21,539 bases of DNA from IMG/VR virus record IMGVR_UViG_2565956714_000006, positions 1 to 21,539 of that record. The stretch is one strand, 5' to 3'. Both the position numbers and the translations under genes were made by a program. Positions 1 through 21,539 of this stretch are shown here, in pieces. The DNA comes from a virus. Taxonomy: Duplodnaviria; Heunggongvirae; Uroviricota; Caudoviricetes. Within the stretch, counting starts at the first letter, position 1. The number at the start of each line of letters is the position of its first letter. The notes under the pieces were generated by a model. That model saw only the letters and a program-made list of their open reading frames with translations. It made no database searches and had not been told where the DNA came from.

Positions 1-1215
1 ATGCTCACCGTTAAGCAGATTGAAGCAGCAAAGCCGAAAGAAAAACCATACCGCCTACTCGATGGTAATGGCCTGTACCTTTATGTCCCTGTATCAGGGA
101 AAAAGGTATGGCAGCTTCGCTACAAGATTGACGGTAAGGAGAAAATCCTGACTGTCGGAAAATATCCGCTTATGACTTTGCAGGAAGCAAGGGATAAGGC
201 ATGGACTGCGAGGAAAGACATCTCGGTTGGCATCGATCCGGTAAAGGCGAAAAAGGCTTCGTCTAACAACAATTCCTTTAGTGCGATTTACAAGGAATGG
301 TACGAGCACAAGAAGCAAGTCTGGTCAGTAGGCTATGCAAACGAACTTGCCAAAATGTTTGACGACGACATTTTACCCATCATCGGCGGTCTTGAGATTC
401 AGGATATTGAGCCGATGCAACTGCTGGAAGTAATCCGAAGATTCGAAGATCGCGGTGCAATGGAGCGAGCCAACAAAGCCCGCAGAAGATGCGGCGAGGT
501 TTTCCGTTACGCTATTGTCACCGGAAGGGCTAAATATAACCCAGCACCTGACCTTGCTGACGCCATGAAGGGATACCGCAAGAAGAACTTCCCGTTTCTT
601 CCTGCAGACCAGATCCCGGCATTCAACAAAGCACTGGCAACATTTTCAGGAAGTATCGTATCGCTCATTGCGACCAAAGTTTTACGCTACACAGCCCTAA
701 GAACGAAAGAGCTTCGTTCCATGCTATGGAAGAACGTCGATTTTGAAAACAGGATTATCACCATCGACGCCAGTGTGATGAAGGGACGCAAAATTCATGT
801 GGTTCCTATGTCAGACCAGGTAGTTGAACTTCTCACTACGCTAAGCTCCATCACCAAACCAGTATCAGAGTTTGTTTTTGCCGGTCGCAACGATAAGAAG
901 AAGCCAATCTGCGAGAACGCGGTATTGCTTGTGATCAAACAAATCGGCTATGAGGGTCTGGAAAGCGGTCACGGATTCAGGCATGAATTCAGCACGATTA
1001 TGAACGAGCACGAATGGCCTGCTGATGCTATTGAAGTGCAACTGGCACATGCCAACGGCGGATCTGTGCGTGGGATTTACAACCATGCTCAGTATCTCGA
1101 TAAGCGCAGAGAAATGATGCAGTGGTGGGCGGATTGGGTTGATGAAAAGGTGGAGCAACCAACATTGCTATATTCACTCAGCAAAAACAACAAAAATGTC
1201 AACATAACCAAATAA
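1..1215 (+). CDS. int: P4/IntA-family tyrosine integrase, 404 aa, apparently complete; window starts exactly at its ATG
   Basis: N-terminus MLTVKQIEAAKPKEKPYRLLDGNGLY is typical of P4-type integrases. C-terminal catalytic signature present (R in LRTKELRS, HxxR in HGFRHEF, Y in IYNHAQY). Confidence 0.9.
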   Translation: MLTVKQIEAAKPKEKPYRLLDGNGLYLYVPVSGKKVWQLRYKIDGKEKILTVGKYPLMTLQEARDKAWTARKDISVGIDPVKAKKASSNNNSFSAIYKEWYEHKKQVWSVGYANELAKMFDDDILPIIGGLEIQDIEPMQLLEVIRRFEDRGAMERANKARRRCGEVFRYAIVTGRAKYNPAPDLADAMKGYRKKNFPFLPADQIPAFNKALATFSGSIVSLIATKVLRYTALRTKELRSMLWKNVDFENRIITIDASVMKGRKIHVVPMSDQVVELLTTLSSITKPVSEFVFAGRNDKKKPICENAVLLVIKQIGYEGLESGHGFRHEFSTIMNEHEWPADAIEVQLAHANGGSVRGIYNHAQYLDKRREMMQWWADWVDEKVEQPTLLYSLSKNNKNVNITK

Positions 1216-1419
1216 TTACATATTCATGTTCAGGAATATCGGTGCAATGAACACAAAAAGGACATTTCCAGCAATGAATCCATTTATTTTTTGTTCTTTT
1301 GAAACAATACGATAGCTTCTTAGAAGCCAATCCACAAGCATGCAAATCAAAACCGTTGGACAGTAGACGATCATTATGGTAACTGCTGCAACTATATACT
1401 GTACAATTTCACTAGGCAT
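1216..1419 (-). CDS. Small hydrophobic ORF (67 aa, two predicted TM segments) in an AT-rich remnant between int and IS5; possibly a moron remnant or spurious
   Basis: ATG-initiated ORF with an in-frame stop just upstream, so it is not an IS5-truncated longer gene. Weak Shine-Dalgarno, AT-rich rare codons. Stop codon abuts the int stop. Confidence 0.25.
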   Translation of the reverse strand: MPSEIVQYIVAAVTIMIVYCPTVLICMLVDWLLRSYRIVSKEQKINGFIAGNVLFVFIAPIFLNMNM

Positions 1420-1444
1420 TAAAGATTTTCACTATGGTTACTAG

Positions 1445-2640
<1,196 letters not shown>

Positions 2641-2728
2641 TTAACTATGAGATGAGTCTATGCAAAAAGATCTGTTGAATATTGCGTTCTATATATTTGG
2701 TTTTTGCACATTCCTGGTGTTTGCAAAG

Positions 2729-4726
2729 CTATTCTGACAACGAATCAGACTTCGCACCCTGCGTCAGGGCGTTAATTGCCTTTTGTGCCTGCTGCATGGC
2801 TTTCTCAAACGCTGTTGATCCGCGTGGGGTGTTTGCCATTCGGAGCATTGCATTTCTGAATGGCTCGCTCTCATAGGCGCGAGTAAGAAGTCCGTAGCTT
2901 ACTGCTGCGCCAGTTGTCGCCGGGTTCATTGCCGTCCCATACCCAATAATGAACGGGATAGTTTGCTGCCCTGTGGGTGTTGTTACTGCCGCTTTTGCAG
3001 CCTGCTGCGTGGATTGCAGGTAGTTTTTTAATCCTTTCAGATAAGCGGCTTCCTGACCTTTAAATGTGATGCCAGTCTGGTTTTGCAGGATGTTAAGCTG
3101 TCGAAGGAACTGGTCAGGGGATCCACCTGATTTCTCCATCGCCTTTCCAATGATGCCATTGCGCATTTGCGCCCTGCCAACACGACCAACTGAGTTATAC
3201 AGCGTCTTAATTTCCGATTTGTTCTTGCTGAATAGCATGTTGTTGACAACTTCCGGCGTCAGGTCGCCTTTCATGAGAACATTCTTCAGCCTGGTATTCT
3301 TTAGTTTCGCCGCTTCGTCAGCGTAGACGGCATTGGCCTGCTGATATTTACGGAGAGTATCGTTGCCAAGATTCTGACCAATGGCACCATTGATATCGTC
3401 TGTCATTGCCTTGTAAACGCGCTGAATGGCAGCATCGGACCGGTTTGGTAACACTGGTCGTTCCCCCTTCACGTCCATTCTGAACTGGCTGCGCAGATCG
3501 CTTAATTGCTTCAAATCCAGATTTACCGGACCATCAGGACCAGCATTGCGAACAAGCTCATCACGATAGGACTGAAGTTTTGAAATAGTCTCGTTATCGG
3601 CGACCTTACCAAGCTTCTGCAGGTTAGATATTTCTGTATCAATCTGCTGAATTGCTCGAGCAGGCTGGATATTGACTCCCGCCATTGCATTCTGAACCTG
3701 CTCAAGACGGTTCCCTGCAGCACGACGAATTCCTGATGTTTTCGCTTTAAGGCTGTCAATAACAACAGCTGGATCATACTCACCGAATTTATCAGCAAAT
3801 CTCTGCACCAACTGGCTTCTCGCTTCCTGTTGCGTTGCTCTCATTCCGCTTGTGCCAGCCAGGGGGATATTTTCCGCTGTCGTCTGCGCCATTTTCCCGA
3901 CGCGGGAAGTAGGCTGTAACAGGTCTGTGGTGTGCAGAGGAACTCCTTCACGCTCTGCAAATCTGATAGCCTGCTGCGCTTCTGGCGCAATAGCACCACG
4001 AACGCCACGATAAGCAGCACCTAATCCACGTCCGGCAGCGTTAATAGCACCGCCAGCCAGCACACCAACGCCTAAATCGGTAGCGAGTGCTTCAGCATCA
4101 TCTTTCATACTGTTTGCAGCAAGTGATCCAACTGCGTTTTCTGCTAGAAGGCGAGTTGCCCCCTGAGCAATTCGACCAGCAAGTGTTGGTGCCTGTACCG
4201 CCGCTCTCTCAACGCCAGCAGGAGTGAGGTAAGGCAATGCTTCAGCAAATACCCTTCCCTCTGTCGTTTGTGGAGTCAGCGCGCCTTGCTGAAGGCCAAA
4301 GTCCTGCTCTACCCCCTGCGTTGTTACTCGTGGCGCTGGTTGATATGTACCATCGCCAATGCCGAGTTTACCGCCAGCCCATGCCGCTGCGCTTGTTACA
4401 GCATCGGCAACTGATGCAGGTATGTTTGCCACGTTCACGCCAGCCTGCACCAGTCCGCGACCAGTCTCTTTTACTGCTTCGCCAAGATCAGACATAAATC
4501 CACTTTGCTGTGGTTGTTGCTGTGCTACTGGTTGCTGTGTCTCCACTTGCTGCACAGATGGCAATGGATAGGCAGCATAGAAAGCTTGCTTAGCCTGCTC
4601 TGCATTTTCTCCGGCTTGCGGGGCCACGACTTCATTGAAGTATTGCTCCTGAGCCTGCGCTTTTTGTTCTGGTGCTAACGCCTGATACTGTGGAGAGGCG
4701 ATAACATCTTTCCATGCTTTAGCCAT
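2729..4726 (-). CDS. P22 gp16-like ejection (internal virion) protein, 665 aa
   Basis: Last gene of the morphogenesis operon in the position of P22 gene 16 / Sf6 gp13. Ala/Gln/Gly-rich composition typical of ejection proteins. Start ATG overlaps the upstream stop (TAATG). Confidence 0.7.
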   Translation of the reverse strand: MAKAWKDVIASPQYQALAPEQKAQAQEQYFNEVVAPQAGENAEQAKQAFYAAYPLPSVQQVETQQPVAQQQPQQSGFMSDLGEAVKETGRGLVQAGVNVANIPASVADAVTSAAAWAGGKLGIGDGTYQPAPRVTTQGVEQDFGLQQGALTPQTTEGRVFAEALPYLTPAGVERAAVQAPTLAGRIAQGATRLLAENAVGSLAANSMKDDAEALATDLGVGVLAGGAINAAGRGLGAAYRGVRGAIAPEAQQAIRFAEREGVPLHTTDLLQPTSRVGKMAQTTAENIPLAGTSGMRATQQEARSQLVQRFADKFGEYDPAVVIDSLKAKTSGIRRAAGNRLEQVQNAMAGVNIQPARAIQQIDTEISNLQKLGKVADNETISKLQSYRDELVRNAGPDGPVNLDLKQLSDLRSQFRMDVKGERPVLPNRSDAAIQRVYKAMTDDINGAIGQNLGNDTLRKYQQANAVYADEAAKLKNTRLKNVLMKGDLTPEVVNNMLFSKNKSEIKTLYNSVGRVGRAQMRNGIIGKAMEKSGGSPDQFLRQLNILQNQTGITFKGQEAAYLKGLKNYLQSTQQAAKAAVTTPTGQQTIPFIIGYGTAMNPATTGAAVSYGLLTRAYESEPFRNAMLRMANTPRGSTAFEKAMQQAQKAINALTQGAKSDSLSE

Positions 4727-6021
4727 TAATCACCCCATAGTGAAGAAAAATTACTGCCAGTAGTAGGTTGTTGCGCTGGCGTATTCTGTACTGGCTCCTG
4801 ATAATCAAACTGTTTTTTAACAGTGCTCAACTTGCTTTCAAGCTGATTTCTAATCTTTCCGATAGAGTCACGAAAAGCCTTTTCACTCATTTTGGGGCTT
4901 AGGGCACCAACCGCATCGGATAATTTTTTACCCTCAGCATCTGAAAGAGCTCCCATCCCCTTAAGGGACTGCACCATAGGAAGGAAAGTTTGAGCTTTAA
5001 AGGTGTCGAGCCTTGCTTCAAAGTTAGCCGCATCAGAGCCAGGAACTGTCGGAAACGCTGAGCGAATTCCTACTGCTTTTGAAAGGCCGGGGCTTTGCTC
5101 TATCTCGTTGAGAGAATCAAGCGCGGTGCTGAACGTATCAACAGCACCCTGAGCGGCGGCCTGCCTGTCAGCGCGGGCTATGTCAGCCTTTTGCCGAACA
5201 TCTGCCTGTTTCTGTTTTAGCTCTTCAAGCTTTAACTGATTGCTTTCTCTGGCTATCTGTCTGTCCAGAGCCTTTTCTTGTAATTCTGCTCTTTGTATTT
5301 CGCGGGAAAGAGCAGCATTCTGTGCGCTGATGTTCTGTCCACGTATCTGGATGTCCTGACCTCGAGCTGTTAGTGCTTCTCCGGCCTGATTGCTGCGGAT
5401 TGTCTCTGCCAGCCTGCCTCGGTCAATCTCACGACCAGCCATCTTGTCCTGAACATTGAAGTAGTCAATCGGACCAAGTGCAGCCATCCCAAGGTGATCA
5501 ACAAACTCACCAAATCCTGAAGGATTCTGCTGATACATCTGAGCAACGTTATTAGGGTCAACACCGACGCGAGTCAGTTCCTTGGCGTTGTTTTGCAGCC
5601 ATGATTGCATTGCTTCTGGAGACGAGGCCGCAAGGCGTGCGCCAGCCGCTAAGGTGCCGATAGAATTGCGCTGGTCTTCATCAATGAATCCCATGCCTTT
5701 ACGAACGGATTCAATCTGGTCTGGATATTGAGTAGCCAACTGACGCAAAGCACCGCGATCACCAGACGCATAAGCATTAGCGTACGCCTGCTGAAATTCT
5801 TTCTGCCGCTGAGCCTGCTTTTCCTGCTGAAACACCCCTGCAATACCTGAAAGGCCTTGCAAAGCAGTCAGCCCAACATTGTTAGCGCCTGAACGCTCAA
5901 TATCATTGTTCTGCCTGATAAGCTGAAGCGTATTGCCGATGTCATTTACGCTCGGAGCGTTTGAGTTGACACCACCGATACCAGCCAACAATCCGCCGTT
6001 TGTTCCTTGCCAAGTAGCCAT
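4726..6021 (-). CDS. P22 gp20-like ejection protein, 431 aa
   Basis: Synteny between gp7-like and gp16-like genes; size and composition consistent with P22 gp20 / Sf6 gp12. Confidence 0.7.
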   Translation of the reverse strand: MATWQGTNGGLLAGIGGVNSNAPSVNDIGNTLQLIRQNNDIERSGANNVGLTALQGLSGIAGVFQQEKQAQRQKEFQQAYANAYASGDRGALRQLATQYPDQIESVRKGMGFIDEDQRNSIGTLAAGARLAASSPEAMQSWLQNNAKELTRVGVDPNNVAQMYQQNPSGFGEFVDHLGMAALGPIDYFNVQDKMAGREIDRGRLAETIRSNQAGEALTARGQDIQIRGQNISAQNAALSREIQRAELQEKALDRQIARESNQLKLEELKQKQADVRQKADIARADRQAAAQGAVDTFSTALDSLNEIEQSPGLSKAVGIRSAFPTVPGSDAANFEARLDTFKAQTFLPMVQSLKGMGALSDAEGKKLSDAVGALSPKMSEKAFRDSIGKIRNQLESKLSTVKKQFDYQEPVQNTPAQQPTTGSNFSSLWGD

Positions 6022-6030
6022 GATTACCCC

Positions 6031-6723
6031 TTAAAACAACGAGCCAAGCAGGCCAAGTCCGCCACCGATTGCGGCGCCTAATCCAGTACCAAGACCGGGA
6101 ACAATAGAACCAAGAGCGGCACCAGTCATAGCTCCTGAAGCTCCTCCGCTAATTGCTGTCTGAAGACCGGATGGCTTATTGGCATTAGCAGCGGCGAGAG
6201 CTGCGCTTTGCTGTGCAATGCTGCTCATGTTGTTGGCGTATGTCTGCCCGGCGTTCGCCTGACCTTGCAACGCACCAAGGCCAATGTTTGCCAGATTGTT
6301 GTAGTTGCTCATCTGGTTTGATAGCCACGACTGACCGAGAGTCGGCGCAATCGTAGCCAGTTGATTGCTTGTGGCTGTCGATCCAAGTCCACCCGTTGCC
6401 TCCGCAGCAGCAAGACTCTGGTAACGCGCCTGACCTGCAAGGTCTTTATACTGCTGAGAGTTGTAATACTGATTAAGTGCCTGCCCCTGTCCTTCTAAAC
6501 TGGAAAGATTCTGAAGCTGGTTAACATACTGCTCCGCAAGCGGCGTGAACGGAGCAAGGTTTTTCATGATCGTCTGCCACTGCTGATTTTGCAGGTCTGC
6601 GGCATACTTCTGAGCTTCTGCGGCATACTTTGCACTTTTATCGGAGCCACCTTTCCCGCCTTTTTCAGGGCAATAAGGTTCCTCGCCGCGCAGTTTTCTG
6701 CCCAGCTTAAATGCATATAACAT
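6031..6723 (-). CDS. P22 gp7-like ejection protein, 230 aa
   Basis: Size matches P22 gp7 (229 aa). Gly/Ala-rich C-terminus ending GLLGSLF. Synteny after the gp14-like gene. Confidence 0.7.
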   Translation of the reverse strand: MLYAFKLGRKLRGEEPYCPEKGGKGGSDKSAKYAAEAQKYAADLQNQQWQTIMKNLAPFTPLAEQYVNQLQNLSSLEGQGQALNQYYNSQQYKDLAGQARYQSLAAAEATGGLGSTATSNQLATIAPTLGQSWLSNQMSNYNNLANIGLGALQGQANAGQTYANNMSSIAQQSAALAAANANKPSGLQTAISGGASGAMTGAALGSIVPGLGTGLGAAIGGGLGLLGSLF

Positions 6724-6725
6724 GG

Positions 6726-7181
6726 CTATCTCCCGTGATTCAGGAAGTCGATTAGTTCTTCGCGTGTGGCGCTGTAAAACGTCACGTCATCCACGCCTTT
6801 GAAGTATTTCTTGATGGTTCCTACACGCTTAAGGCCAACCATTGCGCAGTACATCTGACCGTGGCGGAATTTGCGTGCAGCGAACGATGTGACGCACTGA
6901 ACGGTGGTGTTAGTCAGAATGTATCGCCAGAACGCCAGCCCGATTTCCTTGCTGAATCCACGAACCTCTGGCAGGTACATGGCGTGGCAATCGAATGTCA
7001 GCGGCTGAATCTCCTGATAGTAAACAATTCCTCCGAACTGCCCGTGCACGTTCACCTCAAAGTAACGGCATTCAGGTTTGTAGTCGTATCCATCACCGTT
7101 GTTGCTCCCGGCGATAATGTCGGGGTGATTTCCCACGGCTTCTATCAGGTCGATGTTTCGCGTTGGTTTGAATGTAATCAT
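6726..7181 (-). CDS. P22 gp14-like head-assembly/ejection-associated protein, 151 aa
   Basis: Lies between the tail needle (gp26) and gp7 homologues exactly as P22 gene 14 does. ATGA start/stop overlap with the upstream gene. Confidence 0.6.
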   Translation of the reverse strand: MITFKPTRNIDLIEAVGNHPDIIAGSNNGDGYDYKPECRYFEVNVHGQFGGIVYYQEIQPLTFDCHAMYLPEVRGFSKEIGLAFWRYILTNTTVQCVTSFAARKFRHGQMYCAMVGLKRVGTIKKYFKGVDDVTFYSATREELIDFLNHGR

Positions 7182-7882
7182 CAGTCAATCAGCCCATGTA
7201 ATCTAAGTGCTGTTTCAAGCGCCAGAATACGCTGCCGCGCCTGCTCCAAACCTGTAGCGATAGCTGCGACTTCGGATTGTGTGTACGTAGTGCCGACTGT
7301 GTATGACTGGTTAGCGTTGAATGAGCCAAGAAGAGGTGTACCTGTGGCTGCAGTCCATCCGGTATTTCTTGCTCCAACAACCTGAATTCCATCAACTGAA
7401 TATGATGTTTTTACATCCAGCGGTGACGCAAGAGACTGCAATTTGGTTACGGTTTTCGATACGTAATCACTCTTAATGCCAGAGACATCGTTTTCTACGC
7501 CATCCAGTCTTTTGTCAACAGTGACCAGATGCGCCTGAATATCGATAACCTCATCCAGCAAGTAATCAACATCGCTACGCAGTACGACTATCTTCCCTTC
7601 GGCGGTTGTTAACCTGACCTCAAGGAGATTTATCGCTTTTGTGTTTGCGGTGATTCTTGCATCGTGGTCAGCCAGTTCGACATCATGTTCATCGTTTTTT
7701 ACCTGGGCATCATAAGCGCCCTGACCAGCCTGATTTGCCTTTCCAGCAATTGCACCGACATCAGCCCCCTGATTAATGACATACAGCAGGTAAGACTGGC
7801 TGAAGATATTGCGTGGAAGGATTGATGTATCGAGCCGCGTCGCCTGAACAATAACCGGTGTGTTGAGATTCGAATCAGCCAT
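7181..7882 (-). CDS. Tail needle protein (P22 gp26 homologue), 233 aa
   Basis: N-terminus [25 protein letters not shown] and C-terminus [13 protein letters not shown] closely parallel P22 gp26 as recalled; same length. Confidence 0.85.
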
Positions 7883-9300
7883 TACTCAATCCTTATCTGG
7901 CAGACAGACAGAGTGACAGGTGACTTCGTGATAACACGCAATTTGAAGCCGACATTTTTCCTGATGCGCCCTACTCGTTTCCACAAAACGCGTTTGTCGT
8001 AAACGAACGGTTCATTCTGCTCAATCATCTGCTCACGTCCGTAATTGATGCCGTCAGTGGTTGCAGAGAGGAACAGGCGGTCGGCGTACTGAGCTACGCC
8101 AGTGGATGATTCCACCTCCAGATCGAAGCATCTGGCGTTATCCGCTTTGAACAACGGAGTAAACAGCAGGTGTTCCTGTTGCTTGTCGTACTGGCTGCTG
8201 ATATCGAACTGCAATTTCCCGGTAACAGATTCCAGCTTATCGCCGCACGTTATCTGATTGCCTTCGTAAATGAAGTCGATAGCGCGGTACACATCGTCAT
8301 ACAAGCCTGTTTTCAGTACACACCATTGCGGACCATTGGCGCTTGAAGATGCGTCGTACACGAGGACGTGGCGCGGAAGGTGGATAATCAGCAGTTCATG
8401 CGCATCAAATCGCAGCGATTCCATCACACCATCAGCCAGTTCATCAGCAGTGTAGGAGCGGAGGATTTTCTCAATGCTCGCGCTGGCGATTGGTGATACC
8501 TGACCGGAGCCGATGATGTATACAGACGGCGCACCTGTTGCCGGATTGCTGATGAACGCATACGAGTCAGCAAACGGCGTTTTGCAGTAGGTCCCGGCAA
8601 TGCCTTTCTGCACCATCAGCGATGGTTGTGCAACATACAAAGCGGCACCAACGGTGGTTGCACCAGTCAGGGAAAAATACTCAATCGTCGATGAACCAAA
8701 GCAGACGATGAAGTCTCGCCATGTTCCGATTCCGATGATGCCGTCAGGCTGCGACTCGGCACGATATTGTGCGCTGTAGCGGTCAGGATGCGATTCGTCT
8801 TCAAGGTCAGTGATAAACCATGAATCAGTGCCGTCTTTTGACCACGCATAACGCCCGCGTAAGCGCGTAATGTCACGAACAGAACCTAACTCATACTGCG
8901 TGAATCCGCTGTCTGTAGGCCAGTTTGAGACGGTTTTAACCGTGCCATCATAGCGATACTCGACCAGTTGACCATTAACGCCTACAGCCTGAGATGTCCG
9001 ACCATGTGCCATTGATACGCGACCACTTCCGGCGACGTCACCGACTTCGCTTTCGCCTTTGTAGAGCTTCCCACCACACACGCGATAAACAGCATTCTGC
9101 GCCATGTTGTACTCGACACCGCGCGATACACCATTCACATCAGAACGTTTGGCAATGCCCGGGAATGAGCGAAGATATCCGCTGCTGTTGAGTATTTCTT
9201 TGGGTGTAGCCAACATATTCACTGGCAGATAGTCGATATAGTCGGCGTTTCGAAAGTCTTTGCCGACACCTTTCATAAGCGGAAGTTGCTGAATCGGCAT
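7882..9300 (-). CDS. Head-completion / tail hub protein (P22 gp10 homologue), 472 aa
   Basis: Same length as P22 gp10 and closely similar throughout to the recalled sequence (MPIQQLP...CQIRIE). Confidence 0.85.
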
Positions 9301-9309
9301 TTATTCACC

Positions 9310-9771
9310 TCACGTACTCGGATCATCTTTCTCGATGTAAAACCGATTCCACGTAAACGCGCTTTTGTTACCACTACCGCGAGGCATGTCATTTCGCCGC
9401 TCAAGTGGTGGTATTTTGGTTAAAGCGATACAGATTGTTTGATATGCACTGTCAGCAGCGGTAAGGAGAGCGTCTGACGGCTGAATGACGTTATCCATGC
9501 ACACTTGCACAGCGAGTTTCAAAGCGACGCCATCATTTGCCCATGCAGGGATACCTGAATCATCGTCAGGTAACGGCATGATGCCGTTTTCTGTATCAGC
9601 AAACTGATACCCAAGCTCGATACCTTTCGCCTGCCATGCTGCCATCATGTCTTCGAGGTCATTAATAGCATCTTCAATTGCCTGAGGGTCAGCATCTGTC
9701 AACGTGGCATTGGAATACAGCCCGGCTTTTCGTAAAGCCTTAAGAACGAGATCACCCTTCGTTTTCGCCAT
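9310..9771 (-). CDS. Head-completion / tail adaptor protein (P22 gp4 homologue), 153 aa
   Basis: N-terminal KTKGDLV..ALRK.G...ATLTD..PQ motif as in P22 gp4; synteny between coat and gp10. Confidence 0.8.
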   Translation of the reverse strand: MAKTKGDLVLKALRKAGLYSNATLTDADPQAIEDAINDLEDMMAAWQAKGIELGYQFADTENGIMPLPDDDSGIPAWANDGVALKLAVQVCMDNVIQPSDALLTAADSAYQTICIALTKIPPLERRNDMPRGSGNKSAFTWNRFYIEKDDPST

Positions 9772-9940
9772 CTTCTTCCGCCTTAGCCACTTTTTGCTTC
9801 GTTGCGGTTTCTTCAGGAGTTTTTACCCAGCCTTTTTTCAGGTGAGATTTAACTTCTTCGTCATCAACAATGATGTAATCGACAGCAAACTGACCACAGG
9901 TGATCATGTTGCCAGGCTTATAGAGCATTGTTCGTGCCAT
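9752..9940 (-). CDS. Small hypothetical protein (62 aa from the internal ATG; track ORF extends to 9979)
   Basis: ATG at 9940 preceded by GGGAGAAG. The longer track ORF would start inside the coat terminator hairpin. Overlaps the gp4-like start by about 20 nt. Confidence 0.4.
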   Translation of the reverse strand: MARTMLYKPGNMITCGQFAVDYIIVDDEEVKSHLKKGWVKTPEETATKQKVAKAEEDGENEG

Positions 9941-9951
9941 TGTCTTCTCCC

Positions 9952-9974
9952 AATAAAAATGGGGCCGAAGCCCC
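9952..9974 (-). terminator. Intrinsic terminator/attenuator immediately downstream of the coat gene
   Basis: Minus-strand RNA GGGGC-UUCG-GCCCC (5-bp GC stem, UUCG tetraloop) followed by AUUUUUAUU, 8 nt after the coat stop. Confidence 0.7.
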
Positions 9975-9981
9975 ACCAAAA

Positions 9982-11241
9982 TTACTGCCCGGCAATAACG
10001 ATGCCCGTATATTCAGGAACCAGTACAGAGCAACCGTACAGAGTGGTGAAACGAGCAGTGGTTACGCCTTTGATGTGGTCGAAGGAGTAAGACATGATCA
10101 GCGTAGCGCCCTGCTCGGTGGTTGCTGTCATTACCTGTGGCCCCTGACCAGTCGGGAATGCCAGTTTTCCGTACATCAGTTCAACAGAACCATCAGCCCA
10201 GAACAGGTTAGCCGGTGCTGCGTTCTTGTTGAGAATGGTGATTGCTGCAGTTTCTGCCGGCTTGGCATCGACGTTTGCATATGGACGGCTCGCAACATCG
10301 GCATTTCCAACAGGGAGAATCTTTGGAGAGATTGTTACGGTGGTTCCTGCTGTGTCTACTGCCAGAACGCGGAATACCTGCGGCTGCCCGGTGGTATCTT
10401 TGGTGATCTGGTGTACGGAATTCACACCTGCGATGGTAAACGCATCGCCAACCTGCAAGCCTTTAGCAGATACCGTAATGGTCCCCTGTCGGTTATCAAC
10501 AGGCATGCCATTTGAATCTTTCGCTTCAACCTTGTGTTCAGGTTGATTTGATACTGTCAAGGTTTCAGTGCTTCCTGCCGGTAATCGACCGGAAATATCG
10601 GTCTTGTAGCTATCAAAGGAAGCAACCGGAGGGATCTGCGCTTTTTCGTATGCTGTCAGGGTTGCGCCCTGAGCGTAGGCACGGTGACCAAGCTCGCCAG
10701 CAAGGTCTTTGTAGTTGAATGGGCTCCAGAAAGAGCGACGGTTGATACCCTGAGGTACACCAATCGCCGTCATGGTGGCATCAATATCTGCCGCACCATT
10801 CCACAAGGCAAGGCCCCGTGAGCCATTTTCTGAGGCAGGAATTGCGACCACGTTAGTAGCACGCTGCGTGACCATGGAAATCAGGTCAGAGTCAATCTGT
10901 GCAGCAAGGCGCATACCTGCGGCTCGACCAGCTTCAGTTTTATGTTCCGGGTCACGCATTTCACGCGCATCCAGAGTGTACAGAATGTTTTTCGGCTCCT
11001 TGAACACAGAAGGAACAAGGCGCTGAACCAGTGCTGTTGGTGTTTTTTCGCTGAGGTCCAAGCCCTCCTCAATGTTCATGTGGTAATGCTGCGGACGATA
11101 CAGAACATCACCTGCTCGCTGCATTGCTGTATCACCGGGACGGAATTTTTTAGCGTTACGGGAAACTACGCAGGCGGCCTCAAAGCCTTCAACGTAGTTT
11201 TCGAACATGATTTCAAGGTCTTTTGCTAATTGGTTAGCCAT
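9982..11241 (-). CDS. Major capsid (coat) protein, P22 gp5 / Sf6 gp5 type, 419 aa
   Basis: Size and position (after scaffold, before terminator and gp4) match P22-like coat proteins. Confidence 0.85.
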   Translation of the reverse strand: MANQLAKDLEIMFENYVEGFEAACVVSRNAKKFRPGDTAMQRAGDVLYRPQHYHMNIEEGLDLSEKTPTALVQRLVPSVFKEPKNILYTLDAREMRDPEHKTEAGRAAGMRLAAQIDSDLISMVTQRATNVVAIPASENGSRGLALWNGAADIDATMTAIGVPQGINRRSFWSPFNYKDLAGELGHRAYAQGATLTAYEKAQIPPVASFDSYKTDISGRLPAGSTETLTVSNQPEHKVEAKDSNGMPVDNRQGTITVSAKGLQVGDAFTIAGVNSVHQITKDTTGQPQVFRVLAVDTAGTTVTISPKILPVGNADVASRPYANVDAKPAETAAITILNKNAAPANLFWADGSVELMYGKLAFPTGQGPQVMTATTEQGATLIMSYSFDHIKGVTTARFTTLYGCSVLVPEYTGIVIAGQ

Positions 11242-11259
11242 GCTTAATGCTCCGATAGG

Positions 11260-12153
11260 TTATTTTTTTGCCTTTTTAGCGGCGAAATACGGCGTCCAGT
11301 CACCAGTTTCCAGCGCCTTGGCTTTCAGTTTGTCGAGGTTATTGATTACTGCGCCGTTGCTCCCCTTAACTGTCGGGGTTGTGGCTGCCGTGGTTTTTGC
11401 TTTTGGCATGATTCTGGCCTTCGATTCGATACGTTCCAGCAGACGACCAATTGCTACGGGGTTGGTAGCTTCTGCCAGTTGCTTGCGCAGTTCAGCGTTG
11501 CGACCGAGTGCCAGAACAACGATTTCCGGCTTCTCTGACTCAAACAGGATCGCGTTTTGTGTCTCGATGGGGATTTCCTCGAGTACGGCCTGTTCTGCTT
11601 CCTGATAGCCAGGAACTTTGAGAGCCTTAACACGTTGCTGATATTTGGATAATCGCTCTTGATAGGCAGCCTGAAGCTCCTGCTCCTTCTGCTTGCGAGC
11701 CATCTCCTGTTGCTGGTACTTGCCGTTATCCTCTGCCCACTTAGCCATGCGTTGCTGGTAGATTTCTTCATCGAAACCGATGTCCTCATCGTCCAGTTTT
11801 GGCATTCGCGGTGGTTGAGTGATTACCGGCTGCTGCTCGACGGGTTTCTGAGACTGACGCATCAGCTCTTTCAGCTCGCGGTCTTTCTCTTTAATCGTCT
11901 TGCGCAGGTGTTTTACCAGTCCATGCTCTGCGCCATCTTCGCTGGTTGGCGAATCCAGCTTTTCGTCACCAAAGTAGAATTCCTGTTCTGATTCGTCGTC
12001 ATCAGTTTCAGTAGCTTCCTCTGCATCATTGCCGGAGGACTCACTGCCATCTTCTGTTTCGACTTCTTCAGCCAGTTCGACATCATCAGGAATCTGCTCT
12101 GACGCGTCGGTTTCGATTTCAACTTCTGGTGTGTTTTCTGCCATCTGGTCCAT
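11260..12153 (-). CDS. Scaffolding protein, 297 aa
   Basis: Position between portal and coat; highly acidic N-terminal region and charged helical C-terminus as in P22-like scaffolding proteins. Confidence 0.8.
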   Translation of the reverse strand: MDQMAENTPEVEIETDASEQIPDDVELAEEVETEDGSESSGNDAEEATETDDDESEQEFYFGDEKLDSPTSEDGAEHGLVKHLRKTIKEKDRELKELMRQSQKPVEQQPVITQPPRMPKLDDEDIGFDEEIYQQRMAKWAEDNGKYQQQEMARKQKEQELQAAYQERLSKYQQRVKALKVPGYQEAEQAVLEEIPIETQNAILFESEKPEIVVLALGRNAELRKQLAEATNPVAIGRLLERIESKARIMPKAKTTAATTPTVKGSNGAVINNLDKLKAKALETGDWTPYFAAKKAKK

Positions 12154-12243
12154 TTGTTACCCCTGTTTACTCGATGTTCAGCCCATCGGAAGGCAATAGG
12201 GTGCCAGGCCTAATAAAGACAGCCATTGCACGTTATGGGTTAA

Positions 12244-14442
12244 TTACTGCTGTGGTTGTTGCTGAGTTGATTTTTGCAGGATGCTGCTGATGTCCATGCG
12301 CTGCGCATGACCCTGTGCCTGACTTTTCAGGACAAGCTCTGCATCAGCACGGGCATTATCTCCTTGCTGTTGCTGGAACTGTCCGAGCAGTTTCAGAGCC
12401 TCGCGGATATCAGATTTCTGCTGGCTATCGGCAGATGCGAGGATTTTCACAACATTTGCCGCTGCAACCTGAGCATCAGTCTGTGCCTGGAATGCTTTAA
12501 CCTGAATGGCTGCCTGTTCGTTCTGCGCTTTCTGCAATTCAGCCTGACCAGCAAGAAGCTGACCTTGCGCTGCAACCATAGCCGGATCTGGCTGACTGGC
12601 CTGTTGTTGTTTCACCTGTTCAACCATCTGCTGTTCTTCAGGCGTTCTCGGCTTGATAACGCCAGACAGAAGCAACTGATTGCGGTTGTATTCTTTCAGG
12701 TCGTCCATCCCTTCGCCGTCCATATTGTCGAGAATCATCGACGATACAAGGTCGTGCTTCGGCGTTCCTGGTGGGATAAGTGCCAGCATGGAAAGTAACG
12801 ACTTAACCGTTGCATCACGGCGAGTAGCGAACGACTGACCGACATCGACAGTCACTTCATAGTTGCCCTGCGAAAGGTCATTAAGCGCGATAACCTGCCC
12901 TGTCTGACGGTCAACAACTTCACCAGTCATCAGCGCCACGTCATCGCTGCCGTCCTCATTAACGATGCGCATTGGCGTATCGCTGCCATAGACTTCACGC
13001 GCCATAGAAAGCCACACGACGCCAGCGCGGCGCATGGATTTAGCCATGTTGTCCATGTAGATATAGGACTGCGTGTCCATCCGGTTAAAGATGCTATCAA
13101 CGGTATCGGTAGCGACGTTGCTCGGCATATTCTCAAGCTGCGACGCACCTGTAATTTGCTGAATAGCCGTTCCGGTGTACTGCAATAGCCCGGCAAGAGC
13201 AGGAGGCATTTGTGTCGGAGGTGTATAACTGCTGACCTGAGCCTGCGCAGTAATATCTCCGTTTTTGTTTTTCAGACTGACCATCGGCAGGAACGCCGGG
13301 CGCTTTTTGTTGCGCTCCGCCCAATGAGTGGCGAGAGGACCAGGAATCATGTCAACATCAACTACAGGAATGCCATCACCGCCAGCCTGAGTAGCGTTAT
13401 CTGCAATCATGGAAACCATCAGGTTCTCAAGACGCTGTGCATCCATCGCTTTTGCTGCGTGGCCTTCGATTCGCTCCTGATTATCAACAAATGATCGACG
13501 CCCATATACCGGGATGAGAGGAATATGTTCGCCCGGAATACGCTTCGGTTCTTCCAGCCATTCAGCGCCAGACAGAAGACCGCAATAAACTCGGCGTTTC
13601 TTCACTGTCCGCTCGCCAATCAGTTCGAATGCGCCATCGGTCAGCTCGTCAACAATATCTTTGATTTGCTCTTCATCATAGATTGCCGTTTCTCCGCTGA
13701 CAGGATTGCGCCACGCCGTGAGCTTCACCTTCTCTATGCGAACTTCGTAGTAGCGTCCAACATAGATGGCATCAGGTGTTGACCAGTCATATTGAGTACC
13801 AGTGTCATCACGAGGAAGACTTGCCGCGATGGAATCAGGGTATTCAGCCTCGAACGCTTTAGGCGTCATGGAGAACATTTCCATAGCCCACATAGCATCA
13901 GAGCGGTCATATTGCTTGCTGTCCTGATCGAAGAAGACGCATGTCGCCGGGTCGTAAACAGGAAGAAGACTGATGCGTCGCTGCTCGTTACTCGGATCCA
14001 TTTCATCTTCGTAATCGGCACACATGCGGAAACAACCGAATCCACCCGTTACGGCATCATCAAATGCGTTATCACACGCTTCGCCACCGGATGTTTCCTG
14101 ATAGTCAGCGCGGAATTTGCCGTTCATTTTTTCGGCTAACGCTTCCGATGCCTTATCGTCCTTCGGCCTGAATTTAACGCTGATGCGATTCTGTCGATAC
14201 TCGCCAATGATGCGATCACATTCACGGGCAATCTTATTCAGTTCAAAGCGCGGGTAATGCTCAAACCTGCCTTCATCAAATGAGTAACCAGCGTTTGTGC
14301 TGCCTTCCCACTGTGCGCCGGATACCCGGACGAAACGTTGAGCCTCAATAATCTGCTCACGCATATCCTGCGTTGCTGACCAGGCATTATCAAAGTTGCA
14401 CAGCACCTTGCGATGCCAGTCAGTCATCTTTTTTTCTGCCAT
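12244..14442 (-). CDS. Portal protein (P22 gp1 homologue), 732 aa
   Basis: Matches recalled P22 gp1 motifs (GEHIPLIPVYG, PEEQQ, DPAMV.AQG.LL.GQAEL.KAQN, ARA.AEL.LK, QRMDI..ILQ). Start is 1 nt after the terL stop. Confidence 0.9.
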   Translation of the reverse strand: MAEKKMTDWHRKVLCNFDNAWSATQDMREQIIEAQRFVRVSGAQWEGSTNAGYSFDEGRFEHYPRFELNKIARECDRIIGEYRQNRISVKFRPKDDKASEALAEKMNGKFRADYQETSGGEACDNAFDDAVTGGFGCFRMCADYEDEMDPSNEQRRISLLPVYDPATCVFFDQDSKQYDRSDAMWAMEMFSMTPKAFEAEYPDSIAASLPRDDTGTQYDWSTPDAIYVGRYYEVRIEKVKLTAWRNPVSGETAIYDEEQIKDIVDELTDGAFELIGERTVKKRRVYCGLLSGAEWLEEPKRIPGEHIPLIPVYGRRSFVDNQERIEGHAAKAMDAQRLENLMVSMIADNATQAGGDGIPVVDVDMIPGPLATHWAERNKKRPAFLPMVSLKNKNGDITAQAQVSSYTPPTQMPPALAGLLQYTGTAIQQITGASQLENMPSNVATDTVDSIFNRMDTQSYIYMDNMAKSMRRAGVVWLSMAREVYGSDTPMRIVNEDGSDDVALMTGEVVDRQTGQVIALNDLSQGNYEVTVDVGQSFATRRDATVKSLLSMLALIPPGTPKHDLVSSMILDNMDGEGMDDLKEYNRNQLLLSGVIKPRTPEEQQMVEQVKQQQASQPDPAMVAAQGQLLAGQAELQKAQNEQAAIQVKAFQAQTDAQVAAANVVKILASADSQQKSDIREALKLLGQFQQQQGDNARADAELVLKSQAQGHAQRMDISSILQKSTQQQPQQ

Positions 14443-14443
14443 A

Positions 14444-15859
14444 TCAACCTACACCACAAGGAATTGAGTAACTGGAATAGTCGGGTTGCGCAGCCGACTC
14501 CGGGCAATGCATGCACATCATCAGCGCATCAGCCAGGTTAGGAGATGGAATACCGAGCTTCTGCTTCATTTCGACCTTAGTCATAAGCTCCAGCTTCCCG
14601 TTGTTATTGAATTTGCGCTGAATCTGCGTCAGTTCTGCAAACAGCTTCTCCAGCATCTTCTCGCCTATCGCTTCTTTGTCGAAACTCAGCATGTCGTCTG
14701 GGTCTGCATACTCACCGTGAACAACCGCCCGATATGTCAGATACAGCCTGTCAGCCAGCGCGTAATAGAATTGCGCTCGCTTATTGCGGAACACATCGCC
14801 AATAGTGCGAACGTTGTCGCCCTGTACGACTTCATCAGCCCATGCTCCGGCCTGATATGGCGCATCTTCATCGAATGGCGATTCGCTGCCCTTGAACATC
14901 GTGGCGGTGATTTTCTTGCCGGAGAACGCTTCCGTTGTCTGTCTGCGTAGCCCTGCACCGACACCATCGCCATCCCACAGGTAATGGTCAGCGCCGTCTT
15001 CAATCGCCAGCGAAATAGCCCAGTCAGCACCCTCGTTGATGTCCATCAGCAGACCTTCGGCAATGCGCTTAACTACCGAACCGTGACGCGATGCATAACC
15101 TTTAGCATCTGGCCCTGTATCTGATGGGTCATGCGCAGAAACAACAGCGCCTTTCGCTTTCCATCCGAGTTTCTTGTGCGCATCGGTTGCGGCTTCAAGC
15201 CATTCACGTTTGATGATTGCCATATCACTTGCGCTTACCGGCTCACCCAGCCAGATGTGACGATACAGTGTCGGATTTCTGCGTTTACACTCTTCCATCT
15301 CCAGACGGAGAACTTCAGGAAAATGCGGGTTGTCGGTGTAGTTCACCGTCAGCAGACAGATATCATCGGGAGGGTTTACTACGAATCGCTGATAGGTATC
15401 GTCGAGGATGTTTTTCGGGTTGAAGCTCACCCATATTTCGGAAAATGGCTTGCGGATGGTTGGTATCAGGATATCCCATGATTCCTTCGTTACCGCTTCC
15501 GCTTCTTCCACCCAGCAGATATCAATGCCTTCGAGCGATTTAATCTTCGTCGGGTTGTTTTTGATGCCGTAGAACATGAACTCAGCATTCGTTCCGAGAT
15601 GACGAATCATTGAACGCTGAATTTCAAACTCAGCCGAATACCCTTCACGCTCGATGGTATCTTCAAGCAACCGGATTACCGAATCGCTGATACTGTTTTG
15701 CAGTTCACGAGCGCAGAGAATACGCACAGGCTGCCGACGCGCCGCCTCAACAAGCAGCCTCGCTATTGCCCATGATTTACCGCTACCTCGACCGCCTTTG
15801 GCAACTTTGTAGCGATGCGCCTCAATGAACGGTTCAAAGATAGGATTAATCGAGGTCAT
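14444..15859 (-). CDS. Terminase large subunit (Sf6 gp2-like), 471 aa
   Basis: Walker A-like KGGRGSGKS near the N-terminus; follows terS with an ATGA overlap; size as Sf6/P22-type TerL. Confidence 0.9.
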   Translation of the reverse strand: MTSINPIFEPFIEAHRYKVAKGGRGSGKSWAIARLLVEAARRQPVRILCARELQNSISDSVIRLLEDTIEREGYSAEFEIQRSMIRHLGTNAEFMFYGIKNNPTKIKSLEGIDICWVEEAEAVTKESWDILIPTIRKPFSEIWVSFNPKNILDDTYQRFVVNPPDDICLLTVNYTDNPHFPEVLRLEMEECKRRNPTLYRHIWLGEPVSASDMAIIKREWLEAATDAHKKLGWKAKGAVVSAHDPSDTGPDAKGYASRHGSVVKRIAEGLLMDINEGADWAISLAIEDGADHYLWDGDGVGAGLRRQTTEAFSGKKITATMFKGSESPFDEDAPYQAGAWADEVVQGDNVRTIGDVFRNKRAQFYYALADRLYLTYRAVVHGEYADPDDMLSFDKEAIGEKMLEKLFAELTQIQRKFNNNGKLELMTKVEMKQKLGIPSPNLADALMMCMHCPESAAQPDYSSYSIPCGVG

Positions 15860-16281
15860 TTTACGAATAGAGTGCTCATCGGTGATGTTTCAATCTGGAT
15901 TGCGCCGCCGTCTTTGCCGACAAGCTCGTTAGTTACCTTGTCGCCATACTTACGGGGATTCATTCGGGCCAGCGCCCATTTGCGGGTATCAACGCGAAGT
16001 CTTGCCTTTGCCACCTCAGCAGCATCTGGAATCGCAGTGTCAGCAATTTCGAATATCTCTTCGAAAATAGAATCAGCTCGCGCCTCAGTTGCCTTCGCGT
16101 ACTTGTCTCTAAAGTCGTCATGCTCTGACAGCCAGCGAAATACAGTAGCCTTTGCTGGCATGCCGGGGCGCTTGCAAACCTTAACCAGACTTTCCCCGGA
16201 GGCAAGCAGCGCACAGATATCATCAGCCACCTCCGGCAGGTAATCCGAAGGGCGACCGACATTCTTTTTCTCAGTCGCCAT
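15856..16281 (-). CDS. Terminase small subunit (Sf6 gp1-like), 141 aa
   Basis: Sequence MATEKKNVGRPSDYLPEVADDICALLASGESLVKVCKRPGMP...RMNPRKYGDKVTNELVG closely matches Sf6 small terminase as recalled. Confidence 0.85.
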   Translation of the reverse strand: MATEKKNVGRPSDYLPEVADDICALLASGESLVKVCKRPGMPAKATVFRWLSEHDDFRDKYAKATEARADSIFEEIFEIADTAIPDAAEVAKARLRVDTRKWALARMNPRKYGDKVTNELVGKDGGAIQIETSPMSTLFVK

Positions 16282-16360
16282 ATTGATTATTTCCCTTCTG
16301 CTTGCTTATCCCATTCATCGCGGAATTTGGATGGGTTGTCGAAACCTTGAGTTGCCATGT

Positions 16361-16603
16361 TTATGCTCCGGTAGTGAACAGGTCTAACGCTTCCTTAGAT
16401 TTACGCACCGCTTCAAGTGTGCGGATCGTGATATCTGAATTAGCGCCGCCTGACTGGAAGTGAATTTTGAATAGCTCAAGCTTCAGTTCGTCAGTGCCAA
16501 TGAACTGAAATGCTTCCTCCGCGGCTGCGTTCTGGTTCATGACCAGTTTGTAAATCTCTAACTGGAATTTCTGTTCTTCAGTCATGGGAATAATCTCTGC
16601 CAT
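16361..16603 (-). CDS. Hypothetical phage protein, 80 aa (position equivalent to P22 orf80)
   Basis: ATG with GGAG 6 nt upstream; tightly packed upstream of terS; no recognisable motif. Confidence 0.45.
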   Translation of the reverse strand: MAEIIPMTEEQKFQLEIYKLVMNQNAAAEEAFQFIGTDELKLELFKIHFQSGGANSDITIRTLEAVRKSKEALDLFTTGA

Positions 16604-16706
16604 TGTTGGCTCCGTTTATCCGTTAAAAGGGATATCAGTTAAGTTATCCCGTGTAGGGTATAAGCCATTGTCAAAGCCACTCTGTAGGGAATGGCTTTTG
16701 TAATAA

Positions 16707-17063
16707 CTACTGTTCGCTTAGCTTCTGCTTCAGCAAGTAACCTTCGAGCATCCAGATTTTGTTTACAGCATTCTGCCGGGCAATCTTCCGACCAATTTCT
16801 GCATCAAAATTTTCCGGACTTGCACAGGCACTCTCTCCGGTGACGGTGAAGCCATTCTTCAGCACCAGTACGCAGAAAGTCAGGAGGTCTGTAGATTTAT
16901 GCGCTGTCCATGAATCGCCAACGCCCATATTGGCAGCACGAATGCCGTCATAAGCAGTAAAGAAATGCTCTTCAAGAATGATGCTTTCGATATATTGAGG
17001 CGTAACGCGCGGTGCCGTTTTGCCTTTCTCAACGATTTCTTTTTCGATTTGCTGGTCGTTCAT
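16707..17063 (-). CDS. Hypothetical phage protein, 118 aa; possibly N4 gp49 / Sf6 gene 66 family
   Basis: Clean ORF with ATG start. Family assignment is from memory of where such genes sit, next to lysis genes in enterobacterial prophages; unverified. Confidence 0.45.
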   Translation of the reverse strand: MNDQQIEKEIVEKGKTAPRVTPQYIESIILEEHFFTAYDGIRAANMGVGDSWTAHKSTDLLTFCVLVLKNGFTVTGESACASPENFDAEIGRKIARQNAVNKIWMLEGYLLKQKLSEQ

Positions 17064-17346
17064 AATTATGACCCTGTGGAGTGGTTGCTTGATTAGGATG
17101 TCTTTCCATCAGTCCGCCACCACAAAGAATCTTTTTTGCCATAAGGCAGGAGGTTCATCTTTCAGTGGCTGCCAGTGTTATTTCCCCACTTACTGGCTTG
17201 GGTTGTTTCGCTGTACTGCCGCAACTGGTGGTGCACAGATTTAGTTAAATCTGTTCTCGCCTGAACTATCTTTTACATACCCGGATTGTGGGGATGTAAA
17301 TCACGGTTTCATTATCAAGCCCACCCGTAGATGGGCTTTGGAATGG

Positions 17347-17865
17347 TCACTTTGGCAGTCCGGGGATCGATATTTGCGCCTGCTGCTCAAGCCTTTCGAT
17401 TCTTGCTATGAGTTGCGGTTTTTTGATCCTGCCCCAGCGGTTTAGCAAGCGTCCTGACATACTGGCAACATCCTTTTCCTTCATGAACTCCAGCATTAAC
17501 TCGTTGTGCTCTCTTTGGTATGAGTGAGCCATCTCCATCAGCCTGTCACGCATCCAATTAAATGCTTTGATAAACGCCTCTTTGATGGCGGCAGCTTTTT
17601 TGCCGGTAAACGACATGATGATGTACATCGCGCCGTCTTTGGAAATTTCATATTCAACATACTGATTACCCTTGTGTTCATAGGTAACCCGCGAAAAGTT
17701 GCTGGTTAGAAATTCATCCGAACAGTCTAGCTTTTCGATTTTCTGAATGATGTGGTGATGCTGCTTGTCGAAGTAAGCTGCTACCTTGCGGGAGGTTGTG
17801 ATCACGCGATCACCAGAAACAACCACCATGTCCCGGAAATCGAGATTAGCCAATTGATGATTCAT
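17347..17865 (-). CDS. Rha-family phage regulatory protein, 172 aa from ATG at 17865 (track ORF uses upstream GTG at 17901)
   Basis: Motifs TTSRKVAAYFDKQHHHIIQKIEKL and YEISKDGAMYIIMSFTGKKAAAIKEAFIKAFNWM fit the Rha N-terminal domain consensus. Confidence 0.65.
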   Translation of the reverse strand: MNHQLANLDFRDMVVVSGDRVITTSRKVAAYFDKQHHHIIQKIEKLDCSDEFLTSNFSRVTYEHKGNQYVEYEISKDGAMYIIMSFTGKKAAAIKEAFIKAFNWMRDRLMEMAHSYQREHNELMLEFMKEKDVASMSGRLLNRWGRIKKPQLIARIERLEQQAQISIPGLPK

Positions 17866-18014
17866 AGCGTCTTTACCTTTTAGAAAGTGAGCCTGTCTCA
17901 CAGAAAAGCCGCCCCGAGATGGTCGCCACCATATACGGCAGTTCTCAGGCTCAACTTTCTGAAAGGCTCGGGTGATGTAATATGCGCGTAAGATGCGCTG
18001 TGAAATTCAGATGT

Positions 18015-18037
18015 AAAAAAAGCCCCGCATCGCGAGG
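18015..18037 (-). terminator. Intrinsic terminator downstream of the lysis cassette
   Basis: Minus-strand RNA CCUCGC-GAU-GCGGGG hairpin (contains a G-U pair, so stable only on this strand) followed by C + UUUUUUU. Confidence 0.55.
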
Positions 18038-18071
18038 ATCATTAAATTGACTTTGTGATTTGCAAAAAAAA

Positions 18072-18509
18072 TTATTTCAGGCATTGCGTCCTGATGTACT
18101 CCTGCAGGTAGTTAACCTGCGCGGTTATCTTGTCGATTCCACTTCGGAGACGGTAATAATTGAGTTCAGCATCTGCTGTAAGTCTTGGGCTTTCTCCATC
18201 GCCCATGCCGCTGGCTCCGGTCGTTGACTTTGCACAGGTGGCGGCGACTTGCAGGCGCTTACGCCCAGCAGAAACATCAGCACGGAGACTTTCGATAGTC
18301 GCGTTAGCATCAGCAAGCTCCTTTGTGTATCTTGCGTCGAGTTCTGCTACATCACGTTGACGCTTCTGCATATCAGCGATGATGGATGTGGCTTTATCGC
18401 GCTGCTCTTTGTAGGTCATGGCGTTATCACGGTAATGATTAACAGCCCACGACAGGCAGACGATGATGCAGATAATCAGAGCGGAGATAATCGCGGTTAC
18501 TCTGCTCAT
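18072..18509 (-). CDS. Rz: Rz i-spanin, 145 aa
   Basis: N-terminal about 30 aa match lambda Rz ([28 protein letters not shown]) with signal-anchor TM; start overlaps the R stop. Confidence 0.9.
18125..18310 (-). CDS. Rz1: Rz1 o-spanin lipoprotein embedded in +1 frame within Rz, 61 aa from ATG (track lists a TTG start at 18316)
   Basis: Signal peptide with lipobox VSAC, Pro-rich mature part, fully embedded in Rz as in lambda. Confidence 0.75.
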
Positions 18510-18982
18510 GCCTCAATCTCTCTTACCGTTCCGCCAGCTTCTTTGAATTTTGCAATCAGGCTGTCAGCCTTATGCTCGAACTGACCATAACCAGCACCCG
18601 GCAGTGAAGCCCAGATATTGCTGCAACGGTCGATTGCCTGACGAATATCACCGCGATCAATCATCGGTAAAGCGCCACGCTCCTTAATCTGCTGCAGCGC
18701 AACAGCGTCCTGGCTTTTGGGAGAGAAGTCTTTCAGGCCAAGCTGCTTACGGTAAGCATCCCACCAACGGGAAAGAAGCTGGTAACGTCCGGCTGCTGTT
18801 GATTTGAGTTTGGGGTTTAGCGTGACAAGTTTGCGAGGGTGATCGGAGTAATCAGTGAATAGCTCTCCGCCAACAATGACGTCATAACCGTGATTTCTGG
18901 TTTTCTGTCGTCCGTTATCTGTTCCCTCTGACCACGCCAGCATATCGAGGAACGCCTTACGTTGATTATTGATTTCCACCAT
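18506..18982 (-). CDS. R: Endolysin R (lytic transglycosylase), 158 aa, lambda-type
   Basis: Near-identical to lambda R as recalled ([26 protein letters not shown]...). Confidence 0.95.
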
Positions 18983-19289
18983 CTTCTACTCCGGCTTTTT
19001 TAGCAGCGAAGCGTTTGATAAGCGAACCAATCGAGTCAGTACCGATGTAGCCGATGAACACGCTCGTTATATAAGCGAGATTGCTACTTAGTCCGGCGAA
19101 GTCGAGAAGGTCACGAATGAACCAGGCGATAATGGCGCACATCGTTGCGTCGATTACTGTTTTTGTAAACGCACCGCCATTATATCTGCCGCGAAGGTAC
19201 GCCATTGCAAACGCAAGGATTGCCCCGATGCCTTGTTCCTTTGCCGCGAGAATGGCGGCTAACAGGTCATGTTTTTCTGGCATCTTCAT
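18966..19289 (-). CDS. S: Holin/antiholin S (S107/S105 dual start), 107 aa, lambda-type
   Basis: Near-identical to lambda S as recalled, including the Met1-Lys2-Met3 dual-start motif (ATG at 19289 and 19283). Confidence 0.95.
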
Positions 19290-19414
19290 GTCTTACCCCC
19301 AATAAGGGGATTTGCTCTATTTAATTAGGAATAAGGTCGATTACTGATAGAACAAATCCAGGCTACTGTGTTTAGTAATCAGATTTGTTCGTGACCGATA
19401 TGCACGGGCAAAAC

Positions 19415-19444
19415 GGCATGAGGTTGTTAGCGCAACCTCATGCC
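19415..19444 (-). terminator. Perfect 12-bp stem hairpin (GGCATGAGGTTG / CAACCTCATGCC, 6-nt loop); candidate terminator or processing element downstream of the tRNAs
   Basis: Perfect inverted repeat; on the minus strand followed by GUUUUG. Lies in the otherwise empty interval between the tRNAs and S. Confidence 0.4.
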
Positions 19445-19531
19445 ACCCGCTTTCACGAAGATCATGTGTAGAAGGCCGCAGCGTAACTATCACTGATGAA
19501 TTCAGGATAGCCAGTGGCTACGGCTCAGTTA

Positions 19532-19607
19532 TGGTGCTGGTTAACGGACTTGAACCGCTACCCATTCGCTTACAAGGCGACTGCTCTACCATTGGAGCTA
19601 AACCAGC
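19532..19607 (-). tRNA. tRNA-Thr (anticodon UGU), CCA encoded
   Basis: Hand-folded cloverleaf: perfect 7-bp acceptor stem, D-arm GCTC/GAGC with GG loop, anticodon loop CTTGTAA, T-arm with TTCAAGT loop, discriminator A. Confidence 0.8.
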
Positions 19608-19612
19608 ATGTT

Positions 19613-19687
19613 TGGCGGGACAGCGTGGACTCGAACCACGATAAGAAGGTTAACAGCCTTCCGTAATGACCTTTATACGACTGACCC
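19613..19687 (-). tRNA. tRNA-Asn-like (anticodon GUU), CCA encoded, one acceptor-stem mismatch
   Basis: Hand-folded: acceptor GGGTCAG/CTGTCCC (T-T mismatch at 4:69), anticodon stem GAAGG/CCTTC with loop CTGTTAA, T-arm CGTGG-TTCGAGT-CCACG. Sits 5 nt from the tRNA-Thr. Confidence 0.65.
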
Positions 19688-19691
19688 AAAT

Positions 19692-19733
19692 AAAAAAAGC
19701 CACCGTTGCAACTTAAGAGTCACTAACGGCAGC
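19692..19733 (-). terminator. tR'-like leader terminator between the late promoter and the tRNA genes
   Basis: Minus-strand RNA stem GCUGCCGUU / AACGGUGGC (9 bp with two G-U pairs; would be C-A/A-C mismatches on the plus strand), 17-nt loop, followed by UUUUUUUAUUU. Confidence 0.5.
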
Positions 19734-19743
19734 TTACCTTCTA

Positions 19744-19773
19744 ATTATGGCTAAATGGATAATTGCATGTCAA
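19744..19773 (-). promoter_or_regulatory. pR'-like late promoter (sigma70 -35 TTGACA, 18-bp spacer, -10 CATAAT) at the 3' end of Q
   Basis: Consensus -35 hexamer at 19768-19773 and 5/6 -10 hexamer at 19744-19749 on the minus strand, where lambdoid phages place pR'. Confidence 0.55.
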
Positions 19774-20269
19774 GGCTTTTAACAGCAACATGCTTAACTT
19801 TCTCAACACGTTTACGCATTTTGAAAGCATTTTGCATTGGCTGGTACAAAACAAATAACGACGCTTTCAGGATGTCGTCAATTTCGTTTCTACAGGTTGC
19901 CAGTGAAGGTTTTCTCCATCCCTCGCCACCACGTCCACACATCTTGCGTGGCTTTGCAGTCGCGTGATAGTAGGATGCAATTGCTCGCTTAGATGAACCA
20001 TGAGCGTAGTAGCTGAGGAGGATGCCAAAGGCTTTCTTGTCAATGCACATGACGGAATCGACGACCTGAGAAATCAACATTCCATCATCATCATTGCACA
20101 TTGGCCTTGTCATAACTCTTCCCGGCTCTACGCTCTCCATGAACTTCGCTATTACGCTGCTCATACGCTTTTCCAGACGACCTGAATAAACCCATGCGCC
20201 CCACAGTTCAAGCCAGCCATTCAGCCACTCATGATGTTCTTTGGTGAGGTTTAGTTCTCTTATGCCCAC
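19751..20269 (-). CDS. Q: Late antiterminator Q, phi82/933W type, 172 aa with probable GTG start overlapping the ninI stop
   Basis: Motifs [21 protein letters not shown] and LLSYYAHG match the conserved pattern of 933W-type Q as recalled; unlike lambda Q. GGAG lies 7 nt upstream of the GTG. Confidence 0.7.
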
Positions 20270-20931
20270 GCGCCTTCTCCCTGTACCTGAATCAATGTGA
20301 GATTTCCGCAGAACACTGCCCCAGTATCGATATACATCTGGTTGGCAAATTTGAGTGGTTTCACTGCTGGCGTATGACCAAAGATAAACGTGTCCGCGCC
20401 TTTAATTTCTTTAACGATCCCGTCTTGTGAGTTGCTGATTCGTTCGCGGTTCCAGATTACCTGCTGATGATCAACTGGCTTTCCAAATTCGTATTCGTCA
20501 CAAGGATAATCGGCGTGGCAGATGACATATTTTTTACCTTTGCTCACCAGTTCGATGATTAACGGAAGTTCTTCTGCTTTATGGGCAAGAGCTTTAGCCA
20601 GAATTTCTTTGTCGTAATCGAGATTAAAGAACCAGCCACCGCCATTAAGCAGCCAGTGATTAACGTTTCCACGCTCTGATAAGCCATCAATCATCATTTG
20701 CTCATGGTTTCCACGTACAGCTCTGAACCAGGGGAATGTGATTAATTCCAGGCATTCAACGTTCTCTGCACCACGATCAACCAAATCGCCCACCGAGATA
20801 AGCAGGTCTTTTTTGTTGTCGAATCCAATCGTATCCAGTTTGTTCATCAGGTTCGTGTAGCATCCGTGCTGATCGCCAACTACCCAAATATTTCGGTATT
20901 TGCTGCCATCAATTCTTTCGTAGATATTCAT
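20260..20931 (-). CDS. ninI: NinI Ser/Thr protein phosphatase (lambda PPase), 223 aa
   Basis: Near-identical to lambda phosphatase as recalled ([26 protein letters not shown]...GNHE). Confidence 0.95.
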
Positions 20932-21539
20932 GCAGCCTCACTTCTGCTGTTTCGCAGTTTTTTAAGTTTCTGTTGATACTCCGCCTTGATGGTCCTGCAC
21001 TCTTCGACAGTCCAGCGATGGCGGTTATGGTTTGATTCGATTTCGTCTACTGCTTCCTGCCCGATGCGGTTAATCAGTTCGACGCGATACGGAACGAGAT
21101 TTCCGCTTTTGTGCTGGTTGCACACCACGCATTGCTTGTGAATATTGCGTTCATCAAATCGGAGTTGAGGCGCCGCAGCAGTTGTCCGGTAATGCCCGGC
21201 ATCCCACTGAGCAGACGTGAGCGTTCCGCACGAGATACATGGTAAGTCGCGGTCTCTTTCTCTGATGAAGGCGTTTACGGCTTGTTGGGCTTGTTTAATC
21301 CAGTAACTGCGGGGCTTTAAGGCGAGTTTTCGAATCTTAAGTTTATCTTTCTGTTTCTGCTCCTCTCGTCGTCGTTTCTTCTCTGCTGCCTTTTCCGCTT
21401 TTTCGCGTTCTTTGCTTCGTCGTTCGAGTGCTATCTTGGTTCCACACTCTGGAGAGCACCACCACTGATTGGCGAATGCAGGGTGAAACCATTCCCGACA
21501 TTCATCGTTTTTACATCGTCTTCGCGCTGGTTTAGCCAT
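20928..21539 (-). CDS. ninG: NinG (Rap) recombination/Holliday-junction endonuclease, 203 aa; window ends at its start codon
   Basis: Near-identical to lambda NinG as recalled ([33 protein letters not shown]...). Confidence 0.95.

Follow-up and report, generated by a model that had tools for sequence, protein, structure and literature searches.

In the Salmonella phage epsilon15 and in phage D3, the alpha-polymerase that assembles the host O-antigen is blocked and a phage beta-polymerase is supplied in its place (PMC7380047, PMC4815439). The roles of the two inhibitor proteins (Iap) are taken here from the RefSeq annotation and from PMC4815439, PMC12004945 and PMC7380047. The annotated gene order in epsilon15 is tailspike, wzy-beta (392 aa), iap and then gp23, holin and endolysin; its Iap (gp21, NP_848230) is described as a 66-aa 'alpha polymerase inhibitor' with 'two transmembrane domains'. 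In the Pseudomonas phage D3 the order is tail, iap (31 aa), oac and wzy-beta, and the single-helix D3 Iap, half the length of the protein described below, is reported to mimic the second transmembrane helix (TM2) of Wzz (PMC12004945). Small natural peptides that bind Wzy have also been suggested as starting points for drugs against O-antigen synthesis (PMC12004945). How a prophage-encoded Wzy overrides the resident polymerase has been raised as a question for capsule conversion in Acinetobacter (PMC13228068).

Two further groups of phage genes are relevant. Gnarl1-3 are accessory proteins of 40-90 aa that alter the O-antigen of E. coli (PMC12373910). The gtrABC genes (found in the epsilon-type Enterobacter loci of the present set) and the Oac/acyltransferase genes of Sf6 and Sf101 occupy the slot between integrase and tailspike in P22-like phages (PMC8787464); what these conversion genes have in common is modification of the O-antigen receptor. 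Their products are enzymes or flippases of 120-480 aa that belong to Pfam families.

We analysed a stretch of 21,539 nt from a P22-like, probably defective prophage (hereafter the window). It opens with a gene for an intS-type tyrosine integrase (positions 1-1215, forward strand, 404 aa; Pfam domains Phage_integrase, Phage_int_M and Arm-DNA-bind_3), which RefSeq annotates as 'prophage integrase IntS' next to tRNA-Arg. On the opposite strand, positions 1216-1419 hold an open reading frame with an ATG start and a TAA stop, the latter abutting the intS stop (TAATTA), and an IS5 element follows at 1445-2640. The frame encodes a 67-aa protein, MPSEIVQYIVAAVTIMIVYCPTVLICMLVDWLLRSYRIVSKEQKINGFIAGNVLFVFIAPIFLNMNM, and lies in an AT-rich stretch of ∼ 230 bp between int and IS5; the GC fraction is 0.34-0.36 across 1101-1400, whereas int has 0.45-0.50 and IS5 0.51-0.59. 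With a Kyte-Doolittle GRAVY of 1.13, the 67-residue product is strongly hydrophobic, and it has two hydrophobic segments, at residues 13-29 and 47-63. AlphaFold2 places a helix at 2-35, a loop at 36-46 and a second helix at 47-65 (mean pLDDT 76.9). The small protein is therefore predicted to be a membrane protein that folds as a hairpin of two helices. The acidic N-terminus, the basic loop RSYRIVSKEQK and the lack of a C-terminal tail suggest an N-out/C-out topology with the loop in the cytoplasm. The first-pass annotation had described a two-helix membrane peptide wedged between int and IS5 in the moron position of a P22-like prophage, and each part of that description is borne out: hydropathy and structure prediction agree, the three features follow one another directly, and the frame sits between int and the tailspike side, that is, in the lysogenic-conversion slot.

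Relatives of the 67-aa protein are scarce. A word-indexed search of 5.8 billion proteins returned the identical E. coli cluster only. When 1.84 billion representatives were scanned exhaustively with HMMER, a 67-aa relative with 70% identity emerged, and a search with that relative opened up a family of 64-67 aa proteins, labelled 'hypothetical protein' and mostly from Enterobacter cloacae. A pattern scan of the JGI metagenomes added one locus and with it one further allele. Pattern scans of 185,579 GTDB species representatives and of IMG/VR gave no family member, and tblastn with two alleles against 50,697 phage genomes (INPHARED) gave nothing. The 67-aa product has no match in Pfam; PADLOC, PDB sequences and Rfam gave no match to the small gene or its product, PHROGs and NCBIfam gave only non-significant ones (best E 0.2 and 0.029 respectively), and the best Foldseek match in BFVD had an E value of 1.9, the two-helix model being too simple for a fold search. 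The family is rare, uncharacterised and unannotated in curated libraries, and it is so far known only from prophages of E. coli and Enterobacter.

Length by itself does not distinguish the frame from chance. When an equivalent AT-rich stretch of 348 bp was shuffled 5000 times with its dinucleotides preserved, 7.4% of the shuffles contained an ORF of 67 codons or more, and 3.6% did so when an ATG start was demanded. The E. coli copies, all identical apart from one variant (P0004, A12E), carry no evolutionary information alone. It is conservation across species that sets the frame apart. Five further alleles, from Enterobacter prophages, encode proteins of 64-67 aa that are 67-72% identical to the window product. 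Over all allele pairs dN/dS is 0.05-0.14, with pS of 0.36-0.78 (near saturation at synonymous sites) and pN of 0.04-0.20, and the substitutions fall mostly in the third codon position (by position, for example, 15/8/36 and 4/1/23). Among the six possible frames, the 67-codon frame alone contains no stop in any of the six alleles; its pN/pS is also the lowest (0.20 overall; 0.36 for codons 5-26 and 0.105 for codons 27-67). Nucleotide conservation drops directly after the stop codon. Since the Enterobacter alleles keep the frame at a GC3 of 0.48-0.56, the frame is no by-product of a T-rich strand. In the alignment of the family (A1) the N-terminal half of helix 1 is variable, and the sequence from M27 onwards is nearly invariant (DWLLRxYxxVSKEQxINGFIxGNxLFVFxAPxFLNMN), with G47 and G51 of helix 2 fixed along with N46, N52, P60, N64 and N66. 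As judged from these substitution patterns, the 67-codon ORF is almost certainly a genuine protein-coding gene under purifying selection.

These results bear on several statements of the first-pass annotation. It had asked whether the reading frame is conserved in related loci, and the six stop-free alleles show that it is. Its description of an AT-rich gene in GC-balanced surroundings holds for the E. coli allele but not for the family, given the GC3 of the Enterobacter alleles. Its suggestion of a decaying remnant finds no place for the coding sequence, which does not differ from the copies in intact loci (100% identity) and belongs to a family on which purifying selection acts. The weak ribosome-binding site on which that suggestion was partly based is real, however. 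The leader before the ATG, CATAGTGAAAATCTTTA, has no AGGAGG-like element at a proper spacing (judged by eye), and the Shine-Dalgarno sequence is weak both in E. coli and in the EpsG-linked alleles introduced below; the 64-aa alleles have an AGGT- or GGGT-like element. PGAP leaves the small gene unannotated in both RefSeq complete genomes that carry the intact locus, and a gene that is skipped in this way yet is under clear purifying selection holds a lesson for annotation.

Three other readings of the ORF were considered and set aside. The idea that IS5 cut a larger gene and left its C-terminal stump does not fit, for an in-frame stop lies three codons 5' of the ATG and the intact loci have the same 67-codon ORF. 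A terminator-like hairpin inside the ORF (window 1329..1313) has a stem that is not kept in the Enterobacter alleles, and a terminator at that place would truncate a frame that is selected along its whole length. A small RNA, or a transcript antisense to int, was ruled out on the same grounds.

In intact loci the small gene has a constant partner. Of 5,426 complete E. coli genomes, only H2 and A23 match the window at 100% identity over the 345 bp that run from the end of int to the IS5 junction, and ten further contigs do so as well. The order in intact E. coli loci is tRNA-Arg (argW), intS, the small ORF on the opposite strand, a 104-bp spacer, an EpsG-family gene, tailspike, (arc) and gp16; the EpsG-family product is a membrane protein of 379 aa encoded on the int strand. 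In all of the ∼ 25 intact loci that were read (L001-L028 and L037), the small gene stands head-to-head with a gene for a Wzy-type polymerase, 77-104 bp apart, and a tailspike gene adjoins. The polymerase itself is of two kinds. In E. coli and in one type of Enterobacter prophage it is EpsG-type (PF14897, E 1e-27 to 1e-29), with 67% identity between the two genera. In a second Enterobacter type and in locus L026 it is a 380-aa protein without a Pfam match; its hit is to TIGR04370, 'oligosaccharide repeat unit polymerase' (E 2e-25; 89 bits, with the cut-off at 40). BLAST detects no similarity between the EpsG-type and the TIGR04370-type polymerases, yet the small proteins beside them are 84% identical.

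The neighbour on the other side varies: intS, an SOS umuDC-like operon (a set that includes a 102-aa gene preceded by a LexA box), an S24 peptidase or holins. The prophages that carry the pair also occupy different chromosomal sites, so the travelling unit is the small gene together with the polymerase. By the comparison of gene orders, these two genes form a putative conversion module that is shown to have travelled among four or more phage backbones. The site of the module is a general hot spot for morons, and in some Enterobacter loci gtrA/B/C adjoin it; the recurrence of the module across four backbones speaks against a chance adjacency to wzy. One E. coli prophage remnant carries a related TIGR04370 polymerase and lacks the small gene, which is thus not a universal partner of wzy. 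The first-pass label of an orphan ORF is apt for the window, where an IS5-associated deletion has removed the partner; elsewhere a phage Wzy gene accompanies it as the other member of the module.

The architecture of the module recalls epsilon15 most closely. Like epsilon15 Iap, the small protein is short (67 compared with 66 aa), has two predicted transmembrane helices and is encoded next to a phage Wzy-type polymerase gene that itself lies beside the tailspike gene. The connection is also one of position: beginning 48 bp past the small gene, locus L026 shares 75% nucleotide identity with the lysis module of epsilon15, so that the small gene, in inverted orientation, and its TIGR04370 polymerase take the place that iap and wzy-beta have in epsilon15. 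The differences are equally clear. The small gene is divergent from wzy, whereas epsilon15 iap is co-directional with wzy and upstream of it; the small protein lacks the charged C-terminal tail of epsilon15 Iap, and its charge distribution suggests the opposite topology; and the partner polymerases are of the EpsG or TIGR04370 type, unlike epsilon15 gp22 (O-antigen-ligase/Wzy_C type). A profile comparison of A1 with epsilon15 Iap (hhalign) gave a probability of 12.7% over 12 aligned columns, that is, no detectable homology.

With D3 the module has in common a small hydrophobic protein that is encoded, together with a phage Wzy, in a seroconversion module close to the tail genes (PMC12004945, PMC4815439) and transcription divergent from the neighbouring conversion gene; there is no sequence similarity between the small protein and D3 Iap. 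Mimicry of Wzz, as modelled for D3 Iap, was rejected, because the local alignments with E. coli WzzB are no better than those of shuffled sequences (TM1: score 29, shuffle mean 23.3, fraction at or above the observed score 0.11; TM2: 21, 20.5 and 0.44). The small protein is thus an Iap analogue by position, size and architecture and a member of neither Iap family. Like Gnarl1-3 it is small and is proposed to affect host O-antigen synthesis in some other way than as an enzyme. The Gnarl phages have no seroconverting enzyme, however, and the small gene is paired with a polymerase in the intact loci read; Gnarl3 binds the soluble protein GalU (PMC12373910). Identity with Gnarl1-3 can be discarded, the motifs of the family being absent from the supplementary sequences of PMC12373910. 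The slot is the same as that of gtrABC and Oac, but a 67-aa hairpin with no assigned family is unlike the larger products of those genes.

The hosts provide a further clue. Chromosomal relatives of the TIGR04370-type phage polymerase, 41-56% identical to it, belong to galF-gnd O-antigen clusters of Enterobacter and Superficieibacter, where they are the wzy genes; no copy of the small gene was found in those clusters, in keeping with a phage-specific role. H2 and A23, the two complete E. coli genomes with the intact module, both have clusters of the O133 type (rfbBDAC, wzx, GT2, GT4, wzy, gnd). In the Enterobacter genome L019, which also carries the module, a syntenic cluster contains a wzy (P0018) with 50% identity to the O133 wzy. 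From these three genomes only, the family appears to be tied to hosts of one related O-antigen type. The chromosomal wzy is intact in A23 and is annotated as frameshifted in H2.

By analogy with the systems above, we suggest that the small protein may be an Iap-like intramembrane modulator of host O-antigen polymerisation, acting on Wzy or else on Wzz or WaaL, and we would give this proposal an even chance of being right. In such a scheme the protein would span the inner membrane twice, its two ends facing the periplasm and its basic loop the cytoplasm, and the Asn/Gly face of helix 2 (N46-G47-x3-G51-N52) and P60 would bind some part of the machinery with which the host assembles its O-antigen. 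That part would most likely be the resident chromosomal Wzy, which the small protein would suppress, leaving the phage-encoded polymerase to set the linkage between O-units. The receptor for the phage's own tailspike would change as a result and the lysogen would be protected from related phages. Superinfection exclusion, which the first-pass annotation had mentioned for small membrane proteins in this position, is compatible with the scheme in the broad sense of receptor modification; the association seen here is with O-antigen polymerases and not with known Sie proteins. A narrower version, in which the family is a third, sequence-unrelated class of phage inhibitor directed against the host O-antigen polymerase, a portable hairpin that silences O133-type (TIGR04370-family) Wzy through its Asn/Gly face, is put forward more tentatively, as a possibility somewhat short of probable.

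The alternative that best withstands the data is a real small membrane protein whose function has nothing to do with O-antigen polymerisation, such as classical superinfection exclusion by a block of DNA entry, abortive infection, a toxic membrane peptide or another moron trait, the adjacency to wzy reflecting merely a common accessory slot beside the tailspike. Small hydrophobic phage proteins with such roles are commonplace (general knowledge; for a review see PMC11436027), and the small gene has its own predicted promoter, as befits a separate transcription unit. The GC3 of ∼ 0.5 in Enterobacter compared with ∼ 0.33 in the polymerase suggests a separate history, and one related prophage carries a wzy without the small gene. 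On the other hand, the polymerase is the sole constant neighbour across at least four backbones and comes from two unrelated families; the product matches no exclusion, defence or toxin family in PADLOC, PHROG or Pfam and lacks the charged C-terminal tail typical of holins, and no antisense RNA or Rfam toxin-antitoxin element was found at the small gene. We regard a function unrelated to O-antigen polymerisation as rather unlikely.

Less likely again is that the small protein is a positive accessory subunit of the phage polymerase, serving as an adaptor, chaperone or chain-length modulator towards host Wzx, Wzz or WaaL. The tight head-to-head pairing across a common control region of 77-104 bp fits this role, the invariant intramembrane Asn/Gly face would suit helix-helix binding, and small modulators of large membrane proteins are well known in general. 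A subunit of this kind would have to serve two polymerase families that lack detectable sequence similarity, however, and related polymerases do without it, both in the O-antigen clusters, where the chromosomal TIGR04370-type homologues sit without a small gene, and in the prophage remnant mentioned above. A chance ORF or decaying pseudogene, with a hydrophobicity that simply follows from a T-rich strand, is very improbable: in its favour are a length reached in 7% of shuffles, the weak ribosome-binding site, the missing PGAP annotation in two RefSeq complete genomes and the identity of the E. coli copies, but six diverged alleles keep the length, start region and stop, dN/dS is low throughout, the frame is the sole stop-free one of six and the Enterobacter alleles are not AT-rich.

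If the Iap-like proposal is true, the family represents a new, sequence-unrelated version of a type of seroconversion module that is already known. Should the narrower version also hold, the family would be the third inhibitor class after those of D3 and epsilon15 and the first for E. coli and Enterobacter, and long lysogeny could let the chromosomal wzy decay, as the frameshifted H2 gene hints. Outside D3 and epsilon15, the question of how a prophage Wzy overrides the resident polymerase now has a conserved candidate of 64-67 aa, present in E. coli and Enterobacter. Defined hosts (the O133-type strains H2 and A23), together with the IS5-deleted locus as a natural knock-out, make the question testable.

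Expression of the small gene in intact loci may start from a promoter of its own. In E. coli a TAGACA-16-TATAAT element, which matches the sigma-70 consensus at 11 of 12 positions, lies 40 bp upstream of the ATG on the strand of the ORF (9387..9360 in L002), and at the homologous position Enterobacter L013 has TGGACA-16-TAGAAT (10 of 12); these calls are consensus matches in AT-rich DNA and not proof of transcription. The region upstream of the small gene in the L021-type locus yielded no promoter-like site. In the window only 25 nt of the 5' leader remain (1420-1444, reverse strand), including a TAACCATAGTG box that the Enterobacter alleles also have. IS5 begins 25 nt upstream of the ATG and ∼ 14 nt downstream of the would-be -10 box, and no sigma-70-like site was found on either strand between positions 1100 and 1700. 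Activation of the ORF by the IS5 end, which the first-pass annotation had raised, has no support in this arrangement: the element lies between the position of the predicted promoter and the ATG, and no sigma-70-like site is left.

The IS5 copy (1445-2640, forward strand) contains a transposase gene at 1513-2493, matches the IS5 copies annotated in thousands of E. coli records at 99.3-99.6% identity and is bounded by the terminal inverted repeats ggaaggtgcgaacaag and cttattcgcaccttcc. Its two flanks do not belong together. On the left is the target CTAG (1441-1444), where L002 reads ggttaCTAG/ttgatttt compared with ggttaCTAG/ggaaggtgcg in the window. On the right is TTAA (2641-2644), a site that lies between the gp16 and tailspike genes in intact relatives and that reads gatttgTTAActatgag in L007. 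The intact loci and the window agree at 100% as far as 1444 and no further, and the match resumes at 2641 (TTAActatgag), positions 2641-2760 being 100% identical to 1822-1703 of L007. Non-identical 4-bp targets on the two sides mark a deletion and not a simple insertion. Compared with L007, ∼ 3.5 kb are missing from the window, comprising the tailspike gene, the EpsG-type polymerase gene and the control region. The arrangement could have arisen by recombination between two copies of IS5 or by intramolecular transposition; both fit. The exact junction occurs in none of the complete E. coli genomes of the collection searched. Another insertion element has met the small gene elsewhere: in contig P0002 an IS1 end is fused to it at codon 4.

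The first surviving late gene past the deletion encodes a P22 gp16-type DNA-transfer (ejection) protein (2729-4726, reverse strand); it is 96% identical at the nucleotide level to that of L002, is annotated 'DNA transfer protein' in H2 and has a homologue that matches PF26808 (Phage_P22_gp16). Since no tailspike gene is left in the slot, the prophage is probably defective, and the loss of the predicted promoter, the partner polymerase and the tailspike leaves the window copy of the small gene orphaned; it is intact in sequence and most probably silent. The message of the window itself is accordingly modest: a P22-like prophage lost its tailspike and conversion polymerase to IS5 and keeps an orphaned accessory gene.

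What remains at 1171-1444 is the surviving left part of an AT-rich lysogenic-conversion cassette, which in full consists of the small gene, the divergent control region and the Wzy polymerase. The left edge of the cassette falls at ∼ 1171-1176, within the 3' end of int, and the int genes of other phages match the window only up to 1176. The same 273 bp, 100% identical, are joined to two different int 3' contexts, that of L003, L007 and L008 and that of the L002 type. In the former the cassette lies beside a normal 385-aa int, 340 bp further away; this form of the integrase ends in WLDEKVE in L003. Because the cassette is joined to differing int ends, the last ∼ 13-19 codons of the window integrase gene are read from cassette DNA.

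The IS5 copy in the window is bordered by non-identical tetranucleotides, CTAG on the left (1441-1444) and TTAA on the right (2641-2644), with no direct repeat, and 3.5 kb is absent at this position. The unlike flanks, combined with the missing DNA, indicate that the arrangement arose either by IS5-IS5 recombination or by intramolecular transposition. The tailspike gene is gone from this prophage. The region of the small gene and the tailspike gene attracts IS elements. In P0002, a variant of the small protein from a 2640 bp E. coli contig, an IS1 end is joined at codon 4 of the small ORF, and the first 24 N-terminal residues correspond to the translated terminus of IS1. In strain A23 the prophage is cut off at the tailspike gene by IS1A (L001, 12737-13434).

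Directly to the right of IS5 in the window, the plus strand carries a 25-aa hydrophobic ORF (MQKDLLNIAFYIFGFCTFLVFAKLF; 2660-2737), which overlaps the 3' end of gp16 on the opposite strand. It is conserved in the intact locus L002 (13181-13258), where its counterpart differs by two conservative replacements (K3R and L5M) and three silent changes and is preceded by a GGAGGA Shine-Dalgarno sequence. This ORF may be a further small membrane protein gene. At the int side of the small gene, the last ∼ 13-19 residues of the 404-aa integrase (…QPTLLYSLSKNNKNVNITK) are encoded by DNA of the conversion cassette (1171-1215), and the match of the phage HK633 int to the window ends at 1176. In relatives that share this cassette, the integrase has its normal length of 385 aa and the C-terminus …WLDEKVE, and there are 340 bp of additional spacer.

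The small gene has a GC3 of 0.35 in E. coli and 0.48-0.56 in Enterobacter, whereas the values for the adjacent polymerases stay at 0.25-0.33 (loci L003, L013, L021, L026 and L027). These values suggest separate compositional histories for the two halves of the module. H2 and A23, the two complete E. coli genomes that carry an intact module, are both of O133 genotype. Their chromosomal O133 wzy is intact in A23 (L041, 11671-12828) and annotated as frameshifted in H2 (L039, 19267-20425); the frameshift may stem from the decay of a host polymerase that is redundant or inhibited, or from an error in sequencing.

In the Enterobacter prophages (L013-L025), a 77-bp spacer (∼ 8205-8280 in L013) separates the small gene from a gene encoding a protein of 79-102 aa (MPRTADI…), which is followed by S24-peptidase/UmuC-like genes. 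Since the spacer contains a LexA-box-like CTGT-N8-ACAG motif and a strong GGAGG Shine-Dalgarno sequence, its sequence suggests that these downstream genes would form a separate, SOS-regulated operon. In some of these prophages (L013-L020, 3413-6477), the tailspike and EpsG polymerase genes are separated by gtrA, gtrB and a gtrC of the GT_STM0557 type, so that a glucosylation cassette and the polymerase/small-protein module are united in one prophage.

Follow-up and report, generated by a model that had tools for sequence, protein, structure and literature searches.

The interval between the lysis genes and the small terminase gene of a P22-like prophage raises the question of whether three adjacent genes make up one undescribed anti-defence or exclusion system. 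The window analysed here is a stretch of 21,539 nucleotides from a Caudoviricetes record (IMG/VR record IMGVR_UViG_2565956714_000006). The first-pass annotation, made from the letters of the sequence, had recognized in this interval a Rha-family protein, a 118-aa protein and an 80-aa protein, and had regarded the trio as the most plausible place in the window for such a function.

Gene content and boundaries of the interval

The three open reading frames were confirmed as described, all on the minus strand between positions 16361 and 17865, and the Pfam scores of their products are far above the gathering thresholds; they are real genes and not chance ORFs. The interval lies between Rz/Rz1 and an Sf6-type terS gene in an integrated P22-like prophage, with the terL and portal genes on its downstream side. 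The features of the region are as follows.

19751-20269, upstream of the interval: Q antiterminator gene
18966-19289, upstream of the interval: holin gene
18506-18982, upstream of the interval: lysozyme gene
18072-18509, upstream of the interval: Rz gene with Rz1 embedded
18014..18037, minus: intrinsic-terminator-like hairpin (CCTCGCG-ATG-CGGGG, then T7) directly 3' of Rz
17866..17990, minus: structured leader preceding the first variable gene (fold -44.6 kcal/mol, z = -3.3, 1 of 200 shuffles as stable)
17347..17865, minus: Rha-family protein, 172 aa from the ATG (a GTG at 17901 would add 12 aa)
17317..17338, minus: GC-rich hairpin 3' of the Rha stop codon, lacking a T-run and followed by GATAATG (-18.4 kcal/mol, z = -2.9)
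17097..17239, minus: non-coding spacer, conserved with or without an Acb4 gene after it
16707..17063, minus: acb4 homologue (Gp49 / Sf6 gene 66 family, PF13876), 118 aa, predicted cyclic-dinucleotide sponge
16663..16708, minus: hairpin directly 3' of the acb4 stop codon, followed by GACAATG (-22.2 kcal/mol, z = -4.0, 0 of 200 shuffles as stable)
16361..16603, minus: DUF2560 protein (Sf6 gene 67 / HK620 hkbM / P22 orf80), 80 aa
16287..16358, minus: putative 23-codon ORF (MATQGFDNPSKFRDEWDKQAEGK), read from the sequence, occupying the 79 bp that separate DUF2560 from terS
15856-16281, minus: Sf6-type terS, small terminase subunit (Pfam PF20901, E 2.2e-44), the downstream boundary of the interval

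The terminator-like hairpin at 18014..18037 forms the upstream edge of the variable interval, and similarity blocks begin at 18037 or 18029 in many related loci. In the leader that follows, a GC hairpin and the T-run after it are part of a long stem (about 17875-17967), the 3' arm of which overlaps the ribosome-binding site of the Rha gene. Several non-coding segments are shared by loci that differ in their genes: segment 18029-17861 is retained where Rha has been swapped for other genes, block 17345-17297, which carries the hairpin after Rha, is kept regardless of the neighbouring genes, and the spacer block from 17221 or 17239 to 17097 is 95-99% identical in nearly all loci, with its edge at 17097 in 48 of them. 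No significant fold was found for the spacer (z = -0.7), and no Rfam family matched in a scan of positions 15800-18600. The hairpin after acb4 resembles the one after Rha. The 23-codon ORF is nearly invariant over 78 loci, with too few substitutions for a test of selection.

The 118-aa protein belongs to the Acb4 family

The 118-aa protein matches the Pfam family PF13876 (Phage_gp49_66) over the whole profile (positions 1-82 of 82) with 118.6 bits (cutoff 27) and an E-value of 1.7e-34. This family has been defined as the Acb4 family of anti-CBASS cyclic-dinucleotide sponges, the founding member of which is Acb4 of Bacillus phage SPO1 (Chang et al. 2024; PDB 9e4w); SPO1 Acb4 and eight homologues are reported there to bind CBASS cyclic dinucleotides and to rescue phage from CBASS. 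Comparison with the founding member gave an E-value of 0.006 by phmmer against PDB 9e4w and a probability of 94% by hhalign against SPO1-type Acb4. The AF2 model of the monomer has a pLDDT of 82, and in a Foldseek search with this model the top 13 matches were all chains of 9e4w, with probability 1.00 and TM scores of 0.63-0.71 (rmsd 2.0 A over 87 columns for the best-fitting chains), while all the other matches had probabilities of 0.69 or less. Closer relatives are present in Table S3 of Chang et al., which contains A0A2S8DH85, differing from the 118-aa protein at 2 residues, and also Sf6 gp66 (Q716B1), about 75% identical to it; the PF13876 protein of phage N4 is 43% identical. RefSeq N4 gp49 was considered as the PF13876 member of N4 and rejected, as gp49 is Tad2-like and the PF13876 member is encoded by the preceding gene.

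The 118-aa protein thus clearly belongs to the Acb4 family and is a predicted sponge. Like other members it is encoded by a phage or prophage and falls in the size range of about 100-125 aa, it keeps the ENF-x-x-E-I-G-R core and the aromatic pocket residues, and it is predicted to have the three antiparallel strands with flanking helices of SPO1 Acb4. It differs from the crystallised SPO1 protein in that the two are only about 24% identical, in a hypervariable loop at residues 40-60 and in being encoded in the late operon of a temperate phage. The earlier view that none of the three proteins has an established molecular function is therefore out of date for this one, since PF13876 proteins were shown in 2024-25 to be Acb4 sponges: the 118-aa protein is no longer uncharacterised, and its gene is one known anti-defence gene of an already published family.

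By analogy with the SPO1 and N4 proteins, the 118-aa protein would form a homotetramer, the inter-subunit pockets of which would bind the cyclic dinucleotides made by the CBASS cyclase of the host; the CBASS effector would thereby never be activated, and the phage could complete assembly and lysis. Which ligand is bound can not be read from the sequence, because several of the ligand contacts of SPO1 Acb4 are not kept. The SPO1 pocket residues F48, F62 and I66 are retained as F72, F86 and I90, and the contacts K36, E49, Y57, T70 and K81 are replaced by L, T, A, I and M, respectively; V56 is changed to C and N63 to D, the contact of SPO1 N63 being made through the backbone. Several of these replacements are common to the N4 homologue, in which the positions of the guanine-reading K36 and E49 are both T. 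Chang et al. report binding of 3'3'-cAA, too, by homologues of Gram-negative phages, and according to a preprint an N4 Acb4 homologue binds c-di-AMP at 111 nM and cUA about 100-fold more weakly, and triggers PanDA. Such data would suit a protein with the Acb4 fold and a shifted ligand, for example 3'3'-c-di-AMP or another signal, the main effect of which would not be evasion of cGAMP-type CBASS and which could even trigger guard systems such as PanDA. However, 3'3'-cGAMP was still bound by all eight homologues purified by Chang et al., and an Acb4-Tad2 fusion of a Pasteurella phage blocked an E. albertii CBASS. We regard the shift in ligand as unlikely; it is a refinement of the sponge explanation and not a contradiction of it.

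The three genes assort independently

The idea that the three genes work together as one anti-defence or exclusion system draws on their lying side by side in one orientation, unseparated by any promoter-like site, and on their recurrence in the same order in 93 of the 5,426 complete E. coli genomes, where RefSeq labels them 'Rha family transcriptional regulator', 'Gp49 family protein' and 'DUF2560 family protein'. Linkage was examined in two samples of related loci. Among 72 loci anchored on terS, DUF2560 was present in 71, Rha in 27, Acb4 in 21 and Rha together with Acb4 in 10. The 72 intervals anchored on DUF2560, gathered with a narrower DUF2560 alignment, comprised 4 with Rha and Acb4, 23 with Rha only, 12 with Acb4 only and 33 with neither. 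Each of the two genes is thus found in only about one third of otherwise near-identical loci, and their co-occurrence is at chance level (Fisher p 0.29 and 0.38, respectively), the loci of both samples being related prophages, so that these tests overstate the independence of the observations. Neither Rha nor Acb4 depends for its presence on the other or on DUF2560. These samples bear out the first-pass annotation in that the lysis-to-terS interval is variable, in alternative cargo as well as in gene presence and absence; they speak against the trio as a unit, for which the lack of conserved linkage had itself been named as a refutation. Other cargo found in the same slot includes KilA-N proteins, a GIY-YIG nuclease, a Tad2-like protein and an Acb2/Tad1-like protein.

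Wider comparisons gave the same picture. In 80 species-level genomes carrying this Acb4 clade, DUF2560 was nearby in 3 and Rha in 1, and the neighbours across species were mostly portal, Mu F, Rz, terS and tail sheath genes. No phage record covering at least 80% of the interval was found. In the published system Acb4 alone suffices for CBASS evasion, and the PADLOC defence-system models gave no match to the 118-aa or the 80-aa protein and a single marginal one, for Rha (E 0.005). The one-system explanation is largely refuted because the linkage is absent, and we consider it highly improbable. The reading that we favour, with a probability of about 0.75, is that the interval serves the late operon of this P22-like prophage as a cargo slot, in which an Acb4 sponge, a Rha regulator-type protein and a DUF2560 protein lie side by side as functionally independent genes. 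The slot is a variable hot spot of the late operon with one known anti-defence gene, not a new system. An anti-defence gene is therefore present where one had been suspected, but its function, that of Acb4, is already described; DUF2560 is the possible exception.

The acb4 cassette and its expression

The acb4 gene forms a mobile cassette of 389 bp (about 16708-17096), made up of the ORF and 33 bp bearing a ribosome-binding site, with sharp edges at 17097 and 16707. A crude consensus scan of the minus strand from 15800 to 19500 detected no sigma-70-like promoter. Since the cassette brings a ribosome-binding site but nothing resembling a promoter, and a Q antiterminator gene (19751-20269) lies upstream, acb4 most likely shares the Q-antiterminated late transcript of the lysis and packaging genes; the same scan makes co-transcription of all three genes with the late operon plausible. 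The cassettes of the interval resemble lambdoid 'moron' cassettes and mosaic boundary sequences in being discrete units, present or absent, with sharp edges and 3' hairpins inside the late operon. They are not classical autonomous morons, because none was seen to have a promoter of its own and their hairpins have no T-runs.

The Rha-family protein

The Rha protein consists of an N-terminal Rha DNA-binding domain (residues 23-106; PF09669, Phage_pRha, 84.1 bits, cutoff 29.9, E 1e-23) and a C-terminal ORF11CD3 domain (residues 115-168; PF10549, 83.9 bits, E 8.8e-24), and it matches PHROG 518, 'Rha-like transcriptional regulator', with an E-value of 5.5e-80. The roles given here and below to the Rha and DUF2560 proteins are all ones that we infer. 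The domain content suggests that the Rha protein is an ordinary DNA-binding protein of the Rha type, probably a regulator, and our search of the literature on ORF11CD3 and the Rha family found nothing functional. It shares the DNA-binding domain and the late-operon position between lysis and packaging genes with Rha of the lambdoid phage phi80 and with P22 orf201 (PF09669), and differs from them in its C-terminal ORF11CD3 domain, which in related loci is attached to KilA-N too. There, KilA-N replaces the N-terminal domain of Rha and the C-terminal domain is retained; gene swaps at the Rha position start at 17861/17860, just past the Rha ATG. A further difference concerns regulation: phi80 rha is described as IHF-regulated in the Pfam family description, whereas no site matching the IHF consensus WATCAANNNNTTR occurs anywhere in the window, a kind of scan that cannot exclude IHF binding. 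Rha lies behind the terminator and the structured leader, and its expression is probably limited by the leader.

The DUF2560 protein: possible roles in counter-defence or packaging

The 80-aa protein matches Pfam PF10834 over the full profile (1-72 of 72; 143.8 bits, cutoff 25, E 1.8e-42). Other members of the family, namely Sf6 gene 67, HK620 hkbM and P22 orf80, occupy the same spot directly upstream of terS. It is a tiny family of enterobacterial phages: at 90% identity it comprises 90 clusters, and a set of 1.84 billion proteins contains 69 representatives at 50% identity. The protein is acidic (pI 4.7; family median 4.8) and has four predicted helices, and conservation across the family is confined to hydrophobic positions, with no conserved polar residues. 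Structure prediction, informative for the 118-aa protein, yielded for this one a poor AF2 model (pLDDT 55, from a 22-sequence alignment), for which fold matches would be meaningless. A profile search of PDB sequences returned nothing below E 0.5 and thus no solved relative, a search for domain fusions returned only the deletion chimeras P0261 and P0279, with no fusion to a known sponge, Acb4 or Tad2, and the literature on DUF2560 and on P22 orf80 and the terminase held nothing relevant among the items found.

Sequestin (PF21825), a short helical anti-Thoeris sponge that is often fused or adjacent to Acb4 and Tad2, was considered as a relative and rejected. DUF2560 is likewise short (about 80 aa), helical and phage-specific and sometimes lies beside Acb4; it differs in being acidic, in never being found fused to Acb4 or Tad2 and in having no detectable homology to Sequestin (hhalign probability 0.1% against a 17-sequence Sequestin alignment, and no Pfam match at E 0.1 or below).

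DUF2560 may thus be described as a small, acidic, non-enzymatic helical protein, fixed upstream of terS, that would most likely bind another protein, and its partner may be either a host defence factor or a packaging component. As an undescribed anti-defence protein, closing an anti-defence hot spot on its 3' side, it would be a protein-binding inhibitor and not a nucleotide sponge. Its neighbours in related and in divergent phages include genes known or annotated to act in counter-defence, namely Acb4 (21 of 72 loci), Tad2-like, Acb2/Tad1-hairpin and AcrIF11-like, the last from a precomputed Pfam annotation that was not reproduced by our local Pfam copy. Its small size, acidity, helical content and lack of catalytic-type conservation also agree with such a role, as does the fact that, to our knowledge, no essential P22 gene has been mapped between gene 15 and gene 3. 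On the other hand, the genes beside divergent DUF2560 genes are mostly of no known function (ten of them, scanned against Pfam, gave no informative match), and guilt by association is weak here, as the slot also houses nucleases and regulators. Unlike the variable counter-defence cargo, DUF2560 is nearly fixed (71 of the 72 loci with Sf6-type terS) and looks more like a core function; the lack of any sponge fusion, Sequestin relation (0.1%) or solved relative also tells against an anti-defence role. We hold this role to be possible and rather unlikely.

In another reading, DUF2560 would be an accessory factor in DNA packaging or late morphogenesis, for example a terminase modulator or a protector of cut DNA ends. 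DUF2560 is the last gene before terS in nearly every context examined, lying 79 bp upstream in 58 of 71 loci and 12 bp upstream in locus L177, and is near-universal in phages with Sf6-type terS. However, it does not co-vary with the terminase, because at least five unrelated terS/terL types are found downstream of it (Sf6-type with Terminase_3; Terminase_2 with Terminase_6; HNH with Terminase_4 and TerL; DUF1441 with GpA; and one unclassified). It is also found in an island that carries an integrase, in which the 10 kb examined contain no terminase, and homing nucleases have inserted between DUF2560 and terS without apparent harm. A part in packaging is, in our estimation, likewise somewhat improbable. 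We also considered a more far-reaching proposal. DUF2560, fixed where the packaging operon begins, would act in counter-defence or host takeover as a new protein without enzymatic activity; the stretch from Rz to terS, in P22-like enterobacterial phages and in some that are lambda-like or HK97-like, would be a hot spot dedicated to inhibitors of immune signalling (Acb4, Tad2-like, Acb2/Tad1-like and AcrIF11-like); and the conserved leader would gate the first cargo position. This proposal appears doubtful to us.

Implications

Nothing in the interval overturns current understanding. What changes is the reading of its annotation: the 'Gp49 family protein' of P22-like prophages, EHEC O26 and Shigella prophages among them, should now be taken as a likely anti-CBASS sponge, and the 'anti-CRISPR' label on the phage Huey homologue of the 118-aa protein looks wrong. 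DUF2560, near-universal beside the slot, is the sole remaining lead and a cheap, testable candidate. Inhibitors of nucleotide immune signalling recur in the lysis-packaging slot of these widespread prophages, and the slot is therefore a sensible place to seek further counter-defence genes.

Gene content of the interval

The window represents an integrated prophage, P22-like (Lederbergvirus-type), whose late genes lie on the minus strand. The gene map, from high to low coordinates, is as follows.

Gene map of the prophage
NinG, then a Metallophos phosphatase: top (high-coordinate) end of the late gene order, with the Q antiterminator
19751-20269: Q antiterminator
18966-19289: holin
18506-18982: lysozyme
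18072-18509: Rz, with the Rz1 frame embedded
17347-17865, minus: Rha protein (Pfam Phage_pRha, E 1e-23; ORF11CD3, E 8.8e-24)
16707-17063, minus: 118-aa protein (Phage_gp49_66, PF13876, E 1.7e-34)
16361-16603, minus: 80-aa protein (DUF2560, PF10834, E 1.8e-42)
15856-16281: Sf6-type small terminase (terS)
14444-15859: terL
Next, toward low coordinates: portal, scaffold, coat, tail and injection proteins
2729-4726: last injection-protein gene
1477-2493: IS5-family DDE transposase
1-1215, plus: integrase

The three ORFs between Rz and terS lie where the first-pass annotation had placed them, and the Pfam matches showed that each is a genuine family member. PHROGs agreed with Pfam, labelling both small proteins 'unknown function', and 93 of 5,426 complete E. 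coli genomes carry the identical gene order under matching RefSeq names. No phage record covering at least 80% of the interval was found, which gave the earliest indication of a mosaic interval. The integrase and transposase directly follow the last injection-protein gene, with no tailspike gene or immI-type region between (window 1-2728); the prophage may therefore be defective, a point relevant to any induction experiment.

The 118-aa protein is a predicted Acb4-family sponge

The 118-aa protein had been taken as uncharacterised, a description that does not hold, as PF13876 is the Acb4 family of anti-CBASS cyclic-dinucleotide sponges published in 2024-25. A PDB sequence search returned one match, 9e4w, 'anti-CBASS 4 (Acb4)' of Bacillus phage SPO1 (E 0.006), and profile comparison with the SPO1-type sequence gave 94% probability. 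An AlphaFold2 model was built from a 39-sequence alignment (mean pLDDT 82); the top 13 Foldseek matches in the PDB were the 13 chains of 9e4w (probability 1.00; target-normalised TM 0.63-0.71; the best-fitting chains at rmsd 2.0 A over 87 columns), and all other matches had probabilities of 0.69 or less. Homology and modelled fold thus identify the protein as a predicted Acb4-family sponge.

SPO1 Acb4 was found biochemically, was solved as a 4:4 tetramer with 3'3'-cGAMP, is alone enough to beat a CBASS operon in vivo, and was placed in PF13876 with 1,331 homologues; 3'3'-cGAMP was bound by 8 of 8 purified homologues and c-di-GMP by 0 of 8, and 3'3'-c-di-AMP only by homologues of Gram-negative phages (Chang et al., bioRxiv 10.1101/2024.12.30.630793). 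Table S3 of that study includes Sf6 gp66 and Shigella dysenteriae A0A2S8DH85, the latter with two residue differences relative to the window protein. The published SPO1 ligand contacts were transferred onto the window protein by mapping.

SPO1 Acb4 contacts and their window counterparts
F48, F62, I66: F72, F86, I90; aromatic/hydrophobic pocket retained
V56: C80; changed
N63: D87; contact via backbone in SPO1
K36, E49: L60, T73; guanine-reading residues lost
Y57, T70, K81: A81, I94, M105; not retained

Because of these replacements, the exact ligand of the window protein is not predictable. The phage N4 homologue likewise has T at the E49 position and C at the V56 position, and these substitutions fit the broader or shifted base specificity reported for homologues from Gram-negative phages. 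In the alignment, residues 40-60 form a loop that is hypervariable and rich in indels, with a highly conserved half on either side; selection for evading recognition by the host could account for the loop. Across Beta- and Gammaproteobacteria, the C-terminal core keeps 58-70% identity.

A 2026 preprint describes an N4 Acb4 homologue that binds c-di-AMP at 111 nM and sets off the PanDA guard system. The PF13876 member of N4 in RefSeq is the gene tagged gp48 (NC_008720 33632-34003; 43% identical to the window protein), and we infer that this is the protein studied there. Pfam calls the family 'N4 Gp49', yet the RefSeq N4 gene tagged gp49 is Tad2-like (PF11195), and the two genes are adjacent (NC_008720 33632-34485).

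The three genes are not a unit

The first-pass annotation had named the trio as the most plausible site of any undescribed anti-defence or exclusion function, though it could not call the trio a system from sequence alone. The trio did not pass the linkage test for a system: Rha, Acb4 and DUF2560 are not a unit. Two samples of 80 viral contigs each were used, anchored on DUF2560 (these genes being 98-100% identical) and on Sf6-type terS; the sampled loci are related prophages, and counts are not independent events. Among 72 complete Rz-to-DUF2560 intervals of related prophages in the former, 4 had Rha and Acb4, 23 Rha only, 12 Acb4 only and 33 neither (Fisher p 0.38). DUF2560 was present in 71 of 72 terS-anchored loci, Rha in 27 and Acb4 in 21; Rha and Acb4 occurred together in 10 of these related prophages against 7.9 expected (p 0.29).

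Nucleotide comparison of loci showed sharp module edges. The acb4 cassette spans 17096-16708 and comprises the ORF together with 33 bp that include its ribosome-binding site; in loci lacking the cassette, the spacers 17239-17097 and 16707-16604 are directly joined. The first variable position opens just past the Rha ATG (17861/17860) and extends to 17357-17345.

Alternative cargo of the first position
KilA-N proteins, one with Rha's C-terminal ORF11CD3 domain
T5orf172/MUG113 GIY-YIG-type nuclease
DUF551
Tad2-like protein (PF11195, E 6e-22)

Rha-type and KilA-N-type slot proteins share the ORF11CD3 tail, ending IPGLP (window 17347-17500 and related loci); the tail is constant and the DNA-binding head exchanged.

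In a sample of one genome per species, this Acb4 clade was found at 80 loci, from Enterobacterales to Burkholderiales and Pseudomonas, with DUF2560 nearby in 3, Rha in 1, a Tad2-like gene in 3 and Sequestin (PF21825) in 4. The genes next to it were in most cases portal, Mu F, Rz, terS or tail sheath genes, so Acb4 acts like a cassette that moves freely and tends to settle among late genes.

The Tad2-like gene lies directly upstream of acb4 in the slot of some P22-like phages, and in the terS-anchored sample it was seen only alongside Acb4 (3 of 3 loci). The Tad2-like proteins of phage Huey (pair at 382-762 and 997-1497) and of locus L081 (3813-4292) are 66% identical to each other and 47% identical to N4 gp49. 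In Huey both genes carry the label 'anti-CRISPR protein', apparently a wrong name for homologues of anti-Thoeris and anti-CBASS sponges. Acb4-Tad2 fusions have been described (Tal et al.); the pairing in P22-like loci, Huey and N4 echoes them as separate genes.

Expression signals

A consensus-based scan found no sigma-70-like site on the minus strand in 15800-19500. The structures detected were as follows.

RNA structures of the interval
18037-18014, minus: canonical terminator after Rz (consensus-based scan and fold)
17866-17990: leader before the Rha ATG; 125 nt, long stem, -44.6 kcal/mol, z = -3.3
17317-17338: hairpin after the Rha stop codon; no T-run, z = -2.9
16663-16708: hairpin after the acb4 stop codon; no T-run, z = -4.0

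On the simplest reading, all three genes would be transcribed on the Q-modified late transcript. The leader stem includes a second hairpin followed by a T-run, overlaps the ribosome-binding site, and is kept where KilA-N or GIY-YIG genes stand in for Rha. It may act as a gate on translation or transcription at the first slot, and would lower expression of any gene there. In phi80, rha is a late-operon gene that is harmful to phage growth once IHF control is lost; a consensus search found no IHF site in the window.

The post-Rha and post-acb4 hairpins are alike (AAGCCCA...TGGGCTT GATAATG and AAAGCCA...TGGCTTT GACAATG) and could serve to stabilise RNA 3' ends or to mark recombination boundaries. 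The spacer upstream of acb4 contains a perfect inverted repeat of 9 bp, ACAGATTTA-AC-TAAATCTGT (17233-17252), which spans the upstream boundary of the conserved block in that spacer. A putative 23-codon ORF (MATQGFDNPSKFRDEWDKQAEGK, 16287-16358) exactly fits the 79-bp DUF2560-terS gap; it is near-invariant over 78 related loci, too little variation to judge translation.

DUF2560 stands out by its position

DUF2560 is a very small family, with 90 clusters at 90% identity (5.8 billion proteins searched) and 69 representatives at 50% identity among 1.84 billion proteins. Members are stand-alone, 75-90 aa long and consistently acidic (median pI 4.8); the only 'fusions' are deletion chimeras. Family-wide conservation is confined to hydrophobic positions (L15, A27, A31, F45), a pattern which argues against an enzyme. 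AlphaFold predicted four helices at low confidence (pLDDT 55); no solved relative was found in the PDB and no match in PADLOC, and comparison with the helical sponge Sequestin showed no relation.

The striking feature of DUF2560 is its position. Divergent members (28-45% identity) likewise have the lysis cassette on one side and the terminase genes on the other, and this placement recurs in P22-like, HK97-like (HNH/Terminase_4) and lambda-like (GpA) phages, with at least five terminase types downstream. Neighbours in some loci include an Acb2/Tad1-hairpin protein and, from precomputed annotation only, an AcrIF11-like protein. It is possible, though rather unlikely, that DUF2560 is a conserved counter-defence or host-interaction protein, and possible to the same degree that it is a generic late or packaging accessory factor; its size, sequence, position and neighbours are compatible with either role.

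At loci L172 and L173 (4761-5243) a divergent DUF2560 gene adjoins a homologue of DNA Pol III theta (HolE-like). Both genes belong to an island that carries an integrase and lies beside folD; the 10-kb stretch examined contains neither lysis nor terminase genes, and the island may represent a satellite or the remnant of a prophage.

The anti-defence content of the interval belongs to the Acb4 family, described in 2024-25, and near-identical sequences are in the family list of Chang et al.; Rha and DUF2560 have been annotated as families for a long time. The remaining interest lies in DUF2560 and in the repeated use of the interval slot for signalling inhibitors.

Follow-up and report, generated by a model that had tools for sequence, protein, structure and literature searches.

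The sequence upstream of the holin gene S of phage lambda holds a hairpin (lambda positions ~45031-45060) with a GUUUUG tail, an sdi element and the dual start of S; no tRNA genes lie upstream, and Q and the late terminator tR' are of the lambda type. The phages Sf6 and CUS-3 carry a Q21-type gene with pR', qut and tR', to which Sf6 adds tRNA-Asn and tRNA-Thr, and in CUS-3 the stretch from tR' to the leader of the lysis genes is of other sequence. Phage 21 displays the order Q21, QBE, pR', tR', tRNA-Asn, tRNA-Thr and holin, with a cargo-free interval of 119 nt between tRNA-Thr and the class II pinholin S21 and without the lambda-type 3' leader module that carries the hairpin. Tandem terminators downstream of lambda pR' were reportedly described by Luk and Szybalski in 1983, and RNase III sites are found elsewhere in lambda, in the N leader, sib and cIII.

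Here, we analyse a window of 21,539 nucleotides (IMG/VR virus record IMGVR_UViG_2565956714_000006, positions 1 to 21,539), which comes from a P22-like phage of the Sf6/CUS-3 type; all features given below lie on its minus strand. The late region reads Q - pR' - tR' - tRNA-Asn - tRNA-Thr - 242-bp gap - S. The late antiterminator Q (19751-20269, 172 aa) is an open reading frame of the phage-21 type with 98% identity to Sf6 gene 59, which is itself annotated as 'similar to phage 21 Q', and positions 19532-20000, a stretch that takes in the 3' half of Q and the tRNAs, are 82.8% identical to phage 21 DNA. The late promoter pR' (TTGACA-18-CATAAT, 19744-19773), found by a consensus scan with 11/12 matches, is collinear with pR' as annotated in Sf6 and HK75. 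The late leader terminator tR', read from the sequence as a hairpin with a T7 run that overlaps the qut region (19689-19734), occupies a position homologous to the annotated tR'/qut of Sf6 and HK75, and also to phage 21. It is followed by tRNA-Asn (GTT; 19613-19687) and tRNA-Thr (TGT; 19532-19607), both identified by ARAGORN and by Rfam RF00005, at 55.3 and 61.5 bits, respectively, so that a Q21-type Q, pR', tR', tRNA-Asn(GTT) and tRNA-Thr(TGT), the components of a phage-21-type late module, are all present and in order. Downstream, an open reading frame at 18966-19289 encodes a lambda-family holin/antiholin, S107/S105, with dual start at 19289 and 19283; the annotation of Sf6 describes genes 60 and 61 as resembling lambda S107 and S105. 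R, Rz and Rz1 come after S, as in the lambda S-R-Rz-Rz1 lysis cassette. Because S107 starts at 19289 and tRNA-Thr ends at 19532, the gap between them spans 19290-19531, or 242 bp. These coordinates are those of the first-pass annotation, and the layout that it described is real, with tR' to be added between pR' and the tRNAs.

As judged by homology, the 242-nt interval is a conserved non-coding leader of the lambda-family late-operon lysis cassette, an ordinary and already catalogued element homologous to lambda ~44945-45185 and to the CUS-3 feature bsq3. That such a leader, with the hairpin as the inner tier of one of its stem-loops, stands here in a mosaic with a phage-21-type module is the best joint explanation of the locus, to which we assign a probability of about 0.6. 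Leader nt 2-242 (241 of 242 nt) are 96.3% identical to the lambda sequence directly upstream of S, and identity is 97-99% to Sf6 and, over nt 1-242 or 4-242, to HF4s, CUS-3, HK446 and Kapi1 (99.2% over nt 4-242 for CUS-3). The homologous 241 bp of CUS-3 are annotated "bsq3; boundary sequence". Sf6, CUS-3 and HF4s share with the window both the leader and the lambda S-R-Rz-Rz1 genes, the latter at 98-99% identity. The leader has matches in 1310 of 5426 complete E. coli genomes, and the complete tRNA-leader-S block is present and collinear in 283 E. coli genomes, as a single BLAST piece in all matches listed; in a broader scan of genome contigs from a wider host range, the matches were mostly lambda control-DNA contamination. 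Homology across the whole interval, a fixed distance to the holin start and an sdi over the Shine-Dalgarno sequence, which together mark a lambda-family leader, were all found. The lambda GenBank record J02459 has no annotated feature inside the leader interval, and Rfam 15 covariance models run on 19200-19800 at E <= 10 matched the two tRNAs and nothing in the leader.

The absence of any ORF from the gap, as claimed in the first-pass annotation, is correct in substance: a mechanical 50-aa GTG frame at 19341-19493 has stops in P22, g341c, HK633 and ES18 and was rejected as a gene. Upstream of the leader in lambda, HK75 and CUS-3, ARAGORN detected zero tRNAs, and local alignment for tRNA remnants was no better than for shuffles. 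HK75 displays a T-arm-like GGTTCGATTCC upstream of the leader.

The first-pass annotation had compared the gap with the place of the stx genes in Stx phages and seen in it a toxin-less backbone or a Stx-type cargo slot left empty through loss or non-acquisition, with the hairpin possibly a recombination scar. Stx phages with a related Q do have tRNAs, stx2AB and further ORFs in the stretch from q to S, as exemplified by the Stx2c phage 2851. The order of q, tRNAs, stx2AB and S in that phage is similar enough for the gap to be analogous in position to the Stx slot: a related q (75% DNA identity, which also holds for the q/tR' region) is followed by tRNAs and, further on, the holin. However, the tRNAs of phage 2851 are Ile, Arg and Arg, the holin is different, no homologue of the leader is present, and about 4.8 kb with stx2AB and four ORFs separate the tRNAs from S within a q-to-S stretch of 5.4 kb. 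The window is indeed toxin-less, but a slot that is empty or vacated is contradicted by the presence of the same leader in lambda and its relatives. The interval is nearly identical in lambda and hundreds of phages and prophages, and its spacing is fixed: the distance from the end of tRNA-Thr to the hairpin is 87-88 nt in about 40 tRNA-carrying viral contigs, and that from the hairpin to the S start is 152 nt at nearly all loci. The distance from the Q stop to the hairpin is variable (278 to 1200 nt), the size variation being located upstream of the leader, between tR' and the tRNAs or leader, where insertions of HNH endonuclease genes sit, also upstream of the tRNAs. Among the relatives surveyed, those with the same flanks have no extra genes in the interval, and the sole insertion found inside it is an IS66-family element just after tRNA-Thr in one E. 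coli genome. Sequence comparison found no Stx phage with a homologue of the 242-nt leader, which likewise speaks against loss of cargo from this site. A scar is at odds with the presence of the hairpin in leaders without tRNAs and with its evolution by structure-preserving changes. Since relatives keep, in essence, a cargo-free conserved leader of S, the finding that the first-pass annotation had itself named as a refutation, we reject the slot and the scar, which have next to no chance of being correct. More generally, a gap beside phage tRNAs does not indicate that cargo was lost when that gap is the conserved leader of the next gene.

The hairpin itself was described accurately. The inverted repeat 19415-19426/19433-19444 consists of 12 nt with 100% complementarity and a 6-nt loop, and on the minus strand is followed by GUUUUG. 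No other perfect 12-bp hairpin with a loop of 3-8 nt exists in the whole window, against an expectation of 0.005 per window from 200 first-order Markov simulations. An inverted-repeat search and RNA folding place it within a larger, two-tier stem-loop (19404-19450): the inner 12-bp hairpin (19415-19444, loop CGCUAA) is extended by an outer 6-bp helix, in which GCGGGU (19445-19450) pairs with GCCCGU (19404-19409), and the two helices are separated by a 3' bulge, GUUUU, at 19410-19414. The fold of this segment has a free energy of -30.2 kcal/mol (z = -5.6). The 12-bp hairpin thus forms the inner tier of a two-tier stem-loop that is conserved and belongs to the 3' module of the leader (module 2, below).

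Conservation of this structure was surveyed in 101 unique leaders. RNAalifold misses the middle of the inner stem in these 101 sequences because the mismatches there are polymorphic, and pairs were therefore counted on the stated structure. By pair counts, the outer helix is 98.7% paired across homologues and the inner helix 87.7%. The outer helix shows, in the alignment, what read as compensatory changes, with exchanges CG:50/UA:43, GC:57/GU:36/AU:8, UG:68/CG:31 and GU:53/AU:46. Perfect pairing of the inner stem (12/12) is limited to this window among the 101 unique homologous leaders; the CUS-3 hairpin allele is the same as that of the window. Most inner-stem alleles have 1-2 mismatches on the sense strand. 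Unlike the perfect stem of the window, the lambda allele, GGCAGGAGGUCG/CAACCUCCUGCC, has a G-C pair at position 5 and a C.A mismatch at position 11, and Sf6 has a U.C mismatch at position 5, which is unpaired in 65 of the 101 unique sequences and whose two sides are in linkage equilibrium. Accordingly, perfect pairing is not what is conserved; the 12/12 stem is one allele of a polymorphic stem rather than a special feature. In HK633-type leaders, this position is occupied by a hairpin whose sequence differs. The loops occur as reverse-complement pairs (CGCTAA/TTAGCG, CGTCAA/TTGACG and CTCGAA/TTCGAG). The G-UUUU-G after the stem is kept in nearly all lambda-type copies; UGAUCUG or UGAUUUG replaces the U tract in P22-, ES18- and g341c-type leaders.

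Additional structures are predicted along the leader, which as a whole folds at -93.2 kcal/mol compared to -58.4 for shuffles (z = -7.6). Directly 3' of tRNA-Thr, the minimum free energy fold contains a long imperfect hairpin, H1 (19475-19524). The RNAalifold consensus encloses the two-tier stem-loop in a further helix, P1, formed by UUCGUG (19454-19459) and its predicted partner CACGAA (19388-19393); because both strands are invariant in the alignment, this pairing is beyond the reach of covariation testing. The leader also holds a conserved triple repeat (19308-19390), recognized through inverted repeats, with copies GAACAAAUC (19382-19390), GGAUUUGUUCUAU (19347-19359) and AUAGAGCAAAUCC (19308-19320). 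Pairing of the middle copy with one neighbour or the other would yield the alternative helices H3 and H4, of which RNAalifold favours H4. Finally, a stem-loop read from the sequence, CCCC-UUAUU-GGGGG (19296-19309), overlaps the Shine-Dalgarno sequence of S107; we take it to be the sdi of lambda (Blasi et al. 1989). Its stem shows a compensatory exchange, CG:70/UA:29 sequences (alignment columns 157-171).

Most of these elements are better paired on the sense strand than on the antisense strand, namely the outer helix (98.7% vs 71.7%), H4 (99.8% vs 92.9%) and sdi (96.6% vs 85.1%), the sense specificity being due to wobble pairs. The inner stem shows the opposite bias, with 97.6% pairing antisense vs 87.7% sense, and 99.8% vs 86.8% in P22-like leaders, where antisense pairing is better because A.C accounts for most of the sense mismatches. 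For the hairpin of g341c, the fold has -23.6 kcal/mol antisense and -17.9 kcal/mol sense. Most natural alleles are mismatched in the sense stem and the inner stem pairs better antisense, an observation that runs counter to termination.

At least two modules make up the mosaic leader. The first of them, module 1, consists of H1, the long 5' hairpin that begins at the 3' end of tRNA-Thr and covers leader nt 1-~70; it is also found with tRNAs before S21-type holins, as in E. coli Rb-50, where the tRNAs and H1 are followed by a class II (S21-type) holin. Module 2 is the 3' part of ~170 nt, which always ends at the holin start codon. In BTP1, a lambda-type leader precedes a class II holin. Mosaic breakpoints cluster at leader nt 1-2, ~62-72, ~186 and ~238, and invariant blocks survive in leaders that are ~25% diverged.

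As for function, the hairpin most likely serves either as a backup terminator (or insulator) or in the processing of RNA; terminator and processing site, both proposed in the first-pass annotation, stay in contention. Tentatively, hairpin and UUUU could serve, in the lambda-type leader, as a secondary terminator or insulator against Q-unmodified polymerase. A polymerase lacking the Q modification that reads past tR', or that has transcribed the tRNAs, would then meet the hairpin and be stopped by it and the UUUU, so that the lethal holin-endolysin genes would stay silent in lysogens, while Q-modified polymerase would ignore the hairpin; in read-through mRNA, the hairpin would refold into a longer helix. 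The hairpin resembles intrinsic terminators in being a stable GC-containing stem-loop, here with 12 perfect base pairs, followed by U residues, but it differs from them in having only 4 U, and even this tract is not conserved in P22-type relatives. For the former reason, a consensus terminator scan that requires at least 5/8 U after the stem did not call the site, the tail of which is GUUUUGCC. Loops in both orientations imply that loop orientation is irrelevant, which fits a generic stem-loop function. The covarying outer helix spans the U-rich segment and can form only once that segment has been transcribed, which suggests that it acts in the full-length RNA and not in termination. A terminator or insulator would be in line with the retention of G-UUUU-G after the stem in nearly all lambda-type copies and with expression in BTP1 lysogens, where the tRNA pair preceding the same leader was treated separately from the highly expressed genes listed, while the lysis genes remain at TPM 10-20 (PMC7067206).

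An alternative, rather unlikely in our estimate, is an RNA processing or stability element. In the read-through late mRNA, the predicted helix would then have three tiers (P1, the outer 6 bp, the U-rich 3' bulge and the inner 12 bp) and act either as a substrate of a double-strand-specific RNase, like RNase III at R1.1 of phage T7, or as a protective hairpin; it would split the tRNA/leader RNA from the S-R-Rz message and set the stability or translation of that message. The covariation and sense-strand specificity of the outer helix, the invariant P1 helix that RNAalifold places around it and the persistence of the architecture in P22-type leaders without the U tract are all in line with processing, as is the description of the BTP1 late operon as starting directly after two tRNA genes (PMC7067206). 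In the predicted fold, the geometry relevant to RNase III comprises 6 + 12 bp plus the invariant 6-bp P1 and a 3' bulge of 5-6 nt, and the two-tier stem-loop would share with phage T7 RNase III signals an asymmetric 3' internal loop. However, the uninterrupted helix falls short of the ~20-22 bp that RNase III substrates typically have unless the tiers stack, many sense-strand alleles have internal mismatches, and P1 is invariant, its pairing being a prediction. An improbable alternative dispenses with RNA altogether: the leader would act at the DNA level only, as a boundary sequence for recombinational swapping of late-regulation and lysis modules, and the inverted repeat would be neutral or would maintain itself through template switching, with flip-flop of the loop. 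The bsq3 annotation, the clustered breakpoints, the occurrence of the same leader before three holin types, the loops in both orientations and the independent assortment of arm alleles at stem position 5 fit such a role, which does not predict that the outer helix, H4 and sdi should change in a strand-specific manner, by compensatory or wobble-only substitutions. The different-sequence hairpin of HK633-type leaders and the invariant blocks of diverged leaders also speak against it.

The better antisense pairing of the inner stem, overall and in P22-like leaders, and the more stable antisense fold of the g341c hairpin would be explained if the hairpin were selected on the opposite strand, as part of an antisense RNA or as a barrier to transcription in the antisense sense of reading. 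In P22- and HK022-type leaders, moreover, the hairpin is followed, when read in the antisense direction, by a GC hairpin with UUUUCUUUU, which the scan calls terminator-like on the antisense strand. The window has H1 in its place, however, and the outer helix, H4 and sdi favour the sense strand; mismatches in lambda-type stems include G.A, U.C and A.A, which are unpaired on either strand. No conserved antisense promoter was detected in the leader or in the ~500 nt that follow the S start, and a scan with relaxed criteria over 153 unique loci returned zero conserved sites within the leader. The BTP1 paper lists nine ncRNAs, and neither its text nor a limited query of its supplement yielded an antisense RNA of this kind (PMC7067206). 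We consider selection on the opposite strand very improbable.

Returning to the conserved lysis-cassette leader, a broader and speculative possibility is that its ~170-nt 3' part is a cis-regulatory RNA cassette, mobile and so far unrecognised, that temperate phages of enterobacteria carry and that would set the basal silencing or the timing of holin expression. It would comprise the P1/outer/inner stem-loop, H3/H4 on the GAACAAAUC / GGAUUUGUUC / GARCAAAUCC triple repeat, and sdi. Literature searches on lambda tandem late terminators, the S leader or sdi, Term-seq of lambda and holin-adjacent antisense RNAs gave no mention of the hairpin, nor did the epsilon34 genome and HnrS sRNA papers; no experimental 3' ends or cleavage at the hairpin were found in the literature, and searchable publications give no function for the structured element upstream of lambda S. 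The sequence directly upstream of lambda S, among the most used in biology, nevertheless holds a conserved structured element with apparent compensatory changes. A role of the leader is testable in simple lambda mutants because the expression level of the holin sets lysis timing. The structure-preserving substitutions span lambda-, P22-, ES18-, g341c- and HK633-type leaders.

The genes under study lie on the minus strand in the order NinG (21539-20928), a Ser/Thr phosphatase (20931-20260), the 172-aa Q (20269-19751), a pR'-like promoter (TTGACA-18-CATAAT, 19773-19744), tR' (a hairpin followed by T7, about 19734-19689), tRNA-Asn (19687-19613), tRNA-Thr (19607-19532), a 242-nt gap (19531-19290), and lambda-type S107/S105 (19289-18966), with R, Rz and Rz1 downstream of S. 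The window overall is a P22-like (Lederbergvirus) genome, and its nearest relatives are vB_EcoP-720R6, CUS-3 and related E. coli and Shigella phages, such as Sf6. A 184-aa ORF (17347-17901, minus) lies immediately 3' of Rz/Rz1, and E. coli Rb-50 has at the matching place a gene whose annotation reads Rha family transcriptional regulator.

The gap and its perfect hairpin are real: the arms at 19415-19426 and 19433-19444 are 100% complementary around a 6-nt loop, and the 3' tail on the minus strand is GUUUUG. The window holds one such 12-bp hairpin, against 0.005 per window in a simulation at equal composition. A mechanically called 50-aa ORF was rejected as a gene because its frame is broken by stops in P22, g341c, HK633 and ES18; the gap is therefore non-coding, as first described.

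The gap is a conserved leader of S. Used as a BLAST query against 50,697 phage records, it matched 195 of them, with 97-99% identity in HF4s, HK446, CUS-3, Kapi1 and IME10. In lambda, which has no tRNAs, leader nt 2-242 (counted from the tRNA-Thr end) are 96.3% identical and adjoin S on its upstream side. When aligned with Sf6, lambda, CUS-3 and P22, the leader is collinear as far as the S start codon. Near-identical copies have long stood in the lambda, Sf6 and CUS-3 records, so that the feature, considered as sequence, is already known. The homologous 241 bp of CUS-3 are annotated "bsq3; boundary sequence", and the Sf6 record gives pR', qut, tR' and the tRNA pair the label "similar to phage 21", leaving the leader interval unannotated. 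Phage 21 itself has the same Q-pR'-QBE-tR'-tRNA-Asn-tRNA-Thr order at 82.8% identity, but S21 follows tRNA-Thr after 119 nt. Among 5426 complete E. coli genomes, a tRNA-leader-S query found partial or full matches in 1310; the whole block was present in 283, as a single BLAST piece in all matches listed.

Spacing points the same way. Across 120 viral contigs with the hairpin context and the reference loci, S starts 152 nt from the start of the hairpin with few exceptions, and 87-88 nt separate the tRNA-Thr end from the hairpin wherever both tRNAs occur (about 40 loci). The Q stop lies 278 to 1200 nt from the hairpin. What varies is therefore the upstream stretch that separates tR' from the tRNAs or leader. 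The longest intervals there (loci L049, L066 and L069) hold an ORF of 163-170 aa in which an HNH-type motif is present, and the HK629 gene at this spot is annotated "HNH endonuclease". The sole insertion seen inside the leader interval is the IS66-family element ISEc23, which in E. coli 214-4 (L251, NZ_CP025840.1) sits about 26 nt 3' of tRNA-Thr.

The first-pass annotation had taken the gap for a toxin-less backbone or a slot that had lost Stx-type cargo. Its picture of Stx phages is right: Stx2c phage 2851, whose q and tR' region is 75% identical to the window, carries stx2AB between its tRNAs and S. Those tRNAs, unlike the window's, are Ile, Arg and Arg, and stx2AB is followed by four ORFs and a different S. 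The leader is absent from Stx phages among the 50,697 records. The window is a separate, toxin-less mosaic, and the emptied slot is contradicted by a conserved, cargo-free leader before S in lambda and relatives, by its fixed spacing and by insertions that lie mostly upstream.

Leader breakpoints recur at four places: at the 3' end of the tRNA (nt 1-2), immediately 5' of the invariant CUUCGUGAA (about nt 62-72), at about nt 186 and at about nt 238. Most of the first ~70 nt are predicted to fold into H1, a long imperfect hairpin of ~50 nt (19475-19524, minus) that begins a few bases 3' of tRNA-Thr. H1 is a mosaic module of its own: the SfI match is limited to nt 1-62, E. coli Rb-50 (L250) has H1 and the tRNAs ahead of a holin of the S21 type, and H1 is also present in lambda, which lacks the tRNAs. 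The remaining ~170 nt occur behind another upstream hairpin in HK022- and mEp-type phages, and at 73-79% identity in P22, ES18, g341c, HK633 and one Enterobacter phage. In BTP1 (LT714109.2; D23580 387004-387207) and related Salmonella phages, a complete lambda-type leader runs to ~5 nt short of the start codon of a class II holin; the leader is therefore swapped independently of holin type and behaves as a cassette marking where the lysis genes begin.

Pairs were counted on a stated structure across 101 unique aligned leaders. An outer helix of 6 bp (GCGGGU/GCCCGU in the window) surrounds the 12-bp inner hairpin, with a U-rich 3' bulge of 5-6 nt, and is 98.7% paired, with exchanges at pairs 1 (GU:53, AU:46), 2 (CG:50, UA:43, UG:6), 4 (GC:57, GU:36, AU:8) and 6 (UG:68, CG:31). 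The stem of sdi, the stem-loop over the S107 Shine-Dalgarno sequence, also covaries (CG:70, UA:29), and shifting the 3' partners as a control cuts pairing from 93% to 35-48%. Because the leaders are related, independent events are few, and the covariation is supportive, not proof. RNAalifold adds an invariant helix, UUCGUG/CACGAA, around the whole element and favours a GGAUUUGUUC/GARCAAAUCC helix (H4) adjoining sdi. Within a triple repeat at 19308-19390 (minus), all copies of which are conserved (GAACAAAUC, GGAUUUGUUC, GAGCAAAUCC), the middle copy is able to form a helix with the copy on either side, and 2 nt of the downstream arm also belong to the sdi stem; the repeat may form an alternative-structure switch beside the S107/S105 starts. 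No Rfam family matched the leader, which looks like a conserved structured RNA outside Rfam.

The inner stem is 87.7% paired. Its position 5 is AU in 13 leaders, GC in 13, UA in 10 and unpaired in 65; at position 9, 52 leaders have GC, 11 have AU and 38 have no pair; at position 10, 49 have UA and 40 have CG. HK633-type leaders have another stem sequence at the same place with 9/11 pairs. The window shares its hairpin allele with CUS-3 and alone has 12/12 pairing among the 101 unique leaders. Since the sides of position 5 assort freely in lambda-type leaders (AC 18, GC 13, GA 10, UC 5, AA 5, UA 2), in linkage equilibrium, the perfect stem is one chance combination of alleles and not the selected state. 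Loops occur as reverse-complement pairs (CGCTAA/TTAGCG, CGTCAA/TTGACG, CTCGAA/TTCGAG; L265 Shimwellia, L152/L156, L132/L139, L150/L159, L189), which indicates flip-flop inversion of the segment that the inverted arms enclose and a hairpin function that would be independent of loop sequence.

With G.U counted as paired, the sense (minus) strand is favoured by the outer helix (98.7% against 71.7% antisense), H4 (99.8% against 92.9%) and sdi (96.6% against 85.1%), and the antisense strand by the inner stem (97.6% against 87.7%; 99.8% against 86.8% in P22-like leaders), since its mismatches are mostly A.C. An antisense function of the hairpin would suit the latter figures, as well as P22- and HK022-type leaders, in which, on the antisense strand, a GC hairpin and UUUUCUUUU come after the inner hairpin (e.g. 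L005 879-904) and are terminator-like in our scan. Such a function is nevertheless unlikely because a relaxed search of 153 unique loci found no conserved antisense promoter in the leader, the window carries H1 in place of the GC hairpin and UUUUCUUUU, and among the mismatches of lambda-type stems are G.A, U.C and A.A, which pair on neither strand.

The elements that precede the gap are known ones. In lambdoid late control, pR' is constitutive and its transcripts end at tR' when RNA polymerase has not been modified by Q; the modified polymerase ignores downstream hairpins. A leaky holin-endolysin cassette is lethal. Tandem late terminators have reportedly been found in lambda. Phages that carry the tRNAs have them downstream of tR'. 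For BTP1 lysogens, the tRNA pair is treated separately from the listed highly expressed genes, and the lysis genes have TPM 10-20, ascribed by the authors to spontaneous induction in few cells (PMC7067206). Our tentative main reading, at a probability of about 0.35, is that the inner stem and UUUU form a secondary terminator or insulator that would act on unmodified polymerase. Against it, the U run is short, fails the terminator scan and is missing from P22-type leaders; the stem is weakened in most alleles; and the covarying outer helix cannot form before polymerase has read through.

This late formation of the outer helix favours a function in the mature RNA, whether in its processing, its stability or its translation, which we consider somewhat less likely than termination. 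A purely DNA-level recombination linker agrees with the "boundary sequence" label and the recurrent breakpoints and is at odds with the strand-specific wobble pattern; we regard it as improbable. As originally proposed, the hairpin may be a terminator or a processing site; it is not a recombination scar.

tR' lies within ~10 nt of the pR' start site (19689-19773, minus), and a constitutive leader RNA from pR'-tR' would be of the phage-21 type and very short (~45-50 nt). In Stx phages, short pR'-tR' RNAs are reported to be regulatory sRNAs (PMC7547250).

Exact lambda sequence also occurs in many unrelated bacterial "genomes" (L260, L263, L266, L277, L280, L281, L283, L296 and others; L254, L278, L290), and these matches are contamination, not host range. 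Contigs or "plasmids" of about 3.5 kb join a poly-T/GGAA adapter-like leader to lambda, which begins exactly in the hairpin loop (GCGCTAACAACCTCCTGCC); this matches the Oxford Nanopore DNA control strand. One example is Arcanobacterium hippocoleae plasmid unnamed1 (CP136411.1, 3566 bp). Contigs of ~48.4-48.5 kb (L254, L278, L290) look, from their size, like whole lambda.

Follow-up and report, generated by a model that had tools for sequence, protein, structure and literature searches.

Two tRNA genes stand in tandem behind the late antiterminator gene Q of a lambdoid prophage, and the questions raised by this locus are which tRNAs they encode, whether both are functional genes, and what a phage would gain from placing these two at the head of its late operon. 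Throughout the window, that is, the whole stretch of 21,539 nucleotides analysed here, ARAGORN called two tRNA genes and no others across the 21.5 kb, and both were also recovered by the Rfam covariance model RF00005, which has a gathering score of 29 bits:

19532-19607, minus strand: tRNA-Thr(UGU), 76 nt, called by ARAGORN, Rfam RF00005 score 61.5 bits
19613-19687, minus strand: tRNA-Asn(GUU), 75 nt, called by ARAGORN, Rfam RF00005 score 55.3 bits

Both matches cover the full length of the RF00005 model (1-71), with E-values of 2e-11 for Thr and 1e-9 for Asn, far beyond chance. The first-pass annotation, made from the letters of the sequence, had described two CCA-encoding tRNA genes lying 5 nt apart at 19532-19687, and these coordinates match those of ARAGORN and Rfam. 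The anticodons UGU and GUU that it had read were agreed by ARAGORN and the covariance model, and covariance-model scoring, which it had named as the test able to refute its reading, rejected neither fold and assigned no different anticodon. On the minus strand, tRNA-Asn is transcribed before tRNA-Thr, with the 5-nt spacer AACAT between them. The discriminator and CCA end are gene-encoded in both (ACCA in Thr and GCCA in Asn), and the anticodon begins at position 34 in both (tgt in Thr and gtt in Asn by ARAGORN), within the 7-nt loops CUUGUAA and CUGUUAA, respectively; the entire anticodon arms read GUCGC-CUUGUAA-GCGAA in Thr and GAAGG-CUGUUAA-CCUUC in Asn.

Regarding the folds, the T-T mismatch previously seen in the Asn acceptor stem is real, and appears as U4·U69 on the NC line of the Rfam alignment. 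Two further mismatches, absent from the first-pass annotation, were found at U13·U22 in the Asn D-stem and at G27·A43 on top of the Thr anticodon stem, and position 14 of Thr is C, the usual residue being A. The T-loop of Asn is canonical. The identity set of E. coli AsnRS comprises G34, U35 and U36 together with G73, and that of ThrRS comprises the pairs G1-C72 and C2-G71 together with G35 and U36. Both sets are complete in the corresponding window tRNAs, with A73 as the discriminator of Thr. Compared with the K-12 host genes, Asn is 58% identical to asnT and Thr 66% identical to thrU. Complementation at the integration site, by which a tRNA makes good a disrupted host gene, is not considered a likely purpose, since the genes lie far from int/att and are only 58-66% identical to host tRNAs.

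The window covers the late region of a lambdoid phage that is P22-like and belongs to the Sf6/CUS-3/720R6 type; it shares virion genes with these phages at ~95-96% identity. At its tail end, the prophage appears truncated by an IS5 element. Around the tRNA pair, the following features were defined, in the direction of transcription:

19751..20269, minus strand: late antiterminator Q of the phage-21 type (Pfam Phage_antitermQ, E = 1e-25)
19744..19773, minus strand: late promoter pR′, TTGACA-18-CATAAT (promoter scan, 11/12 matches), overlapping the end of Q
19688..19737, minus strand: late leader RNA, comprising the qut region and, as intrinsic terminator, tR′ (from the fold, phage 21 identity and Sf6 annotation)
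19411..19449, minus strand: second terminator-like hairpin (19449..19418), with a GC-rich stem of 12 bp and GUUUUG after it, lying past the tRNAs and ahead of the holin gene
18966..19289, minus strand: lambda S-like holin (Pfam Phage_holin_3_1, E = 2e-30), the first protein gene of the late operon after the tRNAs

As had been stated, the pair lies downstream of Q, and this is right on the minus strand, where Q runs from 20269 to 19751 (20269..19751) and is itself preceded by ninG and a ser/thr phosphatase gene. The window Q and that of phage 21 share 81% identity, with most of the divergence in the C-terminal third, and annotations of the corresponding gene as Q exist for Sf6, BTP1 and E. coli prophages. 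The homologous promoter is described as 'nearly identical to phage 21 late promoter' in the Sf6 record and is the 'pQ promoter' of the phage 21 record. Within the leader, the tR′ hairpin spans ~19733-19698, and its U7-A-U3 tract stops 1 nt before tRNA-Asn; the folding energy of this segment (−20.8 kcal/mol, z = −4.7) was matched by 0/200 shuffles. The whole leader segment 19688..19737 is 100% identical to phage 21, whose record places a 50-nt 'aRNA' over the same segment with its last base directly before tRNA-Asn, and the junction between U-tract and tRNA is retained even where a lineage has a different hairpin. In the curated Sf6 record, the same series of pR′, qut site, tR′, tRNA-Asn and tRNA-Thr is found, each labelled 'similar to phage 21'. 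Similarly, the second hairpin folds at −27.9 kcal/mol (z = −5.0, matched by 0/200 shuffles), is largely conserved in Sf6 and has a counterpart in an annotated terminator at the analogous place of phage L; it is regarded as a candidate terminator or processing site. The Sf6 homologues of the holin are genes 60/61, and the holin gene is followed by those for endolysin, Rz, terminase and head proteins. A permissive Rfam scan of 19250-19800 found no structured RNA family besides the two tRNAs.

How the pair is transcribed is called not known in the literature on P22-like phages, where a promoter of its own and excision from the late mRNA are the two options. In the window, the promoter scan found pR′ only and no promoter-like site between tR′ and tRNA-Asn, and a promoter belonging to the tRNAs was rejected because the scan yields pR′ alone and the tR′ U-tract abuts tRNA-Asn, leaving no room. 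From the layout, the pair would be transcribed from pR′ upon antitermination by Q, with a low level coming from read-through at tR′, and host tRNA-processing enzymes would cut both tRNAs out of the late transcript.

The set is not out of the ordinary. The tRNA pair is identical over 156/156 nt to that of phage 21 (AJ237660.1, 4702-4857), is annotated in Sf6, and has been discussed in the literature on P22-like phages. Upstream, complete identity to phage 21 continues across the tR′ hairpin; it does not hold for the promoter or for the end of Q. Identity over a 401-bp region of the locus is 97-99% across 123 phage records, of which 28 reach a coverage of at least 80%, and matches occurred in 1,121 of the 5,426 complete genomes of E. 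coli, 217 of them at this coverage; sequence of this module is present in about one-fifth of the complete E. coli genomes. PGAP labels in these genomes read tRNA-Thr, tRNA-Asn and antiterminator Q. The pair is already known, with annotations in phage 21, in Sf6 and BTP1, and in many further P22-like phages, and a function of the Thr member was published in 2025; the finding made in the window is correct but not new. The earlier distinction from the ileZ-argN-argO set of 933W was borne out, given the anticodons GUU and UGU and a Q of the 21 type. Among P22-like phages, Scho1 is reported to carry Asn GTT and Thr TGT, and phage L carries Asn and a second tRNA; P22 itself has no tRNAs at this site. 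The 'tRNA-Leu(UAA)' of phage L was considered as an anticodon-switched tRNA and rejected, as ARAGORN does not call it and its alignment shows a decayed derivative, 72 nt long, of the Thr gene.

To follow the pair across related loci, IMG/VR was scanned for the distinctive Asn D-arm, which returned at least 120 loci, with ARAGORN tRNA calls in 118 of the loci listed; the Asn D-arm is fixed by the search pattern and is therefore uninformative for Asn covariation. Among the matches listed, Asn followed by Thr was the architecture of 96 loci, the others being Asn followed by Gly(UCC), the series Asn, Phe, Thr and Arg(UCU), and Asn alone, and the spacer measured 5 nt in 98 of the 99 listed loci with Thr directly after Asn. 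The matches listed supplied 18 distinct Asn variants from 114 loci and 20 distinct Thr variants from 101 loci for the covariation analysis. Compensatory double changes were observed in Asn at pairs 5-68, 6-67, 7-66 and 28-42, and in Thr at pairs 3-70, 5-68 and 6-67, and the anticodons and identity elements were strictly conserved amid these stem changes. The mismatches were conserved as well: U4·U69 was kept in 109 of the 114 listed Asn loci, spanning three acceptor-stem lineages, and G27·A43 in 100 of the 101 listed Thr loci, and by this pattern both mismatches look like selected features.

These data bear on the suggestion of the first-pass annotation that the T-T mismatch might make the Asn gene a pseudogene or give it an unusual identity. 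The mismatches U4·U69 and U13·U22 are indeed real, and the minimum-free-energy fold of Asn is only modestly better than those of shuffled sequences (z = −1.7). Against this reading, the Asn gene scores 55.3 bits with Rfam, well over the gathering score, and has the GUU anticodon, G73, the CCA end and a canonical T-loop, with the AsnRS identity set present. The dominant Asn variant is identical in 83 of the IMG/VR loci among the matches listed, and the window copy is the same as those of phage 21 and phage L. Further, U4·U69 persists through three acceptor-stem lineages that differ from one another by compensatory changes at 5-68, 6-67 and 7-66, and such substitutions are not expected of a decaying gene. 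On the basis of the covariance-model score, the identity elements, and compensatory covariation with U4·U69 conserved among the loci listed, the pseudogene reading was rejected, and we consider both a decayed Asn gene and an identity other than Asn extremely improbable.

Another alternative is that the tRNAs have no decoding role and are passengers of the Q21 module, or structural or processing elements of the late leader, such as RNase P/E entry sites that detach it. The tR′ leader and the tRNAs do make up a single block, 100% conserved, which accompanies Q21-type genes in phage 21, Sf6-like and Salmonella phages, P22 manages without tRNAs at this site, and the second tRNA of phage L appears decayed. 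Strict conservation of anticodons and identity elements, with compensatory changes in the stems, argues against such a role, as does the decoding activity reported for an identical tRNA (see below), and we hold this alternative to be very unlikely.

The first-pass annotation had also proposed that phage tRNAs of this kind compensate the codon usage of late or cargo genes. Codon usage was tallied in 18 late genes (5,187 codons) and compared by Fisher test with 41 K-12 genes (14,725 codons), the reference being this gene set and not the whole genome. ACA occurs at 17.0 per 1000 codons in the late genes and 5.4 per 1000 in the K-12 genes (P = 3e-13), a 3.1× enrichment, with ACA accounting for 30% and 10% of Thr codons, respectively, and it is among the most over-represented codons of the late genes relative to this reference. 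Asn codons (AAC + AAU) showed no enrichment in the same comparison of 18 late and 41 K-12 genes, with 43.6 and 37.7 per 1000 (1.16×, P = 0.06). Compensation therefore agrees well with Thr and poorly with Asn. Since E. coli has four asn tRNA genes, Asn supply should not be limiting. Other rare codons are enriched in the late genes, namely AGA (4×) and GGA (2.5×), for which the cassette holds no matching tRNA.

Pure codon supply, in which the tRNAs only boost late genes with non-host codon usage and the nuclease resistance of Thr described below is a by-product of divergence, can be set against these data. It is consistent with the roughly 3-fold ACA enrichment in the 18 late genes, with the place of the cassette at the head of the late operon, and with host tRNA-ThrU(UGU) being the single decoder of ACA, for which a low abundance is cited (PMC12445682). 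In phage L, 24 of the 25 Asn codons of the coat gene are AAC, and the phage L paper suggested that the tRNA supplements the pool. It fits less well with the unenriched Asn codons and with AGA and GGA, which are enriched yet have no tRNA in the cassette. Together with the evidence on the Thr anticodon stem given next, this leaves pure codon supply as a rather doubtful account of the pair.

A better documented role for the Thr member is the replacement of a host tRNA cleaved by a nuclease, as published recently. In the interference between P2 and lambda, the Old protein of the P2 prophage kills cells through cleavage of host tRNA-ThrU(UGU), which it cuts after C28 and C40 in the paired CNG motifs of the anticodon stem, and cells are rescued from Old by phage Thr(UGU) tRNAs (Govande et al., 2025; PMC12445682). 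Resistance to Old requires both altered CNG motifs and a shortened anticodon stem, and the Thr tRNA of phage 21, 'tRNA-Thr21', which carries C28U/G42A and a shorter stem, 'also protected against P2-OLD', stayed uncut in the absence of ATP and showed almost complete resistance at site 1 (PMC12445682). The window Thr gene is identical to that of tRNA-Thr21. Its anticodon stem has G27·A43, U28-A42 and C29-G41, and nt 28-30 and 40-42 read UCG/CGA in place of the CUG/CAG of host thrU, so that both CNG motifs are altered, including the C28U/G42A changes named for Thr21, and loss of the 27-43 pair shortens the stem. By this analogy, the window tRNA-Thr would be of the Old-resistant type, the resistance having been reported for the identical phage 21 tRNA, whose in vivo rescue also implies that such a tRNA is charged.

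The same experiments weigh on both alternatives above. An identical Thr tRNA decoded ACA in vivo well enough for rescue from Old, and rescue by a related phage tRNA depended on its UGU anticodon (PMC12445682), at odds with a passenger or processing element. As to pure codon supply, Old toxicity was rescued by the phage Thr tRNA and not by plasmid-expressed host ThrU, and G27·A43 with a non-CNG stem is held in 100 of the 101 listed loci while other stems covary, which suggests selection on the anticodon stem. A preprint of 2026 independently describes Old-resistant Thr(UGU) tRNAs from T4, T5-like phages and the lambdoid phage HK446, and reports that Thr(UGU) tRNAs of temperate and virulent phages rescue HK97, HK542 and Bas34. 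In the same preprint, viral Thr(UGU) alone rescued neither lambda nor the ΔrecB toxicity, so one tRNA may be insufficient, and Asn was not among the tRNAs depleted >2-fold.

The Asn partner can be viewed in relation to a second nuclease, AriB of the PARIS system, which acts mainly on Lys(UUU), Thr(UGU) and Asn(GUU) (Belukhina et al., 2025; PMC12409363). AriB cuts at C40|N41, next to a UAAU motif; Lys(UUU) is its prime target, and phage T5 variants of Lys, Thr and Asn are needed together to neutralise PARIS, with Lys(UUU) 'required' for escape (PMC12409363). UAAU is absent from both window tRNAs, Thr having UAAGCG (host UAAUCA) and Asn UAACCU (host UAAUCC), and position 41 also differs from the host in each. 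In addition, host asnT has CNG in both anticodon-stem strands (CGG/CCG), and the window Asn has none (AAG/CUU). Judged from sequence, the substitutions at the AriB site make both window tRNAs candidates for resistance. A full anti-PARIS kit was considered and rejected: no tRNA-Lys(UUU), AriB-resistant or other, is present in the window, where ARAGORN calls two tRNAs only, and ARAGORN found no tRNA-Lys in the 118 cassettes among the matches listed. With tRNA-Lys(UUU), the prime AriB target, missing from it, the cassette is unlikely to counter PARIS in full. For Old as well as AriB, Asn is no more than a minor substrate (PMC12409363, PMC12445682). In the listed loci with Gly(UCC) after Asn, Gly was rejected as an evasion variant, being identical to host glyT at 71-74 of 75 nt with CNG motifs kept.

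Taken together, we propose that the locus is a phage-21-type late-leader cassette of a P22-like (Sf6/CUS-3-type) lambdoid prophage, and that it probably encodes a functional pair that sustains late decoding, with Thr as an Old-resistant tRNA; this account is held with moderate confidence. Its main role would be to maintain the decoding of ACA and AAY codons during late protein synthesis. On Thr, two pressures could reinforce each other, the ACA-rich late genes and the position of single-copy ThrU, the sole host ACA decoder, as the prime target of Old. Host ThrU is also among the major targets of PARIS AriB. The phage Thr would replace the decoder that is lost. The Asn partner would probably do the same for a secondary target of the Toprim nucleases Old and AriB. 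Protection may also operate in natural infection. As a caveat, the rescue by Thr21 used a plasmid with a constitutive promoter (PMC12445682).

Expression in the lysogen is touched on by transcriptomics of BTP1 lysogens, in which the late operon starts right after the two tRNA genes, and these appear as a separate item, set apart from the listing of highly expressed genes and apparently highly expressed themselves. Read-through at the late leader could give basal tRNA expression. Timing is a further difficulty for the proposal, in that the tRNAs would be expressed late whereas Old is triggered early.

A broader version of this proposal takes the whole cassette, Asn included, as a compact counter-measure against the Toprim tRNases of rival P2/P4-type elements, which we put forward tentatively and think less probable than not. 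In its favour, Asn(GUU) and Thr(UGU) are the main AriB targets other than Lys, both are substrates of Old, and the UAAU and CNG determinants are lost in both phage copies. The conserved U4·U69 of Asn and C14 of Thr may be further evasion features, and a leaky tR′ together with the second terminator could supply the lysogen with resistant tRNAs without expression of the lysis genes. In the literature on these tRNAs, no proposal of an evasion role for Asn or of expression at the lysogen level was found. Against either version, the Asn-Thr tandem of phage P1 and some Asn variants of the Klebsiella lineage keep sensitive motifs, in the latter case CNG, and the evasion signature is consequently not universal. 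As the phage tRNAs share no more than 58-66% identity with those of the host, chance differences at three or four chosen positions are also not improbable. If the broader version were true for Asn, the pair would be a minimal two-gene answer of temperate phages to P2/P4-borne Toprim tRNases, and the anticodon-stem motifs would be a simple predictor of which prophages escape Old or PARIS. The element itself is a very common and long-annotated part of phage-21/Sf6-type lambdoid prophages, and its value is one of context.

Among known systems, the closest is coliphage 21 (AJ237660), which is like the window in the tR′ leader, both tRNAs, their order, the 5-nt spacer and the position after Q, but has a Q that is only 81% identical, a different promoter and Q-binding region, and another virion module, that of the window phage being P22-like (Sf6/CUS-3). 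In the group of Sf6, BTP1, SPN9CC and CUS-3, the 401-bp region is 97-98% identical with only point differences, and Sf6, in which Q is gene 59, and other P22-like phages have the annotated layout of pR′, qut, tR′, tRNA-Asn, tRNA-Thr and holin found in the window. In 933W and other Stx phages, tRNA genes follow Q/pR′ and precede the first late or cargo genes. The ileZ-argN-argO set of 933W is accordingly placed comparably in a lambdoid phage, but its Ile, Arg and Arg anticodons and its Q type differ, and it has no sequence relationship to the window pair.

Two more distant systems share anticodons with the window pair. The tandem of phage P1 has the anticodons Asn(GUU)-Thr(UGU) in the same order and with similarly tight spacing, the P1 spacer being 2 nt, and its Thr is ~80% identical to the window Thr. 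In contrast to the window pair in the late leader, the P1 genes belong to the C1-controlled ban operon, and are early and repressor-controlled. The P1 Thr retains CUG/CAG and the full 5-bp stem and the P1 Asn retains UAAUCA, and the P1 pair therefore lacks the predicted signature of Old and AriB evasion. Phage T5, which neutralises PARIS by its variants of Lys(UUU), Thr(UGU) and Asn(GUU) (Burman, 2024; Belukhina et al., 2025), has two of these three anticodons in common with the window, and the tRNAs of both carry substitutions relative to the host at or around anticodon-stem positions 39-41. The T5 sequences are unrelated to those of the window beyond a general tRNA likeness, and T5 carries ~25 tRNAs in its early region.

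Between tRNA-Thr and the holin gene, a second hairpin and a small open reading frame (ORF) were found to overlap in the window:

19411-19449, minus strand: second hairpin with a 12-bp stem, followed by GUUUUG
19341-19493, minus strand: 50-aa ORF with a GTG start, matching phrog_22751

The hairpin has a predicted folding energy of −27.9 kcal/mol (z = −5.0). Given this strong hairpin and the GUUUUG that follows it, the tRNA pair is flanked by two terminator-like elements, one on either side. Most of the hairpin is conserved in Sf6, and phage L carries an annotated terminator at the analogous site. When the overlapping ORF was searched against PHROG, it matched phrog_22751, a family of unknown function, with an E value of 1e-29, and a hypothetical protein is annotated at this site in some phage records; the ORF may be no real gene but conserved non-coding DNA annotated in error.

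Farther along the late region, with the lysis genes on one side and the terminase genes on the other, lies a regulator gene that looks like a moron-type insertion, and an insertion element and an integrase gene lie near the low-coordinate end of the window:

17347-17901, minus strand: Rha-like regulator/anti-repressor gene (Pfam Phage_pRha and ORF11CD3)
2729-4726: DNA-transfer (ejection) protein gene
~1442-2643: IS5-family element with 19-nt terminal inverted repeats
1477-2493: DDE_Tnp_1 transposase ORF within the IS5-family element
1-1215, plus strand: tyrosine integrase gene

The end of the DNA-transfer protein gene is separated from the IS5-family element by 85 nt, phage homology reaches its limit at position 2644 on the side of the element, and the stretch from 1216 to 1441 is without any phage match. 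P22-like phages are expected to carry the tailspike and conversion genes at this genome position. Because both are missing from 1-2760 of the window, the prophage looks, by its gene content, truncated or defective.

Within tRNAs, position 14 is nearly universally A, which forms the U8-A14 tertiary pair. In tRNA-Thr this position (19594, minus strand) is C, and it is C or U in every cassette variant among the matches listed in the IMG/VR survey. The phage 21 tRNA-Thr, which has the same sequence including C14, is functional in vivo (PMC12445682).

Expanded tRNA cassettes occupy the same leader slot in Klebsiella-type lineages of IMG/VR (survey loci L014, L056, L073, L097, L101 and others), in the order Asn, Phe(GAA), Thr and Arg(UCU), to which Gly(UCC) is added in some. 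The junction of U-tract and ATTT next to tRNA-Asn is retained in these loci even with a different tR′ hairpin sequence, and the Gly(UCC) genes that they carry differ very little from the host glyT. In another IMG/VR locus, L117, the Thr(UGU) gene at 472-547 of the extracted segment is a chimera, with phage sequence in its first ~25 nt and identity to the host thrU from there on; a glyT-like Gly(UCC) is located 3 nt downstream. Together, the chimera and the adjoining Gly(UCC) suggest that a phage tRNA recombined with the host thrU operon. The 72-nt gene of phage L/ST64T annotated as “tRNA-Leu (TAA)” (481-552 of L006, the Salmonella phage L locus) has no long variable arm, and was not called as a tRNA by ARAGORN. 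In alignment it looks derived from the Thr(UGU) gene, with which it shares the acceptor stem; rather than a Leu tRNA, it is probably a Thr gene that has decayed or been remodelled.

Phage P1 carries a tandem in the same order as the window, Asn(GUU) and then Thr(UGU), at 1425-1578 of its survey locus (L007), where the two genes are 2 nt apart and located in the C1-controlled ban operon. The P1 Thr gene is ~80% identical to that of the window and retains a full stem and the Old-sensitive CUG/CAG motifs, both of which the window gene lacks.

Follow-up and report, generated by a model that had tools for sequence, protein, structure and literature searches.

A late control region, very probably of the phage 21 type, at the 3' end of the Q gene of a P22-like temperate phage

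Background

Does the short interval that separates an antiterminator gene from two tRNA genes in a tailed phage (Caudoviricetes) control the late genes as a whole, or only the tRNA genes beside it? The question arises from a first-pass annotation of a stretch of 21,539 nucleotides (IMG/VR record IMGVR_UViG_2565956714_000006; this whole stretch is called the window hereafter, and all coordinates refer to it), which noted a consensus-like promoter at the 3' end of the Q gene, followed at a distance of about 45 nt by a strand-specific terminator. The two were read as a pR'/tR' pair with an unusually short leader, on which tRNA and lysis expression would depend through Q antitermination; a dedicated tRNA promoter with a leader structure was offered as the alternative.

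The leader transcribed from pR' is 194 nt long in phage lambda, and 258 nt long in Stx phages. Lambda and the Stx phages (933W/Sakai) follow the logic proposed here for the window: the promoter is constitutive, polymerase makes a sigma-dependent pause close to it, and read-through of a terminator depends on Q. Their Q proteins differ from Q21, the antiterminator of phage 21, in both length and family, and Q-lambda has no structural similarity to Q21. The phage 21 late regulatory region was reportedly treated by Guo, Kainz and Roberts in 1991, and the work of Yin in 2019 is said to be likewise a source for this system. Experiments on phage 21 have shown that Q binds its binding element (QBE), that a pause occurs, that transcription terminates at tR', and that read-through depends on Q. 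Two Q protomers bind two TGAGCA direct repeats located between -35 and -10, which cannot function without their C:G pairs at -21 and -13; bases are read by residues H95, A124, R127 and R128, and also, in the minor groove, by R113 (Shi 2019). Q21 engages polymerase held at a -10-like element, and one of its protomers forms a ring in the RNA exit channel; as this ring admits only single-stranded RNA, terminator hairpins cannot form. With a 21PR'-21tR' template, Q-dependent read-through was obtained in vitro (Shi 2019).

We located each element of the region in the window and compared it with known phages and with a wider set of loci. This set comprised 32 fetched loci of the Q21 family (59-98% identity), five phage loci and the window, 38 in all, and included Escherichia, Pantoea, Yersinia, Morganella, Providencia, Edwardsiella, Xenorhabdus and other genera. 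Our main conclusion is that the cassette is very probably the late-gene control switch of a P22-like (Sf6-like) temperate phage, and that this switch is of the phage 21 type. Such a cassette is already known: it is annotated in Sf6, was discussed for phage L in 2020, and has been dissected biochemically and structurally for phage 21; the variant subsites and Q differences described below are likewise already published for phage L (PMC8022706). The analysis thus adds little beyond the textbook Q-dependent late switch, and its practical value is that the coordinates of each element are now fixed in the window and that the short leader is shown to be normal for the Q21 family.

Results and discussion

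The Q gene and its overlapping promoter

The gene that precedes the interval (19751..20269, minus strand) encodes a Q-type late antiterminator of 172 aa, belonging to the Q21 family (PF06530, E = 1.3e-25). It matches the Q21 structures 6JNX and 6P18 with E values of about 1e-90, and is 85% identical to the Q21 of these solved structures and 81% identical to the Q of AJ237660, an older phage 21 record. The window's Q and Q21 are nearly identical as far as residue 102 and diverge beyond it, with two of the five base-reading residues changed in the window (H95R and R128N). Compared with the Q of phage 21, that of the window also has a 10-residue C-terminal extension, through which the gene overlaps its own promoter; indeed, its last 10 codons overlap the -35 hexamer and the predicted Q-binding element.

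Direct indexing confirmed the promoter of the first-pass annotation, TTGACA-18 bp-CATAAT straddling the Q stop, at 19773-19744 of the minus strand. The -35 hexamer TTGACA of pR' occupies 19768..19773 (-36 to -31) and the -10 hexamer CATAAT, 18 bp away, 19749-19744 (-12 to -7); the Q stop codon TAG (19753-19751) lies within the spacer, 1 nt ahead of the -10. A promoter scan gives pR' 11 of the 12 consensus bases, and it is the sole match of at least 10/12 on both strands of the whole 21.5-kb window. Dinucleotide shuffles yield an expectation of 0.235 sites of at least 11/12 per window, and 21.5% of them contain at least one such site. The score alone is therefore only suggestive, a chance occurrence somewhere in the window being only modestly improbable, and it is the position and conservation of the promoter that carry the argument. 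Its 18-bp spacer is suboptimal for sigma-70 and counts against our main conclusion.

A predicted Q-binding element between -35 and -10

The predicted QBE (19749..19764, minus strand; -27 to -12) is made of two tandem 8-bp repeats, AATTATCC and ATTTAGCC. Their core hexamers are TTATCC (-25 to -20) and TTAGCC (-17 to -12), and the second subsite contains the Q stop codon TAG. The element keeps C at both -21 and -13, and its register is that of the phage 21 QBE, as given by Shi 2019 and by the QBEu and QBEd features of OL657228, the complete genome of phage 21.

Within this common register, several differences separate the two phages. The subsites read TTATCC/TTAGCC in the window and TGAGCA twice in phage 21, so that hexamer positions 2 and 6 are changed; at the base-reading positions of Q, the window has R95 and N128, and phage 21 has H95 and R128. 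The spacer is 18 bp long in the window, against 17 bp in phage 21. The -10 of the window (CATAAT) is better than that of phage 21 (AACACT), and the two are equally distant from the pause element. Across the Q21 family, the bases of the subsites change together with residues 95 and 128 of Q (see below), which supports TTATCC/TTAGCC as the probable cognate site of the window's Q.

Predicted start site, pause element and terminator

The late transcript is predicted to start at G19737 (+1, minus strand), 7 nt past the -10. The position is transferred from phage 21, in which the annotated start is 1 nt ahead of the pause element. The corresponding sigma-dependent pause element (SDPE) of the window, the -10-like sequence TAAGCT (19731..19736, minus strand; +2 to +7), is identical to the phage 21 SDPE.

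The intrinsic terminator tR' follows (19692..19735, minus strand), in which a 17-bp hairpin (+3 to +41) overlaps a U7 tract (+40 to +46). A hairpin (19735-19697) and a U7 tract (19698-19692) are thus indeed present at the proposed distance from the promoter. The hairpin reads AAGCUGCCGUU-A-GUGACU-CUUA-AGUUGC-AACGGUGGCUU; it has four G-U pairs, a loop of 4 nt and a bulge of one base, and the U7 tract contributes its first two residues to the two final pairs. Two G-U pairs and a 17-nt loop had been described initially. Both of these pairs are found in the outer stem, but the loop has to be redrawn, since folding closes a second stem within it to give a single hairpin, and this inner stem adds two more G-U pairs. 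A simple terminator scan missed the hairpin because loops were limited to 3-8 nt, and it was folding that revealed it.

The predicted stability of the hairpin is -20.2 kcal/mol (z = -4.6), a value reached by none of 200 shuffles, compared to -10.6 kcal/mol for the RNA of the opposite strand, where the structure follows an A run and has no U run after it. The proposal that the hairpin is specific to the minus-strand transcript therefore holds: a stable G+C-rich hairpin with a U run, as expected of an intrinsic terminator, is present on the transcribed strand only. It is by far the strongest hairpin-plus-T-run of the whole window. Pairing is also conserved, as 88% of cells are paired among 15 distinct family sequences and seven pairs change on both sides, compared to 31-62% of cells paired in a control where partners were slid by 1-3 columns. 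Across the 15 distinct leader sequences, T16 and G17 (19722-19721) are invariant.

The tRNA-Asn gene (GTT; 19613..19687, minus strand; ARAGORN, with an Rfam tRNA score of 55.3 bits) starts at +51. The U tract had been placed right at its 5' end; the tract is there, but four bases (AUUU, 19691-19688) lie between the two. According to this layout, the leader RNA released at tR' would measure about 46-48 nt and end 3-5 nt short of tRNA-Asn.

Relationship to phage 21, Sf6 and other phages

The phage 21 genome OL657228 is annotated with a -35, QBEu and QBEd, a -10, a start, an SDPE, a terminator and tRNA-Asn; the terminator annotation cites PMID 1704887, and tRNA-Asn begins 50 nt past the start (+51). 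The window resembles phage 21 in its Q family and in the order and register of all these elements: -35, two subsites, -10, start, SDPE, tR' (at about +3 to +50) and tRNA-Asn. In addition, the late region of phage 21, like that of the window, carries tRNA-Asn and then tRNA-Thr. From +2 through the terminator and the whole of tRNA-Asn, the two sequences are identical over 137 consecutive aligned columns, which means that the terminator of the window is the phage 21 tR' itself; upstream of +2 they diverge.

Shigella phage Sf6 (AF547987) is 98.6% identical to the window over the 1-kb stretch around the cassette. In its record, the bases of the cassette carry the labels 'putative late promoter P R', nearly identical to phage 21 late promoter', 'Sf6 qut site' and 'putative late mRNA leader terminator, t R'', and tRNA-Asn and tRNA-Thr are labelled 'similar to phage 21'. 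Over 201 nt (19800-19600), Sf6 differs from the window by one base in subsite 1 and by the length of its T run (T6, compared to T7 in the window); the Sf6 subsites thus form a perfect repeat of TTAGCC, whereas the window has TTATCC/TTAGCC. The QBE of Salmonella phage L/ST64T, AATTATCC/AtTTAgCC, is that of the window and was proposed as a QBE in that phage (PMC8022706). The same study predicted a late start within about 2 nt of 19737, placed the tRNA 46 bp downstream, and pointed out QBE-contacting residues unlike those of Q21 (PMC8022706). The second tRNA of phage L is different from that of the window. In both Sf6 and phage L, the annotations of the cassette are marked 'putative'. Finally, the BTP1 prophage of Salmonella D23580 is 100% identical to the window over 121 nt spanning the cassette (19800-19680).

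Several records point to a mosaic joint at the transcription start, around 19737 (+1/+2). Phage HK629 and the PhiR12 phages have the Q 3' end and the promoter in common with the window; the leader and terminator of HK629 are different (TATGCT..., with a U run at +54). Conversely, phage 21, SfI and Stx2c phages carry the leader and terminator of the window with a different Q and QBE, and tRNA-Asn is also common to the window, phage 21 and SfI. The CUS-3 record annotates a 'boundary sequence' at this joint.

The old phage 21 fragment AJ237660 suggested another QBE and a shorter spacer. It was not used to set the register, as it contains sequencing errors, which are revealed by the sequence of the solved Q21 structure, by 21-like prophages and by the complete genome OL657228. 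In this record (locus L002 of the survey, positions 4126-4650), a stretch of Q is frameshifted (LELW-AHGL instead of LELWGAWVY) and one base of the QBE is missing. The publication of the new phage 21 genome corrects earlier errors (PMC9119081), in agreement with these discrepancies.

Conservation in the Q21 family

All 38 family loci have TTGAC(A/T). In all loci except L038, this is followed by three bases, then by two tandem 8-bp repeats, with a -10 that overlaps the second repeat; a TA(A/T)G(C/G)T-like pause element is found about 7 nt further on across the family. The exception, a contig from a metagenome-assembled genome, has lost the second QBE subsite and the -10 to a deletion that spared both leader and terminator; it probably belongs to a prophage in decay. 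A chance origin of the pR' cassette is rejected on its register, its identity with phage 21 and its conservation in the 38 loci. Among 5,426 complete E. coli genomes, 354 (about 7%) carry the 93-bp cassette over at least 80% of its length.

As for the leader, a U run that starts at +39 to +42, corresponding to a leader of roughly 45 nt, is found in 19 of the 38 loci, the window included. In the other loci, the first recognisable terminator is at +54 to +109, or none was found. A similar short leader is therefore normal for half of the Q21 family, and the description of the window's leader as unusually short, which is right in comparison with lambda or the Stx phages, does not extend to its own family. 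Among the 19 short-leader loci, a tRNA gene abuts the terminator in six and does not in 13; ten have no tRNA within 500 nt.

Three loci (L014, L020 and L037) have kept the leader hairpin, with compensatory changes, in the absence of a U run after it, and family members with such a leader hairpin have a second hairpin-U-run terminator at about +99 to +109. Retention of the hairpin with a second terminator beyond it suggests that in those loci the hairpin may have a role besides termination.

The survey also related Q residues to subsite bases. Over 37 loci, residue 128 of Q tracks base 2 of the subsites: R is found with TG.., N with TT.., and there is a single K, at TTACCC. This pairing has no exception in the 36 scorable loci; in the remaining locus (L023), the register of the subsites is shifted by one base. 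Base 6 is in turn tracked by residue 95: R goes with ..C, and H, Y or L with ..A, with one exception. All four combinations of residues 95 and 128 with their bases occur among the family loci. The Q21 family may thus use a two-residue code for its DNA sites, in which residue 128 would read base 2 and residue 95 base 6. This co-variation is a lead and not a proof, as the shared ancestry of the loci inflates the counts. If true, the code would provide at least four Q/site pairs without cross-reaction, and the table of residues and subsites, a by-product of this analysis, could guide the design of non-cross-reacting Q/QBE pairs.

A model for late transcription and its alternatives

The sequence features that characterize a Q21-type cassette are all found in the window: a PF06530 gene upstream on the same strand, a sigma-70 promoter at the Q 3' end, tandem subsites with C:G at -21 and -13, an SDPE at +2 to +7, an intrinsic terminator past the pause site and ahead of the late genes, and lysis and virion genes on the same strand. 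By homology with phage 21, host sigma-70 RNA polymerase would start at pR', probably at G19737, and in the absence of Q would pause at TAAGCT (+2 to +7); the 17-bp hairpin and U7 would then be transcribed, and a leader RNA of about 47 nt released. Once Q has accumulated, two protomers would bind TTATCC/TTAGCC between -35 and -10 and engage the paused polymerase. The short nascent RNA would be threaded through a ring that one of them forms at the exit channel, so that the hairpin could not form near the polymerase, and the modified enzyme would pass tR' and transcribe tRNA-Asn and tRNA-Thr and, beyond them, the lysis and virion genes.

The interpretation of the locus as a pR'/tR' pair is supported by the annotation of phage 21 and the experiments on it (Shi 2019), and the Sf6 record reads the same way. 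For this variant, we infer binding of Q to TTATCC/TTAGCC and Q-dependent read-through from homology to phage 21 and from the co-variation of Q and subsites. The proposed dependence of tRNA and lysis expression on Q is likewise supported, by analogy with the homologous, and partly identical, region of phage 21; the tRNAs would then be made from the Q-modified transcript, with tRNA-Asn as its probable first gene.

Three other roles can be envisaged for the cassette or its parts. The terminated leader of about 47 nt might also act in trans in lysogens, as a small RNA or a decoy, by analogy with StxS. The leader is presumably made constitutively in lysogens from the near-consensus pR'; indeed, the lambda pR' is constitutively active, and the authors of the StxS study predict the same for the pR' of Stx phages. 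Moreover, short terminated RNAs have been reported for phages 21, phi80, 82 and P22, StxS itself, which derives from the pR'-tR' interval of an Stx phage, is a functional example, and the old phage 21 record AJ237660 annotates a 50-nt 'aRNA' at the leader. Against this, nearly all of the leader is held in one 17-bp hairpin, the free bases being 2 nt at the 5' end and the 4-nt loop, which leaves little room for a seed, and its conservation is accounted for by the pause element and the pairing of the terminator. A search of Rfam found no family matching the leader, its only hits being the two tRNAs, and the leader is not among the eight BTP1 small RNAs in the listed rows of the D23580 annotation (PMC6333337, S2 table). 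Such an additional role seems improbable to us.

The alternative proposed at the outset was a promoter dedicated to the two tRNA genes, in which case the hairpin would act as a structured leader and not as a terminator. The tRNA does start only 4 nt past the U tract, and the authors of the phage L study allow for either cutting of the tRNAs from the late mRNA or a promoter of their own (PMC8022706). The survey speaks against this reading, as 13 of the 19 short-leader loci have the conserved cassette with no tRNA gene beside it, and ten of these have none within 500 nt. Furthermore, the hairpin and U7 form a canonical intrinsic terminator placed between the promoter and the tRNA. It is identical to the phage 21 tR', at which transcription ends in vitro when Q is absent. 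In addition, the repeats for Q binding in the promoter vary in step with Q. Stx phages, like the window, have tRNA genes downstream of tR'; in the Sakai Stx2 phage, these appear to be driven by a promoter of their own located between tR' and stx2AB, whereas the 4 nt between terminator and tRNA in the window leave no room for a separate tRNA promoter past tR'. We consider a dedicated tRNA promoter very unlikely.

It is scarcely credible, finally, that the hairpin is mainly the 3' terminator of the early-right operon, acting on transcripts that run through Q, and the promoter-like sequence incidental: at 16-55 nt past the Q stop, the hairpin would halt unmodified polymerase coming from upstream, but the promoter elements coincide in register with those annotated for the phage 21 pR' and are conserved in all 38 loci, so that the promoter is not incidental. 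A role in ending upstream transcripts is compatible with a late switch of the phage 21 type and does not replace it.

tRNA genes and downstream late genes

Beyond tRNA-Asn, the late region continues on the minus strand with tRNA-Thr (TGT; 19532..19607; ARAGORN, with an Rfam tRNA score of 61.5 bits). The first protein-coding late gene downstream encodes a lambda S-type holin (18966..19289, minus strand; PF05106). It is followed by a 158-aa ORF (18506-18982, minus strand), which has no Pfam match and occupies the position of the Sf6 endolysin gene, and then by an Rz spanin gene on the same strand (PF03245). The order of holin, 158-aa ORF and Rz is that of the Sf6 annotation. Further on, and still on the minus strand, lie terminase, portal and tailspike ORFs, named from the best matching phage records.

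Several minor features of this region and of the rest of the window were also observed. Direct reading of tRNA-Asn shows that U4 faces U69 as a mismatch in the acceptor stem, and that the CCA end is encoded in the gene. A perfect 12-bp hairpin, GGCAUGAGGUUG/CAACCUCAUGCC, lies at 19415-19444 of the minus strand, in the interval from tRNA-Thr to the holin gene; when extended, the fold has a stability of -27.9 kcal/mol, is nearly as stable on the opposite strand, and is followed by GUUUUG. It looks like a terminator located inside the Q-modified late transcript, and the sequence around it is one that we take to be lambda-like.

In the Salmonella D23580 annotation (PMC6333337, S2 table), BTP1 has a 320-nt antisense small RNA, STnc6010, opposite the interval from holin to tRNA-Asn. 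Its counterpart would lie at about 19330-19650 on the plus strand of the window, to which BTP1 is about 96% identical there.

Upstream of Q, ninG is intact in the window (20928-21539, minus strand), whereas the ninG of Sf6 is interrupted by IS911. At the other end of the window, a DDE transposase gene of 338 aa (1477-2493, plus strand; Pfam DDE_Tnp_1 and DUF772), presumably IS5-like, sits between the integrase gene (1-1215) and a 665-aa ORF (2729-4726); this ORF has no Pfam match, and the closest phage records name it tail fibre or tailspike.

Follow-up and report, generated by a model that had tools for sequence, protein, structure and literature searches.

What does it mean when a lambda-type ninG-ninI block lacks ninH and runs straight into a late antiterminator gene (Q) that is unrelated to lambda Q and starts inside ninI? 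This question is raised by one end of a 21,539-nt stretch of viral DNA, referred to here as the window. Between 19300 and 21539 every gene lies on the minus strand, as do the features described below except where stated. The original prediction had read this segment as a module swap, with a recombination junction in the last codons of ninI and a possible deletion scar where ninH would have been. We find instead that ninG-ninI without ninH followed by a Q21 cassette is a common arrangement in lambda-like phages, sequenced before and ordinary, and that the region is very probably the early-right to late regulatory part of a lambdoid phage or prophage of the P22-like group (Sf6/CUS-3-type), assembled from the usual exchangeable modules. 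The first of these is a lambda-type ninG-ninI block in a common allele without ninH; the second, a phage-21-type late-control cassette consisting of Q, a PR' promoter with Q-binding repeats, a pause element, the terminator tR', tRNA-Asn, and tRNA-Thr; and the third, lambda-type lysis genes S/R/Rz. At least 80% of the region is found in each of 392 complete E. coli genomes, and the best of them matches it as a single segment with 99.1% identity. Elsewhere the window codes for P22-like virion proteins whose best matches are CUS-3, vB_EcoP-720R6, and Sf6 relatives, which identifies the source as a lambdoid phage or prophage of the Lederbergvirus type, from E. coli or Shigella. Positions 1-19300 form a P22-like (Lederbergvirus) late region, with lambda-type S/R/Rz followed by terminase, portal, coat, ejection proteins, and tailspike, of which the best single phage record covers at most 66%, at about 96% identity.

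Family and subtype of the Q antiterminator

The Q gene (19751..20269) encodes 172 aa from a GTG start. Its product matches PF06530 over residues 15-105 with 90.1 bits (cut-off 26), which places it in the Q21 family, and aligns over residues 1-162 with the solved Q of phage 21 (PDB 6jnx_P and 6p18_P; E 1e-90). Identity reaches 137/162 aa to phage 21 Q and 169 of 172 residues (98%) to the Q of Sf6 (gp59), and we assign the protein to the Sf6 subtype of this family. The order of the cassette, i.e., Q, PR' with a two-subsite direct-repeat Q-binding element (QBE) between -35 and -10, pause element, terminator, and late genes, likewise fits the Q21 family. Three families of Q have been distinguished, namely Q21 (Q21/Q933W, PF06530), Q-lambda (PF03589), and Q82 (PF06323) (10.1101/651190; PMC9388147). 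The expectation that the window's Q would be unrelated to lambda Q was borne out, PF06530 standing against PF03589 for the lambda protein.

The more specific label first given to this gene, a phi82/933W-type Q, held only in part. For a 933W-type antiterminator speak the PF06530 match and the WGAW motif, both of which the two proteins share, as well as the naming of PF06530 as the "Q21/Q933W family" (10.1101/651190). However, no nucleotide homology to 933W was found beyond ninG, Q region included, and at the protein level only 25/79 aa (32%) are identical to 933W Q, compared to the 137/162 shared with phage 21 Q. In addition, the rest of the cassette, from PR' through the pause element and tR' to the two tRNAs, is that of phage 21 and not that of 933W (ileZ, argN, argO), and in work on STEC, Q21 and Q933 figure as separate alleles whose aa similarity is about 36% (PMC3320398). 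As for phi82, Q82 represents a separate family, PF06323 (PMC9388147), for which no match was obtained at E <= 0.01. On these comparisons, the 933W label is right at the level of the Pfam family only and is refuted at the level of the subtype, which is Q21 of the Sf6 class, while phi82 belongs to another family altogether; that this Q is a 933W-type or phi82-type antiterminator is thus very improbable. Among surveyed alleles, Q codon 12 (20234-20236) of the window encodes H12 in place of Q12, a state seen in 1/114, and C75 in place of Y75 is a minority allele (13/114).

Late promoter, terminator, and tRNAs

The late promoter PR' (TTGACA-18 nt-CATAAT; 19744..19773) overlaps the 3' end of Q, scored 11/12 in a promoter scan, and is positionally homologous to the annotated PR' of phage 21 and Sf6. 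Within it, the direct repeat AATTATCC/ATTTAGCC (19749..19764) occupies the position of QBEu/QBEd in phage 21 (ATTGAGCA/AATGAGCA) and is a putative QBE. The TAAGCTG pause element (19730..19736) matches, base for base, the sequence annotated in phage 21 as a sigma-dependent pause element, and the intrinsic terminator tR' (19692..19735), a long hairpin followed by U7, is identical to the annotated phage 21 terminator. The predicted RNA fold of tR' has a free energy of -20.2 kcal/mol (z -4.6); a simple terminator scan did not call tR', its long hairpin and U-tract being seen by direct folding. Two tRNA genes were detected by ARAGORN, tRNA-Asn (GTT; 19613..19687), which belongs to the 21-type cassette as in phage 21 and Sf6, and tRNA-Thr (TGT; 19532..19607), after which the cassette reaches its right end and lambda homology starts from 19530. 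Q would load on RNA polymerase paused at PR' and carry it through tR' into the late genes.

Antisense to Q, on the plus strand, TTGCGTGGCTTTGC (19944-19957) fits the CII-binding consensus TTGY-N6-TTGY, and its position is homologous to that of the CII site annotated as paQ in phage 21, TTGCGAGGTCTTGC. Both tetrads have been retained within a stretch of Q that otherwise belongs to the diverged class. The consensus is not enriched window-wide (7 found versus 5.9 expected), and only the positional homology to paQ counts.

The GTG start codon of Q

The GTG start of Q (20269-20267) lies 10 nt inside ninI, whose TAA stop is found at 20262-20260, and is preceded at 7 nt by a GGAG Shine-Dalgarno sequence (20277..20280), itself within ninI; both distances agree with the original prediction. 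This GTG had also been put forward as the only start upstream of the WGAW motif, and a search for an overlooked in-frame ATG, extended to GTG and TTG, came back empty between the in-frame stop (20404) and the motif. At the homologous position, phage 21 has an ATG, and Sf6, HF4s, and phi458 have a GTG, as in the window. Since phage 21 has its ATG at this very base and the crystallised Q21 protein starts with MGIRELN, the GTG of the window marks the real start position.

Could the GTG instead be the sign of a weakened or decaying Q, with its start codon mutated in a prophage that is defective? As an initiator, GTG is in general weaker, the same base gives ATG in phage 21, and the window does carry rare private substitutions, Q12H in Q and L21Q in ninI. 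Against this, a scan of Q21 start contexts in IMG/VR recovered at least 120 contigs, and among the matches listed GTG was the majority state, with 87/120 against 33/120 for ATG. The ninI-linked Q21 starts, from at least 100 contigs, comprised 86 GTG and 14 ATG among the matches listed, while a phage-21-like ninH stub was found upstream in 20 of the contigs listed, 19 with ATG and one with GTG. Moreover, Sf6, HF4s, and phi458 are viable phages that have GTG, the A-to-G difference is synonymous in ninI (GCA to GCG), and the Q ORF, PR', the pause element, and tR' are all intact, so that a decaying Q seems highly unlikely. Taken together, the GTG majority among the matches listed and the homologous ATG of phage 21 indicate that GTG is correct, the usual state of this gene, and no defect.

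The leader AGGGAGAAGGCGC(A/G)TG is common to lambda, phage 21, and the window, and is also shared by Sf6, HF4s, and phi458. The 3' end of ninI thus provides Q with its ribosome-binding site (GGAG) and with the position of its start codon, about 20 nt of CAGGTACAGGGAGAAGGCGC followed by A/GTG standing before lambda Q and Q21-type Q alike. With the same leader before both, the unrelated cassettes diverge exactly after the start codon. Translation of Q from the GTG is probably coupled to the termination of ninI through the 10-nt overlap.

The homology boundary between ninI and Q

The boundary between lambda-type and 21-type homology falls at 20266..20267, directly after the Q start codon. By blastn, similarity to lambda extends across ninI and ends at 20267, the last base of that codon, and it resumes from 19530, just past tRNA-Thr. 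In ungapped comparison, the window matches lambda at 20/20 positions over 20289-20270 and at 7/20 from 20269 on; in 20-nt blocks anchored on the start codon, identity to lambda is 19, 19, 19, 18, 18, and 20/20 upstream and 7, 3, 6, and 7/20 downstream. Against phage 21 the pattern is reversed: the block just before the start codon matches at 14/20 positions, and those after it at 19-20/20. The predicted abrupt change at the last ninI codons is thus confirmed, and the alternative of a gradual change was not seen. The stop of ninI is supplied by each cassette, in lambda as ATGA (TGA) and in 21-type phages as ...GCG TGG GCA TAA (GEGAWA*), and in the window the last two codons of ninI and its stop are Q21-cassette sequence.

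The further claim that the recombination junction was made in this genome fails on distribution: the same ninI-Q21 joint is present in at least 100 viral contigs, and on this evidence the boundary is an old, shared joint and not an event of this genome. We infer the recombination history at this site from standard lambdoid modular evolution. One homologous crossover anywhere in the ~660 bp of ninI that the phages share, with a second beyond tRNA-Thr, would suffice to swap the Q cassette, and the sharp edge would thus represent an inherited limit of homology rather than a fresh breakpoint. The lambda record (J02459) carries a misc_recomb feature at 43884..43885, 1-2 nt before the Q ATG, i.e., essentially the same boundary. 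Over its corresponding segment (J02459 42429-44509), lambda has ninG and ninI about 97% identical to those of the window and shares with it the ribosome-binding sequence before Q and the nucleotide position of the Q start; unlike the window, it has ninH, a Q of the unrelated family PF03589, and its own PR', 6S, and tR'.

Phage 21 (OL657228; Q solved as PDB 6jnx and 6p18) has no ninI, yet keeps the last ~14 nt of ninI and the GEGAWA* frame upstream of Q, and the ninI-Q21 joint therefore appears older than the arrangement of phage 21. The ORF recorded there as "ninH fragment" (OL657228, 2454-2510) consists of a ninH stub of 10 codons joined to the final codons of ninI (...GEGAWA*). Phage 21 would thus seem to derive, by deletion, from an ancestor with ninH-ninI-Q21.

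A mosaic within Q and two QBE classes

We divided the region into blocks on the basis of sliding identity and alignment. From 21539 to about 20040, the window is about 100% identical to phi458. The next segment (19737..20004), covering Q codons ~89-172 as well as the -35, QBE, and -10 of PR', is of the Sf6 class, with about 99% identity to Sf6/HF4s compared to 56-72% to phage 21 and phi458. Positions 19736-19531 (TAAGCTG, tR', and both tRNAs) are common to all 21-type cassettes, and below 19530 the sequence is of lambda/Sf6 type. The mosaic joint lies near Q codon 89. The N-terminal half of Q is nearly identical in both classes, and the window combines the Sf6 class with a phi458-like N-terminal half of Q.

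The class of the Q C-terminal half and the class of the QBE were perfectly linked across about 110 IMG/VR contigs. In the phage 21 class, a C-terminal ...RVARPRKMLCRGGGRIQ... goes with the QBE ATTGAGCA/AATGAGCA; in the Sf6 class, to which the window belongs, the QBE is AATTA(G/T)CC/ATTTAGCC. This pattern may reflect two discrete specificity classes among Q21-lineage antiterminators, arising from the mosaic joint near codon 89, a reading we hold tentatively and at somewhat less than an even chance. The C-terminal half of Q is expected to hold the DNA-recognition motif of Q21, described as an HT[loop]H DNA-binding motif (10.1101/651190). Conversely, the elements lie less than 150 bp apart, and the linkage could be a matter of mere physical proximity. 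No paper linking Q21, QBE, and Sf6 was found in the literature library that was searched.

The closest known relatives illustrate the two classes. In phage 21, the N-terminal ~100 aa of Q are about 97% identical to those of the window, the pause element, tR', and the genes for tRNA-Asn and tRNA-Thr show full or almost full identity, and AGGGAGAAGGCGC precedes the start; by contrast, Q residues 103-162 and the QBE repeats differ, the start is ATG, and the window's Q is longer by a 10-aa C-terminal extension. Phage phi458 (OP434518) is colinear with the window at 95.4%, shows ninG-ninI-Q21 without ninH, the identical joint GCATGAATATCTACGAA, and the GTG start, and is about 100% identical from ninG to mid-Q. 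It differs in having a C-terminal half of Q and a QBE of the phage 21 class, with a 162-aa Q, and in its downstream lysis genes, which are not the lambda/Sf6-type S and R of the window; the window switches class at about 20004. Sf6 (NC_005344, genes 54-59) is 98% identical to the window at the nucleotide level apart from IS911 and ninH, and shares the 172-aa Q, the GTG start inside ninI, the Sf6-class QBE/PR', tRNA-Asn/Thr, and lambda-type S/R, its record listing PR', qut, tR', and tRNA-Asn/Thr alongside genes 54-59. Unlike the window, it carries ninH between ninG and ninI and an IS911 inserted in ninG.

Several details of the Sf6-class QBE overlap with coding sequence. The 10-aa extension of Sf6-class Q relative to phage 21 Q (19751-19773) is coded through the -35 of PR' and the upstream QBE half-site, and the gene stops inside the downstream half-site. 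The upstream half-site reads AATTATCC in the window and AATTAGCC in Sf6, one base apart, AATTATCC being the commonest allele surveyed. As Q is coded through this half-site, the G/T polymorphism there changes the penultimate residue of Q (A/S).

ninG, ninI, and the missing ninH

The ninG gene (20928..21539), a Rap-type junction endonuclease gene, comprises an ORF of 203 aa, and the window ends at its ATG. Its product matches PF05766 with 303.5 bits and is near-identical to that of lambda (197/203 aa; 96.9% at the nucleotide level), which places it with lambda NinG/Rap; compared to phi458, identity is about 100%. Likewise, ninI (20260..20931) encodes a lambda-type Ser/Thr phosphatase of 223 aa, with a Metallophos domain (PF00149, 58 bits) and 213/221 aa identical to lambda NinI (97.1% at the nucleotide level). 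The domain, the GDxHG motif, and the near-identity to lambda identify it as a NinI phosphatase, the motif reading GDQHG here and not GDLHG. The two genes are thus lambda-type, as had been proposed, but not lambda-identical. The motif variant reflects L21Q at ninI codon 21 (20869-20871), in the metal-binding GDxHG motif, found in 1/87 surveyed alleles.

The absence of ninH was corroborated, with neither tblastn nor blastn giving a match to lambda ninH anywhere in the window, remnants included. At the joint between the two genes, GCATGAATATCTACGAA (20917..20933), the stop codon of ninG and the start codon of ninI share bases in an ATGA at 20931-20928 (TCAT on the plus strand), as predicted. Compared to lambda, 189 nt (43044-43232, spanning ninH) are replaced here by 5 nt, a net difference of 184 nt by which lambda, Sf6, and HF4s are all longer than the window. 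In the window and phi458 the joint reads GTGAGGCTGC ATGA ATATC TACGAAAG, and the same place in lambda, Sf6, and HF4s reads GTGAGGCCGC ATGA CGTTC...(ninH)...GAG ATG CGC TAT TACGAAA. The five nucleotides ATATC are explained by neither lambda flank; ninI codons 2-3 (AAT ATC versus CGC TAT) cannot be derived from either side, and there is therefore no clean scar.

The ninH-less joint was found in about 32 IMG/VR contigs and the ninH+ form in about 56. It goes almost without exception with a ninG 3' haplotype of its own, CTTAAAAA(A/T)CTG...GAGG(C/T)TGC, and sliding identity around it falls to 88-92% against lambda and Sf6 while remaining at 100% against phi458. The Stx2c phages 2851, 1717, and Nil2, along with phage JLK-2012, are colinear with the window without ninH at about 92%. 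A check for a precise ninH deletion scar at 20928-20931 accordingly found none, given the unexplained ATATC, the separate ninG 3' haplotype, and the wide distribution of the joint. That ninH was nonetheless lost recently and precisely in this genome is suggested by the closest overall relatives (Sf6, HF4s, and CurroJimenez), which have ninH where the window is about 184 nt shorter, but is the least probable of the alternatives considered and extremely unlikely, as the identical joint recurs in phi458, Stx2c phages, the IMG/VR contigs, and many E. coli genomes, its ATATC cannot be obtained from either lambda-type flank, and it travels with a diverged ninG 3' haplotype. Judged from its sequence and distribution, the ninH-less joint is an old, widespread allele and not a private deletion; the two alleles may go back to an ancient deletion, which gave the ninH-less form, or to an insertion, which gave the ninH+ form.

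Implications

The main reading rests on observed gene identities, boundaries, allele frequencies, and conservation of regulatory elements, and none of the observations speaks against it. The data give no support to the earlier view of this locus as a noteworthy junction or a deletion scar. The exact arrangement is known already, both from GenBank (Sf6, phi458, Stx2c phages) and from hundreds of E. coli prophages. Its practical value is for annotation: Q should be named as Q21-type of the Sf6 subclass, its GTG start is correct, and the ninH-less state is a normal allele. The joint variation of the C-terminal half of Q and the QBE is only a mildly interesting lead; if the two classes are real and do not cross-react, they would amount to a naturally occurring exchange of protein-DNA specificity in an antiterminator of known structure. 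Overall, the locus is a textbook case of lambdoid modular mosaicism, in which Q cassettes unrelated to each other follow one and the same ribosome-binding site and start-codon position in the 3' end of ninI.
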